A stretch of DNA of 62,922 nucleotides, the filler included, from Dirinaria sp. TL-2023a (lineage: Eukaryota): the NCBI GenBank assembly GCA_051941275.1. It is 45 parts of 45 records of this genome, joined end to end, with 100 filler letters (N's around TTAATTAATTAA, not from the genome) between each part and the next. Parts side by side here need not be neighbours in the genome. Positions count along the whole stretch, not along the records: positions 39,445 to 40,737 come from JAVEBF010002829.1; 44 more parts are not named here. The stretch is one strand, 5' to 3'. The notes beneath the pieces were generated by a model. It was not told the origin of the DNA, searched no databases, and saw only the letters and a program-made list of their open reading frames with translations. The translations under genes and the position numbers were made by a program. Below, piece by piece: positions 1 to 62,922 of this stretch; the first letter of the stretch is position 1; each line of letters opens with the position of its first letter.

Positions 1-65
1 TTCAATATTCGATCGTTCTTAATGAGCTTGAAATAGAAGACGTTAAAGATATTCAAACTCATTCT

Positions 66-197
66 TGTCAAAGACCCAATCTTGGTTAGATAGGTTTCCC
101 AATGGTAAAAGTCCCGGCAGCGCCAAAAGACTAACTAAACCAAGTCAAAGGACTTGGTGCCTATCTTACTACTTGGTTAGTTTCCAGGGTAGTAACA
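66..197 (-). mobile_element. Solo LTR, family A (TRIM-1 LTR)
   Basis: TG...CA ends (TGTCAAAGAC...GTAACA); TSD ATTCT at 61-65 and 198-202; near-identical to other copies. Confidence 0.93.
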
Positions 198-202
198 ATT
201 CT

Positions 203-1325
203 GAGATGATGATACTCATAATTAGTCTTCTCTTTCTTGTTCGATTCTTTATACACGTCTTTCAGAACTTCGAGGACCATGATGTAGATTTTAAAGTAAA
301 GCTTGTCGAGGATTCGATGAGTATTGATATAAGTTGCGACATCGTCCTCGACTCGCTGCATGACATAGGTCGCTTTTGCTACTTCGAAAGCGAAATGATC
401 TTTATTAAAAGTCAATTTGTCAATGATTTTATTGGATCAATCCTCGTATACTGAGTCCTTATTATCAGTAAAGATTGAGGGATCGAGCATCTTAGCAGAT
501 CGCTATACGTGTATTTGACTTTCAATCTGCGAAGATGCCGTCTTTTGCGATATCTGAGAAGGTTCGCGTTGCTGTCTCAGAGTGATCGTCTCGACATTCA
601 ATCGAGTTATTTCATCGTTCAATTGAGTGACTTCGTTATTCAAGCGAATATTCTCGTTCTTCGCTCGATCATAATCTCTTTGAAGTTTCGAGTAGTCGTT
701 CTTTAAGATAGCGAGCTCAGCACGAGCGCGAATATATCGATCTTGTATTTCAATGACATTGTTGATGGCTTTATCGCGATCTCGTATCAATTGATTTCAG
801 TTCTCAATACAATGAGGGGCAGTGTCGCGTTTTACTCGCTCGAGTTTCAGCATATTCAACACCTCCACTGAGCGTCAATTGACTCAATGCTTTAGCTGCT
901 CTATCGACTTGATTCGCTTCGACGTCTCAGTTTCTTCTGATTCATCAGGTGCTTTCTCGGGCACAATCGAAACGCGTCGATTCTCTGTCTTCTTCAAAAG
1001 GCGCTCGATGCGCTTCTCTGATAATAACTACCTATCCTCTTCTCTATCTTCCTCTTGGAATCTCTTATTACTGCTTCTAGCCATTGCTAGCACTAACACG
1101 CTTCTTGGGGTACCTCGCGAAGCGTCGAACGAGGGCAAAGGGGTAGATAGCAACGATGTTTAGACCGATTATCAGTAGGTAACACGATGGTTGCTGCAAT
1201 TGTTTTGGGACTCGTATAATTGCAAAACGAGATAAGGATAATGCTTTGTATAATGTTAAGATCGACGCAAGAATAAATTAATCTATGCAGGTATGAATAA
1301 CTAAGTACACAAAGCATGAAGAAGA
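203..1325 (-). mobile_element. Gypsy-type element 5' end: partial LTR-G (1254-1325), PBS, degraded gag
   Basis: LTR end TGTTAAG at 1254 resembles 12230-12308. Minus-strand coiled-coil ORF remnants (RRVSI...EQLKH*) resemble the gag at 25553-25789. Confidence 0.65.
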
Positions 1326-1425
1326 NNNNNNNNNNNNNNNNNNNNNNNNNNNNNNNNNNNNNNNNNNNNTTAATTAATTAANNNNNNNNNNNNNNNNNNN
1401 NNNNNNNNNNNNNNNNNNNNNNNNN

Positions 1426-1925
1426 GAATTTATCGACGATATCAACATACTAATTTATAGCGAGTCGACGAAACGCAACTGTCATGTGTTGAAGAAGATA
1501 TATGACAAGTGCAAACAATGAGCACAGAGACACGACTCGAAATTTTCGAAAGGAAAACACAAACTGATTCATTTCTCGAGAACTTTCAAAAAATTCAATA
1601 TAAGCGTCAGCATCAAATTAAATGAAAACGAGATGAAAATCAAATTCGACATCAGAGTGTTTGAAATGCAGCTGAACTCAAAACTGCGATGAAAATCACA
1701 TCTGCGTGGGATTGAGACGAAACTCGTCGTGAGACACAAAATCACACAGATAATTATCGACTTCACATGAGATTCGACAATGACAGCAAGTAAACGTATA
1801 TACTTCGCAGTATCGTGCTCAGCGATCAGTCACGAAGCAGTCGTCTGATACACGTCGACGAATATCAAAGATCATAGAAAGACGATCGATGCGAAGCTCC
1901 GCTCTATACAAGATAGAGAGCTTCG
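1426..1925 (+). mobile_element. Degraded LINE (Tad1-like) reverse transcriptase fragment
   Basis: EFIDDINIL...KQ*AQRHDSKFS..KHKLIHF...QLNSKLR*KSH matches RT motifs 5-7, with TGA at Trp positions. Confidence 0.8.
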
Positions 1926-2334
1926 TGTTACGATCCGAGTTCGACACCCTAGGGTTGGTAGAGGGTTAGAAAGCGTTCAGTGAACCTTGACGATCTTGAC
2001 GTCAAGAAACTAGTGCAAAATGCTCATGTGATCAGGGTGCTCAGTGTGCTTAGTGTCACTGAGCAAACTGAGCAACTGAGCAGAACTGAGCAAAAGAATT
2101 TTGACAGTTCTGATATCGTGTATATAGATCTTCAACACGACATTTTTTTAGCATCGTGTTCAACATGTTTGCAATAGCTATTTACTGCTCAGAGTAATTT
2201 GTATCTTGTTGTGATATTGTCATATCATCTCAAAGACATTCGTTGTTTCTTGACAAATCTCTTCAACAGATCAAACTTTAGCATCTTTTCTGTTTAGAAT
2301 CTAACTCTAGATATTAAATTGATAGAACGCAACA
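1926..2334 (+). mobile_element. LTR family C (probable 5' LTR), followed by internal region
   Basis: TGTTACG...GCAACA ends; TATA plus AACACGA/TCGTGTT hairpin shared with 37352-37809, 38450-38670 and 49408-50016. Confidence 0.8.
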
Positions 2335-2849
2335 ACATTGAACATCTTTAGAATGTTTATCTTAAAACAACGTAACTCTGTTTCAAGCATCACTGACTCG
2401 ATAACGTCTCGCATTCAGACAACTCATCAAGACAACAACGATGACAAAATTAGAATCAATCAATCTGATATCTACAAAAGCGAGCGCGAAAGTCTCGACG
2501 ACTGATTTATGCAGATGAAACTGTATTTTGTGTTTCATCTCGTGACAGAAAATCAGAAAACGATTTTCGCATCGATCTTTCTTCGAGAGAGAGCTCAGCA
2601 TTGATTTAAATTTAAGCTACGAACACGACTCGACAATGAAGAAAATACGAACGACAGAATCTTCGCTTCTTTTAACAACTTCAAGACAGCGATTCGAAGA
2701 ATCTTTGATATTTTTAGTGAGAAAATCATCGTCGAACGAGTAATACAGCNNNNNNNNNNNNNNNNNNNNNNNNNNNNNNNNNNNNNNNNNNNNTTAATTA
2801 ATTAANNNNNNNNNNNNNNNNNNNNNNNNNNNNNNNNNNNNNNNNNNNN

Positions 2850-3800
2850 CAATGTATTCAAACGGGATGAAGTGGAAAAGAAGGGAATCACGGGCAGCGA
2901 AGTCCCGATCCCCTGCCGCATTCTACGCCTAGACGTTAGGTTCAAGCAAAATTTCGTTCTGCGAGCTGTTTTGATTTTTGAACATCGAAATCTCGACTTC
3001 ACGACCCAAATCCTCAGAACTCATGTGCAAGATGTTCTGATAATCCAGGTAAGCTGCTATGGGGTCTGCTTCTCCATGCTATTGCTGAAGAATAAGACCG
3101 GAGGATATCCCTCGCTAGGTGTTAGAGAATTCCTCAAACTCCTCTGCAAACATCGCGCCATGCAAGACGTCCCAATCCTATACTTCTCGGACCACGATAT
3201 TTACGGATTCGACATATATCACGTTTTAAAATTCGGATCCAGAGCCACGTCCTGGGCGTCCCCAACATTAATATGTCCCCGGTTGAGGTGGGCAGGTCCT
3301 ACCACAGAGACGCTGTTGGATACTGTGAGGACCACTGCCCTCACTAGAGCTAATGAGCCCCAATGGGCGGCATCAATGACGGCCAAGCTGCGTAATAGAA
3401 TGGCCAAGAAGGGTTTGACGACGGAAGGGCGAGTAAGACATCAGAACATGGTGAAGTCTGGGGTCCTTGAGGTGTCTGGAGAAGAAGAGGTAAGACGGGA
3501 GATCACGCGCATGGTGTATCAGAACGAGGTGAGTGTTTCAAGCTTTCGAAGGATAGCTCTAACAAGTCGTAGCAATTTTCGTTTCTAGATTTTACCTTGG
3601 TCCGTAGCCATGGGGCAGAACTGTACCCATTGGAGAGACTCGAACAGCTCGTCCAGCGAACAAGCATTGACCCAATCGTCAATACGGAACCGGCGATATC
3701 TCAGCGCACAAGGGATTTTGACCAGGCGGAACCGGAGTCAACTCCGGAACTCGCAACTCGCAATCTCGAAGCAGCGCTTGCTCTAGAAATGCCCCTGTAA
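2850..3800 (+). CDS. Divergent Spo11/Topo VI subunit A-like protein, TOPRIM domain, 5'-partial (exons 2850-3048, 3097-3528, 3573-3800)
   Basis: After removing two GT-AG introns: AVLIFEH...VLIIQTGGYPSLGVREFL...ILYFSDHDIYGFDIYHVLKFGS...CPRLRWAG. This follows the order of Spo11 motifs VEK, TGKGYP, DxD.G..I...YKYGS and P.L.WLG. Confidence 0.8.
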
Positions 3801-3955
3801 TACACTGGAGTGCAAAATTAAAGATTAGAATAGTAAACAAAAACGAATTGCTTTCGAAACTTCCCCCTTAAAAATCTCTGACCCTAGTGTCCGGCAGAAG
3901 GGGGCCCGATTCCGCCCGGGACGTTTTTTCATTGGGTCGGGTGCTTAGTCATTTC

Positions 3956-4171
3956 TGTTAGGACCGGTGCAGAGCAAGTCAATGCAGGTATAGTTAACTA
4001 AGGATATTATCACTAAGGAAGGAAGAAGGAAAACTAGATACAATAGGGGGTCCCAGGTATATATGCGTGTGTGCGGGTGTCGGGTAAACACCGCGATCGG
4101 GTTAGCGCATTACCCCTGAGAACCCTGGGAGGTGTTGCCCCAGGTAGTATACCAGGTGCATGCTCGTAACA
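3956..4171 (-). mobile_element. LTR family B, little mutated
   Basis: TGTTAGGACCGG...CTCGTAACA; same family at 26329, 45508, 50017 and 53494. Confidence 0.9.
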
Positions 4172-4272
4172 ANNNNNNNNNNNNNNNNNNNNNNNNNNNN
4201 NNNNNNNNNNNNNNNNTTAATTAATTAANNNNNNNNNNNNNNNNNNNNNNNNNNNNNNNNNNNNNNNNNNNN

Positions 4273-5594
4273 GACATATCTAGTCTCGACATCACTCAAT
4301 CGAAAAGAAATGAACATGAGAATTCTTTCATTGAGTAGAAATTTAGATGTTGCTTCAATTTCTGATTCAGTATTCTTTAATTGAAACAGACACTCTTCAA
4401 CTGTTTTCTCATTAGCATTCATCGCTAAATAATATTGCAGATTGAGATTTGAGTCACTCATGACATTCGTGATGATTGCTTGTTTCACTGTTTCGAAAAA
4501 AGTCTGCTGCTCTGATTCTCAATCAAAGATATTCTTTTTCACATAATGTCTTTGAACGAAGAGCTTGAGCTGAGTTCTCTTTTTCTTGACACTTTTGATT
4601 AGATCTTGATCACAATGCTCTATTTCGTCGTCATGAGATTTTTTTGATTTAGTTTTCATTGAAATCAGTTTCAAGTAGACCTTTTTCATTATTAGAACAT
4701 GGGCTGCTCTTTCGAGAATAAAAATTCGAAAAAACGAAGTCAATCACAGAAAGACATCGAGTTTCGCTCGATTCGTTGACACTGATCAATTTTCGATCTT
4801 CTGACGATGTTTCAAAAAAGAACGCAAGTCATTGAGATTTTTTTGAAATCTCAACATCTCTAAACTATTTGAAAAAACATGCGTTTTAGCATCTGATAAA
4901 TAAATCGACTCAAAAGCAACTCTTGAGAAATAACTTTCGTGTAAAAAGATGAACATTGCTTCAAAATCCCGTGCTGAAGCAGAATGATCGTTCATGTAAA
5001 TCTGAAATGCATGATTTTCGAAACGCTCAAATAATGTTGACATCTTCTCAATGCTCTCGATGTTGTTTGACAAAAGATCAAAAATAAGATCATCAAATTG
5101 AGAATACGTGTGCGATGCTCTTTTGAGTTTCTGTCTCATTCTCAGATAGACTCATTGATCATTTGAAATAAGAAAGTCTGTTTTGTTTTGATCTGAGAAT
5201 TTCATTGATATTGCTCAGTAAAAATTGAAGGCATTCGTCATGAAATAAACATCAAAGTCTGAAGCAATCAGAATGATGATTACTTTTTTCAGATGATATA
5301 CAGAGTAGATCGACTTGATAATGTATTTATTTATCGATATGAAATCGTGAATCACTCGAAGCAGAGACGAATCTTTCTTCTTTGATGAAAACTTAGTTCG
5401 ATGTTCTCAAGAGCTGTTTTTTCGTGCTATTATGTCGACTTCTTTCAGCTCTGAAAAAATGCGATTGACAAATTCTCTCTCTATCATAGTGTATTTGAGC
5501 AAGAAGTTAATGATCGATCTCGCATTTGATTTCAAATCAATAAAATATTCTATCAAATCTGTTGCTTTAATATTTCTAATACGAAGAGCGAAGC
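4273..5594 (-). mobile_element. Degraded Gypsy pol (RT-RNase H)
   Basis: Minus strand: RMRQKLKRASHTYSQF, IYMNDH (YxDD), SFRLSDVETRY; many stops. Confidence 0.8.
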
Positions 5595-5694
5595 NNNNNN
5601 NNNNNNNNNNNNNNNNNNNNNNNNNNNNNNNNNNNNNNTTAATTAATTAANNNNNNNNNNNNNNNNNNNNNNNNNNNNNNNNNNNNNNNNNNNN

Positions 5695-7015
5695 TTTTAC
5701 ATATGTGTATAACGAAAATAGTATTCAATATTTCAGAATCGACCAACTCAGTAGCAATAAAAAAATCAACGAATTCAGTCGCGATGAACAGTGAAGCGAA
5801 AAATGAACATGATAATGTAATCGTAATTTATCTCATCTGATCTGATATCTCTCATATTTTAACAATTTATGTAGTATTGCATTCTATACATTTAATTATT
5901 CAATTTAAAATAACATCGAACAGATCACGTTTAAGCTCGTCTGATTCGTTATAAATTAAAAATATTAAATCTCTCTCTCAGCGTCGACGTCATATTTTTA
6001 TCGAAAATGTTTTTTTTTTCACTCTCGTCGTTTCACTTGTCTCTGTCGTCTCTGTCGATCATGTCGTCTCTGTCGATTCTGTCGTTTCTGTCGTTTCTGT
6101 TGATTCTCTCGAGTCTTTCGATTAAGTACGATTTAAATCGTGCAATCTCATCGCGCGTGTGTTGACAATGTTTAGCGAGTAAATGACTGCGTTCATTTTT
6201 TAAATGTCGTAACTAGATGAAATATAGCATCACGAACATCTTTGACTCTGAGATCGTGAAAATCATCGTCAGCTCTCATGCGTTTCGACACGCTCGTACA
6301 TTTAAGTTTTTGACATCGAAGTTTTTTTTCGTCGTCTCTCAATCATCCTCGAATGAGAAAAAGAATTTGAAAAATAAATTGAGAAAGATGAAAAAGAAAA
6401 ATGACGAGCTGAAGACGAAATTGACGCAGACGAAAACGAAAAAAAAAATGAAGAAAAACATACACAGATTGAGATCGAAGCTGTCTCAATAAGAGCAAGA
6501 TGATGTTATGCTGAGTGAGAAACTTGATCTTTCAGAAAATGAATTATTTGTCGATTCAATTTTCGATTTCGCTGCTCTCAGCGATCTCTCTGTCATCTTT
6601 TCTTCTACGCAGAAATGAGAGACTAAGACTCAAAAGATTGTGAGATATTTCTGTGATGTTTATTCTACGAATTATTATGTCGTAGATACTTACAGTATTT
6701 AATTATCTTAGTCATTGTCGTCAGTTTTTCTCATTCAGTTAGAGATCATCATCTGTGTTTGTTGCAGAAAAATAAATAATACATTCGTGATTCTGATTTC
6801 GTTTTTAAAATCAATAAATTCAAGAAATAAAATTTTTAAAGTTGATAAATATTTTCAATCTCGATCTCACGATTTAATCAAGATTGATCAATGATTTGTT
6901 AGTCGTTGATTAATCATTGATATATTTTAAAATTTGCACAATTGCAATTTATTCGTTTGCTCACGCAATTGTCAAAAAATAACGTCGAGAACTCTTAAAT
7001 GAGATGACACTATTT
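5695..7015. mobile_element. Heavily mutated AT-rich repeat, family unassigned
   Basis: Almost no CC/GG dinucleotides; coiled-coil ORF remnant 6217-6492; 9-bp tandem units around 6035-6110. Confidence 0.5.
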
Positions 7016-7115
7016 NNNNNNNNNNNNNNNNNNNNNNNNNNNNNNNNNNNNNNNNNNNNTTAATTAATTAANNNNNNNNNNNNNNNNNNNNNNNNNNNNN
7101 NNNNNNNNNNNNNNN

Positions 7116-7954
7116 AGTGCATTTGCGACTTATTTGAAACTCGTTAAAAACCTCTCAACTCTGTAGAAATGAGAAAGAAAAAGAGTTCTCTGACGCATTC
7201 TAATACGGCGCTCTCTTTCAGTCGATGAATCTCAAAAACTCATAAAGACAAAAATAAACATCTGTCAGATAAATAATTTCGAATAATGTTTGTAAACATA
7301 TCTTCGTCGCGTGAGAAAAATCTTCATGACGTTGATATCGTGTAGATTTGTATTGTAGATAAACAAACTCATCTCGTAGTCATGATGAATAAAATCAGCG
7401 CGCATCGACGCTAAGACGATTAGTGAATAAACAATCATTATATATGTGTTTATTTTTCTGTTTCTTCTTTTTCTTCTTTTCTTTTCTTTTTACTCTGTTC
7501 TCAAAGGAGAACGCTGTTAATAGATCTAATATCAGTGCTTGAAGAGAAGTACTTATCAAAATGCTTTGAGAACAGAGTAAAAAGAAAAGAAAAGAAGAAG
7601 AAGAAGAAACAGAAAAATAAATACATATATGATGATTGTTTATTCACTAGTCGTTTTAGCGTCGATGCGCGCTGATTTTATTCATCATGACTACAAGATG
7701 AGTTTGTTTATTTACAATACAAATTTACACGATATCAACGTCATGAAGATCTTTCTCACGCGACGAAGATATGTTTACAAACATTATTCGAAATTATTTA
7801 TTTGACAGATGTCTATTTTTGTCTTTATGAGTTTTTGAGATTCATCGACTGAAAGAGAACGTCGTATTAGAATGCGTCAGAGAACTCTTTTTCTCTCTCA
7901 TTTTTACAGAATTGAGAGATTTTTAATGAGCTTCAAATAAGTCGCAAATGCACT
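7116..7954. repeat. Long inverted repeat (391-bp arms, 57-bp spacer) of the family D 3' internal region
   Basis: 7116-7506 is the reverse complement of 7564-7954 apart from scattered changes, mostly transitions. Confidence 0.95.
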
Positions 7955-7983
7955 GAAGATCAGTGCTCAGAAGAGAGAACAAA

Positions 7984-8395
7984 TATAACAGTGATATCTG
8001 ATACATTGATATATATTGATCAATGCAGACTAGCGCCGCTTGACAGTCGAAGATGCTCAGAGACAATTCTTCGAGATCTGAAGCATGACTAGCGCCGTCT
8101 AGAAGTCAGCGTCGAAAGATTGAATCTCGAGACTGACTAGAAGTCAGTGAGCAGTTGACGCTTATAGAGTATTGTGTCTACGAGCGCTCGTGACTCGTCA
8201 GCGCGAGGCTCGTCACGGTGAGGCAATGTTAACGCTCGCGGTTAAATATAGAGGATCACTCATCTTTTCGAAGAGGGTCCTTAGTGATTAGTTCTAGCAG
8301 GAACTACAGTATCAGGTAGTCATATAATCTATTACACTGTCACGTCTTTTACACAAGTACTGCGTCGACGGGTAATCGACGCATACGAACTTACA
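7984..8395 (+). mobile_element. LTR family D (3' LTR)
   Basis: Purine tract AGAAGAGAGAACAAA precedes TATAACA (mutated TGTAACA); ends CTTACA; matches 28615, 45199 and 62457. Confidence 0.9.
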
Positions 8396-8535
8396 CGAGC
8401 TTTTTGTAATAATCGACAAAGAAATTGAATCATGCNNNNNNNNNNNNNNNNNNNNNNNNNNNNNNNNNNNNNNNNNNNNTTAATTAATTAANNNNNNNNN
8501 NNNNNNNNNNNNNNNNNNNNNNNNNNNNNNNNNNN

Positions 8536-9805
8536 GAGTATGATGAATTCCGTGGACCTTGGTGACACAGATGGATCAACAACGTCCGGGGGAAGATTCC
8601 CGCAAGGGCAATCCTCACCTGGAGCACTTGACGGCGCAAGGAGACAGACCCAACCCAGCGTCAGCATAGAACAAGCCGCTCGACCCAGCTTCGATATCAC
8701 AGTGGGTGATCCACATAAAGTGGGAGATTTGACTAGTAGCCACATTGTCTACCAAGTGCGAACAAAGGTGGGTCAACATCGCCTTTACATTGTACCGGCT
8801 AGCTTACTCGCAGGTATTTAGACCTCATCGAAAGCCTACAGGCAGCCCGAATTCGCTGTCAGCCGCCGCTACCGTGACTTCCTCTGGCTCTACAATACGC
8901 TTCACAACAACAATCCCGGCGTCGTCGTCCCCCCACCTCCTGAGAAACAAGCGGTTGGTCGCTTTGACAGCAATTTTGTCGAGTCGCGACGCTCAGCGCT
9001 TGAGAGAATGCTTAACAAAACTGCATCTCACCCTATCCTCCAACATGATGGAGACCTCAAGCTCTTCCTAGAAAGTGACGCCTTCAACATGGACGTAAAA
9101 CATCGGGAACATAAAGAGCCCGGCCTCGGTGAGAGTAAAGGAATGTTTAGTGCTATAGGACTAGGGGGCAGCGGCGGTGGCAAATTCATCGAACACGACG
9201 ATTGGTTCCACGACCGTAGAGTCTACCTGGAAGCGCTTGAAAACCAGCTGAAAGCCCTGCTTAAAGCCATCGACACCGTTGTCACGCAGAGGAAAGCTCT
9301 TGCTGAAGCAGCCGGTGACTTCTCCGCCTCACTCCATGCCCTCTCCACTGTCGAGTTATCCATCTCCCTTTCCACCCCCCTCGAAAGTCTATCAGATCTG
9401 CAACTCCGTATTCGTGAACTCTACGAAAGGCAAGCACAACAAGACGTACTAACGCTGGGCATTACGGTCGACGAATACATCCGTTTAATCGGATCAATAA
9501 AGACGGCGTTCGCGCAACGGCAGAAGTCGTTCCACGCGTGGCACAGCGCCGAATCAGAGCTGCAGAAGCGGAGGACTACGCAAGAGAAAGTGCTCCGGTC
9601 GGGCAAGACGCAGCAGGATCGATTGAATCAACTGCAGGCCGATGTCGGGGAAGGGGAGCGGCGCAGCCATCAAGCGCGCTTGCTGTTCGAGGACATGGGT
9701 CGGCTGATGAGGGCCGAGCTGGAGCGGTTCGAAAGGGAGAAAGTCGAGGACTTCAAGAGTGGCGTCGAAACGTTTTTGGAGGGCGCCATCGAGGCACAGA
9801 AAGAG
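8536..9805 (+). CDS. VPS5: Retromer sorting nexin Vps5/SNX1 (PX-BAR), partial; intron 8768-8821
   Basis: ITVGDPHKVGDLTSSHIVYQVRTK, RRYRDFLWL, PPPPEKQAVGRF, and BAR region ending ELERFEREKVEDFK; next intron GTATGC at 9806. Confidence 0.93.
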
Positions 9806-9954
9806 GTATGCCTCCCATACACACACATATACATATATATATCCACCCCATCCCNNNNNNNNNNNNNNNNNNNNNNNNNNNNNNNNNNNNNNNNNNNNTT
9901 AATTAATTAANNNNNNNNNNNNNNNNNNNNNNNNNNNNNNNNNNNNNNNNNNNN

Positions 9955-11272
9955 CGTACTCGATTTGCTTGATTTGAGCTCATCGAAACTGATCTTGAAG
10001 AAACTCTCGAAATTCGAAGAGTTTTTCAGCGTACACGTCGACACGACGCATCTGTTTTCGAATCAACGATGTTGCGTTTTCTGAGAACGATGTAATTGAT
10101 TCGAGATTCGATTTTGAGAAATAGTCTTTGATAGCAGGAAACGAAACAACACTCGTGAATTCACTCTGATGACTGTTGATCTCAAACTCGACGATGACGA
10201 GATGATCGACTCAATTGTTTTGCGTATGATTGACATAGACTCGAAGATATTATTTAAGAACAGCGTTGACATTTTCGATCTGTTTATCAGTCTTCGAATG
10301 AAACGCTGTTGAAAGTTTGAGAGTCGTTCTCAGACGTGCACACAGACGACGTCAAAAATGAGCGATAAATTAACGTTCGCGATTCGAGATAATTGAGATA
10401 AAATAATTTTTCTCGCGTTAGACAAAATCAATAAAGACTTGAACTACTGACTCAACTTTCAAAAAATTCAGCGAAATGAACTTTTTTTTCTTTGAGAGTC
10501 TGTCAATCACAATCATGATATGTTGAAATCATTTTTCGTGACGTTCACAAATTGACAAAATAGTAACAAAGTCGCAGAAAATACTTCGTCAATAACGATC
10601 TGAAATTGATAATGATTTCAATAACTCGTGTTTAATTTTTCGATATGTTTTGATGCGACGACAGATGTGACAAATCTTAACATATTATTTCACGAATTTG
10701 ATCATGTTCGATTAATAATAGTGTGAATGCAGTAATTGATATGTATTTTCGCGTTCTGAATGTCTCGCGAAAAAAGAATCATACATTTGTTTAATGATCG
10801 TTGTGTATAAACTTTTCTTGTTTGAGACGTATAATCGTTTCTAATAATAGAGCATATCGTTGCGAATCTCACAATCTGATAATTGTAACTTGTATTCGAT
10901 TTGTCGCAAATCATGAGAAATTTTGCGAGTTTCTGAGATTTTGATTTTCATAATTCGTTGCAGATCATCGTTTTTTTTGTAAATTCTGCGAATTTTCTAT
11001 TTCAATTCGATTGTCGTGAGAATGTTCTCGAGTATCTCATTGTTCGAGTTTGTCGTTTGCTCAGACTGAGCATCGACTAAATCATTGTCAACTAAAACTC
11101 AAATGTTCTCGTTCGCGATGACGACGTCGTAAATCATCGATGTTAATTGAGTGACGATGCTAAAACTGTTCTCGAGCATGACGTAAACTAGATCGAGAGT
11201 TTTTGTCATCTCTGACTTCAGATTAGTTTTTTTAAGAATCGTTTTGTTTTGAAATTGACGTCTTGAATCATT
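9955..11272 (-). mobile_element. Degraded Gypsy integrase region
   Basis: IVIDRLSK and STAFHSKTDKQIENVNAVLK*YLRVYVN, a mutated HPQTDGQTERVN motif. Confidence 0.8.
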
Positions 11273-11662
11273 NNNNNNNNNNNNNNNNNNNNNNNNNNNN
11301 NNNNNNNNNNNNNNNNTTAATTAATTAANNNNNNNNNNNNNNNNNNNNNNNNNNNNNNNNNNNNNNNNNNNNCCTATAAATATGGTCCTGGTCCTATGAC
11401 TATAGTCCTTAGTGCCATAATACCCATGATACCATAACAGTCATCGTGTGTCTGTTGATAAATATGATTGATGATAACAAGCCTCTTCGAGTAAAACTCG
11501 CGATCTCTATCTATTTAACCTTGACGTCAGTTGACACCATGCTCGTCATTGAATGAAGCAATTGAAACTCTGAACCGGTGCCAAAATGCTAGTACCCAAA
11601 GTGCTAGTACCAAGCATGTGAAGAATCATAACAGAACTCGTTGCAATACGCTCGTTTAACTC

Positions 11663-11793
11663 TGTTACGACCCTGGAAACACCTAAGTAGTAAGATAGAC
11701 ACCAAGTCCTTTGACTTGGTTTAGTTAGTCTTTTGGCGCTGCCGTGACTTTTATCATTGGGAAACCTATCTAACCAAGGTTGGGTCTTTGACA
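11663..11793 (+). mobile_element. Solo LTR, family A
   Basis: TGTTACG...TTTGACA with TSD AACTC on both sides. Confidence 0.93.
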
Positions 11794-12061
11794 AACTCTA
11801 CAATGTTTGCATGCATCATTTTGTCGTGCGATCGCTGTTTGCTCGCGCACGCGATCGCAGAGTCAGAGAACAAATATCGTGGAATCAGACTTCAGAAACG
11901 AGAGTGACTCAGCACCTGATCCAATGGAAAAATCTCTCGAGCGGAATCGGATTCTTTTTTGTCTAACACTATAATTAGTCAGCGACTGACATTCGTAACT
12001 CATATTTCACTCTATCGAATTAGGTTTAGGATTCTCGAGTGTTTCTAAAAAAATCTAAAAA

Positions 12062-12690
12062 TGTTACGAGCATGTTCTCACTGTTATTACCCGATTCATT
12101 TTCTACAAGATTTTTGTATGTGGTGTTGTGTTTTGACCTGATCGGGGATAGCGCATCCGAGGTGATCGGGTCGGGCGATCAGGATTCATCAACACCATCA
12201 ACATTCACACATCTATAAATACCTACTTTCTGTACTTAGATTTCTTTTCTTTCTTCATGCTTTGTGTATTTAGTTGATAGCACCTGCATAGATCATATCT
12301 TCTGCACCTGTTACGAATTTTCCTGGGTTCCTTTCATTTCTTCCTTATGCTTCCGACAGGACTAGCATTTTGGTGACTAGCCTTTTGGTGACTAGCATCC
12401 TGGGGACTAGTTTTTATGCTTTGCACCTTGCATCTAGCGGATATCGTAATAGTTGCTCTTTTCACATGCGCCCCGGGTCATAGCGGCATGCTTTGACGAC
12501 TTGCACCTGAGCAAGGGGACCACCATGGGATATTTAGCAGGCGGTTGCAGCTAGGTTTTCCAGGGCATCACCATTTTACTATAGAATTGTAAGGTCGTAT
12601 GCGTCGATTATCCGCCGACGCAGTACTTGTGTGAAAGACGTGGCAGTGTAATAGATTATATGACTACCTGATACTGTAGTTTCTGCTAGA
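12062..12690. mobile_element. Nested LTR fragments: LTR-G (from 12062), an LTR with 15-bp tandem repeats (from ~12309), LTR-D (from 12588)
   Basis: Three successive TGT starts; GACTAG-initiated 15-bp unit x4 at ~12360-12415; similarity to other copies. Confidence 0.7.
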
Positions 12691-12790
12691 NNNNNNNNNN
12701 NNNNNNNNNNNNNNNNNNNNNNNNNNNNNNNNNNTTAATTAATTAANNNNNNNNNNNNNNNNNNNNNNNNNNNNNNNNNNNNNNNNNNNN

Positions 12791-14105
12791 AGAGCATTAT
12801 ATCATGCTTCTCGACAGCCTGAAAAGCTTGATGACGGAACTCAGAGAAGAAGCATGACGGAAAAATCAGCGTAAAAACAAGACCAAATCAAAAGAGACGC
12901 AATTTAATCATGACTCTGTCAATATGACACAATTCTCAAAGATGACAACAAGATCGCGTGAGCCAATATCAGCAATCGATCTTTCATTCTCAAAGCAACG
13001 ATCACGCTTAACGTCTAGATTGTTTCTTTCAAATACAATCGAGTCATCGACTGTTCTATCGAACAGTACTGTCACTGAATCAGTGAACGCTGTTGAGAAG
13101 GCATTCGAAACGTCTCATGTTGATCATGAGAACTTCGCGCTAAAGACTGAGGCAACATCAGCGAGAACGGACTCTGAGATGCTAGCCAGAGACCAACTGA
13201 AGCAAGAGATCGAACGCTGTAAAGAGGTCTATCGGGGGAAAAGCTTCATCGTCAACGGTGACGAACGCTCGAAGACTGTTTACTCTGACGAAATCAGTGC
13301 CTTTTTCTCCCGTTTTGAAGAAGGAACGTGGCTTAGTAATGCTAACTTGATGCCGTTGCTTTTCTCTTTCCAGTGGTCATCGACAACTCTAGTGTTGCAC
13401 AGCTCCTATATGTCATTTACAGCACCAAAAAATGGCAGTCAGTCGTTCAGTAACAGAGTACGTTGATCATTACGTCACGAACACGATCGCATTATTCTCT
13501 CATGCTGCAATGAAGCTCATTGAACGTTGTATGACGTAGATCTCGTCCGTAAATTAGTTCGGCATTATGACTTCCTGGCAGAAGATATTTCCAAATCAGA
13601 AGAAGTGGTATCCGCTATTAAAGAGCGTCTATCTCATGTCATGAAGAGATGAGAAGATTCAAATTTGAACTTTATCGTAGTCAGTGAGATAAGTGACATT
13701 TTCGTTCTTTTCTATGCTGTTTCGATCACTGAGAACTTGCAGACATCTTATCAGCAGCAGAACGATGACGATTGTGAGATTTACATGATATATAATGCTG
13801 ATTGTCTCGCCTCGAATCGAGACACACTAGAGAAGCGGATAGACGACGTTCAATTTCGATATCGTTACCTTCAACGCCTTCTCGAATTAGAACGTCAAGA
13901 GAGGAGTGAGCGGCAGATATTGAACATGATCCTTCCTCCTAACAAAACGCTTCGAATCAAGCGACGGTGAGTGCTCGAGAATATGTCAGATGATGAATCA
14001 GATCACGATCATCAAGAATCTCGAAAGAGTCGTAGAGTTGACTGAATATCTTCGTTTCATTTAGGTTCTCAAGATGCGTGAGTTGAGAAACGAAATCATC
14101 TGACC
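12791..14105 (+). pseudogene. Mutated Ulp1/C48 SUMO-protease gene
   Basis: GTWLSN...IILSCCNEAH*TLYDVD...RHYDFL...QQQNDDDCEIY gives the H-D-Q-C order of C48 peptidases; Trp codons are TGA; probable intron 13689-13742 with a mutated donor (ATAAGT). Confidence 0.8.
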
Positions 14106-14205
14106 NNNNNNNNNNNNNNNNNNNNNNNNNNNNNNNNNNNNNNNNNNNNTTAATTAATTAANNNNNNNNNNNNNNNNNNNNNNNNNNNNNNNNNNNNNNN
14201 NNNNN

Positions 14206-15520
14206 ACCACTTCCAGACGTCGAATGCCTATTTACCTGCGAATACTTCATTCTCTTCTTCTATGTGGACGATATCGCAGTTATATACTATCCTCGCGATA
14301 GTAAAAAGGTGGATGAGTTTGAGCAGAAGCTTTTCAAGACCTATGAAATGCGCCATATGAGTGAAATCGAATGATTCCTAGGCATACGAATTACACGCGA
14401 TAGGGAACGTCAGCAAATGTTCTTATGCCAAGACAGTTACATCGACAAACTCACTGTCAAATTCAATGTCAACACGTCTGCAAAACCGTCTGAAGCACCG
14501 CTGTCAAACTACATTACGCTGACCAAAAATAATGGTCAGACAACATCGCAGAAAATACTGACATATCAACAACGCATAGGTTCTATAAACTTTGCCGCAG
14601 TAACGACACGCCCAGATGTTGCTTTTGCAGCATCAAAACTTGCAGAGTTCCTTACAAACCCTTCGGAGCAACACATTGAACAGGCTAATAGGGTTCTAAG
14701 ATACTTAGCGCACACAAAGATCTATGTCATTGTCTTTGACGGCCAGGCAAGCAACATCGACACAATCTTTCTAGGGTCATCAGACGCCTCATTCGCCGAT
14801 GATGTTGACACACGTCAAAACTCAAACGGGTATTGCTTCAAACTCTTTGATGGCATGATCGACTCGAAGGCATTCAAACAGAAAACGGTTACCACTAGCT
14901 CTACCGAAGCAGAGCTGCTTGCCATGTCAATGTCAGGAAGCACTAAGATGTGGTGGGACCGATTCTTTGAAGCAATACAAATGAACATGGGAGAGCCTAC
15001 CTATATACAATGCGATAACCGCCAAACGATAAGGGCCTTCACCAAATCGGAGGCACATATGACTACAAAACTGCGCCATGTTGACATACATCGTCACTGG
15101 CTGCGTCAAGAAGTGCAAAAAGACAACATCAACATCGAATGAGTTTCAACAACGAAAATCCTAGCGGACGGCCTCACAAAGGCGTTGTCACCGCAACGAC
15201 ATCAAGAATTCCTAAAACTCATCGGGTTACGAGCCATACAACCTGAGGCACCTCCTAAAACAATAAAAGAGGAGAATAACAACATCGAGAACCATGTCAA
15301 CAAGGGCATAAACAAAGATGCAAATGACCCTGTGGATAAGGAGGCATAGGAGCACTCACTATGGTGATATGCTCCTAAAGGGGTGTGTAAAACCGAGACC
15401 GGGTGGACCGATTCGCCACCAAATGTGAAAAGTTGACGAAAACGGTTAGCCTCCGCAAGATGGCAGTCCTCGGAAACGCTAGTGCTCAGGTAATGGATAA
15501 TAGATATAGGCAGTGGCCCG
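14206..15520 (+). mobile_element. Ty1/Copia RT-RNase H, PPT and start of 3' LTR (~15386)
   Basis: FYVDDI, TRPDVAFA, SDASFADD, SSTEAEL, HVDIHRHWLRQ and ADGLTKAL motifs; two TGA stops at Trp sites; AAAGGGGTG before TGTAAAACC. Confidence 0.95.
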
Positions 15521-15818
15521 NNNNNNNNNNNNNNNNNNNNNNNNNNNNNNNNNNNNNNNNNNNNTTAATTAATTAANNNNNNNNNNNNNNNNNNNNNNNN
15601 NNNNNNNNNNNNNNNNNNNNGCATCATCAGCGTATAGATCGACAACTCATCATCTGTCAGTCTCTTTAAGAAACTTGCGTGCCGCGTCTAGACGATGTCT
15701 TTCATGCAGAACTTGTAGAGAGAACTTCGATACAAATCACCGCGATTCTTCAAAGATATTGATGTCGTCTTCGTCGCGACGGCTTGCTTCGATTAGAGCG
15801 GAACGAGATACTAGAGCA

Positions 15819-16276
15819 TGTCAAAGACCCAACCTTGGTTAGATAGGTTTCCCAATGGTAAAAGTCCCGGCAGCGCCAAAAGACTAACTAAACCAAGTCA
15901 AGGGACTTGGTGCCTATCTTACTACTTAGATGTTTCAGGGTCGTAACACTACTCGGATCCCTTTCTGAGCTTCGTCTCGAAGCTCAGCACTCAGGATGTG
16001 AGTAGGAGATTCGCCTTAAGTGAAAAGATTAAGTAGTCGCCTCGAGCTTAGATAAACTCTCAGTCACAAGTCCTCGCCGAAACAATTCTTTAAGCGTTCG
16101 GACGAAATCGAACTCAGAACTTTGCGATCGGATTGACTTGATTTAATGTCAAAGACTCAACCTTGATTAGATAGATTTCCCAATAATAAAAATCTCGGCA
16201 GCGCCAAAAGACTAACTAAATCAAGTCAAGGGACTTGATGCCTATCTTACTACTTAGGTGTTCCAGGGTCGTAATA
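15819..16276 (-). mobile_element. TRIM-1, short-internal subfamily (LTRs 15819-15948 and 16147-16276)
   Basis: Two 130-bp family A LTRs around a 198-bp non-coding internal region partly homologous to 27129-27383. Confidence 0.9.
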
Positions 16277-16284
16277 CTACTCAG

Positions 16285-16935
16285 TATTTCTTATACTTCA
16301 TTGAATCGAAAAATAGCGACGAATTTATGCTGATCGAAAATTCTTATGAGTCGACACGAAAAATATTAACATCATCGATTTATTTCGCTGATGAGCTGTT
16401 GAATCGCATGAACAGTAATTCAACTATGTGATATCAAATCATTCTGAACGAAAGAGCTCGAGTATTGACAGTTTACAATATCATCAAGAATCACGAGAAA
16501 ATCATTAAGAATCAGAAACGAGTTTACGCGTCACTGAATGACGAGAAGATCGTTCTTGAAACAAGTCTAAAGAATAAGAAACAGGATTTGAAAGCAGCAA
16601 ACGAAACAATAAATCGTCTTCGTCGTCGTCGAGACGCTTTTCAAGACGAAATAAAAGAAGTGCGAGAAGATTGAACGAAGCTGAATCGTCAATATCTAGA
16701 GCTTTAAGATCACTATAGAGCGCTTCAAAACGATCGAGAGAAGAAGAGAAACAAAACTATACGTTATCTCTCGCTCGATCTTGATTACGACAGCAATGAA
16801 GAGAGCCAAGAAGTTTCTCAATCTCATTTTCGCATTTCACAACTCACTCTTTCTAATTTTTTGTTAAGCGGTCACGCTCATTCAAGTCAGACTCCACTGA
16901 GTATCGCGTATCAGACTCATCGTCTGAAGCAAGAC
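16285..16935 (+). mobile_element. Degraded gag-like coiled-coil region
   Basis: Heptad-rich ORF 16465-16674 with TGA interruptions; CC/GG depleted. Confidence 0.5.
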
Positions 16936-17937
16936 NNNNNNNNNNNNNNNNNNNNNNNNNNNNNNNNNNNNNNNNNNNNTTAATTAATTAANNNNNNNNN
17001 NNNNNNNNNNNNNNNNNNNNNNNNNNNNNNNNNNNGCTTTACTATCCACACCACCTTCGCCTGCCCACTTATTGCCCTCCATCTATCAATACCTCTCTCT
17101 CAAAAATTTTCCTAACACCCTCAACCTCCTTTAACCATTTGTCTGTTTGACAATGGAGTAATCAGTTCATGGTCATCGCGTGAAATGATCGTTGCTTGAA
17201 AGAAACTCGCGCTCTTGTTAAGGAAGAGAGATGGATAGATCTTAAGCCCGAGACATTAATGAGGTCCCATGCATTGTCATTCGAGGATGGGTAGTAGTTT
17301 GGGGGCAAGGGCGGTGTGTCAGTAGAGTAGGGTGGTGTGGGGAGGCAGGCGTGTGTTGTAGATATCTTTTCTCTTGAGATCAGGATACGGGGGACCGGGT
17401 GTTTTGGTAATGAGTGTACTCTTGCGTGTGGCTTTTGTGGATGATTCCGGCGGCAAGATATCTAATGCAATTGATATCAGTTGCGGAATAGATATCCCGC
17501 GTGGCGAGACTCTCATCATTCTTTCTTTTCTTTCGTACTTCCCTTAAGAAAGCTTCTCGTTGCATGGATAATGTCGTGCTGTAATGCAACTGTGTGAAGT
17601 ATATATAGTCGCTGGAATCTAACGAGTGGCTATTAGGCGGAGCCAAATCCTACACCAGGGTCTTTTGCTTAAAAATTTGAAGAGAAAGAAGAGAGATATA
17701 CCAACATCGCGGGAAATCAAGAAAATTTACAGCCTCCATTAATACCCAGACCACCTGGCTGAATGTTTTTAACCATCCCTCCACTTCATCCAATTTCGCT
17801 CGCGCTAGAGTAGATCAGACATAGAAGGTTTCGATACCACACCGCGCTGACCCAGCAACATGCTCACTGTTTGTAGTCCATCGAGCGGCAGGTAGTGAAA
17901 TCGATGTGCTTAACAGTACTCGCTTCTGAAACAGAGC

Positions 17938-18349
17938 CTATATGGATTCTTGGACCGTCCCACTTCTCTCATTATCATGGGAGACATCTTCGATCCTCCT
18001 GCGGCTCGCGATCTTGTCTTCCAGCATTTCTACGATTTCATCGTACCCGTATTTTTTTGCAAGCGAAAGTGGACTGTCCCCAAACTCATCTTCCCAGTCC
18101 AATTCCGCGACCTCACGCTCAAGCAAAAGTTTGACTATGGTGGTACGATTATATCGAATCGCGTACCAAAGTGGTGTCCTGCCTCGAAGATCCAAATGCT
18201 CCGCTTCCACATCATCTCGATTGAGCAGCATTTTCACTATGTCTGCGTGTTCTGCTTCTGTCGCATAAGATAAAGGAGTTCGTCCGTATTTGTCTTGATG
18301 ATCTGCTTGCACATCATCTCGATTGAGCAGCATTTCTACAATGTCTTTG
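17938..18349 (-). CDS. Ankyrin-repeat protein, C-terminal part
   Basis: GRTPLSYA, GRTPLWYA and GDSPLSLA repeats at ~34-aa spacing. Confidence 0.9.
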
Positions 18350-21270
18350 NNNNNNNNNNNNNNNNNNNNNNNNNNNNNNNNNNNNNNNNNNNNTTAATTA
18401 ATTAANNNNNNNNNNNNNNNNNNNNNNNNNNNNNNNNNNNNNNNNNNNNCTTAAGGGAAATGAGATCAATATCTCCGTCGCTACACTCCTCTTCCTGGGA
18501 TTCGACGGAAGACAAAATCTAGTGTGGGATTGCCGGTTGCTTCACCTCGATTTAGACGGGTATTCGTTTAAGTTATGAAACCTTAAGAGAGCACCCGTGT
18601 TCAAGCTGCTCGAGCCAAGTCCGTGGAGAGCTTGTTCATCAGCATTCGCGAAAGCGAAGCGACAAATTGTCAGCAAAGAACCAATAGAAGATGCCGTCCC
18701 TCCAGGGCGATGATGGGCACACTCAGCAGAATAATTCTTACCTGAGAACCACAGATTATATGTTTCTTAGCCACGATTCTAATCACTGGCGAATTAAGGC
18801 GACCTGTGTGACTCGTCTTCTGATAGCCTTTGCAAGTCATAGATGAAGATTTGGGTCGAAATTATGCGGTTAGAACAGCAATCGCTTCGATTACATCTCT
18901 AGCTTGGAAAGAAGGAACGAGAAGTTCGAAATCTATCAAGTACTATGACACAGCCAACAGCATTGATGTCCTAGATGATGGCTTTGCGTTTTGGGTAGTG
19001 AGTATACTTTAAGCTAAGTTCTCCCGTCTTTTTTGAGTTAAATTTCATTCTGTTTTCAGGTTTTGAATTTCCATTAGCGGATCGGTTTCCCATTCACACT
19101 CAGTGACTGAGTACACTGTGACTCACAAAGTACTTAAGTCAGATAAACACTTTTTCCAGAGAATTTGGCGATCTTAAACACTGCCGCTATACACATTGCC
19201 TCTTCAATCTCACTAGAAACGCTTTACCAGCTTGTATGAAAAGCTACTTCGTAAAATATTTCCATTGAGCGATTGTCCAAAATACGAGCGTCGGTGCTTA
19301 CATGATCACGTCGTCACTACCTTCAAGAAAACATTAATGATAACAATGGAGCAAGAAACCCGATGAAGCGATAATCTTGAGAACGGTCTATAACATTGGA
19401 ACAATGGCTACTACTGCTCAGAATTACTTCAAGCCAAGACTCATACCTTCAGTTGGCGGGAATGTCAAGCAGCCATTGAATCATCAGACATTTTCCCAGC
19501 AGTTAGCAGCGCCAAAGTAACTTCGTTACCTGTCGTGGTGAACTTAAAACGAACCTCAACTTCGAAGCACGAAGTCTAAGTCTGAAGCATCTCAAGCTGA
19601 CATCTACTTAGTTCAAAAGCCAGCTGTCAAGGACATTCTAATGATTACTTTGGAACGTTTCAACATAATGCGAGACCGCCACAACTTGGAAAGGGACAAT
19701 TCTGAAATCTTATTCGTATCGCGGGTGTAATGGCTCACACAGATCAGACTTTGTATCTCTTNNNNNNNNNNNNNNNNNNNNNNNNNNNNNNNNNNNNNNN
19801 NNNNNTTAATTAATTAANNNNNNNNNNNNNNNNNNNNNNNNNNNNNNNNNNNNNNNNNNNNGAAAAGGAACCGACTCCTCTCTCTCTTTCTCATTGGGCA
19901 CAGTCCTTTCACAGGACAAGATGTCAGAGGCGCAATCGCTTATTTTCGGCGCTGCGTCCTCCACGGTTGGTCTGACGACTGTTGCACCAACATCTTGCAA
20001 TTTTCAGCTTGGGCCTTAAGATGGATCCTTGAATCATCCTCGTTGAGCTGCTGGTGGCAGAACGGGGTATAATATGTTCATGCAACCGACCAATATTTCG
20101 GTAAGTGTGGGAAGCTGATTATGATCTTTCGTTGTCGGAATTTCCGTTGGCAAAGATCTTCGAATGCAGCCATGCTAGAATCAAACAATCCGGAAGAGCG
20201 TAAAGCGAGAGACTTGGCTTATTTATTCAAGCTTGCCGACGAGAGACTCGCCACGGCTGACATGAATTGTCCACCAAGCTCCAATCTTCGTGCATCGAAG
20301 TGGTATGAGAAGGGAAATACAACCTCTATCTTCAATCGCTAAATGATTCAAGTCAACATACTTGCACAGCTAGCCATCGTCTTCTCACGCATTTGTCTGA
20401 CATGGACAAGGAATGTCTATAATTCAGCAATTGACCAGTTATTATCACGAGTAAAGCCTATGCAAAGCACTTGAAAGAGACTTTGCTGCTCTGCGCACAA
20501 CGCGAGCTTCTAAACCGCGGTGTCATAGAGAGTATCAGAATGCAGATTTGGGAGTCGTACTATCAGTAGAAGCATTCAATGAGCATGTCAACCTCACTTG
20601 GTGTCATCGTCAGAGGACTTGTAAGAGCGGAATGCCATCTACTTAGTTAGATAGCCTGGAGACTGTCTGTTAAGCCTTGCTTCTACTCCGCCAAGGTCAG
20701 CTCTGACAGATCCAAATTGAAGGATTGTGTCTCGGTAGCCGCTTTTATGTGGACTTGTTATCCTTCCCTCTTAAAGTCAGCTACCAAAAGATCAGAAACG
20801 GCGGCGGTGGTAGTAAGATGCACACTTTGAATGAGGGAAGGGGAATCGGAAATATGGAGAGAGAAAAAGCATGCCTTGCCAAGGCCGGAAGGCGGAATCT
20901 TGCCGGAGGACCAAGACAGCCTCGGGGCGGAACTTTCCGCTCCGCTGTCACGCTCGTCACGCTCGTCACGCTACTTTATTGATACTGTAGAGCCTTTACA
21001 TCAGGCGCGATCAAACCCTCCTCCTGTCTAACGCCCAAAAATGAGCGAGCTCTTACAGTTCATTCTCAGCTCCAGCGAGCAATTCAGAAGGTCCCTACCA
21101 TCCACGTCCAAAAAAGCCTCTACTAACATGCCCCCAGTGCTCGCCTCCCCTCACTCTACTCAGACTTCAGNNNNNNNNNNNNNNNNNNNNNNNNNNNNNN
21201 NNNNNNNNNNNNNNTTAATTAATTAANNNNNNNNNNNNNNNNNNNNNNNNNNNNNNNNNNNNNNNNNNNN

Positions 21271-22576
21271 TCTCGTAGAGTCTGGTTCTGGGCTTCTAGA
21301 TCCTGAATACGCTGATTGATGTCGGGTCTCAAGGTATTAGGACTGCTTTGGTTATCAGCACCTTGCTGTGAGTCGTCGGTGCCGTTCTGCGGGCGGTTGC
21401 GAATAATCTCAAAGTCGCCTTCTTCGGGGAGCTGACTATCCACCACTTCTTGTGAAGTCGCCATACTATCGCACTCCGGGCCTTTCCCTTAAGAAAGGTA
21501 AGGAGTGATTAGAACTGTAAGGTAGCACCCGCCGGTTACACGCCGGCTTGTACTTGGGTATGAAAGACGTGAAGTGCAATAAGCTTGCTATCTAGACTAT
21601 AGTTCTTGCTAGAACTAATCACTAAGGAACCACCAGGAAATGTGGGTGGTCTCCTATACTTAACTGCGGGCTCTGGCAATGCCCCACCATGATGCCCCGC
21701 ATCAGGTGCCCCGCTCTAGAATACAGAAGCAACACAGTAGTTATCGCCCATATGCGCTGGCTCTCAACTGGCGCTCCGTATATGGCTTGGCAAGCCCCTG
21801 CCAGTCCCAAGGCTGCACCTAGGCAACTAGCGGCTTGGCGGCGCTAACCCACTAACCCAGCCCCAAGACCATTGCTTGGTATCCGGCTGCTTGGCGGCGC
21901 TAGCCCGCATCGGTCAACATATACAAACCGACCAAGTACCACTGTTACAGTTGCCTCCTCTCCTGAGCACTGGTCTCCAGTGCATGAATCAGGTAACCTG
22001 TACCTCCAAGAGCTCATTAAAAACCTCCCAAACCATTTTGGAATTTGAGGAGGAAAAGAGTCCCTTAGCGCCATCGCGGCGCCCATGCAAAGCCAATAAA
22101 ACCTCCAAAACCCATAGGGAAAAAGGAGGAAAATGCCTTGTAAACAAACACAATAACAGCCCATTTCGTAGTCCGCCAACGCGCTTGCCATTGTTGTCAT
22201 TGTTGTGGTAAATCAACAACGCTAGCTCGTAGCCATTGTAAACAACATAGGCGCGTACCAGCGCAGAGTGTGCTCATGGGAGGTAAACAAACTAGTATAT
22301 AGATTGTTTTCCTTCCAAATTTTCTTTCTTCTTTTCTTTTTTCTTTCCCCAACCTGTCCCATAATATCATTGGTAAGTATCACCTTGACCGCTGCTGTTG
22401 AGCCTGCTAATCGTCCTATGTGAGTTCAAGGACTAGTTTACCAGTTTTTGTAAGTGATGAACCTGCGCTCCGCTGGCGCGCGTGATGCTGATGTTGGTTG
22501 GGCAGATTTTTCGAACATATCACCACCACCACCAACAATGGAGTTCGGAAATATGTGTAAGAGCTGGCTTTCCAAC
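21271..22576 (-). mobile_element. Unmutated D-related LTR (21516-21949) with PPT on one side and PBS + gag start (21464) on the other
   Basis: TGTAAGG...GTTACA ends; gag MATSQEVV... resembles 28289-28565; minus-strand purine tract GGAGAGGAGGCAAC directly before the LTR. Confidence 0.8.
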
Positions 22577-24081
22577 NNNNNNNNNNNNNNNNNNNNNNNN
22601 NNNNNNNNNNNNNNNNNNNNTTAATTAATTAANNNNNNNNNNNNNNNNNNNNNNNNNNNNNNNNNNNNNNNNNNNNTCGCTGGTGGTGGCCGTCAGCCAG
22701 CCGCCAATACTCCTCGGCTGCTGGCAAAGAATGAGAACAGGCACAGGCCAGAGAACAAAATAGAACTGACGGAATGGAGGCAAAAAAGCATGCTCGCTTG
22801 TTTTATCATCCTTTGAAGCTTTTGACCGAATAGACTTTCAAGTAAGTTCATCATGCTAATCTTCCACATGGTCCAGTTCGAATTGAGTGGTTAGACTTCG
22901 GAACCCAACTTTCTCTTCGATCAGAAACCAAACTGGTATTATGCGGACACGATGATCTATTCAATCTGATACATAGAATAAAATGTAATTGAGAGATGAG
23001 GGAGTCGTAAACACTCTCTCGAATGGAATATAAAGAAATAAGGTTGAGAAATCTGAGTCATGGCCAGAGCTAGAGAAACTTTCGAGAAACCTCGAAGATT
23101 ATCTGTCAATTACAATCTTGTGACCCTCGGAGCCCCATACTCTCCATTTCATGCTTTGGTAGCTTGCTCTGAAGTCTCGGCTTTCATGAGGTTCTTTTCT
23201 TTTTTGAAGAGGGTGTCTATTCTTTCTTTCTTTCTTTCTTTTGTTTAGATAACATTCGAAGCCAGCCTGATCTCAATGATAACTTGTTGGTTGGTTCAGA
23301 GCCTGTTTCTTCCTCTCTTCTGTTAGTGTATCCGTCAGCTGCTGACCTTTCGCATTCCATCCAATACTTGAGGGAGTCACGACTGCAAATGACCGGTATC
23401 TCTTTTGTATGCCAAGTAGGAACCTTTGCATATTTCGAAAGACAGGCTGGGCACTTTTCCCAAAATGTTCCTCAATGTCTTTGGATATGATTGCGCCATT
23501 GCGCATGCTCGAATTACGGTCTCTTTCTTTGCCAAAGTTCCGTTGTGTCCCAGCTTCCAAATTATGCTCTCGTACCCCATAAAGAAAAGGATGATGTGTG
23601 CGGTGACTCTCTAAGGCCGGACACTATACCATCGCTGTAATACAGCGGCTGTATCAGCATATGGTGACATATTGGGTAATTTCCCGCAAATCACTGCAAA
23701 GCTGTTATGTGACGCAATGCCCTTGGATGCCCGGACACAGGCAATTGTCTTCCTTTCAAGTGCGTTGCAGTGATCTGTCAGCGTTCGGATCAATTCTGTT
23801 CCGTTGAGAGAATCAAGAGAAGGATAAAAGTTATTGTCGATCGAGCGATTACTCGATATAAAAGATTCTTCTTCTGAGACTCTCAGATGATTTGATCGCG
23901 TCGATAATTGAGTCGGCGCAAATTTGACGTGAGTGATGCTCATGTCGAATCGCCTTTTTGTTATACGCTTGAATCGTAGTANNNNNNNNNNNNNNNNNNN
24001 NNNNNNNNNNNNNNNNNNNNNNNNNTTAATTAATTAANNNNNNNNNNNNNNNNNNNNNNNNNNNNNNNNNNNNNNNNNNNN

Positions 24082-25386
24082 GTTCCGCAGCAGCTACCGG
24101 GGCCGTGGGGAGGGGAGAAGTACAAGTGCGACAGAACCATGGCGATACCTTTCTCGAAACGCCCAGCAACCCGCCGGGCGCGAAGTATACATTGAAGCCG
24201 TTGAGCACGGTCATACCCTACGACCCGAATCTGAAACCATTCACGAGTACTGCGCAGACATTATCCACCACCAGCACCACGCGCAGGCACAAGCACTCCG
24301 GAGGATCCTTTCACACCTTCACCCCTGAATCGGTGGAAGAAACGCCGACAAAAGTCGTGACACGAACCCGAGTCCACGACTCCAACCGCACCTTACTCAC
24401 AACCCACTCTCCACCGAGGAGCAGCAGGACAGCAGCGGCAGTGGCATCGAGTCTCCAACCTTCCGCCAATGAGGCGCCAGTACACACCACCGATGAAGTC
24501 CACACCCACATCCCAACGGGCTCAGTCTCCAAGGACCCATCGATCCATTTCCACTCTCCTCCCACTGCTGCAACAACAACAACAGACCCCAAAGCCCCCG
24601 AAACGTCTGCGACGGGCCTGAATCCCACCTCTCCAATCCCAAACCCATTTCCTCCTCCCCATCCTCCTCCAGGGGCGGGCCCACATCCACCACTGCAAGC
24701 CGGCGGCAGCGGCCAAGGACATCATAACATGCACGCCGTACCCCACGCGACACTGCCCCGGATCCGAACATTCATCGACCGCGCGATCGGGCACGCGAAA
24801 GCGCATTTTTTCGGTCGGGTTCCCGTGGTCGCCCCGCCTTCTCCTCCTTCCTCAATCCAGCACCAGAAACCGGCACCTCCCGAAGCGCAAGGGATCTCAA
24901 GTCGGAGTAATAACAGTAAGAAAAGTAGTGGAAGTACCTTACGCCCCTCCACCGCCCTCGCAATCCTAGGCTTCATCCTCACAGTCGGCGTGCTGCTGAG
25001 CTGGACTTCGGCGGTCGCGGTCCCGTGGCCTCCTTCATCTTCGTCCTCTTCAGAAAAGCAGCATCAGAACCCAACTCTCACGCAGAGAGAAGTCGCTGCT
25101 GCATCTTCCGCAGCGCTGCGCGCCAGCGCATCCCTCCCCCCCCTCACACTCACATTCGCACTAGGGCTTTTCTTCATATTCGTAGATGCTGCTGCCGCTG
25201 CTTCTATATCACCCCCCTTGCTCATGACCTTCCTCTCCTCCCTTCCCGGGCCCGTATACGGCTGTCCTACCCCGCCGCAGGCGAAACCCTTTTCTTTTTC
25301 TGGAATTTTAGCGGGAAGGGGAGGAGGGGGGATGAGGTTATCGCTTGCTGCGATCGCGATCTCGATGATTGCGTTGGGGGTTTCGT
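24082..25386 (+). CDS. Hypothetical Pro/Ser/Thr-rich protein with hydrophobic segments, partial
   Basis: One frame is open across the whole contig; no recognisable domain. Confidence 0.5.
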
Positions 25387-25486
25387 NNNNNNNNNNNNNN
25401 NNNNNNNNNNNNNNNNNNNNNNNNNNNNNNTTAATTAATTAANNNNNNNNNNNNNNNNNNNNNNNNNNNNNNNNNNNNNNNNNNNN

Positions 25487-26089
25487 TGCTGCATCGCGCT
25501 TCAATCGATATTTCTTAATAAGATCGAGTACTGCATTGTCGTCGTTGCGAACTCAATGCTTCAATTGATCGACAGTGTTGATGAAATTCGAAGAGTCTGC
25601 TTGATTTGTTCTCGAAGAGAGATCTTCTGATTCTTCTGACAGTATCGACACGCGGCGGTTTGTCGTCTTCTTTAATAGATCTTTCATCGTCTGAGACAGA
25701 TAGATCGCATCGTCAATGAGATCATTGACGATCGAGAAAATCTGAGTCTGAGTGAGCTGTGCTCGAGAGTCTGATATCTGTCTAGACATCCTGATTTCTA
25801 TAATTATAAGGTCTTTTATTGCGATTGCTTGATCTACTCGTGCAACGCCGACGAGTGCAAAGATAAGAGTGATAGTTAGTGTAATGTCAGAGTCTGCACA
25901 GCGCTCAATGACATATGAGTGCTAGTAGACTAGGACACTAACTATGAAGAAGAAAAGGAAAGGAAATCTATCTACAGAAAGACTCAAATAGGGACCCGAA
26001 GCAATATCGATTCGAGGGGACGCTGGGCCTGATCATGTGACCTGATCATGTGACCTGATCTAAGGTGCTCCAGGTCTAGATTCATGACA
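25487..26089 (-). mobile_element. Family E 5' LTR (25885-26089), PBS and gag start
   Basis: TG...CA LTR; same LTR-internal junction at ~40080-40210; partial copies at 36659-36704 and 49184-49247. Confidence 0.82.
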
Positions 26090-26328
26090 CTGATCTTTCT
26101 GTTCTTCTTTTTCGATCTGGACTTTAATATGAGGTCATACGCAGGACTAGTCGCAATTCGAATTACTGTCGTGTATGCCGTTTTATCGAGTATCGTTTTA
26201 AGCGGCTGTGTGTGCGTTTCTATGTGTAGGACTATTATTGACGTTGCTCTAAACGCACCCGATATTGCTTTCTCGGCATCATATAGTATGTCTTCCAGCC
26301 ACACCATTTGTGCCTTTGTGAGCTCATT

Positions 26329-26789
26329 TGTTAGAACCGGTGCAGAGCTCAGGTCAATGCAGATATGATTAACTAAGGATATTATCACTAAGAAAAGAAG
26401 AAGAAGAAGGAAAACTAGATACAAGAGGAGGTCCCGGGTATATATGCGTGTGCGGGTGTCGGGTAAACACCTCGATCGGGTTAGCGCATTACCTCTGAGA
26501 ACCCTGAGAGATGTTGCCTCAGATAGTATATCAGATGCATGCTCGTAACACTATATCACTCTTCAACAAGTCATGTCCTCATGACTTCATACAAGTCTTA
26601 TTTCATTGTGTATTATAAGGCGTTTGTGAAGGTTTAATTATTCTAGCAATTCAGTTCATAATAAGAAGTTCTTGAAGATTCAATTTCTAGCGTTTGTACT
26701 CGATATAGCGACTTGTTCCCTTTCAAGTTTGTATTCTAATATTCTGATCAATAGATGTTGACTCTACATCGATGTTTTGTGTCTTTTGT
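26329..26789 (-). mobile_element. Family B 3' LTR (26329-26550) with PPT and upstream internal region
   Basis: Matches other B copies; minus-strand GAAGAGTGATATAG abuts the LTR. Confidence 0.82.
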
Positions 26790-26889
26790 NNNNNNNNNNN
26801 NNNNNNNNNNNNNNNNNNNNNNNNNNNNNNNNNTTAATTAATTAANNNNNNNNNNNNNNNNNNNNNNNNNNNNNNNNNNNNNNNNNNNN

Positions 26890-28188
26890 AGAAAATTATC
26901 ATCAGTCGAACAGAACTACGACATACACGATAAGAAACTGTTAGCTATCGTAACATTTTTAAAAATATGAAGAGTATATGCAGAAGAAGTATCTGAACTT
27001 TGTCAAAGACCCAACCTTGGTTAGATAGGTTTCCCAATGGTAAAAGTCCCGGCACCGCCAAAAGACTAACTAAACCAAGTCGGAGACTTGATGCCTTATC
27101 TTACTACTTATGTTCCAGGATCGTAACATTATCTCGGTCCCTCGGCTTAGCTTCGTCTCGAAGCTAACGTTGAGAGAAGTAAGAGAATTCAAGACTCTGT
27201 AAAGAATGCTAGCTAATCAGAGTGACTCATGACGCTCAGAAATCAATGTACGTCTATCGAAACAAGTAATCGCCTCGAGTTTAGATAAGCTCTCAGCCGA
27301 CAGACCTCGCCGAAAAACAATCTTTCAAACGTTCGGACTGAGATTCGAACTCAGAATCTTGCGACCGTGTTGACTTGGTTTAATGTCAAAGACTCAACCT
27401 TGATTAGATAGATTTCCCAATGGTAAAAGTCCCGGCACCGCCAAAAGACTAACTAAACCAAGTCGGAGACTTGGTACCTATCTTACTACTTATGTTCCAG
27501 GATCGTAACAAACTTGAAATATTAACGAATCATAAGAACTTACTGCATTTTACAACGACGAAGCAGTTAAATCGAAGACAAATCAGATGATCGAAATTTC
27601 TTAAACAATATAAATTTATTATACGATACACATCAGAAAAAAACAATAATAGAGCGAACGTATTAAATCGACGAAACGACTATATGAAAAACAAAACGAA
27701 GTTCAATCACAACATATTAAAATTAAATTAAGATAAATTATTATTGATAAACAAAAGACAAGAATTAAATGCGACACTGCGCATATTTCGAGACGATCAA
27801 AAATAGTATCTTATACAGAGAGAGAAATTACAGATATCGACAAACAAAATTAAAGATTGCATTAAGAAATATCACGATGAGTCACTGCAGAAACATTCGA
27901 GAATATTCAAAACATTACAGTTTTTACGACAGAATTGTCCGTTTTCACACATGAGACAAAAAATCGAGACATACGTTAAACGATATTTTAGCTGTCAAAA
28001 GAATAAGCATGCGACTCATGCTAAGTACGAAGAATTGTAGTATCAAGAATCATCAACGATATTATAAAACGAAATCACGATGAACTTTATCATCAAATTA
28101 TCGAGATCAAAAAATTCAGCGACGAGAGAAATTTATGACTTTATATTGATAGTTGTGAATAAATTAACGAAGTACTCACATATTATAC
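26890..28188 (+). mobile_element. Degraded Gypsy RNase H-integrase, interrupted by TRIM-1
   Basis: EQNYDIHDKKLLAIV...EL|EILTNHKNL...LNRRQIR*; ITMNFIIKL...IVVNKLTKYSH. The frame is restored when the insert and one TSD are removed. Confidence 0.9.
27001..27510 (-). mobile_element. Complete TRIM-1 (510 bp)
   Basis: LTRs 27001-27128 and 27384-27510, 255-bp non-coding internal region, TSD AACTT. Confidence 0.96.
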
Positions 28189-28288
28189 NNNNNNNNNNNN
28201 NNNNNNNNNNNNNNNNNNNNNNNNNNNNNNNNTTAATTAATTAANNNNNNNNNNNNNNNNNNNNNNNNNNNNNNNNNNNNNNNNNNNN

Positions 28289-29026
28289 CGTCGTCGAATC
28301 GACGAATTCAGACAAGAGATCGTTATTTAGCTGACGATTCTCTTCTTTCAGATCTCGCAATCGTTGTTGATTTCGTAACAGCTGATTTTGAGATTCTAAA
28401 TCATGAATGCGTTGAGCGAGCTCATTTCGTAAGATATTCGAGCTGTTGTTTGACTCAGCGTCGTTTGATAAAGTCGCGGCGACGAGAAACGAGCGATCGC
28501 TCGAAACGATTTCAAAATCGTTTTTCGATTGTTGAGACTCTGACATTTCACGCGAAAACGTCATCACTATTACACTTCGGGCCTTTTTCTTCAAAAGATT
28601 GAAGTGATTAGAACTGTAAAATCGTATGCGTCGATTATTCGTCGACGCAGTACTTGTGTGAAAGACGTGACAGTGTAATAGATTATATGACTATCTCATA
28701 CTGTAGTTTCTGCTAGAACTAATCACTAAGAATTTCTCTCGAAAGAGTGAGTGATTCTCTATACTTAATCGCGAGCGTTAACATTGTCTCATCATGACGA
28801 GCCTCGCGCTGACGAATCACGAGCGCTCGTAGACACAATGCTTTATAAGCGTCAATCGCTCACTGATTTCTAGTTAATCTCGAGATTCAATCTTTCGACG
28901 CTGACTTCTAGACGGCGCTAGTCATGCTTCAGACCTCGAAGGATTGCCTCTGAGCACTCTCGGCTGCCAAGCGGCGCTAGTCTGCATTGGTCAATATATA
29001 TCAATATATCAGATATCACTGTTACA
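28289..29026 (-). mobile_element. Family D 5' LTR (28615-29026), PBS and gag start
   Basis: Same AGTGATTAGAAC|TGTAA junction as at 21504-21520; homologous gag N-terminus. Confidence 0.85.
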
Positions 29027-29587
29027 ACAAGATGCAAATGCAAGCAGAGAAATAAGATTCAAAAAAGATTTATCTCACATTCAGTGCTATGATTGTCATG
29101 AGTATGGGCATTATTTTATCAATTGCTCTCACAATCTCAACCCGCGGAAGTCTAAATCGATAACTGCAGCAGTTAACTCTGCTTCAGCAGATGACGATGA
29201 AGAGAAACAAATCTTTTCAGTTTCTGCTCGTTGTCTGCTCGTTGATGAAGAAGAACAAGGGCAGAAAGTATCAGTTATGACGACTATTAAGAAGAGCAAG
29301 CAACGAGAAGCAGCTCAAGCACTTTTCAGCAGAGCATCGAAGATGCTTCAACGATCACGCGAAGTTCAAATGACTAGACAATCAAAGCTTTATAACTCAT
29401 CACAGTTGTCTCAACATCTACTTGATCAAATAGCGAAGTACAACGAAAGTCAACGCGTTAATCGTCAAGATCACTCGACTGATCAGAGTGATTTTTATGA
29501 AGCATTCGATGATGAAAATCGAGTGAAAGAGATAGTTATGAAAGATAGCTCATCTACTCAATCGATGTCAGAGTCTCGCTCATCTCA
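29027..29587 (+). mobile_element. Gag zinc-knuckle fragment (host of the D insertion)
   Basis: CYDCHEYGHYFINC fits C-x2-C-x4-H-x4-C. Confidence 0.8.
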
Positions 29588-29687
29588 NNNNNNNNNNNNN
29601 NNNNNNNNNNNNNNNNNNNNNNNNNNNNNNNTTAATTAATTAANNNNNNNNNNNNNNNNNNNNNNNNNNNNNNNNNNNNNNNNNNNN

Positions 29688-30983
29688 AGCTATTGATAAA
29701 AGAAATTATCTAAACTATTGATTTTAAAAATCAGCGTTTAGAAGAGAAGATAATTGTAATAATGATATTGAGTCATCGATATATATTAATCAATGCGAAC
29801 TAACGTCGCTAAAACGCAAACTGTCAAGGACAATGTATATTCTGAAGTTGCGTATGAGAATTAACGTCGTCAAGACGTCAATTTTCGAAATTAAAACTTA
29901 AAACTGAACGCGCGTCAGTAGATCGCGAGCGTCTAAAGATTGTTGCATCTATTGATTCTTTTGTTATTTAACGCGAGATTAATCGTGATGAAAATTCATG
30001 ATGAGATTCTGATTGATTTCGCAGTTGAGTATAGAGAATCACTCATCTTTTATGAGAACTTTTTAGTGATTAGTTCTAGCAAGAACTATAGTCTAGATAG
30101 CAAGCATCTAAGTCTATTACACTATTACATCTTTCATATATCTAAGTATTTAGTCGACTCGTAATCATCGGATCGTATCTTACACTCACACAGCTCACGC
30201 AACTGTCGATTTCTTCAGTATCGTTTTAAGATTGTGCGTTCGAATCTACATTTTATACTATCAAGCGACGACGATCGTTTTAAGCTTCAACGTCGCTAAT
30301 CTCAGTCGAAACGTCTTTATCATGATCACGATATTTTCTACTGCTAGCTTCGAATCTTCATCAGCATAATATCATCTAAATTCTTCTTCACGACTCGTTT
30401 TCTACGCTCTCTCTCAATCGTCGTTTTCTCATTCACGTTTCATCGAAGTCTCTATATTTTGTCGCTGCTTTTTAGTATATTTCAGTTGACATCTGATTGA
30501 CGCTTTGACTCGCTTTCTAACTCATTTGACATAATCACTTGTTTGTGACAAGTAGTGAGCAATCGATATGACTATGAATACGACTCTAACGACACGAAGT
30601 TATGACTAAAGCTGTGCTTCTCGCGACAAAAATCAATTAAACAAGTGCTACACGTTCGTGAGCAAATTTCAATTTGCTGCGTTGTCGTGTTACGTCCGCT
30701 ACTATCATCTAGAATAAGATTCTAATATAAGACTAGAGTTTGATTTGTTGAAGAGATCTGTCAAGATACAACGAATATCTGTTGATGATATGACAATTAT
30801 TACACAAGATAAGATACTTAGTACTTGTAGCAGTAGTAAACAAGTTAACTAAAGATTGAACACGATATTAGAAGAATGTAAGGGAATCACAGCATCTAGA
30901 GCAAGAAGACATGATGTTTAAGTACTATGACTATGTACGAGAATACCAGACATGAGGGAGAAAGATACTATAGATATCTGAAG
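29688..30983. mobile_element. Degraded LTR remnants (D-related ~29750-30184; C in reverse from ~30688)
   Basis: TTAGTGATTAGTTCTAGC of LTR-D at ~30063; reverse-complement match to the LTR-C 3' half. Confidence 0.65.
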
Positions 30984-32537
30984 NNNNNNNNNNNNNNNNN
31001 NNNNNNNNNNNNNNNNNNNNNNNNNNNTTAATTAATTAANNNNNNNNNNNNNNNNNNNNNNNNNNNNNNNNNNNNNNNNNNNNACACTTCACTCCCTAGA
31101 ACAGGTATTTTCAAGGAGTCCCTTCCCAAATCCCATCAAAACCTCGCTTCTTCTGCTTTCGCTCGATGTCTGCACCCATCTCCATGCAATAAAATTCCCC
31201 TCAAAAACCAACACAAAACAAAGCCAATTCTCTCCATTGTATCTTCCCAGCTATTATTTCCCCTCTCCTCTCATAGATTTCCTTTCACTATCACTCGCTA
31301 CGGCAATAACGTACGCAACTATCCCGGTGACCTCTATATATCTATATATCTATACCCAATACATACGATTCCCGTCCCTGAGACACATCAGCAGTCCACA
31401 CACCAGATCCAGACAGCAATACTTTGCAAAACCCATTCCCGACACGTACGCGTACACTCACATCCGGAACAAACCTCCATATAGGGCCCGGGGTAGGAAG
31501 CCATCCAAACTCCTCCCATACCATACCCAACCCAATGGGTACGAGTACGTGCGTTTGAACCTTACTCTACTCTCCTTTCGCTACCTGTCAATCAAGTAAT
31601 CCTGGCGCTCTTTTTACCAATGTGCTTCATTCGTGAGTATATAAACACGCTGTTCCCCCTCCCTTTTTTTCTTCTTTTTGGAACACGCAATAGATCTAGA
31701 AGGTTCTAAAAAGGTCGTGTCTTCGATCTACGCTTTCTCACTACTATCATCACCACCATATTCGATATCAAACAAGAAAACGAGAGAGATACAGACAATC
31801 TGCGCCAAAAAGAAAGAGAAAAGATGTACCGCCTAGTGTTAAAACTCTCGACTTTTAGATTCACAATAGTAAAGCAGTTAAGTGCAGTCTTTGGCATAAG
31901 GTACCTTGTAAATCTCCATTCCTGCTCTCTTGCTACGGGCAAGTATATAATACAGCTGTATATCAGGCCGTGATTTTTCCCCTCTTTTTTTTGGGTTAGA
32001 GAGCAGCCTACAGTACCTACCGTACCTTAGTCGATAAGGTATGTGTCTCATATGTGTATGGAAAGGAAACCGGGGGATGCCTCGTTCGAAATGAAAATTG
32101 ATCGAGAGAAAAATACACTGTACTGGACTGCAACTATGGAATTGGCATGGGTAAGTAGGTATATATCTTTTTCGTAAGATGACTACGGGGCCCCCGCTGA
32201 GGAGTTTGGGGTTCGCTTACTTATGATAGGGTAGGGTAGGCTTAGTGGGAGTGTACCTTGATCAAAAGCGGAGAGGTGGTACCACTCTAATCAAGCAAGG
32301 TTACCATGTCCGCATTCCCAAAACATATAGTCGTCAAATTTAAAGATATTCATGAGGTGATTCGGGCCTATTCATATGNNNNNNNNNNNNNNNNNNNNNN
32401 NNNNNNNNNNNNNNNNNNNNNNTTAATTAATTAANNNNNNNNNNNNNNNNNNNNNNNNNNNNNNNNNNNNNNNNNNNNACAGATATACGGATGTACATGG
32501 CCCGATAGTGATTTTCCGATTCAAGACAAAGTCAAGA

Positions 32538-33266
32538 CTAAATTGCACATTCCTCCACACAAACCCGACAATAAGCTTCCAACCCCTCCCCCCCATCCCC
32601 CAACCACTCACACTCCTCATGCTGAAAACACTTCCTCTCGGGATCCCTCAACCGAAGATGCTCATGCGTCTTCGTCGCCTCTTGCAAGCCTAGCACCCGT
32701 CTCAAACCCTTCCCCCTCCCCGCTATCCTCTGCCCCTCGGTCTTCACCGGCAGAAACAACCAATGCAAATACATGCCACGCTTGAGACACGGGCAGGGCT
32801 GCTCGACGGGCCACAGCGCCGGATGGAACAACTTCAGCTGCGCTTGCCCTTGGCGCAGCAAATCCACTTCTGCGCGCGTCCACAACCCGTGCGGACACAC
32901 CCAGCTCTGGTCCCGGAAACCGCGGCAGCTTCTCTCCGTGGGCTGCTTTTGCGTTTCCTCGGGATTGGAGAAGTGTGTGCGATGGTGGGTTTTGCTGCAT
33001 TTGCTGCAGACAAGGTGGTGGAGATGCAGGGTTCCATCGCGTTCCAGCATTGAGAGGAATTCGAGCCATTCCGGGGAGGGGGGGGAGTCTTTGTTGTAGG
33101 GCTGGCTTTGGGAGTAGAGGTGTTTTGGGCTGGTTGGGAGGAGACGGGCAAAGCGGGTGCAGGACTGATGGAGGGATAGTAAGTTGCTTGGAGGGAGATG
33201 GCTGAAGATTTGGAGCAGGATCTCGGTGGGAAGTTGTGATATCATGGTTTTACTTTTTTTTGGCAT
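32538..33266 (-). CDS. F-box domain protein with Cys/His-rich C-terminus
   Basis: ISQLPTEILLQIFSHLPPSNLLSLHQSCTRF is an F-box consensus; the 3' part may be spliced. Confidence 0.85.
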   Translation of the reverse strand: MPKKSKTMISQLPTEILLQIFSHLPPSNLLSLHQSCTRFARLLPTSPKHLYSQSQPYNKDSPPSPEWLEFLSMLERDGTLHLHHLVCSKCSKTHHRTHFSNPEETQKQPTERSCRGFRDQSWVCPHGLWTRAEVDLLRQGQAQLKLFHPALWPVEQPCPCLKRGMYLHWLFLPVKTEGQRIAGRGKGLRRVLGLQEATKTHEHLRLRDPERKCFQHEECEWLGDGGEGLEAYCRVCVEECAI

Positions 33267-33739
33267 GGAGAATATGGAGATTGGGGGTGGGTGCTGGCCT
33301 CGTTAATTGAGGGTGGAGTTACATGTAATCACTCTAGTATCTGGAAGGATGAAAAAGAGGTTCAAGTGAATTGAGCTCAAGCCTTTCTGCAAAGCTTGGG
33401 TTGGATTTTTGGGAGATGATTTTCTGCGAGAGTTGAGCAACAGATGGTGGTCTTTCCAAAAGTGATCGAGGATCGAGTACCACGATGTAGCCCGGGAATT
33501 GAGCCCTGTTGCTCGCTTAGTAAGCAATATAAGATTACATAAGCCTGGTTCCTGGACTAAAGATAAAGTTTATATGCACATATAGAAGTAATCTTACATC
33601 AAAGCAGATATACCTCTCCTCCTACTCCCCCAGGCTTTACGTACAATAGCCCAGTCCAGATACCGAGACTATAGGCATGACCTCCACCAGCACTCAGCTA
33701 GAAATCCGTCACCCGCCATCATGGCATCCAGCCCCCTAG

Positions 33740-33772
33740 CACCAGCACCAGCACCAGCACCAGCACCAGCAC
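33740..33772 (+). repeat. (CACCAG)n hexanucleotide microsatellite at contig end
   Basis: At least five units visible. Confidence 0.85.
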
Positions 33773-34449
33773 NNNNNNNNNNNNNNNNNNNNNNNNNNNN
33801 NNNNNNNNNNNNNNNNTTAATTAATTAANNNNNNNNNNNNNNNNNNNNNNNNNNNNNNNNNNNNNNNNNNNNCTACATGATGATCTTAATTAATTCCTAA
33901 GGCGATCGCCAGCCGGTCCCATTGGCGGCACTGATAGCACTAGCCAGGAATTGTGACGTACTGGTAGGGATTTGCAGCGAGCGCGTAATTTTGATGCAGG
34001 GAGTCGAAGCTGCACCATGTTCCTCTGTTCCAGCCTTGTGGGTGCTACATCGTCTTTGCTCCTGGGAGTGCGCGGGCACACCTATTAGGTGCTCTTTTAC
34101 GCTATTACGTCCGTCTAGAATCGAGCCCGGGGATTCTCAGATGGCCGGAGTCTGAAAATTGTAGTTCGTAATGTCACTGCGTAACCCTAGATATGCACTT
34201 CGAGCAGCTCAAGGAGCGTGAAAGCTCGACCAGGGTTTGTGTTAAGTTATATTATTTTGAGAAACAGAGAGGCTCTCGATGGGACTGCCTCAGCAATTAT
34301 TGGTTTCTTTCACGGTGAGGGTCTATGTTCGATTAGGCGTAATAGCCACCAAAAGTCGTCCGACCAAAGCCAGCATAGTTGAGACCTGTTTGCACGGCCA
34401 GCAAGCGTCATGCAAGAACCGTGTATAGAACCATGATCTCGGAATACAA

Positions 34450-35165
34450 TCATGAAAGTGCAGGCGTAGCGGACATCTCGTAAGGCTCTAATTGGTAGCT
34501 TGTATGTTGCTGAAGTGGCAATTCCGCTGGCGGTTGATGCGTATGGTCTGCAGCCATTTCCTGCTTATGTGTGGGCAATGTGTCAATTATATCTGTGTTC
34601 TTTGTATCTCTTTTCGCGTCTCCATATTGCTTCGCTTCAACGGCTTGCTGGCGAGCCCGGCGGCGTCTGAGTAACAGTATTATTGCTACGACGCATAACG
34701 AAAGGCCTGCAACGCCGCCAATTACGGCTCCTGCTACAGCACCACTGGAAGTATGACGATCCTGAGCAGCTGATCTTGTTGGGCTTGAAGAATTTGGTGT
34801 GGTTTCGCTAGAGGTTCTTAGGCCTGAAGCCGAAGAGGTCGCTGGAGGAGATACAGGCGTTGGAAGAGCACAACTAGGTGGTCCGATGGGGACGAGTTTC
34901 TGATCCTCGGTTGGTATAGCTTCCGCTAGCGTGAATTGTTGACGGTCTTGGTCGACCATGAAGTAAGCTGAAGACAGGAAAGTATGGCCAAGAAGTGGCA
35001 TGTCATTCTTGTTGATGCTCTGAAGACTATTGATTCGAACGATGCGGGTAGTGGAACCATTGTTGATTATCATTCCGCCTTCTCCGTTATAATCAACATC
35101 CGGAACGATCAGTTGATGGTTCGGGATTGTTATGTCAAGACCAGGAGCGAGGGAGATGGTCAAGT
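34450..35165 (-). CDS. Membrane-anchored aspartic protease-like protein (family A1), C-terminal part
   Basis: LLGHTFLSSAYFMVDQDRQQFTLA, S/T-rich stalk, TM helix AVAGAVIGGVAG...LLLRRRR. Confidence 0.8.
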
Positions 35166-35265
35166 NNNNNNNNNNNNNNNNNNNNNNNNNNNNNNNNNNN
35201 NNNNNNNNNTTAATTAATTAANNNNNNNNNNNNNNNNNNNNNNNNNNNNNNNNNNNNNNNNNNNN

Positions 35266-35950
35266 AATGAGACGCACAAATATTCACTATCAAATCAACT
35301 GATGTGTGAATCTGTCGTCAGAGCAGCATTGATTCGTAAACAAGCTCGCACTGAATGACAAAAAAAGTGAAAGAAAGACATCAACGAGACTCATTATCGC
35401 GCGTTGACATCGACGATAACTCATCGTCACATGCGACTTCACGATGAACGAATAAAATCACACAGTGCGCTACTCACACAACTGAGAACGAGCAAAATAA
35501 ACTTCAATCAATTTTTGAACGAACGACGCGTTCTCGAAGTGATCACAGAAATCTGCGATTGCGAACAAGATCGCATGACGATCAGACATGTGCTATTAAC
35601 ATGTTCTATATGAAGACAAGAGAAACTGAAGATGCAACGAAGAACAAACAACATCACAGATGTGAGAAAGCTACTTGACAGCATCGCTGACGTCACAACA
35701 GCGATACGAATAATTTTATTCACTGATCTACTCAGTCAGTTTCAGACAATCGCTCTCTCTTCGAATTCTTAGACTCATAGAGTTCTCGCATGAAGAATTT
35801 TCTAATATTACGAATAGAGAATAACTGCTTGTATTATAGAGAAAGTCGACGCTGCATCAACGCAGCATTGATATAGTCATATAGATCTCGCATAGACCTC
35901 TCGTGAATGTTAAATCGAGTAAGAATTAAAAAAAAAAAAAAAAAAAAAAA
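35266..35950 (+). mobile_element. LINE 3' end with zinc finger and poly(A) tail
   Basis: LTQLRTSKINFNQFL...CDCEQDRMTIRHVLLTC; A-run at ~35928-35950. Confidence 0.88.
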
Positions 35951-36047
35951 TATTTTTGTAATCAACGCGTACGTTTATATATTTTAAGTTCTCGTCTTTT
36001 TAGCTTTAGAACTTAATAATAGTAAGTAAAATTTTAAAGATTTTATA

Positions 36048-36558
36048 TGTAAGACGACTAGTCAGGTAATAGTGTAACTACCCTTACTTGGATCAAAAGA
36101 TCACAGTAATTACTCCTACTGGAATAATTAGCTACTATTACCACCTATATCCTAGAGTGCTGCTCATGCGTTCGGGACCCCCAACCAGCGCCGCATGACA
36201 ACTATCCCCCCTCTCAGAAACCGCGTCCTCGAGATTCACTAAAGAGTCTTGTCTCAGAGGCGACTGACGACACTTTCTTTAGTCACGATAGAATATAGAC
36301 AGACTTTCAAGAGCGACACCATTATGAGCTGTGATGGTTCTAAGAAAATTTTAAAGAATTTTACCAGCGGGGGTTCGAACCCGCCAACTTAGAAAACATC
36401 GTTACCCAGTAGAAATAATTACTCTGTAAGACGGCTAGTCAGATAATAATGTAACTACCCTTACTTGAATCAAAAGATCACAGTAATTATTTCTACTGGA
36501 ATAATTAGCTACTATTATCACCTATATTCTAGAGTGCTGCTCATGCGTTCGGGATCCC
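36048..36558 (-). mobile_element. TRIM-2, a second miniature LTR family (LTR 36048-36200, internal 36201-36424, LTR 36425 to contig edge)
   Basis: 153-bp TG...CA direct repeat; minus-strand PPT GAGAGGGGGGATAGT; 18-nt self-complementary PBS; no ORF. Confidence 0.88.
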
Positions 36559-36704
36559 NNNNNNNNNNNNNNNNNNNNNNNNNNNNNNNNNNNNNNNNNN
36601 NNTTAATTAATTAANNNNNNNNNNNNNNNNNNNNNNNNNNNNNNNNNNNNNNNNNNNNGATCATGTGACCTGACCTAAGGTGCTCCAGGTCTAGGTTTAT
36701 GACA

Positions 36705-37809
36705 GAGATTGAGAAAATTGTGAAACAGCGAAATCAGAAATATCTGATTAGGTGAAGAGAATGATCTACGAAAGATAACACGTGAAAATTATTTAGAAAT
36801 TTTGAAAACTGCTCAGAGACATTTCGAGAGTTTCGTCAGCGTCAGAGAGATCGCGAAAAAACTCGTCAATGATTTAAGTGTTTCATACGAAACTCGAGAG
36901 CGTAAAAAACTTGAGAAACGAAATCTTTTGTTTTATCTGGTCTTCTTTTTCTTCGATCTCAAAAATGTTTTTCGACTCGACGTTACTCAAATCTTTTAAT
37001 CGACGCAATCAATACTTTCGTTGTTTTTTTTTTACGAGTCAACTTAAGACGAATCTCGAGAATCTCGTCGTTCAGTTTCTCAGCATTCTTTATAATCTGA
37101 TTCATACTTTCGAAATCGAGAGCAAGATCGCATTTTCGATTCTTGCGATAATATTTTTCACATTTGAGAAACTGACGATTCATTTTACATGAGACGTCAT
37201 AAAAAATACAACACTGATAAAAACGCATGACGAATTGTGCAAAACAGTAACGACGATCGACGATGAGATTACGACGTTGAGTGAACGAGAGATTGAAAAA
37301 CATGATAAAAGAATAAATTTCGAGAACGAAATTTAGAGAAAAAAGAAATGATGTTACGACTCTGTGCTGAGACATATCTTATGTATGAAATTCTGAAACA
37401 CAGATACGTATCATGATCAAGATTATCAGAACTTTTAAGACTTAAACGAGCTAGCGAAAATCACGTGAGCAGATCAATAGAATTAAGATGATCAGAGTTT
37501 GAGCAGTTTAATATAGCTTGAGCAGATCAAAAGAATCAAAATAATTAGAGCTTGAGCAGCTTGATGTAACTTGAGTATTTAGCGCGAAAGAATCAGTATA
37601 TAAATCTTCAACACGACGTTTTTCTGACATCGTGTTCAACATCTTTGCAATAATCATTTACTGCTCAGTGTAACTTGTATCTTGTTGTGATACTTGCTTT
37701 ATCACGTTGACACTCGTTGTTCTAAGACTTGAATCTCTTCGAACAGATTAAACTCTAGCATCTTATATTAGACATCTGAAACCCTAGATTAATAGTAGAA
37801 GACGCAACA
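36705..37809 (+). mobile_element. Chromovirus 3' end: chromodomain, antisense ORF, PPT, LTR-C (37352-37809)
   Basis: EIEKIVKQRNQKYLIR*RE*STKDNT*K is a chromodomain with TGA at Trp; purine tract before TGTTACG. Confidence 0.85.
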
Positions 37810-38229
37810 TAATTCAGAGATTCAAATTGAAAAACTCGATATAATGATAAAAAATTGAAAAAACGAAAGAAATAATGTGATAATAACAAATTCATTATGA
37901 TTACGCGTAACAAACGCATCGATTTCAATTTTATATTTATTTCAATTTTTTNNNNNNNNNNNNNNNNNNNNNNNNNNNNNNNNNNNNNNNNNNNNTTAAT
38001 TAATTAANNNNNNNNNNNNNNNNNNNNNNNNNNNNNNNNNNNNNNNNNNNNAAGCGCTTTCCCACCCACCCACTCCAGATATCGGTCGCATAGGTAGAGG
38101 GAGTTGTTGGCGCTAGGGGCAGCATGTTTTAAGGTCGTGTTTTCGTTTGCTTGCTTGCTAGATAGACGCCTCTGGCGCCGACGAGGCCCAAATCCAGTTC
38201 ACTCGTTTGTGCCTATATTTGCTAGTCCC

Positions 38230-39343
38230 ATGAGGCATCGAAAGCACTTCGCTGTGATTTATCTTTATGCGATAGTTTGAGAAACAGAGACGCATCATGA
38301 TCAAGAAGACGTATCTTTTTGACTTTTGAACTTGATGATCACGTGATCAGTTCAAGTAGTTCAAGAGAATCTGATGTTTAGACATCTTGATCAGTTCAAA
38401 TAGTTTAAGAGAATCTGATGCTTGAATATCTTGAGCACTTAGCGTAGAAAGATTACTATATAGATCTTCAACACGACGCTTTTTTGACATCGTGTTCAAT
38501 CTCAGTTAACTTGTTTAGTACTGTTACAAGTATTAAGTATCTATCTTGTGTGATACTTGCCCTATCACGTTGACACTCGTTGCTTCTGAACTGAATCTCT
38601 CCAACAGACCAAACTCTAGCATCTCTTATTAGATACCTGGAAACCTAGATTGATAGTAGAAGACGCAACACAGATATGAGGGGGAAAGTAGTCTATGAGT
38701 GCTGAGGAACCTATATATAGGCATTAGTGATAACACTAGTGATCTAGGTGTTGAACCCCTGAACCCCTAACACTAGTGATCTAGGTGTAGAGGACCCCTA
38801 AACCCCTAAACACGAGTATTGAATTCTAAACCCGTGACATCATCTCCTTTTTTAGAATCGAGGCTCCGACGATGATTCTAGAAACTTGATTTTCTAACAA
38901 TTGCACTTTGTAAATCGCATGTTGTTGACTCATAGAAAGCTTTCGCGATAAAATATGAGATATCTTTTGTAGTCGATTTGCTGTGTGATATGAGATGTTT
39001 TTTGTAGTAAACTTATTGTATGATATGTTTCTTCAAATTCGACACTTCTACGATGATTTTAAAAATCGTCATCGTCATCGTCGTCGTCGTCGTCGTCGAT
39101 GCTATTGTCGTCATAGATATCGTTTCTCGTTTCGTTCTATAGATATTCTTTTTTTTTATTTGAATACTCTTTCTCGTTGTTCGAGTCTTGCTTATTTTCT
39201 TGATCTGAATGCTCTTTCTCATATTGATTTTTTTCTTTTGAGATAGCTCTCTCATCGCTCGACTTTTCTTTCTCGTTTGAATCTTTCTCATCTTTTGAGT
39301 ATTTCTCTTCTTCTAAGTATTCTGACTCATCGTTTAAGTAGTT
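38230..39343. mobile_element. LTR-C copy (ending 38670) next to another LTR (ending 38839) with PPT and degraded internal region
   Basis: GACGCAACA end; AAACCCGTGACA end shared with LTR-F; pyrimidine tract after 38839. Left boundary approximate. Confidence 0.65.
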
Positions 39344-39444
39344 CNNNNNNNNNNNNNNNNNNNNNNNNNNNNNNNNNNNNNNNNNNNNTTAATTAATTAA
39401 NNNNNNNNNNNNNNNNNNNNNNNNNNNNNNNNNNNNNNNNNNNN

Positions 39445-39934
39445 TTAGATAGGTTTCCCAATGGTAAAAGTCCCGGCACGGCCAAAAGACGAACTAAACC
39501 AAGTCAGCGACTTGGTGCCTATCTTACTACTTATGTTCCAGGATCGTAACATTACCCCGGTCCCTCGGCCTAGCTTCGTCCCGAAGCTAGCGTTGAGAGA
39601 AATGAGAGGGATTCAAGACCCTGTAGAGAGTGCTAGCTAACCAGAGTGACTCATGACGCTCAGGAATCAATGTACGCCTATCGGAACAAGTAATCGCCCC
39701 GAGCTTAGATAAGCTCTCAGCCGACAGGCCTCGCCGAAAAACAACCCTTCAAGCGTCCGGGCTGAGATTCGAACTCAGAACCTTGCGACCGTGTTGACTT
39801 GGTTTAATGTCAAAGACCCAACCTTGATTAGATAGGTTTCCCAATGGTAAAAGTCCCGGCACGGCCAAAAGACTAACTAAACCAAGTCAGCGACTTGGTG
39901 CCTATCTTACTACTTATGTTCCAGGATCGTAACA
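39445..39934 (-). mobile_element. TRIM-1, least-mutated copy (left LTR cut by contig edge)
   Basis: LTR end 39551, internal 39552-39807, LTR 39808-39934; colinear with 27001-27510. Confidence 0.94.
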
Positions 39935-40737
39935 GTTTAAAACATGGTCTCTTCGTCAATTGAAAAATTAACGATGAAAAAAATCCGAGTTTTTGTTATC
40001 GATGCTCGAGAATTTAATATTTGTTTAAATATCGTGATCTTATATCGTAAATCTTTTTATTATGAGATTTTTAATCTTGCAATTGCTTGATTTACTCGTG
40101 CAACGTCGACGAGTGCAAAGATAAAAATAATAAATAATGTAATATCAGAGTCTGCACAGCACTCAATGACATATGAGTACAATAAACTAAAACACTATTT
40201 ATGAAAAAGAAAAGAAAAGAAAATTTATTTATAAACAGATTTATTTGTGAAATCGAAACAACATCGACTCGAGAACGCTAAATTTAATCAGACAAAAACA
40301 CAACATCTTTAACAAAGTATTTGATATAGACCTTTCCGCACACATATGTGATATTCAGAGGCTCTGCTTCAAGATTCAGGAGATCATTTGATCTAGTCAT
40401 GTGATTAGGTTCATAAGGGTCTGAATCATAACATCTTCAAAGAAACATTTTATATAATTTTTTCAAAAATCATTTTTTGAGACAACGTTAACTGACTCTG
40501 AAAAATTCTTATTGACTTGACAAATCTTCGAAGGAATCTTGTTCTAACAGTAACGAGGACGTTGTTTGTTGGAGAAAGAGGATAGTGTTACGAGTATGTA
40601 TTTGGACTTGGTAGATTTGGTGTGGTGGTACTAGTTTTACCCTATTGGATATAGGGTCCCGGGTGGTCAGTCGGCCCGCCTTAGGGTCCCAATACACACA
40701 CAACTATTTAGGCCCCCTATTGTATCTAGCTTTCCTT
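39935..40737. mobile_element. Degraded family E 5' end, and a B-related 3' LTR starting at 40586 after a PPT
   Basis: 40080-40210 aligns to 25822-25950; GGAGAAAGAGGATAG|TGTTACGAG. Confidence 0.7.
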
Positions 40738-40839
40738 NNNNNNNNNNNNNNNNNNNNNNNNNNNNNNNNNNNNNNNNNNNNTTAATTAATTAANNNNNNN
40801 NNNNNNNNNNNNNNNNNNNNNNNNNNNNNNNNNNNNNAT

Positions 40840-40840
<1 letters not shown>

Positions 40841-40884
<44 letters not shown>
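40841..40884 (-). repeat. Poly(T) tract of about 44 nt, possibly a retroposon poly(A) tail
   Basis: Homopolymer at contig start; the adjacent sequence was not identified. Confidence 0.6.
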
Positions 40885-40885
<1 letters not shown>

Positions 40886-43800
40886 AGAGGACTCAGACCG
40901 TGAGCAGTCTATAACATCCTGGCATCGATTCCGCTATATCGAGACCAAATTTTTGAGATTGATAGAAAGGATTACGAAAAGCAATAAACACCCAATGATA
41001 TCATCTAATCAATATTATCTACACCATCAGGGACGTTTTAACTCTCAAGATACAGTGCTTATATCTACTACCCTCATTCTCGCTTTTGAGAAGCTCGAGA
41101 TCAATTTATATCCAAGATCAGAAAGTAGTTGTATCACTTCCTCCTCATCCTCATTACTATTTGAACCAACCGCGAATATCGTTCTGTATCACCTGAGCAG
41201 CTGCAAAAGTGTATCAACGCAGCAGGTGCCGAGAGTTGAGCATGAAGAGCTAATACTCTCTACATGCACTTGTCCCTGATCAACTCTATTCGTCCATCTC
41301 TTGGCAACGGTCATCTCGTTTCTCCCGATATCTTTCTTTTGACCCCTTCGAGCCGCAACAAACCAGTATTTTCAAAGACTCATCATAGATCAAAGCGCGG
41401 AATGGGCTGGTTCTAATTTTCAGCAAAAGAGAAAAAAAAAAGGACAAAAATAAAAAATAGAAGAAAAAGAAGGGGGGAAAAAACTTCTAACTTCTTCTTT
41501 AGTTGACATAATAATCTATTATAAGTAAAGTTATTAGTTATGACATTAATATTTTACTCTTTATTCAGCCACTATTGCACCCCATTTCACTAGCTTTTGA
41601 ACTCATACCAGCATCTACTTCCCTTTTCTTCCTCTATTTTCCAGTCCCTCACCAACTGGGCGAGAGTCTACGTGAGCTCGACTCTCAGCAGAAACCAAGA
41701 AAAGCATTACCTCTAGCATCTTCTCCTACCGTACCATCGACCAATCTGAGCAGTCAGTCAACACTTCCTCATCTCACTCTATCCTCTGACAGTTATCAGC
41801 GCTCTTCACTGACCTCTTAAACTCTATTAAACTCGATCTCCTGGTTCCATATATCATCTTTCCGACCAAGTCTAGACAATGAAATTGAATTGCCAAGGAC
41901 TCACCATCAAGCATCGACTCGCCTGGAAGAAAAAAAAGAGACGAAAGGCCCATCATCTCCCTCCAGGATCTCCCTTTCACCTTCTTTATCTCATTCACGA
42001 ACAGCACGTTCTTCAGATTTGATTTTCGACAATTAGTTTGATCTGTGAGTATGAACCTGTCAGTGAATGAAAAAACGAGTGAAAAAAATCGGTCAGCTAT
42101 TTTTTCGTCTCACTCTGATCACGACTTTTCNNNNNNNNNNNNNNNNNNNNNNNNNNNNNNNNNNNNNNNNNNNNTTAATTAATTAANNNNNNNNNNNNNN
42201 NNNNNNNNNNNNNNNNNNNNNNNNNNNNNNGGCTACGGCACCGCGATCGTCTGCGCCGACGACCCCTATACTTGGTTCCTGGGGTAGAGCGGCACTTGGA
42301 GAAATCGGGCAATCGACGGGTTCGGTCGGAGGTTGGGGCATGCAAGGGTCCAAGCGACTTTGCGTTTCTGCTTTTTCAGAGGGAGGGTCTCGAGGGGTCG
42401 CAAGGCCAAATATAGTCTCCACGCTCGTAACCCTAGTGGAATCGCCGTTCTTATTGGGCTTTTCATCATCGCCGGCCCCGTCGTCGTCATCGTCTCCAAT
42501 CACTGAAGGATTCTCTGAAGTATATTAGAAAAGGCTTGGAGACTGGTCAGAATAGTAGAGGAACTTACCTTGGCTGCCGCCGGTCTCACTGGATCGACTT
42601 GGGCTTGCCGCTGTGTTCTCGCTTTGCTGGAAGTCTCGCCAGGAGGGTGGCACTCTGAAGACGGGCTCAGGCAGCGCCCGGATCCGTGCGAACTCGAGTT
42701 GCTCATCTCTTTATCGGTACTATCTGTCGCGTCGACAGGGTCTTTTGAAAATTGTCAGCCGCGGTGTTTAGCGATAGAGCCTGTAGGTCGCCCTGTAGAC
42801 TCACCGAGACCCCTGATTGTCGCTACGAATCGAGAAGGGAAGGGGGATATTACCGAATTTGCGGAAACCGCATTCTAGAATCCTTGTCTGCTCACGTCTC
42901 GAAAGCTCTTTCGTAAAAACAGCTGCAAGCCACATCACTGTCACTGCGGCCGACCAGCAAATGATGTTCACGCCATCATGTGCCAAGTTATGCGTAGTAC
43001 AGGAAACGCTCTTTCGCAGGACTATCAGCTCCTCTAAATGAGAGTGGCGTTGATCTCGCTTACAACACATTGAGACCGGCTCCCTCTTCACGATATCAGC
43101 TACATCTTCTTTGGATGTCAATCGCAAACAACCAACCAATGAGAAGAGGACTTGGCACTTGCATCACCAATACAATCTGTATTGAATGAAGGATATTCGC
43201 AGCCTTTTGACCAGCCCCGATTAGCTGCCCAGAATGACCGGGTCTCAAAGGACGGATTTGTGGCGTTATTAAACCAAGCTAAAAAGTCACATGGAGCATC
43301 TGTACTTCCAAGCTACACGCAGTCCTTGGAAGAAGAGTTCTCCCTACAGCTAGCTGCATGTCACATATCGCTTTGTGCACCGCAATAAAGTAAGCCCACA
43401 CCCTCTCCGTCTGATCTATCTCTTCGCAATCCTCAAATTTACAATCACCTCTCAACAAATATGTCTACCGAACGAACATTAGCAGACAAGCTCATACTTG
43501 GGTTAGGCGATCTTCCTTATCTNNNNNNNNNNNNNNNNNNNNNNNNNNNNNNNNNNNNNNNNNNNNTTAATTAATTAANNNNNNNNNNNNNNNNNNNNNN
43601 NNNNNNNNNNNNNNNNNNNNNNTAACGTTAGATAGAATAATCGTCTCATCGCTCACAGAATCAGATCGTGATCCGCTCTACATTCTCGTTTGATCATACG
43701 CAACGCTCGCCCGCTTGACTTCGACTTTTCTTTGTAAACTGACTAGACTTCGAATTGTTGCAAGTGACGATCGTCATCGAGAACGATTCGAACAGAAGAA

Positions 43801-44029
43801 CGATTCGAACAGAAAAACAATTCTAAAGTAGCAGAAAATGAGAAGATGAAAGAGAGTGATAAAACGATTTAATGTCAGGAAAAAAAGCTGTTTTCTTTTG
43901 TCAACATTTTGTCACTGCAAGATCTGAAATCTTGACAGTTTTAGTGGATTTTTATGTCAAGATTCCAGATGTTCCAGGTCTTTCAGGTCTTTCAGATCTT
44001 CCAGGATTTTTCGAAAATCCTAATCTGAA

Positions 44030-44772
44030 TACCCCTAAGAGAGAGATTAGCTAGGACAAGCCAGACCGAGAAAAGCCACAGCAGAGTCTTTGCATCAAAC
44101 ATATCCTCCAGAGTCCCAGCTACAAATATGGATGGCGTTGCAGAGAGGAGGCCCGTCATGAATCTTCAGACGAAAACTGCGGCAATGGAGTGAGCAGTGC
44201 CAACTGGAATGCTAAATATTAAAAACGTGACATCGACACGACGTACAAGGGTTTCCTGCCACATGATTCCGAGTATGGCGGGAAGCAAACACCTCCGATA
44301 GCTTGCCCGAAGAAGTACCTTCGCAAGGAGTTCCTTAATGTCATATTTCCCCTCTTTTTCCGTGACTGGCTACTTACGATGATGTGAATGCAAGTAGTGC
44401 CATGGTTCTCGTGGTTTTATACTCCCTGCTAGCAGGTTCGGCTGCAGAAGTCTATCCCAAATAAGTCAAGAATTGTTTTGAGCCATGGATACAACCCCAT
44501 GAAACCTACCCCTACTGTTCCGGCTGCAGTTCTGTAGTATGTGAGTGTTAAGACAAAGCGCTGCTTTCGGGTTGAGTATATGTGGCCACTAGGAATATTA
44601 CCACGGCTGCAGTGTATACTATTTTCTTCACCGGCCAATCCCTTGGGCGTTTGACACAATCCTTTTCCCATCGAACAGTATCCTCGTTCACGATCTTTAG
44701 GCCTTGCTCGTGGAGCATTTCTGAAAGTCTGTGAGTGGGAAGCGGGCTCGCCGCGAGAGCTGGGCTGCTCAT
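44030..44772 (-). pseudogene. MFS drug:H+ antiporter-like pseudogene, truncated by a repeat
   Basis: RPRDWPVKK..., GQAIGGVCFPPYSESCGRKPLY, then a frameshift, AVFV*RFMTGL and GTLEDMFD. Confidence 0.75.
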
Positions 44773-45014
44773 GATAATGATGCAAATCGAAGCACGCAGA
44801 CGCTGGAGCCTGAGTGAGTAACAAGAGTTACCGCTGATAATGGCAACTAGTCAACTATGCTGGCCTCGGGGCCACCTGTGACCTCGCACCACGCTGAAGA
44901 TCATAGAGAAAAGGNNNNNNNNNNNNNNNNNNNNNNNNNNNNNNNNNNNNNNNNNNNNTTAATTAATTAANNNNNNNNNNNNNNNNNNNNNNNNNNNNNN
45001 NNNNNNNNNNNNNN

Positions 45015-45081
45015 AGTCTTTTGGCGCTGCCGGGACTTTTACCATTGGGAAACCTATCTAACCAAGGTTGGGTCTTTGACA
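45015..45081 (+). mobile_element. Partial LTR-A in the family D 3' internal region
   Basis: Ends GGGTCTTTGACA; the following sequence matches 7867 onward. Confidence 0.88.
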
Positions 45082-45198
45082 TTAAAATGCGTCAGAGAAC
45101 TCTTTTTCTCTCTTATTTTTACTGAGTTGAGAGATTTTTAATGAGCTTCAAATAAATCGCAAATGCACTGACGATCAGTGCTCAGAAGAGAGAACAAA

Positions 45199-45996
45199 TG
45201 TAACAGTAATATCTGATATATTGATATATATTAATCAATGCAGACTAGCGCCGCTTAATAGTCGAAGATGCTTAGAGATAATTCTTCGAGATTTAAAGTA
45301 TGACAAACATCGTCTAGAAGTCAGCGTCGAAAGATTAAATCTCGAGACTGACTAAAAGTCAGTGAGCAGTTGACGCTTATAGAGTATTGTGTCTACGAGC
45401 GCTCGTGATTCGTCAGCGCGGAACTCGTCACGATGAGATAATGTTAACGCTCGCGATTAAGTATAGATGTCAGGGATCTAGGCTGCATAGATAGATATGA
45501 TATTGACTGTTAGAACCGGTGCAGAGCAAGTCAATGCAGGTATAGTTAACTAAGGTATTATCACTAAGGAAGGAAAGAAGAAGAAGAGAAGCTAGATACA
45601 ATGGGGGTCCCAGATATATACGCGTGCGGATGTCGCGTACCCCGATCGGGTTAGCGCATTACCCCTGAGAACCCTGGGAGGTGTTGCCCCAGGTAGTATA
45701 CCAGGTGCATGCTCGTAACATTGACGAGAATACTAGCTATACAGAACTAAGATACATGGGGGCGAGGTTTAAGTAGAAACCTCGTCCGCTAGCGCTCCCG
45801 AGGCTCCTCCGAGGGAGCTCCAACACTATCGCACTAAACCCGTGACAATAGAGAATTATTTACTCTTTCGAAGAGAGGTTCTTAGTGATTAATTCTAGCA
45901 GAAAATACAGTATCAGATAGTCATATAATCTATTACACTGCCACGTCTTTCACATAAATACTACGCCGGCGGGTAATCGGCGCATACGACCTTATA
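45199..45996 (+). mobile_element. LTR-D containing solo LTR-F (45468-45847), which contains solo LTR-B (45508-45720)
   Basis: TSD ATAGA around F, TSD TTGAC around B; D resumes colinearly afterwards. Confidence 0.93.
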
Positions 45997-46305
45997 TAAC
46001 ATTTCGAGAAAAATAATTTTCTGCATATGAAATTCACATTTTTGAATATTCATTTGCAAATCGACGTCAATTAGTTTTCGTAATATTAGACGTATATGTT
46101 TTACATATTTTTTACGAGTTTTGTTATAAATCAAAATATCGTTCAAATATATTAACACGAAATCATTAATATATTTTTATAACACGTCGTTTATGTAGTC
46201 TTAATAGTTTGACGAGTCGTTAATTAATTCAAAAAAAACACATGATATTTGTAAACATTTAATAAAATGATAAAAATTATGAGTTTTTTATTATCAGAGT
46301 GCATA
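45997..46305 (-). mobile_element. Degraded Gypsy RT fragment
   Basis: LIYLNDILIY...QKCEFH (mutated YLDD). Confidence 0.88.
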
Positions 46306-46405
46306 NNNNNNNNNNNNNNNNNNNNNNNNNNNNNNNNNNNNNNNNNNNNTTAATTAATTAANNNNNNNNNNNNNNNNNNNNNNNNNNNNNNNNNNNNNNN
46401 NNNNN

Positions 46406-47694
46406 GTGTTTACGGATTCGGATTTTGAAGGCTTGAAGCGAGTTGGCCGAGGAAGCAAACGCGACGACCCGACGACTATCGGAAAATTTGGAAGAGGCTC
46501 TCAGACAATGTATCATTGGACAGACGTGCCGATGATATTATCTGGACGCCATCTTCTCATCTTGGAGTGAGATGTCTTACCCCGGATGAGAGGATTTTTT
46601 GACTGACATTGCCTTAGTCCTCTACGGCAATATCTACCTTTCAACTATCGCACTCGGCAGAAGAAGCCTGGCGTCAAGGTCAAATATACCAAACTTAAAC
46701 CCACCTACCAAGATCAACTTGCTCCATTCGAGGGGTTGTGGGGCTTCAATAGCGACAAAGATTTCTACGACGGTACCATCTTTCGCTTTCCCCTACGCGG
46801 CAAGGGAGCTGGGTCAGAATTGCTGGAGTCTCTGCACTGTCCAGATTTGATGATGACTGTTGAGATGTTGCGAAATTGTCTAGATGAGGCGCGATTGACG
46901 CTTCTGTTCTTACGAAACATCAATTGCATTGACTTTCGCGTCAGGCACGACCCGAATTTTGAGTGGAGAGTCAGCCGTGGAAATTGGCCGGAGAGCGGCA
47001 CGTTTTCTGACTGGGCTTATGTCATTGTCGAGCATTGCAATTCTCAGGATGAATGGTTACATACAACGGAGCGATGGTGGCGCGTGATCGTGGATGTGCA
47101 TGACGCCCCAGCCGATCTTCAATATCGACACAAACGAAGCATGAAATACGTCGAGTGTGGAATCGCAGCACACGTTCCAAGAGATGGAGAAACTAAAGGG
47201 CCTCTGAACTGTCTGAAATCTAAATTCTTCAACTGCGTTCCGCTCAAATTTGAATCGACTTTACCTGTACAGGTCCACGCGACATTTCTCCTCTCAGGTG
47301 ATCGACAGAATATTGCAACTGAAGAAACATCACAAGATGCTGGTTCGGATTGGAATAAGTGGCTTCTGAAGAAGAAGATTCCACAGGTCTACCTCCAGTT
47401 TCTCGAAGACGTGGGAAGAAAGATCGGCCACGCTGTATATGATTATTTCCCGATCGAAACCAAACAAAGGCAGCAGAGTCTGTCAGATCTTATCCGAACG
47501 GCCTTTTGGGAAGAAGTCAAATCTTCTCATCACCGAGTATTCCCTGTCGTGGAGCCTCTCCAGGTTGAGGGTACAAAGAAAAATAGTGCAGTGAGAACAA
47601 AATGTCGCCAAGCCCCAAGGATGGTGGAGGCTAAACGGGCCGTATTCGACATCCTTGACAAGCAAAGATCCCATGCCTTTCGACCACTGCTGTC
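46406..47694 (+). CDS. Sacsin-like GHKL/HATPase-domain protein, internal fragment; intron 46567-46617
   Basis: FTDSDFEGL..VGRGSK....IGKFGRG...MYHWTDVPMILSG...LDP; GTIFRFPLR; LLFLRNI; LPVQVHATFLLSGDRQNI; WNKWLL. Confidence 0.88.
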
Positions 47695-49247
47695 ANNNNN
47701 NNNNNNNNNNNNNNNNNNNNNNNNNNNNNNNNNNNNNNNTTAATTAATTAANNNNNNNNNNNNNNNNNNNNNNNNNNNNNNNNNNNNNNNNNNNNAGGAT
47801 ACACAGAACACACTGAGGCTTTTAAAACAGACTGGTAACTATTTTGGGTGGATCTCTTATCTATCTTGTGTAAAGTTCTTTGCGAAATCCACATTTTTTT
47901 GCGCTTAATCTACCGAGCATACTGGCGTACATGGACGATGCTATTTCACGTTCTCCATCAGTACGATTTGTTTGCTAGTCAATAACCATATCAGCGTGAA
48001 CAGCACCTAGTCTTGCATAACTTGAAATATGTTTCGGGCCAAGTTTTCGAACTAAAAAAATCAAAGGCTTGATCAGAAACACCTCTCGTCCTTCCCAAGC
48101 ACTCGATAAGATTGGCTTATGTCTTGATATTAAAAGGCAATATGCCGTAATGAGATAGCAATCACCCAAACTCCATATAAACCAGTCAACCGAAGGTAAT
48201 TAGCACTCACTCAACTAAGCATCAGCTAGCATAGTGGAGTTCATGTGTTGCTGACACAATATATACGATAAAAAAGAATGCAAGTGCATGAAACGCGAAT
48301 ACAGAAAATATATCCCTTACTACCCGGCTTGACACTTCACCACAGTAAATTCATTTCTCAATGGGATCTAAAATGGTTGGAAAAAGGGCTGGGGGAAAGA
48401 ATCTCAAAAAGAAACAAACCAAACACCACCCCCCTTCCTCCCTTGTTCCTCCAGCAAAGCCTGCCTGATATCTAAAGCAGCCAGCCAGCCACCTATACCA
48501 CAAACTCTCTGAATCATCCTCGCGAACATATCTTCCAATCAAAATATCCATTCCATTCCCCCCCGGTGTTTGTTCCTACCAAGGTCAAAAAAGACACCGT
48601 CTTCCCTCTCCTTTCTTTTTTCTACCCTGTTTTCTACAACATCTCATTCGCCCCCGCCCCCAATATTCTTCTACAATACTTCCCCCTTCTTATCCATAAT
48701 ATGAAAATTCAGATCAAGAAACACATTTCTCTATACATGGTATATAACCCCTGCCTGGAAATCTCAAAAACCAATCTACCTCCTTTTGCATAATCCACAT
48801 TTATTTCCATTCGTCCCTCAATTTCCAGAATCAATTCCACATACACATACATTCAGGTTCTCTTCTACCAAGGAAAATAGGTTTTTGCACTTGAGAATGT
48901 TTCGTCTCTTCTCTCTTCTCTTCTATCTTTAATTTTTTTTTTCTTGTCTTCGCCTTCCGTTCTGATTTGAAAATGATATATACTGACATAGCTGGCAGGC
49001 AGGCAGGCCGGCAGGGCCCAGCTCGACGAAACAATAAGTCAGGAGTCTGTTCCCACTGCAGGCGCACGTAGTTAGTTAGTTGGNNNNNNNNNNNNNNNNN
49101 NNNNNNNNNNNNNNNNNNNNNNNNNNNTTAATTAATTAANNNNNNNNNNNNNNNNNNNNNNNNNNNNNNNNNNNNNNNNNNNNTTCATAGATAGTGTCCT
49201 ACTCTATTCGTACCCATATGCCATTGAGCGCTGTGCAGACCCTACCA

Positions 49248-50016
49248 TTGTCGCTCACACAGCATCGTTTCTCGAATTTTGAACAATATCGACAAAGACG
49301 CATTACGATGACGCTGTTTTTTAAAAAATGAACGCGAGCACGACGACGAATGAAAAAAAACATAGAGATCATGTTCTCGAAACGAGAACTTGAGAGAGAG
49401 AAAATGATATTACGAGTCAGACTGACGTGATTTTATATACGCACTCAGTCGAATCAGAAAACATGTTAAATCGATGTTTATGACGTCAAAATTATTGAGC
49501 AGTGACTGATAAAGCTCGACATTATGAGCAGAGTGAGCAGCGACTCATGAAACTCGACATGATGAGCAGAATGAGCAGAGATGCTTAAGATGCTCAGACA
49601 ATTGAGTTTCATGATGCTCAGAGTGTTACGACCCTGGAACGCCTAAGTAGTAAGATAGGCACCAAGTCCCTTGACTTGGTTTAGTTAGTCTTTTGGCGCT
49701 GCCGGGACTTTTACCATTGGGAAACCTATCTAACCAAGGTTGGGTCTTTGACACAGAGTACTTAGATGATTGAGCATCGTGAGCATAAGAGATCTCATTG
49801 TATATATAGATCTTCAACACGACGTTTTTTTAGCATCGTGTTCAACATCTTTGCAATAGCTATTTACTGCTCAGAGTAACTTGTATCTTGTTATAATATT
49901 GTTATATTATCTCGAAGACATTCGTTGTTTCTTGACAGATCTCTTCAACAGATCAAACCCTAGCATCTTTTCTGTTTAGGACCTAATCCTAGATATTAGA
50001 TCGATAGGACGCAACA
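49248..50016 (+). mobile_element. Chromovirus 3' end: antisense ORF start, PPT, LTR-C (49408-50016) holding solo LTR-A (49624-49753)
   Basis: GAGAGAGAGAAAATGA purine tract; TSD CAGAG around LTR-A; the right flank continues as LTR-B (50017-50220). Confidence 0.88.
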
Positions 50017-51958
50017 CAGAGCAAGTCAATGCAGATATAGTTTACTAAGATATTATCACTAAGGAAGGAAGAAGAAGGAAAACTAGATACAATAGGGGGT
50101 CCCGGGTATATATGCGTGTGTGCGGGTGTCGGATAAACACCCCGGTCGGGATAGCGCATTACCCCTGAGAACCCTGAGAGGTGTTGCCCCAGGTAGTATA
50201 CCAGGTGCATGCTCGTAACAACATTCGTGAGACTCTCGAAAATTGAGTCGAATATCAATGACATCGCGCGAAACTCGAGATTCGCATTTATTTCAAAATG
50301 AACGAGTCGAAAAAAAATTTCGTTGATTTTAACGATCGTCGATTGATTCGATGTGCGAAAACTCTGTTAACGTCCAAGAAAAAAAAGATTAACAAATTTT
50401 TCGCACATCGAGTTGATCGAGATCGTGCATGATCGATCGAATTCGCGTCGAATTTCGTGCGAAAAAAAAAANNNNNNNNNNNNNNNNNNNNNNNNNNNNN
50501 NNNNNNNNNNNNNNNTTAATTAATTAANNNNNNNNNNNNNNNNNNNNNNNNNNNNNNNNNNNNNNNNNNNNTTATGATAGATGTCAAGATAGATAGATTT
50601 AAACTCACAATCAAAATAATTTTCGTAGAATGTGCGCTATTTAGAGAACAATTGATGATAGATTATAAGATTAAGAGGATAAGTCAAATCAAAAGCAGCT
50701 TCAGAAGCCACATTATCGAGGGTTTTTGATTATTTTAATGACACGGAAACATCACTCGCACTATTCAAGAGCTCGTGTTTGAAAAGAGGAAATAAGAACA
50801 GATACAGATACACGAGAATGATTGCATGATTTGTCAGATTCTCTTGATGTCTATCATTCGATACTCATTTTCAAAGACATTCAGAAAATACAGTCGTGGC
50901 GACATCTACAATGAGAACGATGTTTTTCGCAATCACAGAAGCATCCTCAATTGGACTCGTCTAAGTAGTACTTAAATAACAGCGTCTTTACCAATTTCAC
51001 GGGTTTCTGAAAAACTGTAATCAGAAAATTAAACTCAATAGGCATCTTATCTTGCATAACTCATACAAGCTTGTTGAAATTTCTATAAGAGTCTACACGA
51101 TGTCTAAATCCTGGACTTTTTCACTCTTTGATTGCTTCAATTCTATGGAGACATGTGAGTTGCATGAATGAGATGTACTTGCAGAAGTTGAACCCTTAAC
51201 CAAAAATTTCAGGTTGTCTCTTCACATGATGTCCTTGCATCCTGTACGGCAAAACCCAAGAACGGAGATCAGAAAAAAAGGACACTGAGCTGTGTGTGAA
51301 AATGGTAATTTACAGTCTCCTTCCTTCCCTCTGAATCTATATATATCATTTGGCGCTGCTCCCTAACTCTATTCTTTAGGGGTTATGTTGTTGCATTCTC
51401 TCTTGCTGCAGTCTTCAGCCTTTTCTACAATGCGTCACCCGCGGCGGCATGCGCCGCGAGTACGATATCGATAGTAATTCGTGCAATGACTGTCTTGTCT
51501 CTTGATGCTGTTCTTGCTGTGTGTTAGTACAGGAAGAGAAAGAGGCGAGAGAAAGAGAGCGCTTGCAAGGTGATGAACAAGGATACATTAGCCATCAGGA
51601 AATGAGTTACGTGCCTCAGTAGTATGTGGAAGGTTACTTTTGCTTGCAATACTAGTCGATTACTATATAGGAATAAATGGCCTTAACTTTATTTACTAAG
51701 ATGATCTTCCGATATCTGTACTTTTTCGCAGAGCCATTTTGATGTATTTCCAATTTCCAGAAGTGGTTCGGGTCGCCTTGGGAGAACTCGCTGGGACAGC
51801 ATTCCTCCCGGCCAGCAGTTGACATTCTGCCACGACGGTACTCTGAACGAGTACTCTCNNNNNNNNNNNNNNNNNNNNNNNNNNNNNNNNNNNNNNNNNN
51901 NNTTAATTAATTAANNNNNNNNNNNNNNNNNNNNNNNNNNNNNNNNNNNNNNNNNNNN

Positions 51959-53245
51959 CATTCCATCTTTGCTGCAGACCAGATGGTCTACTGAGAGAAA
52001 AGCCGAAAATCTGGCTATCTCTATGAGCTCTCCTTGAGTTCTATGGAAAAGATTGACGGAACCATTGTCATGGCTCACGTAAAAAAGCATGCTGGTTGAG
52101 GCGGTTGCCATCGCGATTATAGCATCATTCGTCACGACGTAGGCTTCAGACATATGAGAAAATGATGTTGATGTCTGATAGTCGCTTGCGGTGTCACTAG
52201 CGATGTCGCCGGTCTCGGAAGCTCGAATCAGACTGTTGGGTTCCCAGACATTGATTGTATTCCATCTGAGATCGTAGAACCGCATGCAATTGGGACTGAA
52301 GGCAAGTCCACTAACAAGGTCCTCGGAAGAGAGCTGGTAGATCGCACTAAAAAAAGCAAAACTCCAGACCTTGACCGTACCGTTGCTGTCGCTTGTGAGA
52401 AACAGCTTGCCATCAGGACTGACTTGGATCTCATGTGCGAACATGGTCACCTCTTGATATTCATCATCAAGGGGGTTCCACTTGAAAACGGAGCCCGTCT
52501 TGCACAGCCCTACGAGGTGATCTGACACCGGGTTCCAGGACATCCGATGGACCGCCATCAACCCATCGGTTGGTTGGCACCTGCCGATCAGTCTAGGTTC
52601 GCTCGTGTCCCAAACGGATAAAGGGTATCTACTGTAACCCACTGCAATACGGCTTGTGTTCGAATTGAAAGCCATGCATGAGGGGGGAGTGATGACGCCA
52701 CCATCCACAGGGTCCTTTTCCTGTAACAATCGATGGTTCATTACATGCCAACGGTCTTCAACCTCATCAACGCATATACTTCGGAGTAGCTCGTCATCAG
52801 ATCCAATGATAATCTTGGTGTCATTCTCAGTAAATGTGATGGTGAGCGCTCGACTGCCGTCTGGGTTCGGTACATTAGCGATCAGTTGACCAGAAGGTAT
52901 AGCCCAGATTTTCGTCGTTTGGGAGCCGTAGGAGACCAGTTTATCGCATCTGCTATTGAAGCATAGTTGTGAAATGGGCTCTCCATGACGCATCGTACAT
53001 AGTTCCTCGAAATTGACCGAGTTCCAGAGCACTATGGACCCTGTAGAGCTCAGCACTGCAATATGACAGCCTGCACATGCAATTTGCGAAGCGTTTGCGC
53101 CGTGACGTAACGGTAATTTAGCTAGACAATCATGCCACACTGCGTTCGAGGTGCCACGGACAGACAGTGCTGAAGATTCACGTTGCGCAAATTGCTGAAA
53201 AATAGCCGAGCTTCGGGGACAAAGTGCGGGCACTATCTTGTAGAC
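51959..53245 (-). CDS. WD40-repeat region, probably of a NACHT-WD (NLR-like) protein, internal fragment
   Basis: Open across the contig; SPDGKLFLTSDSNGTVKVW, TTKIWAI and LSVWD repeats. NACHT is inferred, not seen. Confidence 0.82.
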
Positions 53246-53345
53246 NNNNNNNNNNNNNNNNNNNNNNNNNNNNNNNNNNNNNNNNNNNNTTAATTAATTA
53301 ANNNNNNNNNNNNNNNNNNNNNNNNNNNNNNNNNNNNNNNNNNNN

Positions 53346-53969
53346 ATCGTAATGCGTCTCTGTCGATATTGTTCAAAATTCGAGAAACGATGCTGTGTGA
53401 GCGACGATGCGAAAAAATGCGTCGAATGTATTCGTCAGACAATCTCGTGCGATCTGATCTCTCTTAACGTGACGAAATGAAAAAGATTGAAAATGTTAGA
53501 ATCGATGCAGAGCAAGTCAATGCAGATATAGTTAACTAAGAATATTATCACTAAGAAAGAAAAGAAGAAGAAGAGAAGCTAGATACAATGAGGATTTCAG
53601 ATATATACGCGTGCGGATGTCGCGTATCCCGATCGAGTTAGCGCATTATCTCTGAGAATTCTGAGAGATGTTGCCTCAGATAATATATCAGATGCATGCT
53701 CGTAACAGAAAACACAACGAAGAAAGTTGAAACAAGAGCTGCGCGAGACATATGTCAAACAGCAACGTCTGATGAAACAGCTTAATCTGATTGAAGAGCA
53801 ACAACAGATGATAGTCAAGAATGAATATCGAAATATCGCGACGTTAAAGAATAAAAAGAAAACGATTCAAAGAAATTTTATCTTTGATTTTTTCGAGATG
53901 TCTGCTTCAGATTCTCTGATTGACGTCGCGTCGAAGCAATTAATTTTTCTCGATTTTGATGACAATTGA
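53346..53969 (+). pseudogene. Zn(II)2Cys6 + coiled-coil ORF antisense to a chromovirus, split by solo LTR-B (53494-53707, TSD GAAAA)
   Basis: CRYCSKFEKRCCVSDDAKKCVECIRQTISC fits C-x2-C-x6-C-x8-C-x2-C-x6-C. Confidence 0.8.
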
Positions 53970-53989
53970 TCGTTTATCTCTCTTGCTCT

Positions 53990-54632
53990 CTTTAATAAAA
54001 TTCTCACAAAAGATTCTGACAGTTTTTAAGATTCTTAAATGATTTTCACGTGTTGTTTTTCGTAGATCATTCTTTTTATTTAACAAAATATTTCTGATCT
54101 CTCTGTTTCAGTATTTTTTCGATTTCGAATTCGTTTTTCTTTTGTGATTCGAAAGAAAAGATGTTCTGTATAAACGTACTGAGATCGACTGATTTTAATA
54201 ACGATATATGAAATACATTGTAAATTCGTGCGTTTTTTAACAATTTCAGTTCAAACGTTATCGATTCTTTGACTCGTTTAATGAAAAATGATCCGATCTT
54301 AACATGATTAAGTTTTTTGCTTGATTTTCTAATTTTTAGATTTTTGATCAACAAATAGATTTTATCTCTTTTTTTCAGTTGAGATGTCATTTTTCTTTTT
54401 TTGTTTTGATAACAGAATGATCGATTCTGCATTTTAACGATGTTTTCATGTATTTTTCTAAATGTTTCGACTCTTTTTTTCGTCGCATTCGTAAACACGT
54501 TTGTTTTCTGATGTTCGAATAAATCTGATTCTCTGTCATAATTCGCAAAGAATGAAATCGTTTTCGTAATATCGAAATGCTTTGAGTTGAGTGTCAATTG
54601 TATCATAAATAACAACGATATTCAATTACTAT
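53990..54632 (-). mobile_element. Degraded Gypsy integrase C-terminus and chromodomain
   Basis: SKKLNHVKIGSF (GPF motif), VFHISLLK, EFEIEKILKQRDQKYFVK. Confidence 0.9.
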
Positions 54633-54732
54633 NNNNNNNNNNNNNNNNNNNNNNNNNNNNNNNNNNNNNNNNNNNNTTAATTAATTAANNNNNNNNNNNN
54701 NNNNNNNNNNNNNNNNNNNNNNNNNNNNNNNN

Positions 54733-56017
54733 GGAGTTGAGCCAAGAAGAGCTGGAGGTTCTCAGGCGGATACAGATGAACGAAATCCCCGAAGGAGGTT
54801 ACGACCCGTACCAACCTACGGTGGAATACTTCACGAGCAAGACAGAGATTATGCCTTTGAGCGCTGCACCAGAGCCGAAGAGACGATTCGTTCCCTCGAA
54901 GCATGAGGCAAAACGAGTGATGAAGATTGTTCGTGCGATCAGAGAAGGACGGATTTTACCTTATAAACCCCCAGCAGAGGAGGACGAAGCAGATCCCGCT
55001 ATCAAAAGGTACGATATCTGGGCAAATGAAGTCCCCCGGCCTGACCATCCAATGAATGTCCCTGCACCCAAATTACCCCCTCCAGGCTATGAAGAAAGCT
55101 ATCACCCGCCCCCAGAGTATCTTCCTGACCGCGCTGAGAAGCGGGCGTGGGACGAGGCGGACGAGGAAGACAGAGACAAAGACTTTCTGCCTACGAATCA
55201 CGATTCATTACGGAAAGTACCTGGTTACGAGAAATTTGTCAAGGAGAAATTCGAACGTTGTCTGGATCTTTATCTTGCCCCTCGCGTTCGAAGAAGCAAA
55301 ATGAACATCGATCCCGAGACTTTGTTACCGAAACTACCCAATCCGAATGAGCTGAAACCTTTCCCAACAACTTGCGGTATTGTCTACCGTGGCCATGATG
55401 GTCGCGTCCGCAGCTTATCGATAGATCCATCAGGTACCCTGTTGGCTAGTGGTGGTGACGACGGTACTGTTCGGATCTGGGACTTGCGGACAGGTTACCA
55501 AAAATGGTCTGTCAAATTGACGAGTGACGAAGCCGTTAATGTCGTGCGATGGCGACCTGGTACTGAGACTTGCATCCTTGCAGCTGCAGCTGGGGAACAG
55601 CTACACATCATTGTGCCGCAACTCGTTGCTCCAGAAAGGGAGGGTGGCAGCTCGGAGATTTTGAGCCGCAGCCGAGAGTGTGTCGACGCTGGTTGGGGTT
55701 ATGCTGCCAATACTACAAACGGTCTTCCTCAGAAGGAGCCCGCAGCGCAGTGGACACGTCCATCGAGCAAACTGCAAGATGCCGGCGTACTTGTGAAAGT
55801 GCGCCTCAGCAAGACCATCAAAACGATTTCGTGGCACCGGCGGGGAGAGTACTTCGCCACGGTATCGCCTCAAGGGCAGAGGCATGCAGTCGCCATTCAC
55901 ACACTCTCCAAACATCTAACACAGCTCCCATTCCGTCAACTGAAAGGTCTCGCCCAGGCTGCTCATTTCCATCCTTTGAAACCTATCTTTTTCGTAGCCA
56001 CTCAACGCACGATACGA
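54733..56017 (+). CDS. ERB1: Ribosome biogenesis protein Erb1/BOP1, internal fragment
   Basis: [41 protein letters not shown], then WD40 repeats. Confidence 0.96.
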
Positions 56018-57864
56018 NNNNNNNNNNNNNNNNNNNNNNNNNNNNNNNNNNNNNNNNNNNNTTAATTAATTAANNNNNNNNNNNNNNNNNNNNNNNNNNN
56101 NNNNNNNNNNNNNNNNNAAGCAAAGGTGGTGTATATGTAAAGAGGGGATGGAGTAGCTATAGTAGTTATATATTCTTATTCAGCGTTTCTCTGCATCCGT
56201 TGAACGCATCTGTTTTCAGTTGCTTGGCCGATACGGAATCTTCGAACTCTGAGATGACTACTCGTTGCCCCCCAGAATAGGCAAAGAGATTCTTGAACGG
56301 ATTCGTCTCAACATTCGATTAAAATGAGTGGGTAGGTGGAACCATTAAGTACTAATGACGAAAGCCAGCTGATAGTACAAATTTTATTCCCCTGACGATA
56401 AGCTACTAGAGATCCCTTACGCCAGGTATCTACAACATACAAAGCATCGGATATGGAGAAAAGCTATCAGTTAATTATATTGTTAATAGTTTTAGACGAG
56501 ACATAATATCTCATCCTGGTTCAATGTCTGCAAATCTCGAAAGTACGGTGGTTACGTACCTAAAGCCATGAAACGATATGGACGATGGAGGGATTCGTTC
56601 ATAGATCCGGGGAATCCTAACTGGCCGCTTAACACAGGCTTAGCGAGAATGGGGCAACTATGTTTAGGAGGTAAGACTTCTGCCTTGTATACATCAGAGG
56701 TCGTGACAAGCAGGACGAAGGGACACTAAGACCAGTCTCCATTAATCTCCGGTGATTTGCCTTTTTGTAAAACTGTTGCGCTAGAAGAACAGACGAGAAT
56801 TATTTTTTTAGGTAAAACTTATTCGTATCCGTAATTCTTATTCGTACCCGCGCTAGGAGAAACCTTCCGCCGACACGAACCTAATCGGGTAAAAACACCT
56901 CCACCATATCCAAAATTTCTGTATAATTTAGATGTCTTTCCAGATATTTTTCCAGGGAAATATCTGGGAAGTTTTTGACAAGCAAGCTGACTGATTCCTA
57001 AAAAAATCTGAGTGGAAATGTCTGCTAATTTTATCAAGCGACCGTCAAAGCAAAAATTTACAAGTCGTTATTGATCTATAATATCTGCGCATTGGATTTA
57101 GCAGTACTTTCTACTCGGTTTTTTCAGGAGATAATAAACTCACATTTCATTGCTCTACGTAATTATTTAGACAAGTACAGATGTAGATGCAGGTGCAGAC
57201 AATAAGGTAGATGTGTGCGCGCAATTTTTCTGGTGCTTGGTGTTTTAGTAAGGTAAGGTACGAGGTACCTGAATAATTTAGTGATAATTCTGCGACAATC
57301 CTGAAGTTTCTCCTAGTGCGGGTACAACTATGGTACAAATAAGTACTCCCATGATAACCCTGCGACAACCCTATAGTTTCTCGGGCTTGGCGGATAGGAA
57401 TNNNNNNNNNNNNNNNNNNNNNNNNNNNNNNNNNNNNNNNNNNNNTTAATTAATTAANNNNNNNNNNNNNNNNNNNNNNNNNNNNNNNNNNNNNNNNNNN
57501 NAAGGGGTGCAGAGGGCGATTGAGGTGCTGGAGGAGTTGGTGGCTAGAGGGTGGGATTTGAATCGGTGAGTTCGAGAGGATTCTTTTTCAGATTGCGAAA
57601 GGTTTCATGACTCTCAATGTTGTTTTCATCCTTTTGCAATGATTCCTTTCGGCCATATTTTTTTCGCGAAATCCCTTGTTCGATGAATGAATTGCAGGGT
57701 ATGCTATGGGATGAGGTTACCATCTCCTTCATCCTCCATCTGGCGTACCATCCCGTGCACAGATCATACGATAATATTATATTACCGTATCCCCATCGAT
57801 GCACGTAGGCTACTCTCTGGCAATCAAGCGAGAACAGAACTCTGACCCTTCCTTCTTTTCTCAA

Positions 57865-58746
57865 GCACCAACGATCAAAACCCAGAACCTCTGATTTTCT
57901 TCGCCATCCGCTCTGAGCCTCTCGCGCGCTGGTGCATTGCCCACGGCGCCAATCTCGACATCGAGCCTCCTCTCACTTCTCTCACAGAAGAAATCGCCCT
58001 GCATGGCTCGCTTGCTACGCTGAAGCTCGTGCTCGAACATGGGGCTCCGCTGGGGAGGAGGACGCTGCATCGGGCGGTGTGCAGTGCGGTGAGTCTTGCT
58101 TTGCACTCGCATAAATCCTCGCTCGTGGATAAGAGATCAATTTCTTAACGATAGGGGAGCAAACTGCGAAATACGTCTAATCTTGATCTCATAACAGGCA
58201 GGTTCCCCTCTGGAGAAAAGGGAGGAAAGAATGGCCATCGTCAAATACCTAATCGACGAGAAAGGCGTCGATGTCAATCAAATGGATGTCCCCGACGGAG
58301 CACAATACTCCAACCATTGGGGTGTGCCTATTACCTACGTAGCCCGTGGAGGAGTACCCGATGAAGAAGATGGGGAGGTGGAGGTTGTGAGGTGGTTGCT
58401 TGAGGTGCGTTGACTATCTCTTTTCTTTTTTATTCTACTCTTTTTTCAGCGTGCATTTGAGTGGGGAATGGTGGGGGCGGGAAAAAGGGAGGCAGGCGGG
58501 AAAAGGGGAAGCAGAGGGTTTTAGGCTGTGAAAGCGTGGGGTCTTAGATGCAGCTCTGGAAGTCAGAGGTAAAGCGAATGACTAACCCCAGAGTCGATAC
58601 AGAAAGGCGCAAACCCCCACATCAAAGACTGCTGGGATCTGAGTGACGCGGTGGGAGCTGCAAAACACTATGGAAATCACAAGGTGCTGAGGGTTTTGAG
58701 GGAGTGGGAGGAGCAGCATGGGAAGACAGACGTGAAGGAGGATTGA
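57865..58746 (+). CDS. Spliced ankyrin-repeat protein; 5' end uncertain
   Basis: Exons give WCIAHGANLD...LKLVLEHGA..TLHRAV | IVKYLIDEKGVDVN...VVRWLLE | KGANPHIKD...; GT-AG introns ~58089-58197 and ~58405-58602. Confidence 0.78.
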
Positions 58747-59710
58747 TCTGCTATTCTTTCATGCCTATTATCATCGATTGGACNNNNNNNNNNNNNNNNN
58801 NNNNNNNNNNNNNNNNNNNNNNNNNNNTTAATTAATTAANNNNNNNNNNNNNNNNNNNNNNNNNNNNNNNNNNNNNNNNNNNNATTCGATTCCTTCGAGT
58901 GAAGGCATGGCTCTCCCGACCATCTTGAGTTCTGAGACAAAACTTACATGAAACCCTCTGCTTTCTCCTACATTAGTGTTGCACGTATTCATTTATCGTG
59001 ATGAGAGTCATGATTGCACAGAAACCTGAGGAGACAGAGTACTAAATCCCACATTCATTGAATGTATCACTATATCATCGTTCCTTTATGCTACTCTTCC
59101 TTTCTTTTCCGTGGTGTTGGGGGAATGAATCATCCTCAACATTTTTAACTCCGAAACCAAAGGATCAATCACAAAAGCTTCCATGTTCCACGTTTCGAGT
59201 GATTGAATCAGCAGTACCGGTGACTCTTTGTTGTTCATGAATTTTCGATGACTCTTACAACACCGCCCTCCCATGATATTTAAACGCTGCTTGGTGTCCG
59301 TTTTTCCTTCTTTCTTTCTTCCTACAAAATATACTACATATACCAAACAAAACCGCTACTCTTCCCTCCCAATCTTCTACTCAACAGGAGAAGTCTACTG
59401 CACGGGCAGGACCTTTCGTAAGCTTCTTCTTGACGAAGTCTCTTCTGAGTTTCAGCGGTCCAATGACCAAGGGGCGTCTGCTGGACAGACTGTAAGTTCA
59501 AAACTTTCCCTCGTCAAGTCACCTCTCATATGTGGCAGTCCAGTGTGTACACATCGGTCTCTGAAATCACATCGTGGGGTTACATGCCCATCTTTTCGAA
59601 GGAGGAGGACTCCGCTGGACGGACGGTCAATTCCAAAGCATCTCTATTAATGATGATCTTCTAACGGGTTTCAGTGCTCCTCCGAGACAAATCAGATTAC
59701 GGACAAGAGC

Positions 59711-59957
59711 ACGGACAAGTCCAAGGACGATTCCAAGGACAAGAGTGCGGCTGGTCCCGTACCACTTGATCCACAAAAAGTGCAGAGCCCCATGTTCCTA
59801 CAGAAGGAGGAGGAGCTGTACGGAGACAGCAAAGACCCCAGATCCGAAGACGGACAAGTCTACGGACGAGTCCAAGGACAAGAGTGCGGCTGGTCCCGTA
59901 CTGCTTGATCCAAAAAAGGGGAGAGCCCCAAGTTCCTACAGAAGGAGGAAGAGCTGG
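59711..59957 (+). repeat. Imperfect direct repeat (~108-bp unit, 139-bp period)
   Basis: TCCAAGGACAAGAGTGCGGCTGGTCCCGTAC...GTTCCTACAGAAGGAGGA occurs twice. Confidence 0.85.
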
Positions 59958-60264
59958 AGCGTCACCGCCAGAAGCCTACTACGATCATCAGCCATATTTC
60001 GCTCTTGGTTTATAAATACATTTATCAACACAAACACTAGACACAAACACCTTCTCTCAGCAAGGATTTGAAGATGTGCTGAATACAGCACAAAAAAATA
60101 ATCGGCTAAAACGGTTCCGAGGGAAGAGAAGAAGGAGGTACGTGTCCTCATTCGTGTAAATCTANNNNNNNNNNNNNNNNNNNNNNNNNNNNNNNNNNNN
60201 NNNNNNNNTTAATTAATTAANNNNNNNNNNNNNNNNNNNNNNNNNNNNNNNNNNNNNNNNNNNN

Positions 60265-60800
60265 GAAGTAACGATAAAATTGAGTTCGTTGTGCGTTGCA
60301 GAGACATCGTTAGCTTCGTCTTGCGACGCATTTGCGATGTTATTTTCTTCTTCAGCGACAGTGTTGAGTTGATCATTCGAATTTGTAGATTCTGACGACT
60401 CCGAAGTGTGTCGCTGACGAAGTTGTTGACGTGTCGTGCGATCGCTCTCAGTAAACATCGTTTCATCGAGCAACTTCGTGCAGACGAAGTTATTAAAATT
60501 GTGAGATGAAGAGCCTCGTTCAGAGAAACTGCGTAATAGAAGCGAAGTTACAGACGAGATACAAACACATCGCGTGAACGCGAACGACGATTCTTGCTAA
60601 TGAGTGCGAGAGACAAAAGAGCAGATTGCTTCTATTGCTAAAACTAATAACTAAGAAGATCAAAAGAAGTGAGCGATCTCGTTTTCTCATTCAAATACGC
60701 TTGCTTCTCTTTTGCTATCTTGATCTCTAAATTCGATCTCGCGCTAGACTCTATCGAAACGCTCGAGACGAGATTGACGTGACTTTAACTCGCGCTTCAA
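60265..60800 (-). mobile_element. Degraded repeat, possibly a LINE ORF1 5' region
   Basis: CC/GG-depleted composition with ORF remnants; family not recognised. Confidence 0.4.
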
Positions 60801-61645
60801 TAGCAAGCGAGGTCAGTTACCACGAGGACTACGCAGACGATGCTCCGTGCGACGCTCCTGAGGCCAAATTCCCCTAAAGCCATCACATATAGTAACTCAC
60901 AATTCCTCGCTTTTCTTATAGATGTGAGGCAATTAATCACACACATACAAACTGCCAAACATAGATATAATTGACCTCACAAACATCTTCTAAATCTGAC
61001 AGTTATGAGCTCGAATGACGTTTAAATGCTATCTACAATCACACTACACTTAAAGAGTACTGCATAGTTTAGTACTTCCTTGCTCACACGTATACCATCT
61101 ACACTATTTACATCATCATTTACATATCAAGGGTACTGCACTTTCCGATACTATCTTACCCAAACGCACACTCACATTAGTGTTTACACCATACTGCACT
61201 ATCTGCACTTCCTTCCCCCTACACGACTTGCATTTACCTCACCTACGATGTCAGAAATCAAAAGGAAAGTCAAATTGAGCTCTCAAAAGGATTGAGATGT
61301 CTGATTTGTCATAGTTAGGGCAAAAGCTATTGAATATCGAATATGGCCCCTCATCAACGCCGCAACAGTATCAAAGTCAATTGAGAGCATCAGATCTATC
61401 GAGTCGATATTGAATGATATGCGGAGCGCCGACTTCAATGAAAAGAACATCCGCTATAATCATGCTCAGATCAGGTTCAAAAGGGATCTCAAAACCTGAA
61501 AAGAAGAGAAAGAAGCAATGAGCAAAATGATAAGCTATATATACGNNNNNNNNNNNNNNNNNNNNNNNNNNNNNNNNNNNNNNNNNNNNTTAATTAATTA
61601 ANNNNNNNNNNNNNNNNNNNNNNNNNNNNNNNNNNNNNNNNNNNN

Positions 61646-62456
61646 TTCGTCGAAAATGTCGATGAACGATATCGAAGAATTTATTTATTCACTGCTCATC
61701 GAGAAAAACGCTTCAATCACAGAACGAGAGATAATAAAAGCAATACACAAAACGACGTTTGATAAAATTTCGAGAATCAATGAGATCACGAACAGAGCGT
61801 TAAGACAGTTTGCACGCGTCGTTTTGACACAAATAAAATCACTGTTCGAGAGATGCATTCAAAAAAGTGTTCAATCGACGCATTTCAAAAAAATCGTCAT
61901 CATAATATTGCGGAAATCGAACAAAAAAAACTACACAGATTTCTCAGTATATAAATCTATAACTTTTCTCGACACACTAAGCAAGACACTAAAATTTATT
62001 ATCTCGAAACGTCTACGTTACGTCGTCGAGAAACAGAGCACATTATCGAATACGCAGATGAGAATTAAAAAACATCGATGAATGAACACAGCATTACAGC
62101 TCATAACGAAACAAATGCATACGATATGAAACGAAAACAAGAAACGCGTGACATCATTAATAAATCTGAACGTTTTCGAAGCATTCGATAACGTACCGCA
62201 CGTCAGATTGTTTCACAATATGCGTAAACGAAAGATATCGACACGTCTGTTGACATGAGTGAAAGATTTTCTGAAAAAACGTCGAATCACACTGATTATT
62301 GACGATTACACACAAGCGAAACGTCAAATGACAGTTGAAATATCTCAAAAATCTTCGCTCTCATCGATACTCTATCTGTTCTATAACGCAGATTTACTTA
62401 AAATGTGCGACGACATACGATTTCGAACTAGTGTTACAAAATTTGTCGACGATATC
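61646..62456 (+). mobile_element. Degraded LINE (Tad1-like) reverse transcriptase
   Basis: YKSITFLDTLSK, LNVFEAFDNV, EISQKSSLSSILYLFY (from GIPQGSPLSPILY), FVDDI. Confidence 0.93.
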
Positions 62457-62922
62457 TGTAAGGTCGTATGCGCCGGTTACTCGTCGACGCAGTACTGGTG
62501 TGAAAGACGTGACAGTGTAATAGATTATATGACTATCTGATACTGTAGTTTCTGCTAGAACTAATCACTAAGAATCCTCTTCGAAAGAGTGAGTGATTCT
62601 CTATACTTAATCGCGAGCGTCCACATTGCCTCATCATGACGAGCCCCGCGCTGACGAGTCACGAGCGCTCGTAGACACAATGCTTTATAAGCGTCAATCG
62701 CTCACTGATTTCTAGTTAATCTCGAGATTCAATCTTTCGACGCTGACTTCTAGACGACGCTAGTCATGTTTCATATCTCGAAGAATTGTCTCTGAGCACT
62801 CTCGACTGTCAAGCGACGCTAGTCTGCATTGATCAATATATATCAATATATTAAATATCACTGTTATATTTGTTCTCTCTTTTGAGCACTGATCTTCAGT
62901 GCATTTGCGACTTATTTGAAGC
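62457..62922 (-). mobile_element. Family D 3' LTR (62457-62868) plus PPT/internal region, inserted just after the LINE FVDD codons
   Basis: Colinear with 28615-29026 and with the reverse complement of 7929-8395. Confidence 0.92.

Follow-up and report, generated by a model that had tools for sequence, protein, structure and literature searches.

A 0.5-kb non-coding LTR retrotransposon family of an ascomycete that may prime its own reverse transcription

Introduction

How could an LTR retrotransposon of about 0.5 kb, with neither genes nor a tRNA-type primer-binding site (PBS), start reverse transcription? The question is raised by a small element, TRIM-1, found in 62,922 nucleotides of DNA from Dirinaria sp. 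TL-2023a (hereafter the window, meaning the whole stretch analyzed). Its host is an ascomycete whose nearest named relatives are lichen-forming Lecanoromycetes. Terminal-repeat retrotransposons in miniature, or TRIMs, measure well below 1 kb in length, with short LTRs (approximately 100–250 bp) and no ORF, and those described carry, to our knowledge, PBSs complementary to tRNAs. Self-primed reverse transcription has, as far as we know, been dissected almost solely in Tf1 of fission yeast. The available text of PMC7175516 states, in agreement with a preliminary description of the present locus, that the Tf1 RNA's first 11 bases pair with the PBS, and that RNase H cleaves between bases 11 and 12. 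In the sections available of PMC10085805, self-priming is presented as a common trait of Tf1/sushi chromoviruses, together with a three-duplex "pretzel" structure in their leader. Our comparison with Tf1 rests on parts of these two papers and of PMC4600332.

Results and Discussion

TRIM-1 is a miniature non-coding family

The window consists of 45 contigs of approximately 1.3 kb each, joined by linkers of the form N44-TTAATTAATTAA-N44, so that the TRIM-1 copies lie on separate unplaced contigs. The preliminary description had reported a 510-bp element at 27001, with TG..CA LTRs of approximately 128 bp, the TSD AACTT and no ORF. All of this was confirmed: the LTRs measure 127 and 128 bp and are 95.3% identical (Table 1), the longest ATG ORF of TRIM-1 has only 30–32 aa, and none of five stop-to-stop ORFs (55–73 aa) from the TRIM-1 copies and a second family, TRIM-2, matched Pfam at E values up to 0.1. 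Moreover, the insertion point is precise, inside a degenerate RNase H-integrase frame, and excising the element with one copy of AACTT restores a continuous host RNase H frame.

A BLASTN search of the window with the element agreed with the two further two-LTR copies (15819 and 39445) and the four single LTRs previously listed, giving a census of three two-LTR copies and four single LTRs. The elements are 458–510 bp long, with TG..CA LTRs of 127–132 bp. The earlier assignment of the TSDs ATTCT, AACTC and CAGAG to three single LTRs also stood when these were read from the LTR alignment, and a 5-bp TSD thus accompanies the one testable full copy with intact ends (1/1) and all testable solo LTRs (3/3). 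Because copy 39445 starts where its contig starts, the 3' LTR is incomplete and a TSD cannot be assessed; the LTRs of this copy agree at 106 of 107 aligned bases.

Table 1. Positions in the window of the features of TRIM-1, TRIM-2 and the candidate helper.
Feature	Position	Strand	Remarks
TRIM-1 reference copy, 3' LTR	27001-27128	-	128 bp
TRIM-1 reference copy, internal region	27129-27383	-	255 bp; non-coding; collinear with copy 39445
TRIM-1 reference copy, 5' LTR	27384-27510	-	127 bp; TGTTACG...TTTGACA in the element's orientation
TSD AACTT of reference copy	left 26996-27000, right 27511-27515	.	
Purine-rich tract adjoining TRIM-1 3' LTR	27129-27145	-	CCGAGGGACCGAGATAA here; GAGGGACCGGGGTAA in copy 39445
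T-arm-like hairpin CTGAG-TTCGAAT-CTCAG	27338-27354	-	15 nt 3' of PBS duplex
TRIM-1 putative PBS TAAACCAAGTC	27372-27382	-	begins 1 nt past 5' LTR; no TGG
TRIM-1 putative self-primer GACTTGGTTTA in 5' LTR	27454-27464	-	81 nt from LTR end; 3'-LTR counterpart 27071-27081
TATA-like A/T-rich stretch ATAAGTAGTAAGATAGG	27478-27494	-	~30 nt upstream of putative self-primer; putative promoter
TRIM-1 copy 2	39445-39934	-	12-nt complement; 3' LTR cut at contig start
TRIM-1 copy 3, old	15819-16276	-	LTRs 91% alike; internal region 198 bp; 13-nt complement
TRIM-1 solo LTR	66-197	-	TSD ATTCT
TRIM-1 solo LTR	11663-11793	+	TSD AACTC
TRIM-1 solo LTR	49624-49753	+	TSD CAGAG
TRIM-1 LTR fragment, last 67 nt	45015-45081	+	cut by contig start; TSD cannot be tested
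TRIM-2 two-LTR element	36048-36558	-	unrelated to TRIM-1; layout as TRIM-1
TRIM-2 3' LTR	36048-36200	-	putative outer end
TRIM-2 PPT	36201-36217	-	clean purine tract CTGAGAGGGGGGATAGT
TRIM-2 T-arm-like hairpin	36367-36384	-	
TRIM-2 putative PBS	36406-36423	-	begins 1 nt past LTR
TRIM-2 5' LTR	36425-36558	-	cut by contig end
TRIM-2 putative self-primer	36482-36499	-	75 nt from LTR end
Ty3/gypsy 5' LTR and leader	1926-2345	+	LTR 1926-2334; TATA at 2121

The preliminary description had named independent deletions as the alternative to be tested, and the outcome was divided. Copy 15819, with its shorter internal region (198 vs 255 bp, partly unalignable) and no TSD in the flanks compared (GAGCA vs CTACT), would suit the idea that the two-LTR copies are internal-deletion remnants of a large element and not a miniature propagating family. 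That idea is very improbable all the same, as the internal regions of copies 27001 and 39445 are collinear (255/256 bp, 92–93% identity; 92.5% for the whole element over 491 aligned columns in BLASTN) although the two copies sit in different flanks, the internal region contains no coding remnant, and BLASTN detects no larger relative, either in the window or in the chromovirus loci (914 kb). TRIM-1 propagates as a unit, with one internal region at different loci (two to three in the window), and it is a genuine non-coding LTR element family of the TRIM type in an ascomycete. Two other arrangements were rejected: the TTAAA that follows the LTR at 45015, considered as the PBS of a larger partner, is the target sequence of another repeat and is also present at 7866, and copy 15819 does not lie within a tandem LTR-internal-LTR array, since its flank has no significant similarity to the internal region past the first 8 nt.

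The putative PBS is complementary to the LTR of the same element

The first 25 nt past the TRIM-1 5' LTR (TTAAACCAAGTCAACACGGTCGCAA) contain no TGG, and the stretch relevant to tRNA complementarity is TTAAACCAAGTCAAC. An exact 11-nt complementarity between the LTR (39796-39806) and the sequence following it (39878-39888), already pointed out for copy 39445, was found again. It begins 1 nt after the LTR and extends over 11, 12 and 13 nt in the three two-LTR copies, lengths that were reached by 6, 1 and 2, respectively, of 5000 dinucleotide shuffles of the LTR. With up to one mismatch allowed, the window contains the 11-mer 13 times (0.97 expected), and 12 of these occurrences fall in TRIM-1, namely in all nine LTRs that cover the site and in the three PBS sites. 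The match is exact in eight of the nine LTRs, and the ninth is altered jointly with its own PBS: in copy 15819, the 13-nt complement survives through a change from G:C to A:U. This covariation comprises one pair in three sequences and was matched by 167 of 500 shuffles; a single compensatory pair is without statistical weight. The pair may also be a mutational hot spot, because its motif has changed from ACCAAG to ATCAAG elsewhere in TRIM-1 LTRs. An apparent asymmetry in GC-to-AT changes between 5' and 3' LTRs was also noticed. Overall, the data support that the LTR/PBS complementarity of TRIM-1 is not due to chance.

The self-primer segment forms the 3' arm of a local LTR hairpin (8 bp), and the PBS resembles the 5' arm of that hairpin, so all three segments could derive from one duplicated motif. 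The complementarity might then be a functionless by-product, left for example by a small inverted duplication at the birth of the element or by templated repair acting on quasi-palindromic arms, a view with which the position of the compensatory change in a repeatedly mutated motif would agree. We regard this origin as quite unlikely, given that none of the three copies deviates from exact complementarity, not even the old, heavily mutated one with LTRs of just 91% identity, that in the LTR alignment the segment ranks with the best-conserved stretches whereas the adjacent hairpin loop varies, and that the independent family TRIM-2 has an identical arrangement at the same place.

When folding was started at the putative 5' end, MFE and centroid structures both paired the self-primer with the PBS in 4/4 cases, with weak z-scores for TRIM-1 (−0.9 to −1.9). 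Among the "pretzel" features of Tf1, TRIM-1 has the central duplex only, with an inner extension of merely 3 bp (GUC/GAC). The two additional duplexes were not found in TRIM-1, and pairing between the PBS-downstream region and R-U5 was equalled by 219–450 of 500 shuffles.

Next to the 3' LTR, the minus-strand tract described earlier as a PPT in copy 39445 is indeed seen, as the interrupted, purine-rich GAGGGACCGGGGTAA. At the other end, a TATA-like stretch was recognized by reading the sequence and the LTR alignment alone. ARAGORN called no tRNA in the whole window, and Rfam gave no match to a tRNA or 5S RNA at 26800-27700 with E values up to 10.

A second miniature family and the choice of primer

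TRIM-2 shares the TRIM-1 layout (Table 1). Its complement reaches 18 nt, a length attained by none of 5000 shuffles, and its fold has a z-score of −4.7. The "PBS" sequences of the two families differ, each matching the LTR of its own family.

These observations bear on whether TRIM-1, though a real TRIM, is primed by a cellular RNA, such as an internal anticodon-loop fragment of a tRNA, with the LTR complement acting as a U5-leader stem or a regulatory hairpin. There are precedents, as internal tRNA fragments prime Copia, Ty5 and fungal Helenus elements; for Helenus, the available text of PMC10886601 fits most PBSs to tRNA anticodon loops and describes 5-bp TSDs and apparent mobilization by Copia. 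In addition, the related loci (914 kb) yielded just three ARAGORN tRNA calls, two of them doubtful. Nevertheless, the complement begins 1 nt past the LTR and so occupies the place that a PBS requires, TGG is absent from the first 25 nt, and the TRIM-1 motifs are absent from one supplement file of the Helenus paper. Moreover, a match to the element's own LTR in two unrelated families is not predicted by a shared cellular primer. We therefore consider priming by a cellular RNA unlikely, if less so than the by-product origin.

In both families, a hairpin with a 5-bp stem and a UUCGAA loop lies 15–20 nt beyond the PBS; as a cis signal, it could act, among other options, as a palindromic kissing loop or mimic a T-arm. 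Tentatively, and with a probability well below even, TRIM-1 and TRIM-2 may carry a common minimal cis module for self-priming of reverse transcription, formed by the self-primer, the PBS at LTR+1 and the T-arm-like hairpin, the last perhaps recruiting the reverse transcriptase or packaging machinery of a helper chromovirus.

A candidate helper chromovirus

The preliminary description had proposed to look for a Gypsy element with the same LTR ends. Within the window, a Ty3/gypsy LTR answers to this in part: its start (TGTTACGATCCG) agrees with TRIM-1 at 11 of the first 12 bases, but the 3' ends differ (TTTGACA in TRIM-1 vs GCAACA). A hairpin of this LTR, AACACGA/TCGTGTT, has GTGTTCAA (2156-2163) at its end; opposite this segment lies TTGAACAT (2338-2345), in a leader devoid of TGG. 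The chromovirus complement amounts to just 8 nt (in the window copy, 7 and a G:U pair), is intact in 10 of 35 metagenome copies and is not significant alone. Coding fragments in the window comprise RNase H, integrase H2C2, RT and SH3_Tf2-1, and the relatives found in metagenome contigs through the integrase fragment encode RT-RNaseH-IN-SH3_Tf2-1-Chromo; TGG is missing from the leaders of all 35 related chromoviruses in those contigs.

Outside the window, BLASTN of TRIM-1 and TRIM-2 against 80 metagenome loci (914 kb) holding related chromoviruses gave no match, and a 22-base pattern from the LTR likewise matched nothing when metagenome contigs were scanned. Fifteen other small LTR pairs in the chromovirus loci were not convincing, and the one inspected (L057) is a low-complexity repeat. 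No RNA run was listed as containing the element. One sequencing run of unspecified type (X1) contains 0.04 of the TRIM-1 words, and assembly onto the LTR gave three short contigs, one of 130 nt covering the entire LTR and two stopping at the LTR edge with unlike flanks; neither joints nor an empty site were recovered in this assembly.

Proposed mechanism

Based on these results, we favor, with a probability of roughly 55%, the reading that TRIM-1 is a miniature non-coding LTR family that self-primes and obtains its proteins in trans, likely from a chromovirus helper. Transcription would start approximately 30 nt past the TATA-like stretch, at or beside GACTTGGTTTA, and the self-primer may form the very 5' end of the TRIM-1 RNA; in TRIM-2, the predicted start is at or close to CCAGTAG. 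This end would fold back onto the PBS 81–83 nt downstream, the RNase H of the helper element would cut the self-primer/PBS duplex, and the released RNA of 11–13 nt would serve as primer for minus-strand DNA, as happens with Tf1 in S. pombe. The plus strand would be primed from the purine-rich tract. The proteins would be supplied in trans, most likely by the co-resident chromovirus (Ty3/gypsy with chromodomain), an element that likewise has no tRNA-type primer site and whose LTR opens with the same bases.

The self-priming reading is strengthened by the layout of TRIM-2, by the LTR start and TGG-free leader of the co-resident chromovirus, and by the 35/35 leaders without TGG. As TRIM-1 is gene-less and seems to have a built-in primer, it is probably a hitch-hiker on a full-size element related to it in this genome. 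In the earlier proposal of a parasite of self-priming chromoviruses, the TRIM anatomy and the non-chance complementarity are supported, and self-priming itself is an inference: of the "pretzel" duplexes the central one alone was seen, the single covarying pair carries no statistical weight, and the chromovirus complement is limited to 8 nt.

Comparison with known systems

Like Tf1 and Tf2 (S. pombe), Tj1 (S. japonicus) and Tf1/sushi elements in general, TRIM-1 has no tRNA-type PBS and has a TATA-like stretch upstream of the complementary segment; an ascomycete host and a TSD of 5 bp are further points shared with Tf1/sushi. The features of Tf1/sushi membership that it displays are the missing TGG and a PBS complementary, over 11–13 nt, to an LTR segment downstream of the putative promoter. 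Unlike Tf1, TRIM-1 is approximately 0.5 kb long, encodes nothing, chromovirus Gag-Pol included, and shows, of the three "pretzel" duplexes, only the central one. Being non-coding, it can be at most a non-autonomous dependant of Tf1/sushi elements, not a member.

TRIM-1 resembles the TRIMs of plants and animals in being shorter than 1 kb, in its LTRs (about 130 bp), in a short internal domain that includes a purine tract, in lacking an ORF, and in having 5-bp TSDs and solo LTRs. The PBS of described TRIMs is, as far as we know, complementary to a tRNA, whereas the putative PBS of TRIM-1 is complementary to its own LTR. Plant and animal examples are given in PMC6934838 and PMC3532108, both available in part; in the former, on bivalve TRIMs, the accessible text only suggests self-priming as possible and gives no complement.

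The statement that TRIMs are mainly described from plants proved outdated, as the parts available of two papers on fungi illustrate. The first (Kojima 2024; PMC10886601) concerns Helenus/TRIMp3, the TRIMs of rusts and a few Agaricomycetes. Like TRIM-1, they are fungal TRIMs with 5-bp TSDs, many solo LTRs and a PBS that does not match a tRNA 3' end. Their LTR is tRNA-derived with A and B boxes, whereas no tRNA-like LTR was detected in TRIM-1 (by ARAGORN and Rfam; the paper used Censor and tRNAscan-SE), whose host is an ascomycete and whose T-arm-like hairpin is internal rather than in the LTR. Kojima tested Helenus for LTR/PBS complementarity and, in the text available, found none. The second paper (PMC8773270) lists, in the portion available, a TRIM consensus from REPET in the lichen fungus Umbilicaria pustulata; this is likewise a TRIM-class repeat of a lichen-forming ascomycete, compared here by label alone, as that portion gives an automatic class label and copy numbers and no PBS analysis.

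In fungal GalEa Copia elements, a Conserved Hairpin Site replaces the PBS: a palindromic 9-mer (CTGATCAGT or CTAATTAGT) pairs 12–41 bp downstream and has no LTR complement (PMC5445492). GalEa and TRIM-1 are both Pezizomycotina LTR elements without a tRNA PBS and with pairing potential directly after the 5' LTR; in contrast to GalEa, TRIM-1 pairs with its LTR, and the sequence past the LTR (TTAAACCAAGTC) holds no such palindrome. Fungal TRIMs and self-priming chromoviruses are each already in print; our literature searches, on self-priming TRIMs and on TRIMs of lichens, found no report that joins the two and no description of a self-priming TRIM.

Conclusions

The annotation of lichen fungi gains two small LTR families, located in unplaced repeat contigs. 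If TRIM-1 does self-prime, 0.5 kb must hold all cis signals, i.e., promoter, primer, PBS, purine tract and LTR ends, and the element would offer a compact test bed for the RNA features recognized by the RNase H and reverse transcriptase of a helper. Should the two families share a module as outlined above, these 0.5-kb elements would be the smallest natural substrate for Tf1-type priming. Self-priming of TRIM-1 would moreover imply that TRIM finders requiring a tRNA-type PBS miss a class of fungal elements, and that TRIM-type parasites arise on self-priming chromoviruses as well as on tRNA-primed elements.

Anatomy, mobility and genomic context of TRIM-1

An alignment of the LTRs and a BLASTN search of the window with the element as query confirmed the anatomy claimed in the preliminary description for TRIM-1, a family of miniature LTR elements: the reference copy has TG..CA LTRs and a target duplication, two further copies retain both LTRs (Table), and four LTRs occur singly, three with 5-bp duplications (ATTCT, AACTC and CAGAG) and the fourth truncated by a contig start. 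The claimed absence of an ORF was likewise borne out, as all ATG ORFs are of 32 aa or less, without Pfam matches. Copy 39445, truncated at a contig start, has LTRs identical at 106 of 107 aligned bases, and is thus young; copy 15819 is old (LTR identity of 91%), and no target duplication was found at its flanks. Just outside its 5' LTR, an octamer (CTGAGTAG, read along the element) duplicates the final 8 bases of the copy's own purine tract (15819-16284), with no further similarity detected beyond it; the octamer could reflect an aberrant cDNA end or what is left of a tandem array. A TRIM-1 LTR was also observed inserted in a copy of a near-perfect, foldback-like large inverted repeat (7116-7960), the arms of which reappear at 45081-45380.

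The reference copy is inserted in a degenerate RNase H-integrase frame of Ty3/gypsy type and splits it; with the element and a single AACTT removed, both flanks read as a single frame (...NYDIHDKKLLAIV...EEVSEL / EILTNHKNLLHF...). Moreover, the reference copy and copy 39445 lie in unrelated flanks and have collinear internal regions (255 and 256 bp, 92-93% identity), which indicates that the miniature form itself transposed. TRIM-1 fits the TRIM definition apart from the type of its primer-binding site (PBS).

Regarding the context of these copies, 88 N-runs of 44 bases each, paired around TTAATTAATTAA (e.g., 39345-39444), split the window into 45 pieces of 1277-1325 bp, ordered from longest to shortest. 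The window is therefore a pseudomolecule built from small unplaced contigs, which explains its richness in repeats, and distance and neighbourhood between pieces are meaningless. Host gene fragments were also found (Erb1/BOP1, Vps5, Spo11, an F-box protein and ankyrin repeats). All named best matches of the Erb1 fragment were from Lecanoromycetes, the lichen-forming ascomycetes (72-78% identity; the top match among the others reached 92%), which places the host among ascomycetes of lichen-fungus type, in agreement with the fungal origin proposed earlier.

Table. Location of the elements and gene fragments discussed in the text
Feature	Positions	Remarks
TRIM-1 reference LTRs	27001-27128, 27384-27510	95.3% alike; TG..CA ends; AACTT on either side
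Further two-LTR TRIM-1 copies	15819-16276, 39445-39934	
Integrase zinc-binding domain	27807-28037	Downstream in the frame interrupted by reference TRIM-1
TRIM-2 (minus strand)	36048-36558	Retained part; cut by contig end
UUCGAA-loop hairpins (palindromic)	27338-27354, 39762-39778 (TRIM-1); 36367-36384 (TRIM-2)	15-20 nt downstream of PBS
Ty3/gypsy (chromovirus-like) LTR family	1926-2749 (5' LTR and leader), 37352-37809, 38456-38670, 49797-50016, 30680-30870	TATA box, conserved hairpin, leader without TGG
Candidate-helper 5' LTR with leader	1926-2345	
Solo-LTR family, ~215 bp	3956-4171, 26331-26550, 45508-45720, 50017-50220, 53494-53707	Minus-strand start TGTTACGAGCAT
Apparently intact host gene fragments: Vps5, Erb1/BOP1, Spo11 Toprim, WD40 protein	8822-9853, 54734-56017, 2851-3585, 51959-53245	Other contigs than TRIM copies

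Putative primer site and predicted folding of TRIM-1

Read on the minus strand, one LTR is preceded by a purine-rich tract (GAGGGACCGGGGTAA, then TGTTACG), and the sequence adjoining the other is T-TAAACCAAGTC, without the TGG that starts a tRNA-type PBS. As had been proposed, the latter sequence is exactly complementary to a segment inside the LTR, GACTTGGTTTA, 81-83 nt from the LTR end. The complement extends over 11, 12 and 13 nt in the three copies; in 5000 dinucleotide shuffles of the LTR, these lengths were reached 6, 1 and 2 times, respectively. The 11-mer, the putative self-primer, is present in all nine LTRs covering the site and exact in eight; the ninth (5' LTR of copy 15819) carries G to A, and the PBS of the same copy the matching C to T. 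This compensatory pair has no statistical weight, being reached by 167 of 500 shuffles, and sits in a motif (ACCAAG to ATCAAG) also altered elsewhere in TRIM-1 LTRs. Priming of TRIM-1 by a tRNA fragment is rather unlikely, and the reading of the complement as an inverted motif without function appears improbable.

A TATA-like A/T-rich stretch, read from the sequence, begins approximately 30 nt upstream of the 11-mer. In RNAs starting at the 11-mer, the 5' end pairs with the PBS in both MFE and centroid structures (all three TRIM-1 copies, and TRIM-2); the overall fold z-scores of TRIM-1 are weak (-0.9 to -1.9). Within the LTR, a local hairpin of 8 bp (-9.8 kcal/mol) has the 11-mer as its 3' arm, a PBS-like 5' arm and a loop that varies between copies.

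A second family and a shared hairpin

Of the five direct-repeat pairs found within single contigs, one more is LTR-like: TRIM-2, which a contig end truncates within an LTR and short of any target duplication. TRIM-2 has no sequence in common with TRIM-1. Its minus strand bears a clean purine tract, CTGAGAGGGGGGATAGT, then TGTCATG..., and, beginning 1 nt past the opposite LTR, an 18-nt stretch, AGTAATTATTTCTACTGG. All 18 nt are complementary to a segment inside the LTR, 75 nt from its end, a length attained by none of 5000 shuffles; the z-score of the fold is -4.7. A local LTR hairpin like that of TRIM-1 was not recovered in the TRIM-2 MFE, which limits this shared feature to TRIM-1 and the chromovirus (a Ty3/gypsy element with chromodomain) described below. 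Some 100 bp upstream of TRIM-2, a run of approximately 25 A residues (35927-35951) could represent the tail left by a retroposed sequence.

A hairpin is shared by both families: its stem has 5 bp, its loop is UUCGAAU or UUCGAACC, and it resembles a tRNA T-arm in sense orientation, or a B box. Among 56 TTCGAA sites in the window, six are in such loops, three of them those of TRIM-1 and TRIM-2. In TRIM-1 it is followed by TCCGAAC-G, with a T5 run approximately 18 nt beyond. The hairpins' own fold z-scores are unremarkable, and neither ARAGORN nor Rfam detected a tRNA at them; they could be remnants of a tRNA gene, Pol III boxes or loops for dimerisation.

A candidate helper chromovirus

Several fragments of Ty3/gypsy elements, all degenerate, occur in the window (RT, RNase H, integrase H2C2 and SH3_Tf2-1). 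A search for an autonomous Gypsy with the LTR ends of TRIM-1 had been suggested: the LTR start of TRIM-1 (TGTTACGATCCT) matches that of the chromovirus LTR at 1926 (TGTTACGATCCG) at 11 of 12 bases, and the 3' ends differ. With up to one mismatch, this 12-mer occurs 17 times in the window, versus 0.8 expected, and is carried by TRIM-1, the 1926 family and one solo-LTR family. The family of ~215-bp solo LTRs, with target duplications at two copies (TTGAC and GAAAA), shares the terminal 8 bases of its start with TRIM-1 and the chromovirus.

In the 1926 LTR, a TATA box is followed by a 7-bp hairpin (AACACGA/TCGTGTT), the 3' arm of which, plus three bases, forms GTGTTCAA, facing TTGAACAT in the leader, 3 nt past the LTR. 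A search with the integrase fragment of the window retrieved 80 metagenome loci, in which 35 complete elements of approximately 6.4 kb were delimited. Most relatives are full of stop codons and transitions; one retains an intact ORF with the order RT-RNaseH-IN-SH3_Tf2-1-Chromo, that of a chromovirus. All 35 leaders read CA/CTTT[G/A]AACA..., without TGG. Ten of the elements carry GTGTTCAA, at approximately 157 nt from the LTR end, the others being mutated at one or other of the two facing sites. The 1926 LTR is alignable with these relatives solely in the TATA-hairpin-primer and LTR-end-leader blocks. As the 8-nt complement of the chromovirus is by itself not significant, this evidence is consistent with self-priming, and not proof of it.

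Unequal changes in 5' and 3' LTRs

Across four elements, private GC-to-AT transitions number approximately 23 in 5' LTRs versus approximately 5 in 3' LTRs, a count in which the direction is assumed for TRIM-2 and one 3' LTR tally is blurred by an indel. Near the U5 end, TRIM-1 LTR positions 104, 113 and 122 (e.g., 27389, 27398 and 27407) read T,T,A in two independent 5' LTRs, the middle site being T in all three, and C,C,G in every solo LTR as well as in the two 3' LTRs, out of three, in which these sites are present. Canonical reverse transcription is expected to leave both LTRs identical; local hypermutation and recombinant strand transfer are candidate explanations.

Relation to known systems

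Fungal TRIMs are already in print: the tRNA-bearing Helenus families of rusts and some Agaricomycetes have PBSs that match anticodon loops of tRNAs, with Copia elements as partners, and a search by their author for complementarity between LTR and PBS gave no match (PMC10886601); for Umbilicaria pustulata, a TRIM consensus from REPET has been tabulated (PMC8773270). A non-tRNA site of another kind is present in fungal GalEa Copia elements (PMC5445492). Predictions of self-priming exist for the plant elements Tcn1 and TAR (PMC6317226), and for bivalve TRIMs it is mentioned only as a possibility (PMC6934838). Our literature search, with subscription journals and Repbase outside its scope, found no published TRIM with a self-priming PBS.

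Among Tf1/sushi chromoviruses, Tj1 included, self-priming with a three-duplex "pretzel" leader fold is regarded as a common trait (PMC10085805, PMC4600332). TRIM-1 resembles Tf1-type elements in the central duplex, but stands outside that group, since it is without coding capacity and the full pretzel was not found in it. Overall, the LTR/PBS complementarity is real and is repeated in a second family, and Tf1-like self-priming is the best reading for TRIM-1, with a probability of roughly 0.55.

Follow-up and report, generated by a model that had tools for sequence, protein, structure and literature searches.

Canonical RIP, as known from Neurospora, prefers cytosines in CpA and leaves TpA as its product. 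The C>T signatures catalogued in fungal transposons concern CpA, CpT and CpG, and RID/Masc1-class enzymes are associated with the CpA and CpT signatures (PMC4352252); where CpT is favoured, the bias is still attributed to enzymes of this class (PMC4352252, PMC2621366), and Amselem et al. connect it with a motif in RID (PMC4352252). RIPCAL defines a CpC index yet reports dominance of CpA, and of CpT in some cases (PMC2621366). According to a k-mer survey of 1,239 genomes from 2025, RIP-like defences share the CpA preference, and the 130 species with a strong signature named in its available text include no Lecanoromycetes (PMC12543289). For a Lecanoromycete, a genome paper describes RID and DIM-2 homologues together with strong RIP (PMC12542154); in the accessible text of the lichen genome papers found, RIP is judged by GC content or RIPper, and the target context is not given. 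DIM-2 of Neurospora methylates mostly non-CG sites, with a preference for CpT (2026 review, PMC13297926). A report of a CpC-dominant signature was not found in the available full-text literature, supplements aside.

The window (the whole stretch of 62,922 nt analysed here) contains ordinary fungal genes, encoding Spo11, Vps5, an ankyrin protein, an F-box protein, a sacsin-like protein, WD40 proteins and BOP1. At the protein level, its Vps5 matches lichen-forming Lecanoromycetes with 93-94% identity; among the named matches, the best (94%) is from a Heterodermia aff. obscurata MAG, followed by many Teloschistales MAGs. Judged from its sequence, the window is DNA of a lichen-forming ascomycete. 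Paired runs of 44 N's interrupt it about every 1.4 kb, and the nucleotide counts given for tracts refer to unmasked letters. All evidence on the signature described below stems from this one 63-kb window, in which self-BLAST identified 38 repeat intervals (9,254 nt in total); these were aligned as nine families. The features discussed are compiled in Table 1.

Table 1. Features of the window, with positions, strand and main properties.
Feature	Position	Strand	Properties
Solo LTR, TRIM-like family	66..197	+	target-site duplication ATTCT
Other solo LTRs, TRIM-like family	11663-11793, 49624-49753, 45015-45081	-	45015-45081 cut by mask
Third TRIM-like copy	15819..16276	+	internal deletion; 5' LTR 15819-15948, 3' LTR 16147-16276
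Hypermutated TRIM-like copy (27-kb copy)	27001..27510	+	LTR 27001-27128, interior 27129-27383, LTR 27384-27510
Nearly unmutated TRIM-like copy (39-kb copy), interior	39552..39807	+	reference state; stretch flagged in the preliminary description
LTRs of the 39-kb copy	39445-39551 (5' end masked), 39808-39934		differ at 1/107 positions
Vps5 gene block	8536..9853	+	single-copy control between two depleted tracts; CC/GG normal
Largest depleted relic tract	4291..8072	.	3,606 unmasked nt, GC 0.32, 12 CC/GG
Gypsy-type integrase relic, depleted	9999..11240	-	1 CC/GG in 1,242 nt
Depleted relics around the 27-kb copy	27616-28797, 29292-30806	.	5 CC/GG in 1,094 nt; 3 CC/GG in 1,427 nt
Depleted tracts, family F region	35295-35940, 36836-37912 (span 35295..37912)	.	
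CC/GG-free relic	38982-39313, 40052-40258 (span 38982..40258)	.	interrupted by the CC-rich 39-kb copy
Depleted relic with Tf2-type integrase SH3 domain	53367..54607	-	1 CC/GG in 865 nt; PF24626 on 54079-54621
Depleted reverse-transcriptase relic	61625..62426	+	RVT_1 E=1.1e-10 on 61902-62501

Copies of a TRIM-like element and other repeat families

A preliminary description had aligned the regions 27129-27383 and 39552-39807 and had estimated about 20 C>T/G>A changes between them. Both coordinates are correct; they delimit the interiors (~255 nt each) of two copies of the same small LTR (TRIM-like) retroelement, which has 128-nt LTRs with TG...CA ends and an interior without coding capacity. 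Ten LTR units of this family lie within the window. Matching 5-bp target-site duplications were found for four of the five testable copies, three solo LTRs among them (AACTT flanks the 27-kb copy); for the third copy such a duplication was looked for and no matching pair was seen. The element is a TRIM-type LTR retrotransposon by its short TG..CA LTRs, its target-site duplications and its non-coding interior of less than 1 kb, and it also shares the occurrence of solo LTRs with TRIMs and other small non-autonomous LTR retrotransposons. Unlike in a typical TRIM, neither a primer-binding site nor a polypurine tract was clearly recognised in it. The interior looks tRNA-like and yielded no ARAGORN or Rfam match, and a degenerate 34-nt pattern of the LTR had no match in the metagenome contigs.

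Changes were termed forward when the 39-kb copy has C/G and the 27-kb copy T/A, and rates were normalised to the C sites available in the less mutated interior. The two interiors differ 25 times, by 23 forward transitions, one reverse transition and one indel (binomial p=3e-6 for the direction of 23:1). Per available site, the hits amount to 15/33 for CpC, 7/43 for CpT, 1/23 for CpA and 0/36 for CpG (Fisher test, p=4.8e-6 for CpC versus the rest and p=0.009 for CpT versus CpA and CpG combined). When the LTRs were included (491 columns), 37 differences were counted, comprising 27 forward transitions (18 at CpC, 7 at CpT, 2 at CpA and none at CpG), 3 reverse transitions, 5 transversions and 2 indels. 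As in RIP, affected copies have changed almost only by C:G>T:A transitions, with 27 of the 37 differences of this pair being one-directional. In the 27-kb copy, the strands are balanced, with C>T occurring 14 times and G>A 13 times, and the two types of change are interleaved without clustering (~17 runs versus ~14.5 expected, by eye). The earlier observation is confirmed and turns out more pronounced than first described: 23 changes were counted where about 20 had been estimated, the four examples quoted at the time (ACCCC>ATCTC, AACCA>AATCA, CAGGA>CAGAA and GAGCT>GAGTT) are all present, and the survival of CpG and of most CpA was described accurately.

The LTRs of single elements were not hit alike. 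Those of the 27-kb copy are not identical to each other; in the third copy, the 3' LTR carries 10 C>T/G>A changes versus the family consensus (7 at CpC, 2 at CpA, 1 at CpT), and the 5' LTR is nearly intact, with 2. Among the only ten LTRs of the family, each solo LTR (~130 nt) has 0-3 such changes and those of full elements up to 10. The 39-kb copy stands out from its surroundings, as 64 CC/GG occur in 39452-39946 (~500 nt) and none in either 38867-39451 or 39986-40330; the 27-kb copy is likewise flanked by CC/GG-depleted relics. Both copies are read as probable later insertions into DNA that had already been mutated. The nearly unmutated state of the 39-kb copy and of the solo LTRs fits a length or age threshold, and also any slow process.

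The repeat families were evaluated against two types of consensus, a majority consensus, which is free of direction, and a C/G-restoring consensus, in which direction is assumed and which may overstate CpC to some degree where families are most diverged. Because the latter presupposes direction, the results from the majority consensus and from the pair are the cleaner evidence. Per copy-site of the majority consensus, the LTR family is changed at 22/197 CpC, 5/135 CpA, 6/168 CpT and 0/58 CpG, and family C at 31/162 CpC, 2/128 CpA, 4/138 CpT and 1/85 CpG. The LTR family has 33 changes of the types C>T and G>A, compared with 5 of the types T>C and A>G; many of its 21 transversions are subfamily markers. 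With the C/G-restoring consensus, C/T-polymorphic sites in all nine families make up 152/221 of CpC (0.69), 105/302 of CpT (0.35), 75/233 of CpA (0.32) and 35/193 of CpG (0.18; chi-square over the four contexts, p=7e-27), so that CpC varies ~2-fold more than CpT or CpA and ~4-fold more than CpG. By none of these normalised measures is CpA hit at or above the level of CpC, the outcome that had been named beforehand as speaking against a shifted specificity; it lies well below. The 5' neighbour of the target C matters little (ApC 0.43, CpC 0.45, GpC 0.29, TpC 0.37). Isolated CC sites have become TC in 154 cases, CT in 55 and TT in 18, and are intact in 218; as they end as TC far more often than as CT, the 5' C is the target.

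Depleted tracts and single-copy controls

Degraded TEs throughout the window had been said to lack CC/GG and to retain CpG. This holds for 19 tracts with a total of 14,009 unmasked nt, in which 40 CC/GG were observed versus 812 expected (O/E 0.05, that is, a loss of ~95%) and 760 CpG versus 406 expected (O/E 1.87). The O/E values for the other dinucleotides in these tracts are 1.58 for TC/GA, 1.07 for CA/TG, 0.97 for CT/AG and 0.57 for TA, at a GC content between 0.19 and 0.43. Over the 90 half-blocks of ~650 nt that cover the window, CC/GG O/E is bimodal, with 24 half-blocks below 0.3 (15 of them below 0.1) and 53 at 0.7 or above. Stretches of 150 nt or more without any CC/GG sum to 16,644 nt, compared with a mean of 85 nt and a maximum of 499 nt in 200 local-composition shuffles; the longest inside one unmasked block measures 1,134 nt, and no other dinucleotide class is absent over more than 325 nt. 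The edges of the tracts are sharp and adjoin genes, the last CC/GG ahead of a tract being located, for example, at 4155, 9853, 35158 and 53229. As had been anticipated, indices of the TpA/ApT type miss this signature: with the thresholds of RIPper as quoted in PMC7882544 (product >1.15, substrate ≤0.75, composite >0), not one of the 24 CC-depleted half-blocks passed any of the three classical RIP indices.

The tracts also bear on how the target is to be described. The preliminary description had named CpC and CpT, rather than CpA, as the preferred contexts. The shift away from CpA and the attack on CpC stand; the part assigned to CpT was overstated, since its rate in lightly mutated copies is about one third of that at CpC and it is undepleted at saturation. 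Because CT/AG is undepleted in the saturated relics, the signature is essentially CpC, with CpT as a minor target.

Repeat status follows for some of the tracts only, from relics of TE domains and from family membership, and most saturated tracts are present as a single copy in the window. Repeat families B and D have copies in depleted tracts, the largest of which includes a family B copy (7116-8396); between the two tracts of the family F region lies a CC-normal stretch with a 134-nt direct repeat pair. The integrase relic was recognised by its zinc-binding Integrase_H2C2 domain (E=1.1e-11) in a read-through frame on the minus strand (9956-11272). It retains 69 CpG within a CC/GG-free run of 1,148 nt, and in its 182 codons Gly and Trp are absent and Pro occurs once. 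Of 60 read-through frames compared with Pfam, the only other matches were RVT_2, one DUF3723 and one weak HALZ below the Pfam cutoff; most saturated relic frames had no Pfam match in the about one third of the six-frame space scanned.

In the integrase and reverse-transcriptase relics, stop codons are borne by the mutated state. Seven in-frame stops interrupt the integrase frame, namely four TGA, three TAA and no TAG, and TGA is likewise the stop codon in Copia at 15140, so that the earlier statement that Trp becomes TGA rather than TAG is correct where examined. Over all depleted tracts, TGA and TCA occur 865 times versus 231 times for TAG and CTA. The replacement of GIPQGSPLSP by EISQKSSLSS, quoted as an example of lost Gly and Pro, could be retraced: 62337-62366 translates to EISQKSSLSS inside the RVT_1 relic, and a weak alignment to an R2 reverse transcriptase (E 0.15) places G, G, P and P opposite its E, K, S and S.

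Single-copy DNA of the same window behaves differently. The pooled genes have a CC/GG O/E of 0.98, and that of Vps5 is 0.89, compared with 0.77-0.93 in nine orthologues. Twelve half-blocks with a GC content below 0.42 retain a CC/GG O/E of at least 0.7; therefore, low GC alone is not the source of the signature. Two public sequencing runs share 7-8% of sampled words of the Vps5 block and thus represent relatives; one of them (X2) covers 9 of 30 bins, and contigs from the other (X1, ~94% identical) were aligned to the block, which revealed 70 differences. Among the 40 of these that were listed, C/T transitions concern CpA 5, CpC 4, CpG 11 and CpT 9 times, at availabilities of 97, 95, 90 and 97 sites, respectively; in this small sample from coding sequence (29 transitions) there is no CpC excess. 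The window has C/G and the relative T/A 31 times, versus 19 times for the reverse. As had been proposed, single-copy DNA was inspected for the same bias, which was seen neither in the genes nor in AT-rich unique DNA nor in the Vps5 spectrum. The bias is confined to TE relics and repeat families, again as in RIP.

Eighty Vps5-centred metagenome loci (884,193 nt, gene-dense) served as comparators; they are a negative control only and uninformative on the transposons of relatives. The longest stretch free of CC/GG in them measures 144 nt, and all 3,408 of their 500-nt windows have a (CC+GG)/(TC+GA) ratio of at least 0.25. Low-GC or RIP-like windows were present in only four of the 80 loci (L025, L026, L027 and L070). 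Vps5 alone aligns between these loci and the window, at 66-77% DNA identity, and the other genes of the window show no synteny; a polarised single-copy spectrum from the 80 loci was dropped because Vps5 was judged too diverged at this identity.

Mechanism and rival explanations

The signature is probably the product of a RIP-like, repeat-directed process that converts C to T, with the 5' C of CpC as its target and CpT as a weak second. Cytosines in the duplex DNA of integrated transposon copies are changed to thymine on both strands; by far most hits concern the first C of CpC (CpC>TpC, which is GpG>GpA on the other strand), and CpA and CpG are almost spared. At saturation, all CC/GG are gone and, with them, every CCN codon for Pro, GGN codon for Gly and TGG codon for Trp; Trp turns into TGA, Pro into Ser and Gly into Asp or Glu. 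The GC content drops no further than 30-40%, with CpG, CpA and some TpA, at a low content, remaining. The agent may be an enzyme of the cytosine-methyltransferase family, of the RID/Masc1 or DIM-2 type, that acts premeiotically on recognised repeats and whose flanking-base preference would have moved to C-pyrimidine. The changes arose after integration, because the two LTRs of the third copy carry 10 and 2 of them, respectively. The label "RIP-like" given to the locus at the outset is supported, as C>T and G>A affect both strands, are seen only in repeats and TE relics, and occurred post-integration. RIP or a close relative, its preference moved to C-pyrimidine and above all to CpC, is the most economical reading. 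That the lineage runs a distinct defence, which mutates the 5' C of every repeat CpC to completion via a DIM-2-type pathway or a re-tuned RID pocket, is a tentative extension that we would not presently favour.

Heterochromatin-directed methylation of C-pyrimidine by a DIM-2-type enzyme, followed by slow deamination of 5-methylcytosine and requiring neither duplication sensing nor a premeiotic burst, would result in the same compartment specificity and would also act on both strands. The CpT preference of DIM-2, as given in the review cited above (PMC13297926), matches the order of pyrimidines after the target C better than does the CpA of RID, and the interleaved C>T and G>A changes fit a gradual process. 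However, one TRIM copy took 27 changes and its sister at most 3, 45% of the CpC sites have changed although the background divergence is near 1% (5 transversions, 2 indels), the two LTRs of one element are discordant, and the loss of CC/GG is nearly complete with CpG untouched. The 27 versus 3 changes in sister copies, at only seven other differences, argue for episodic hypermutation over clock-like decay, and we regard the slow route as unlikely, although selective methylation of one copy followed by deamination may leave the same sequence. Decay by methylation and deamination of CpG was rejected, as CpG depletion in TEs would be expected from it and CpG is in excess in the tracts. A DNA cytosine deaminase directed at repeats or TEs and unrelated to RID/DIM-2 (AID/APOBEC-like, or a double-strand enzyme of the toxin type) with an intrinsic CpC preference would explain why the context is unlike every RID-associated signature in the catalogue of Amselem et al. 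2015 (CpA, CpT; PMC4352252); in addition, catalysis by RID is entered as undetected in vitro in the table of a review (PMC13297926). Yet no candidate gene was present in the window, within the part of the six-frame space scanned, and we consider such an enzyme quite improbable. Its variant acting on retroelement cDNA is excluded: APOBEC-type editing leaves strand-asymmetric G>A that is identical in both LTRs, whereas here both strands are hit equally and the LTRs of one element are discordant; that of the two cytosines in CC the 5' one is mutated also speaks against it.

CC is a dipyrimidine, lichens are exposed to UV light, and TpC is the main target of UV. A genome-wide mutational bias, for example through UV dipyrimidine damage in a sun-exposed lichen, that becomes visible only where selection is absent would be in line with the first two of these points, and TC/GA is mildly high outside the tracts too (O/E 1.19). 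Because TpC accumulates in the tracts instead of being lost, and because AT-rich unique DNA is spared and keeps normal CC/GG, UV damage can be ruled out. Moreover, the 27:3 asymmetry is specific to one copy, the synonymous differences in Vps5 are without CpC excess, and the comparator loci have similar TC/GA O/E values (1.08-1.20) without loss of CC; a genome-wide bias is exceedingly improbable. Hardly any credence is due, likewise, to an artefact of assembly or base calling at modified cytosines in TE DNA. Reads of relatives could be placed on the Vps5 block only, outside the depleted tracts, which would leave room for such an error; against it stand the near-complete conversion on both strands over 14 kb, the graded states among copies of one family in the same assembly, and the indels, transversions and TAA stops that the relics also carry. 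RIP, or a process closely akin to it, with a preference for CpC remains the reading adopted here.

Relation to described systems

With canonical, RID-dependent RIP of Neurospora crassa and most Pezizomycotina, this locus shares the C:G>T:A changes on both strands, the sharp edges, the confinement to repeats and TEs, the action after integration and the destruction of coding capacity; it also belongs to a Pezizomycotina lineage for which RID and DIM-2 homologues are reported (PMC12542154). Unlike there, the target is CpC, with CpA hit 3- to 10-fold less, TpA is not enriched, CA/TG is not depleted and the classical indices are negative. The GC content stops at 30-40%, whereas TE-derived sequence of Cladonia is described with a local GC peak near 16% (PMC12542154). 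A single round of RIP in Neurospora also differs, in that the mutated copy here has no single-strand runs and C>T and G>A are interleaved. The pyrimidine after the target C is reminiscent of CpT-biased RIP (Magnaporthe oryzae, Botrytis cinerea T4, and as a secondary context Sclerotinia and Parastagonospora). In the available accounts of these species, CpT comes together with CpA and CpC is not reported, whereas CpC is dominant here, CpT secondary and CpA minor. A species-specific C>T context is likewise known from the CpG/TpCpG hypermutation of TEs in Microbotryum, rusts and Tuber, and from CpG plus CpA in Aspergillus (PMC4352252); unlike in these, CpG is the context least hit here (0/36 in the pair, 35/193 in the families) and fully retained in the tracts.

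A CpC-dominant and near-complete signature would add a fourth dinucleotide to CpA, CpT and CpG. Tools based on CpA/TpA, such as the RIPper thresholds and the default RIPCAL indices, can miss heavy mutation of repeats, which has to be considered wherever fungi are said to have lost RIP. DNA free of CC/GG cannot encode Pro, Gly or Trp, which allows effective inactivation of proteins at a moderate GC content; since GC stays moderate, such relics are not visible as AT-rich isochores. As a natural variant in specificity, the system would permit asking which enzyme, and which of its residues, set the context of RIP. If the distinct CpC defence considered above were real, a whole clade scored as RIP-poor by CpA indices would in fact be heavily defended, and the flanking-base preference of RIP would be an evolvable property of the enzyme that could be mapped by comparing the methyltransferases with those of Neurospora.

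That the measures used here register the classical type was apparent from one of the comparator loci. L070, which belongs to a different fungus, contains a tract of the CpA type (positions 751-1750) with a TpA/ApT ratio of 1.8-2.0, a substrate index of 0.04-0.12 and a CC index of 0.5-0.6, the opposite of what the same measures return for the window.

A non-autonomous TRIM-like family

The TRIM-like elements of the window form a family of small, non-autonomous LTR retroelements, with LTRs of 128 nt that enclose an interior of ~255 nt and with target-site duplications of 5 bp. In the window, at least two copies appear to have been inserted within already CC-free relics, that is, transposon remnants in which nearly all CC/GG has been lost. 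The nearly unmutated copy (39xxx) is probably recent, as judged from its LTR pair, because the two LTRs differ at only 1 of 107 positions. Part of its interior, at 39690-39800, contains GAGATTCGAACTCAGAACC, the reverse complement of which resembles, by eye, the T-arm of a tRNA; despite this appearance, neither ARAGORN nor Rfam gave a match.

Repeats and other features located in the window
Feature	Position	Remarks
TRIM-like copies with both LTRs	27001-27510, 39445-39934, 15819-16276	
Solo LTRs, TRIM-like family	66-197, 11663-11793, 49624-49753, 45015-45081	
Direct repeat pair, 134-nt units	36048-36181 and 36425-36558	93% identical; spacing 243 nt
Tandem pair, ~108-nt units	59711-59956	91% identical; surrounding CC content normal
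Copia-type element	12791-15519	RVT_2 on 14207-15520, plus strand
Open frame, 470-codon	24030-25439	GC 0.59

Mutation contexts in other repeats

The 134-nt direct repeats, possibly the LTR pair of a further tiny element, differ at nine positions, seven of them CpC and two CpT (family F). Among the few differences of the tandem pair (family G), a CpC bias was absent (0 of 18 CpC sites). Along the Copia-type element, which retains an open frame of 255 codons, the CC index, (CC+GG)/(TC+GA), rises from 0.13-0.23 (12791-14104) via 0.45 (14206-14862) to 0.91 (14863-15519); mutation seems to end within the element. The 470-codon open frame had no match in Pfam.

The Vps5 neighbourhood and comparator loci

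Between 4291 and 11240, transposon relics lie on both sides of Vps5. In the Lecanoromycete-like metagenome loci (L001-L023), Vps5 is 84-93% identical to that of the window and GC of the 20-kb Vps5 neighbourhoods ranges from 0.49 to 0.55; not one 500-nt segment of these neighbourhoods was flagged as low-GC or RIP-like, and no gene of the window besides Vps5 aligns to these loci. A classical CpA-type RIP tract adjoining Vps5 (L070:751-1750) served as a positive control; it lies on a lichen-metagenome contig of a different fungus, the Vps5 of which is 70% identical.

Follow-up and report, generated by a model that had tools for sequence, protein, structure and literature searches.

The stretch analysed here (the window) comprises 62,922 nt, linkers included, from Dirinaria sp. 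TL-2023a (GCA_051941275.1) and was assembled from 45 contigs of 1277–1325 bp each, with 100-bp linkers (N44-TTAATTAATTAA-N44) in between. Three copies of an antisense six-cysteine ORF were located in it, referred to as copy A (53352–53969, plus strand), copy B (49246–49372, minus strand) and copy C (36983–37303, minus strand), each on a contig designated by the same letter. Because they lie on separate contigs, the three copies are independent, and linkage was counted within single contigs only. The original prediction that this ORF is present, and is seen three times, was confirmed in the window and extended to relatives in databases and metagenomes. However, all three copies are dead: RIP-like G>A/C>T decay was found in each, copy A is split by a solo-LTR insertion, and copy B is truncated to an N-terminal stump. 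Scanning the window for tRNAs and Rfam families gave no match, so that its short repeats could not be assigned to SINEs. The features are listed below (position, strand, description).

36660–36872, plus: contig C, pol terminus bearing the chromodomain, with stop codon TGA at 36870–36872
36983–37303, minus: copy C, an open ORF of 106 codons from a diverged 97-aa subfamily (relatives P0033, P0034, P0037 and P0038)
37335–37348, plus: polypurine tract of contig C
37352 (TGTTACG) or 37363 (TGTG) to 37809, plus: 3' LTR of contig C (LTR-C), ending GACGCAACA
38253–38670, plus: another LTR-C (TGTG...GCAACA), flanked by unrelated sequence
49246–49372, minus: copy B, reduced to codons 1–42 of the ORF, with ATG at 49372
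25883–25948 and 40147–40205: further occurrences of the repeat that truncates copy B
49392–49404, plus: polypurine tract of contig B
49408–50016, plus: LTR-C of contig B, interrupted by a short repeat of about 150 bp at 49603–49753
53352–53493, plus: zinc-cluster part of copy A from an internal Met, with an in-frame TGA at 53478–53480
53494–53707, plus: solo LTR of 214 bp inside copy A (TGTTAG...GTAACA, TG...CA ends)
3956–4171, 26329–26550, 45508–45720 (target-site duplication TTGAC) and 50017–50220: other members of the solo-LTR family
53708–53969, plus: coiled-coil part and C-terminal tail of copy A, with stop codon TGA at 53967–53969
53992–54630, minus: 3' end of pol in contig A, with Tf2-1-like integrase SH3 domain and chromodomain

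In copy A, the six cysteines (53361–53450, plus strand) are spaced exactly as C-x2-C-x6-C-x8-C-x2-C-x6-C. This spacing falls within that of the Zn2Cys6 class (C-x2-C-x6-C-x5-12-C-x2-C-x6-8-C), and a six-frame scan of the window with the general Zn2Cys6 pattern returned copy A as its sole match. Approximately 25 N-terminal codons are lost at the contig end, so that the copy begins only at an internal Met. It had been described as an exact cluster followed by a coiled coil; the spacing held, but the frame contains a TGA (53478–53480), at the position of a Trp in the homologues, and is split by the 214-bp solo LTR, which is flanked by a 5-bp target-site duplication (GAAAA, 53489–53493 and 53708–53712). 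LTR and duplication together amount to 219 nt (3 × 73), so that one frame reads through the insertion, and the homologues are colinear with copy A across the joint. In pol of the same contig, Trp codons were converted to stops by G>A. The first stop not derived from Trp is the TAA at 53992–53994; it and the antisense ORF's own stop are 22 nt apart. The integrase SH3 domain scored 31.4 bits against Pfam (cutoff 30) and the chromodomain, with X at the stops, 16.3 bits (below the cutoff of 25.1).

The predicted convergence of the ORF on the integrase and chromodomain was seen both in contig A, where pol is on the minus strand, and in contig C. There, the DNA of pol is 80.5% identical to that of contig A at 36705–36817, and 110 nt separate its stop from that of the convergent ORF. 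Copy C was anticipated as a diverged homologue in the same position with two Cys>Tyr replacements, and this was borne out by an open frame of 106 codons in the same context, in which four of the six Cys positions are kept, the other two read Tyr, and the Asp-Leu after the cluster is retained. Its ATG is 48 nt from LTR-C position 37352, and a TATA box lies near 37598 of this LTR. As the LTR-C copy at 38253–38670 has unrelated flanks, both LTR boundaries are fixed. Copy B ends after the third Cys at 49246, where it is cut by the end of another repeat, and shares 64 bp (96.9% identity, equivalent to 20 codons) with copy A. It had been placed at 49248–49363, about 45 bp from LTR-C; it does adjoin LTR-C, but its ATG at 49372 is 35 nt from the LTR start.

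Both pol 3' ends in the window are accompanied by the antisense ORF (2/2), and all 81 matches to the ORF, spread over 80 metagenome loci, face an integrase SH3 domain plus a chromodomain encoded on the other strand, in agreement with the predicted position between chromodomain and 3' LTR. The metagenome carriers are chromoviruses of approximately 6.5 kb with the ORF antisense inside, in this interval; here, the 3' end of the ORF overlaps the pol end by 98–119 nt. Integrase zinc domain, RT, a piece with no Pfam match and gag-CCHC followed in order in 35 of the 45 loci that extend 5.3 kb or more downstream, and in colinear loci the piece with no Pfam match sits between gag and RT. LTR pairs were present in 25/25 long loci tested (about 375 bp, 89.5–97.9% identical, about 6.1 kb apart), and the nearer LTR ends 45–47 nt before the ORF ATG in 21/25. 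Pfam scores in related loci were 72 bits (RVT_1), 48 (Integrase_H2C2), 62 (SH3_Tf2-1) and 61 (Chromo), with zf-CCHC at 20.3 bits just below its cutoff of 20.8. LTR pair, polypurine tract, gag-CCHC, RT, integrase and chromodomain of a Ty3/Gypsy chromovirus were all found, the window itself showing the 3' end only. As an antisense accessory gene should, the ORF lies on the opposite strand between pol and 3' LTR, in most copies and in diverged lineages.

Decayed copies predominate in related metagenome loci as well, with 2 open copies among 80. Absence of the ORF from intact members, an issue raised with the original prediction, was not observed: copies whose LTR pairs reach 97.9% identity carry it, as does the undecayed locus L001 (GC 0.51), where both convergent frames are intact (chromodomain 61.3 bits, SH3 61.9 bits). 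The antisense ORF belongs to the element and is conserved across diverged subfamilies. Attribution to chromoviruses in general was too broad: when the family proteins were compared with the 80 loci by tblastn, one subfamily and no second was matched, though RT and integrase of a second, more distant Gypsy type were present.

For identification of homologues, the 42-aa peptide was searched with phmmer against 1.84 billion representative sequences, which gave seven matches at E ≤ 1e-3, with six colinear homologues. A profile search retrieved 34 proteins at E ≤ 0.01 among 942 candidates. These are unnamed, 65–220 aa long and free of Pfam domains above cutoff; 140 relatives were found in metagenome contigs. 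A word-indexed search of longer proteins with the 42-aa peptide found none, and the same type of search with homologue P0035 added only two proteins. Across an alignment of 30 rows, conservation peaks at the cysteines, two being invariant and three more conserved in at least 90% of rows; the remaining one, the fifth, reads Tyr in decayed copies. A few members have 7–9 residues between the second and third Cys. According to the homologues, the ORF starts about 23–26 codons upstream of the Met in 'MRxC', with a basic stretch in this part, and the N-terminus had therefore been placed too far downstream. The layout comprises a short basic N-terminal helix, the six-Cys module, a coiled-coil-like helix of about 70 residues and an acidic-hydrophobic C-terminal motif, the latter in most subfamilies and missing from the 97-aa subfamily that includes copy C. 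Amino-acid identity among the two window subfamilies and one metagenome subfamily is 25–39%. These comparisons support the antisense ORF as a real protein family of approximately 100–200 aa.

Very short, decayed and repeat-rich contigs, and copies A and B that share only those 64 bp, might raise suspicion of a chance ORF or an assembly artefact devoid of biological meaning. This explanation was rejected and retains next to no probability: the six-Cys pattern occurred in 0/200 per-contig shuffles, and the 34 homologues, the 140 metagenome relatives and the constant context (81/81) refute it.

Assignment to the Gal4-type binuclear cluster, as originally proposed, was in keeping with the spacing and, by weak matches, with the predicted fold, but not with profile searches. 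Window peptides gave no match to Pfam Zn_clus (PF00172) at E ≤ 1. Of 30 family members, 14 reached E ≤ 1, with a best E of 0.024 and every score below cutoff; the highest score was 13.2 bits (P0006), and P0003 had 12.3 bits, compared with a gathering cutoff of 21 bits. A host ORF in metagenome locus L042, used as positive control, scored 40.3 bits. No significant match was obtained in a sequence-profile search of the PDB, with LEU3 at E 3.9, and hhalign against the genuine Zn_clus protein of L042 gave a probability of 0.7%. Membership in the Zn2Cys6 class by sequence is thus not established.

The AlphaFold model (mean pLDDT 78; about 85–90 in the Cys module and 94–99 in helix 63–133) was computed with no metal and contains short helices at residues 32–36 and 51–56 and one long helix (63–133) after the cluster. 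A Foldseek search of the PDB gave 26 matches; all 19 listed are Zn2Cys6 proteins, at weak significance (E at least 0.46), and those named include PPR1, Pho7, GAL4, HAP1, PUT3, LEU3, AlcR, a CBF3 subunit and 1cld. Using VIA, weak similarities were obtained to PPR1 (Z 4.8, rmsd 3.6 Å over 55 residues covering cluster, linker and helix) and 1cld (Z 2.7, rmsd 2.0 Å over 33/33 residues). Only unrelated helical proteins were returned from a viral structure library. In the model, a zinc-cluster-like knot is followed by a long helix, in line with the original prediction. Besides the six-Cys spacing, the modelled protein would have in common with factors of the Gal4/Ppr1/Put3/Hap1/Leu3 type a short helix after each C-x2-C and, directly after the cluster, a helix that could dimerise. 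Solved Zn2Cys6 domains have these two short helices wrapped around a metal pair, and such domains bind two zinc ions and, as dimers held by a coiled coil, DNA. In contrast to these, the ORF is retrotransposon-encoded, only about 100–200 aa long and lacks the middle homology region; it stays below the Pfam cutoff, and its structural matches are weak (E at least 0.46, Z at most 4.8).

A fragment of a host zinc-cluster gene, captured by an ancestral element and carried along with no role in the life cycle, was also considered. Gene transduction by LTR elements is known, according to the available part of PMC11963269, and the metagenome loci include genuine Zn_clus genes of the host close to elements (the 40.3-bit ORF of L042). 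Such a passenger is nevertheless improbable: start, stop, six cysteines and heptad helix are kept at 25–45% amino-acid identity in at least seven subfamilies, the ORF is present in 81/81 copies, and protein searches did not find a close host protein.

Codon-position patterns were used to determine which strand codes. Between subfamilies, nucleotide identity in the Zn frame was 0.42–0.51 at position 1, 0.48–0.67 at position 2 and 0.27–0.38 at position 3. For copy A versus L001/L002 the pattern was unchanged when the alignment was guided by the opposite-strand frame; for copy C it varied with the alignment used. Within the subfamily of the metagenome loci, evidence of selection is weak: variation there is almost entirely RIP-type, and transversion sites in the part not overlapping pol, numbering 6, 6 and 10 at the first, second and third codon position, are too few to show it.

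The same DNA holds pol-sense open frames of 130–182 codons in many loci, also in undecayed L001 (106–651, minus strand) and in window contig C (36878–37192, plus strand). The true coding frame could accordingly be a codon-aligned pol-sense ORF, either a 3' extension of pol or separate, and the Zn frame its mirror image. This is very improbable. The pol-sense frame matched no Pfam family and is closed by Zn-frame TCA codons near nt 405, 456 and 459. For copy A versus L001 its identity is lower at position 1 (0.36) than at position 3 (0.48), even in the alignment that it guided itself, and amino-acid identity is 0.28 compared with 0.39 in the Zn frame. Conservation in the family is highest at canonically spaced cysteines, and antisense frames of K/E/Q-rich helices would tend to stay open anyway.

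With the Zn frame as the coding one, the ORF probably represents a fourth, antisense gene of an ascomycete Ty3/Gypsy chromovirus clade, encoding a dimeric DNA-binding regulator. The ORF occupies the space between pol end and polypurine tract. As its ATG is only 35–48 nt inside the LTR boundary, the 3' LTR may supply its promoter, either antisense or bidirectional. The protein would dimerise via its long helix and bind DNA like Gal4-type factors, and it may regulate transcription, most likely that of the element's own LTR. Candidate cis elements for such regulation are TGAGCA-type repeats in U3 of both subfamilies examined. Over the whole window, 72 occurrences of TGAGCA were counted (38 ± 6 expected), with a cluster in U3 of LTR-C, and U3 of the other subfamily likewise contains TGAGCA/TGCTCA repeats. 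The usual half-site of the Zn2Cys6 class is a CGG triplet, which TGAGCA does not contain. Acidic-hydrophobic tails mark activation domains, and the acidic tail may point to an activator rather than a repressor.

Alternatively, the protein could act as a repressor, or pair in dominant-negative fashion with zinc-cluster factors of the host; an antisense product would then damp sense transcription or keep copy number down, like HBZ in HTLV-1. By analogy, this would fit its placement, antisense and adjoining the 3' LTR as for HBZ (PMC11963269, available part), the lack of the acidic C-terminal motif in the 97-aa subfamily including copy C, and the complementarity expected between the antisense RNA and the genomic RNA at its 3' end. 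We consider it unlikely, as an acidic-hydrophobic tail is conserved after the helix in most subfamilies. The predicted DNA-binding architecture and a position adjoining the integrase C-terminus might also suit a targeting or tethering factor, which would bind specific genomic DNA and recruit the integration complex alongside the chromodomain; we give this reading hardly any credence. A more specific form of the regulator reading is put forward tentatively, as a possibility that we would not yet rely on: a retrovirus-style circuit, in which a bidirectional LTR would drive antisense expression of a minimal factor of Gal4 type, composed of zinc cluster, dimerising helix and acidic tail; via an antisense mRNA, this factor would be made, bind U3 repeats of the TGAGCA/CCGAGCG type and switch transcription of the element.

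Antisense ORFs (aORFs) of plant Tat-lineage elements such as Retand, maize Grande and rice RIRE2 are likewise located opposite to gag-pol between pol and 3' LTR, are present in most copies and in distant relatives, and are predicted to encode DNA-binding regulators, as stated in the available part of PMC11963269. In the same text, their carriers are non-chromovirus elements with 2.9–6.6 kb from pol to LTR, and the ORFs exceed 600 bp and in most cases encode the plant-only TRP28 domain. In contrast, the fungal carrier is an ascomycete chromovirus and its ORF is 0.3–0.6 kb long and Zn2Cys6-like. Unlike plant aORFs, it fills the whole space from pol to polypurine tract and overlaps pol in one subfamily. 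A Pfam scan of six members gave no match to TRP28 (PF04195) or bZIP, and in a scan of 30 members both were absent from the table of the first member and from the 25 most-matched families listed.

HTLV-1 HBZ, too, is a small nuclear-factor-like protein encoded antisense and adjoining the 3' LTR, from which it is transcribed (PMC11963269, available part). The fungal ORF is predicted to resemble it in having a DNA-binding or basic region and a potentially dimerising helix. It differs by a six-Cys cluster instead of a bZIP, shares no homology with HBZ and belongs to another host kingdom; transcription and function were demonstrated for HBZ, whereas those of the fungal ORF are putative. HBZ is a bZIP protein, that is, a basic region with a dimerising helix. 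Judged by sequence comparison, the resemblance to known aORF proteins is one of position and likely role, not of ancestry.

Published full texts were searched for descriptions of antisense ORFs or zinc-cluster ORFs in LTR elements of fungi, and none was found; Repbase reports and subscription journals were outside this scope. The available part of the review "LTR Retrotransposons in Fungi" mentions only chromodomains and complex nested elements in this connection (PMC3248453). An antisense zinc-cluster-like gene of fungal chromoviruses has apparently not been described so far.

To our knowledge, accessory genes are rare in LTR retrotransposons, and the antisense ones described so far are those of plant Tat-lineage elements and deltaretroviruses. 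The Zn2Cys6 DNA-binding fold is largely restricted to fungi. If the regulator reading is true, retrotransposons outside plants and animals would also have evolved regulators of their own. A family of 'hypothetical proteins' of Ascomycota that lacks a Pfam model would gain a name and a genomic context. The element would spread both a transcription factor and candidate sites for its binding, and solo LTRs would scatter these sites genome-wide, which would bear on how transposon bursts rewire fungal gene regulation. Should the circuit exist as well, neighbouring host genes could be switched via solo LTRs, and the factor would be the fungal equivalent of Tax/HBZ, mobile and accompanied by its own binding sites.

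The window consists of 45 contigs of 1277-1325 bp each, ordered by falling size and chained by 100-bp linkers (N44-TTAATTAATTAA-N44; for example 53246-53345 and 54633-54732). Contig neighbourhood is thus artificial, and a finding that spans a linker indicates no real linkage. GC content is 32-40% in TE-like contigs and about 50% in gene-like contigs. The element copies show G>A/C>T decay of RIP-like pattern, with Trp codons changed to TGA/TAA in pol frames and Cys to Tyr in the antisense ORF. The three copies of this six-cysteine ORF (A, B and C) lie one each on three different contigs:

53346-54632, contig A
49184-50471, contig B
36659-37951, contig C
36983-37303 (minus strand), copy C, open, 106 codons
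53494-53707, 214-bp element in copy A, ends TGTTAG...GTAACA, GAAAA duplication on both flanks
3956-4171, 26329-26550, 45508-45720 and 50017-50220, other copies of the 214-bp LTR family

Copy A reads M-R-L-C-x2-C-x6-C-x8-C-x2-C-x6-C from 53352, the exact cysteine cluster of the original prediction; across all six frames, the window has a single match to the general Zn2Cys6 pattern, and 0/200 shuffles have one. The frame originally followed is not open: it is closed by an in-frame TGA (53478-53480), and 53494-53707 is a solo LTR inserted within the ORF. Since LTR plus duplication amount to 219 nt, the frame goes on past the insertion to the TGA at 53967-53969. Of the four further copies of this LTR family in the window, one has its own 5-bp duplication (TTGAC); the perfect 5-bp target-site duplications identify the GAAAA and TTGAC copies as solo LTRs of some element. 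Copy B shares 64 bp with copy A (96.9% identity), followed by the end of another repeat. Copy C, as predicted for a diverged homologue, has Cys at four positions and Tyr at the remaining two. Its proposed start agrees with the homologues described below, whereas these place the ATG of copy B at 49372.

For identification of homologues, a 42-aa peptide was searched with phmmer against 1.84 billion representative proteins (E<=1e-3). Six of seven matches were colinear homologues; the seventh, a Cys-rich repeat protein, was dropped. A profile built from the colinear homologues and the window pieces was then applied to 942 candidates (E<=0.01) and yielded 34 proteins of 65-220 aa, in clusters of 1-6 members each from ENA, JGI, NCBI and Logan assemblies. 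None of the 34 has a precomputed Pfam domain, and all are unnamed except one 'hypothetical protein'. The homologues have Trp at the position of copy A's TGA and run straight over its insertion joint, which confirms the reading of copy A. They start 23-26 codons upstream of 'MRxC', with a basic stretch in this region. Of the six Cys, two are invariant in an alignment of 30 rows from about eight subfamilies and three are at least 90% conserved, while in decayed copies the sixth is replaced by Tyr. Conservation of at least 90% also applies to the Met-Arg preceding the first Cys and to a Leu two residues past the last. Most subfamilies have in common a helix of heptad-like pattern and, at the C-terminus, an acidic-hydrophobic motif; the 97-aa subfamily, to which copy C belongs, is without this motif. 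In the ESM Atlas, the homologue P0025 lies beside 30 Pfam-less clusters of hypothetical proteins. The three clusters listed have 62-122 members each, mostly from Ascomycota; the match is regarded as a lead only.

For structure prediction, P0025 was modelled with AlphaFold2 using the 30-row alignment (mean pLDDT 78, pTM 0.49). The model has a weak helix at residues 8-20, a Cys module with short helices at 32-36 and 51-56 (pLDDT ~85-90), one helix at 63-133 (pLDDT 94-99) and another short one at 137-146. No PDB match passed E<=0.001 in Foldseek, but all 19 matches listed (of 26) were Zn2Cys6 proteins, with PPR1 at E 0.46; they comprised PPR1, Pho7, GAL4, HAP1, PUT3, LEU3, AlcR, a CBF3 subunit and 1cld, which we take to be LAC9. 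By VIA, PPR1 aligned across cluster, linker and helix (Z 4.8, rmsd 3.6 A, 55 residues) and 1cld over 33/33 residues (Z 2.7, rmsd 2.0 A). A viral structure library returned unrelated helical proteins only. At the sequence level, the HMMER comparison with Zn_clus (PF00172) stayed below the cutoff of 21 bits: 14/30 members matched, all sub-threshold, the best with 13.2 bits. An ordinary host-type Zn_clus ORF at L042:2-781 (minus strand), ~1.8 kb from an element copy in a metagenome locus, scored 40.3 bits and was used as positive control for Pfam sensitivity; hhalign against this genuine Zn_clus ORF was not significant, and a PDB profile search found nothing significant. Of the proposed Gal4-type binuclear cluster, spacing and predicted fold thus fit and Pfam family membership does not, for which reason we call the protein Zn2Cys6-like.

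The ORF was predicted to converge on integrase and chromodomain, and it does so at both pol 3' ends visible in the window. Opposite the ORF, contig A encodes an integrase SH3 domain of the Tf2-1 type, which scored 31.4 bits (cutoff 30), and a chromodomain in decayed form, which scored 16.3 bits when stops were read as X; the first non-Trp stop of this pol frame lies 22 nt from the ORF stop. On contig C, a chromodomain end 80.5% identical to that of contig A at the DNA level lies 110 nt from the ORF stop. Contigs B and C are colinear in the region upstream of the ORF, with a purine run followed by an LTR of ~450 bp (LTR-C), which is bounded by TG...CA, contains a TATA box and carries TGAGCA repeats in U3. 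Both its boundaries are set by a further copy with unrelated flanks (38253-38670). With the true start used, the ATG lies 35 nt (copy B) and 48 nt (copy C) from LTR-C, in agreement with the 'about 45 bp' originally given. By eye, the N-terminal read-through of the homologues P0005 and P0008 mirrors the polypurine tract of contig B together with its U3 repeats in antisense, which extends the ORF-to-LTR linkage to their source records. LTR-C of contig B is broken by a short repeat of ~130-150 bp that occurs in many contigs, sometimes twice per contig ~380 bp apart. Scans of the window for tRNA and Rfam families, which bear on its reading as a SINE, found nothing.

49603-49753, short repeat, copy within LTR-C of contig B
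66-218, 11663-11800, 15812-15950, 16147-16278 and 27000-27128, short repeat
27384-27511, 39445-39551, 39808-39937 and 45015-45081, short repeat, further copies

For analysis of the carrier element, metagenome contigs were scanned with one subfamily (140 relatives; 80 loci kept). In each of the 81 ORF matches that reached 150 aa, the opposite strand encodes integrase-SH3 and chromodomain, which bears out the linkage to Gypsy pol, and pol overlaps the last 98-119 nt of the ORF. The overlap of the convergent genes lies at L001:569-687 and at the equivalent position in the remaining 79 loci; here, the ORF's conserved acidic C-terminal motif lies opposite the part of pol that follows the chromodomain. 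The overlap is absent in window copies A and C, with gaps of 22 nt (copy A) and 110 nt (copy C). Downstream sequence of at least 5.3 kb was available in 45 loci. In 35, integrase H2C2, RT, a Pfam-less piece (between gag and RT) and gag-CCHC follow in order; the remaining 10 are interrupted or truncated. An LTR pair of ~375 bp (89.5-97.9% identical, ~6.1 kb apart) was present in 25/25 long loci tested, the nearer copy ending 45-47 nt before the ATG in 21 and 44, 37, 36 and 16 nt before it in the other four. From the colinear pieces and LTR pairs, the element measures ~6.5 kb, and its layout is 5' LTR - gag - pol (RT, IN, chromodomain) - antisense ORF - PPT - 3' LTR. Both convergent frames are intact in L001 (1080-bp contig, GC 0.51; Chromo 61.3 bits). 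The ORF is open in 2/80 aligned copies; the others are interrupted by 1-5 stops, for the most part where Trp, Gln or Arg codons would stand, and no copy has indels. Two family elements lie tail to tail at L023:7670-8486 and 10001-10907, and two in tandem at L074:3464-4370 and 7025-7931; in the second L023 copy, identity is only 44% for the ORF and 70-91% for pol pieces.

Chromoviruses in general had been named as carriers. In tblastn searches of the metagenome loci with the family proteins, however, 85/85 hit intervals belonged to the main subfamily, although the same loci also contain Gypsy RT and integrase matches of a more distant sort (L036 kind). Carriage of the ORF therefore characterises a clade rather than chromoviruses at large. 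This second kind (L054:2766-8577, L036:2328-3542) has an RT ~38% identical to the carrier RT with an L036-type query, and an integrase match ~28% identical. In L054, one stretch of this kind is bracketed by 136-bp direct repeats 5.7 kb apart, which are candidates for its LTRs.

On the pol-sense strand, the codon-aligned frame likewise stays open across much of the ORF in many copies, undecayed L001 among them, and is an unlikely rival as coding frame. It matched no Pfam family.

36878-37192 (plus strand), open pol-sense frame, window
L054:9935-10402 (minus strand), open pol-sense frame
L001:106-651 (minus strand), open pol-sense frame

Between subfamilies (A, C, L001, L002), nucleotide identity in the antisense ORF's frame was 0.42-0.51, 0.48-0.67 and 0.27-0.38 at codon positions 1, 2 and 3. 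For copy A versus L001/L002, alignment guided by the opposite frame was the same, and that frame gave 0.36-0.37 at position 1 and 0.48 at position 3, the wrong pattern for coding; amino-acid identity was 0.28-0.29 in it and 0.36-0.39 in the antisense ORF. The copy C result varies with the alignment used, and nearly all differences within the subfamily are of RIP type. The codon-position pattern and the conserved cysteines favour the antisense ORF as the coding frame.

A conserved, element-borne antisense gene for a small protein with Cys cluster and long helix is shown. Its mRNA would start in the 3' LTR, because the gap between ATG and LTR is just 35-48 nt and mostly polypurine tract; a near-palindromic TATA element in the LTR of the metagenome subfamily could serve both strands. 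The protein would dimerise and bind DNA like Gal4-type factors, with the element's own LTR as target. The window contains 72 TGAGCA motifs (38 +/- 6 expected), with clusters in LTR-C U3:

2021-2092, TGAGCA repeat cluster
37466-37558, TGAGCA repeat cluster
49496-49620, TGAGCA repeat cluster
49771-49785, TGAGCA repeat cluster

In the metagenome subfamily, whose LTR looks unrelated, the corresponding part of U3 contains TGAGCA/TGCTCA repeats, and undecayed L001 has CCGAG/CGAGCG forms there. Judged from these motifs, the TGAGCA-type repeat may be a cis element common to both LTRs. The acidic tail points to activation; the main rival, by analogy, would be a repressor role like that of HTLV-1 HBZ.

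According to PMC11963269, the plant elements Retand, Grande and RIRE2 carry antisense additional ORFs (aORFs) between pol and 3' LTR; these and HBZ are nearest by position and likely role. The protein is unrelated to those of the plant aORFs (TRP28) and HBZ (bZIP), and the hosts differ: plants and a mammalian retrovirus there, fungal elements here. In the full-text literature, with Repbase and subscription journals outside the search, no such ORF was found for fungal elements, and the available part of the survey 'LTR Retrotransposons in Fungi' mentions none. We conclude that the antisense ORF is a real, conserved accessory gene of putative function. Relative to known antisense accessory ORFs, what is new is a zinc-cluster-like version in fungal elements.
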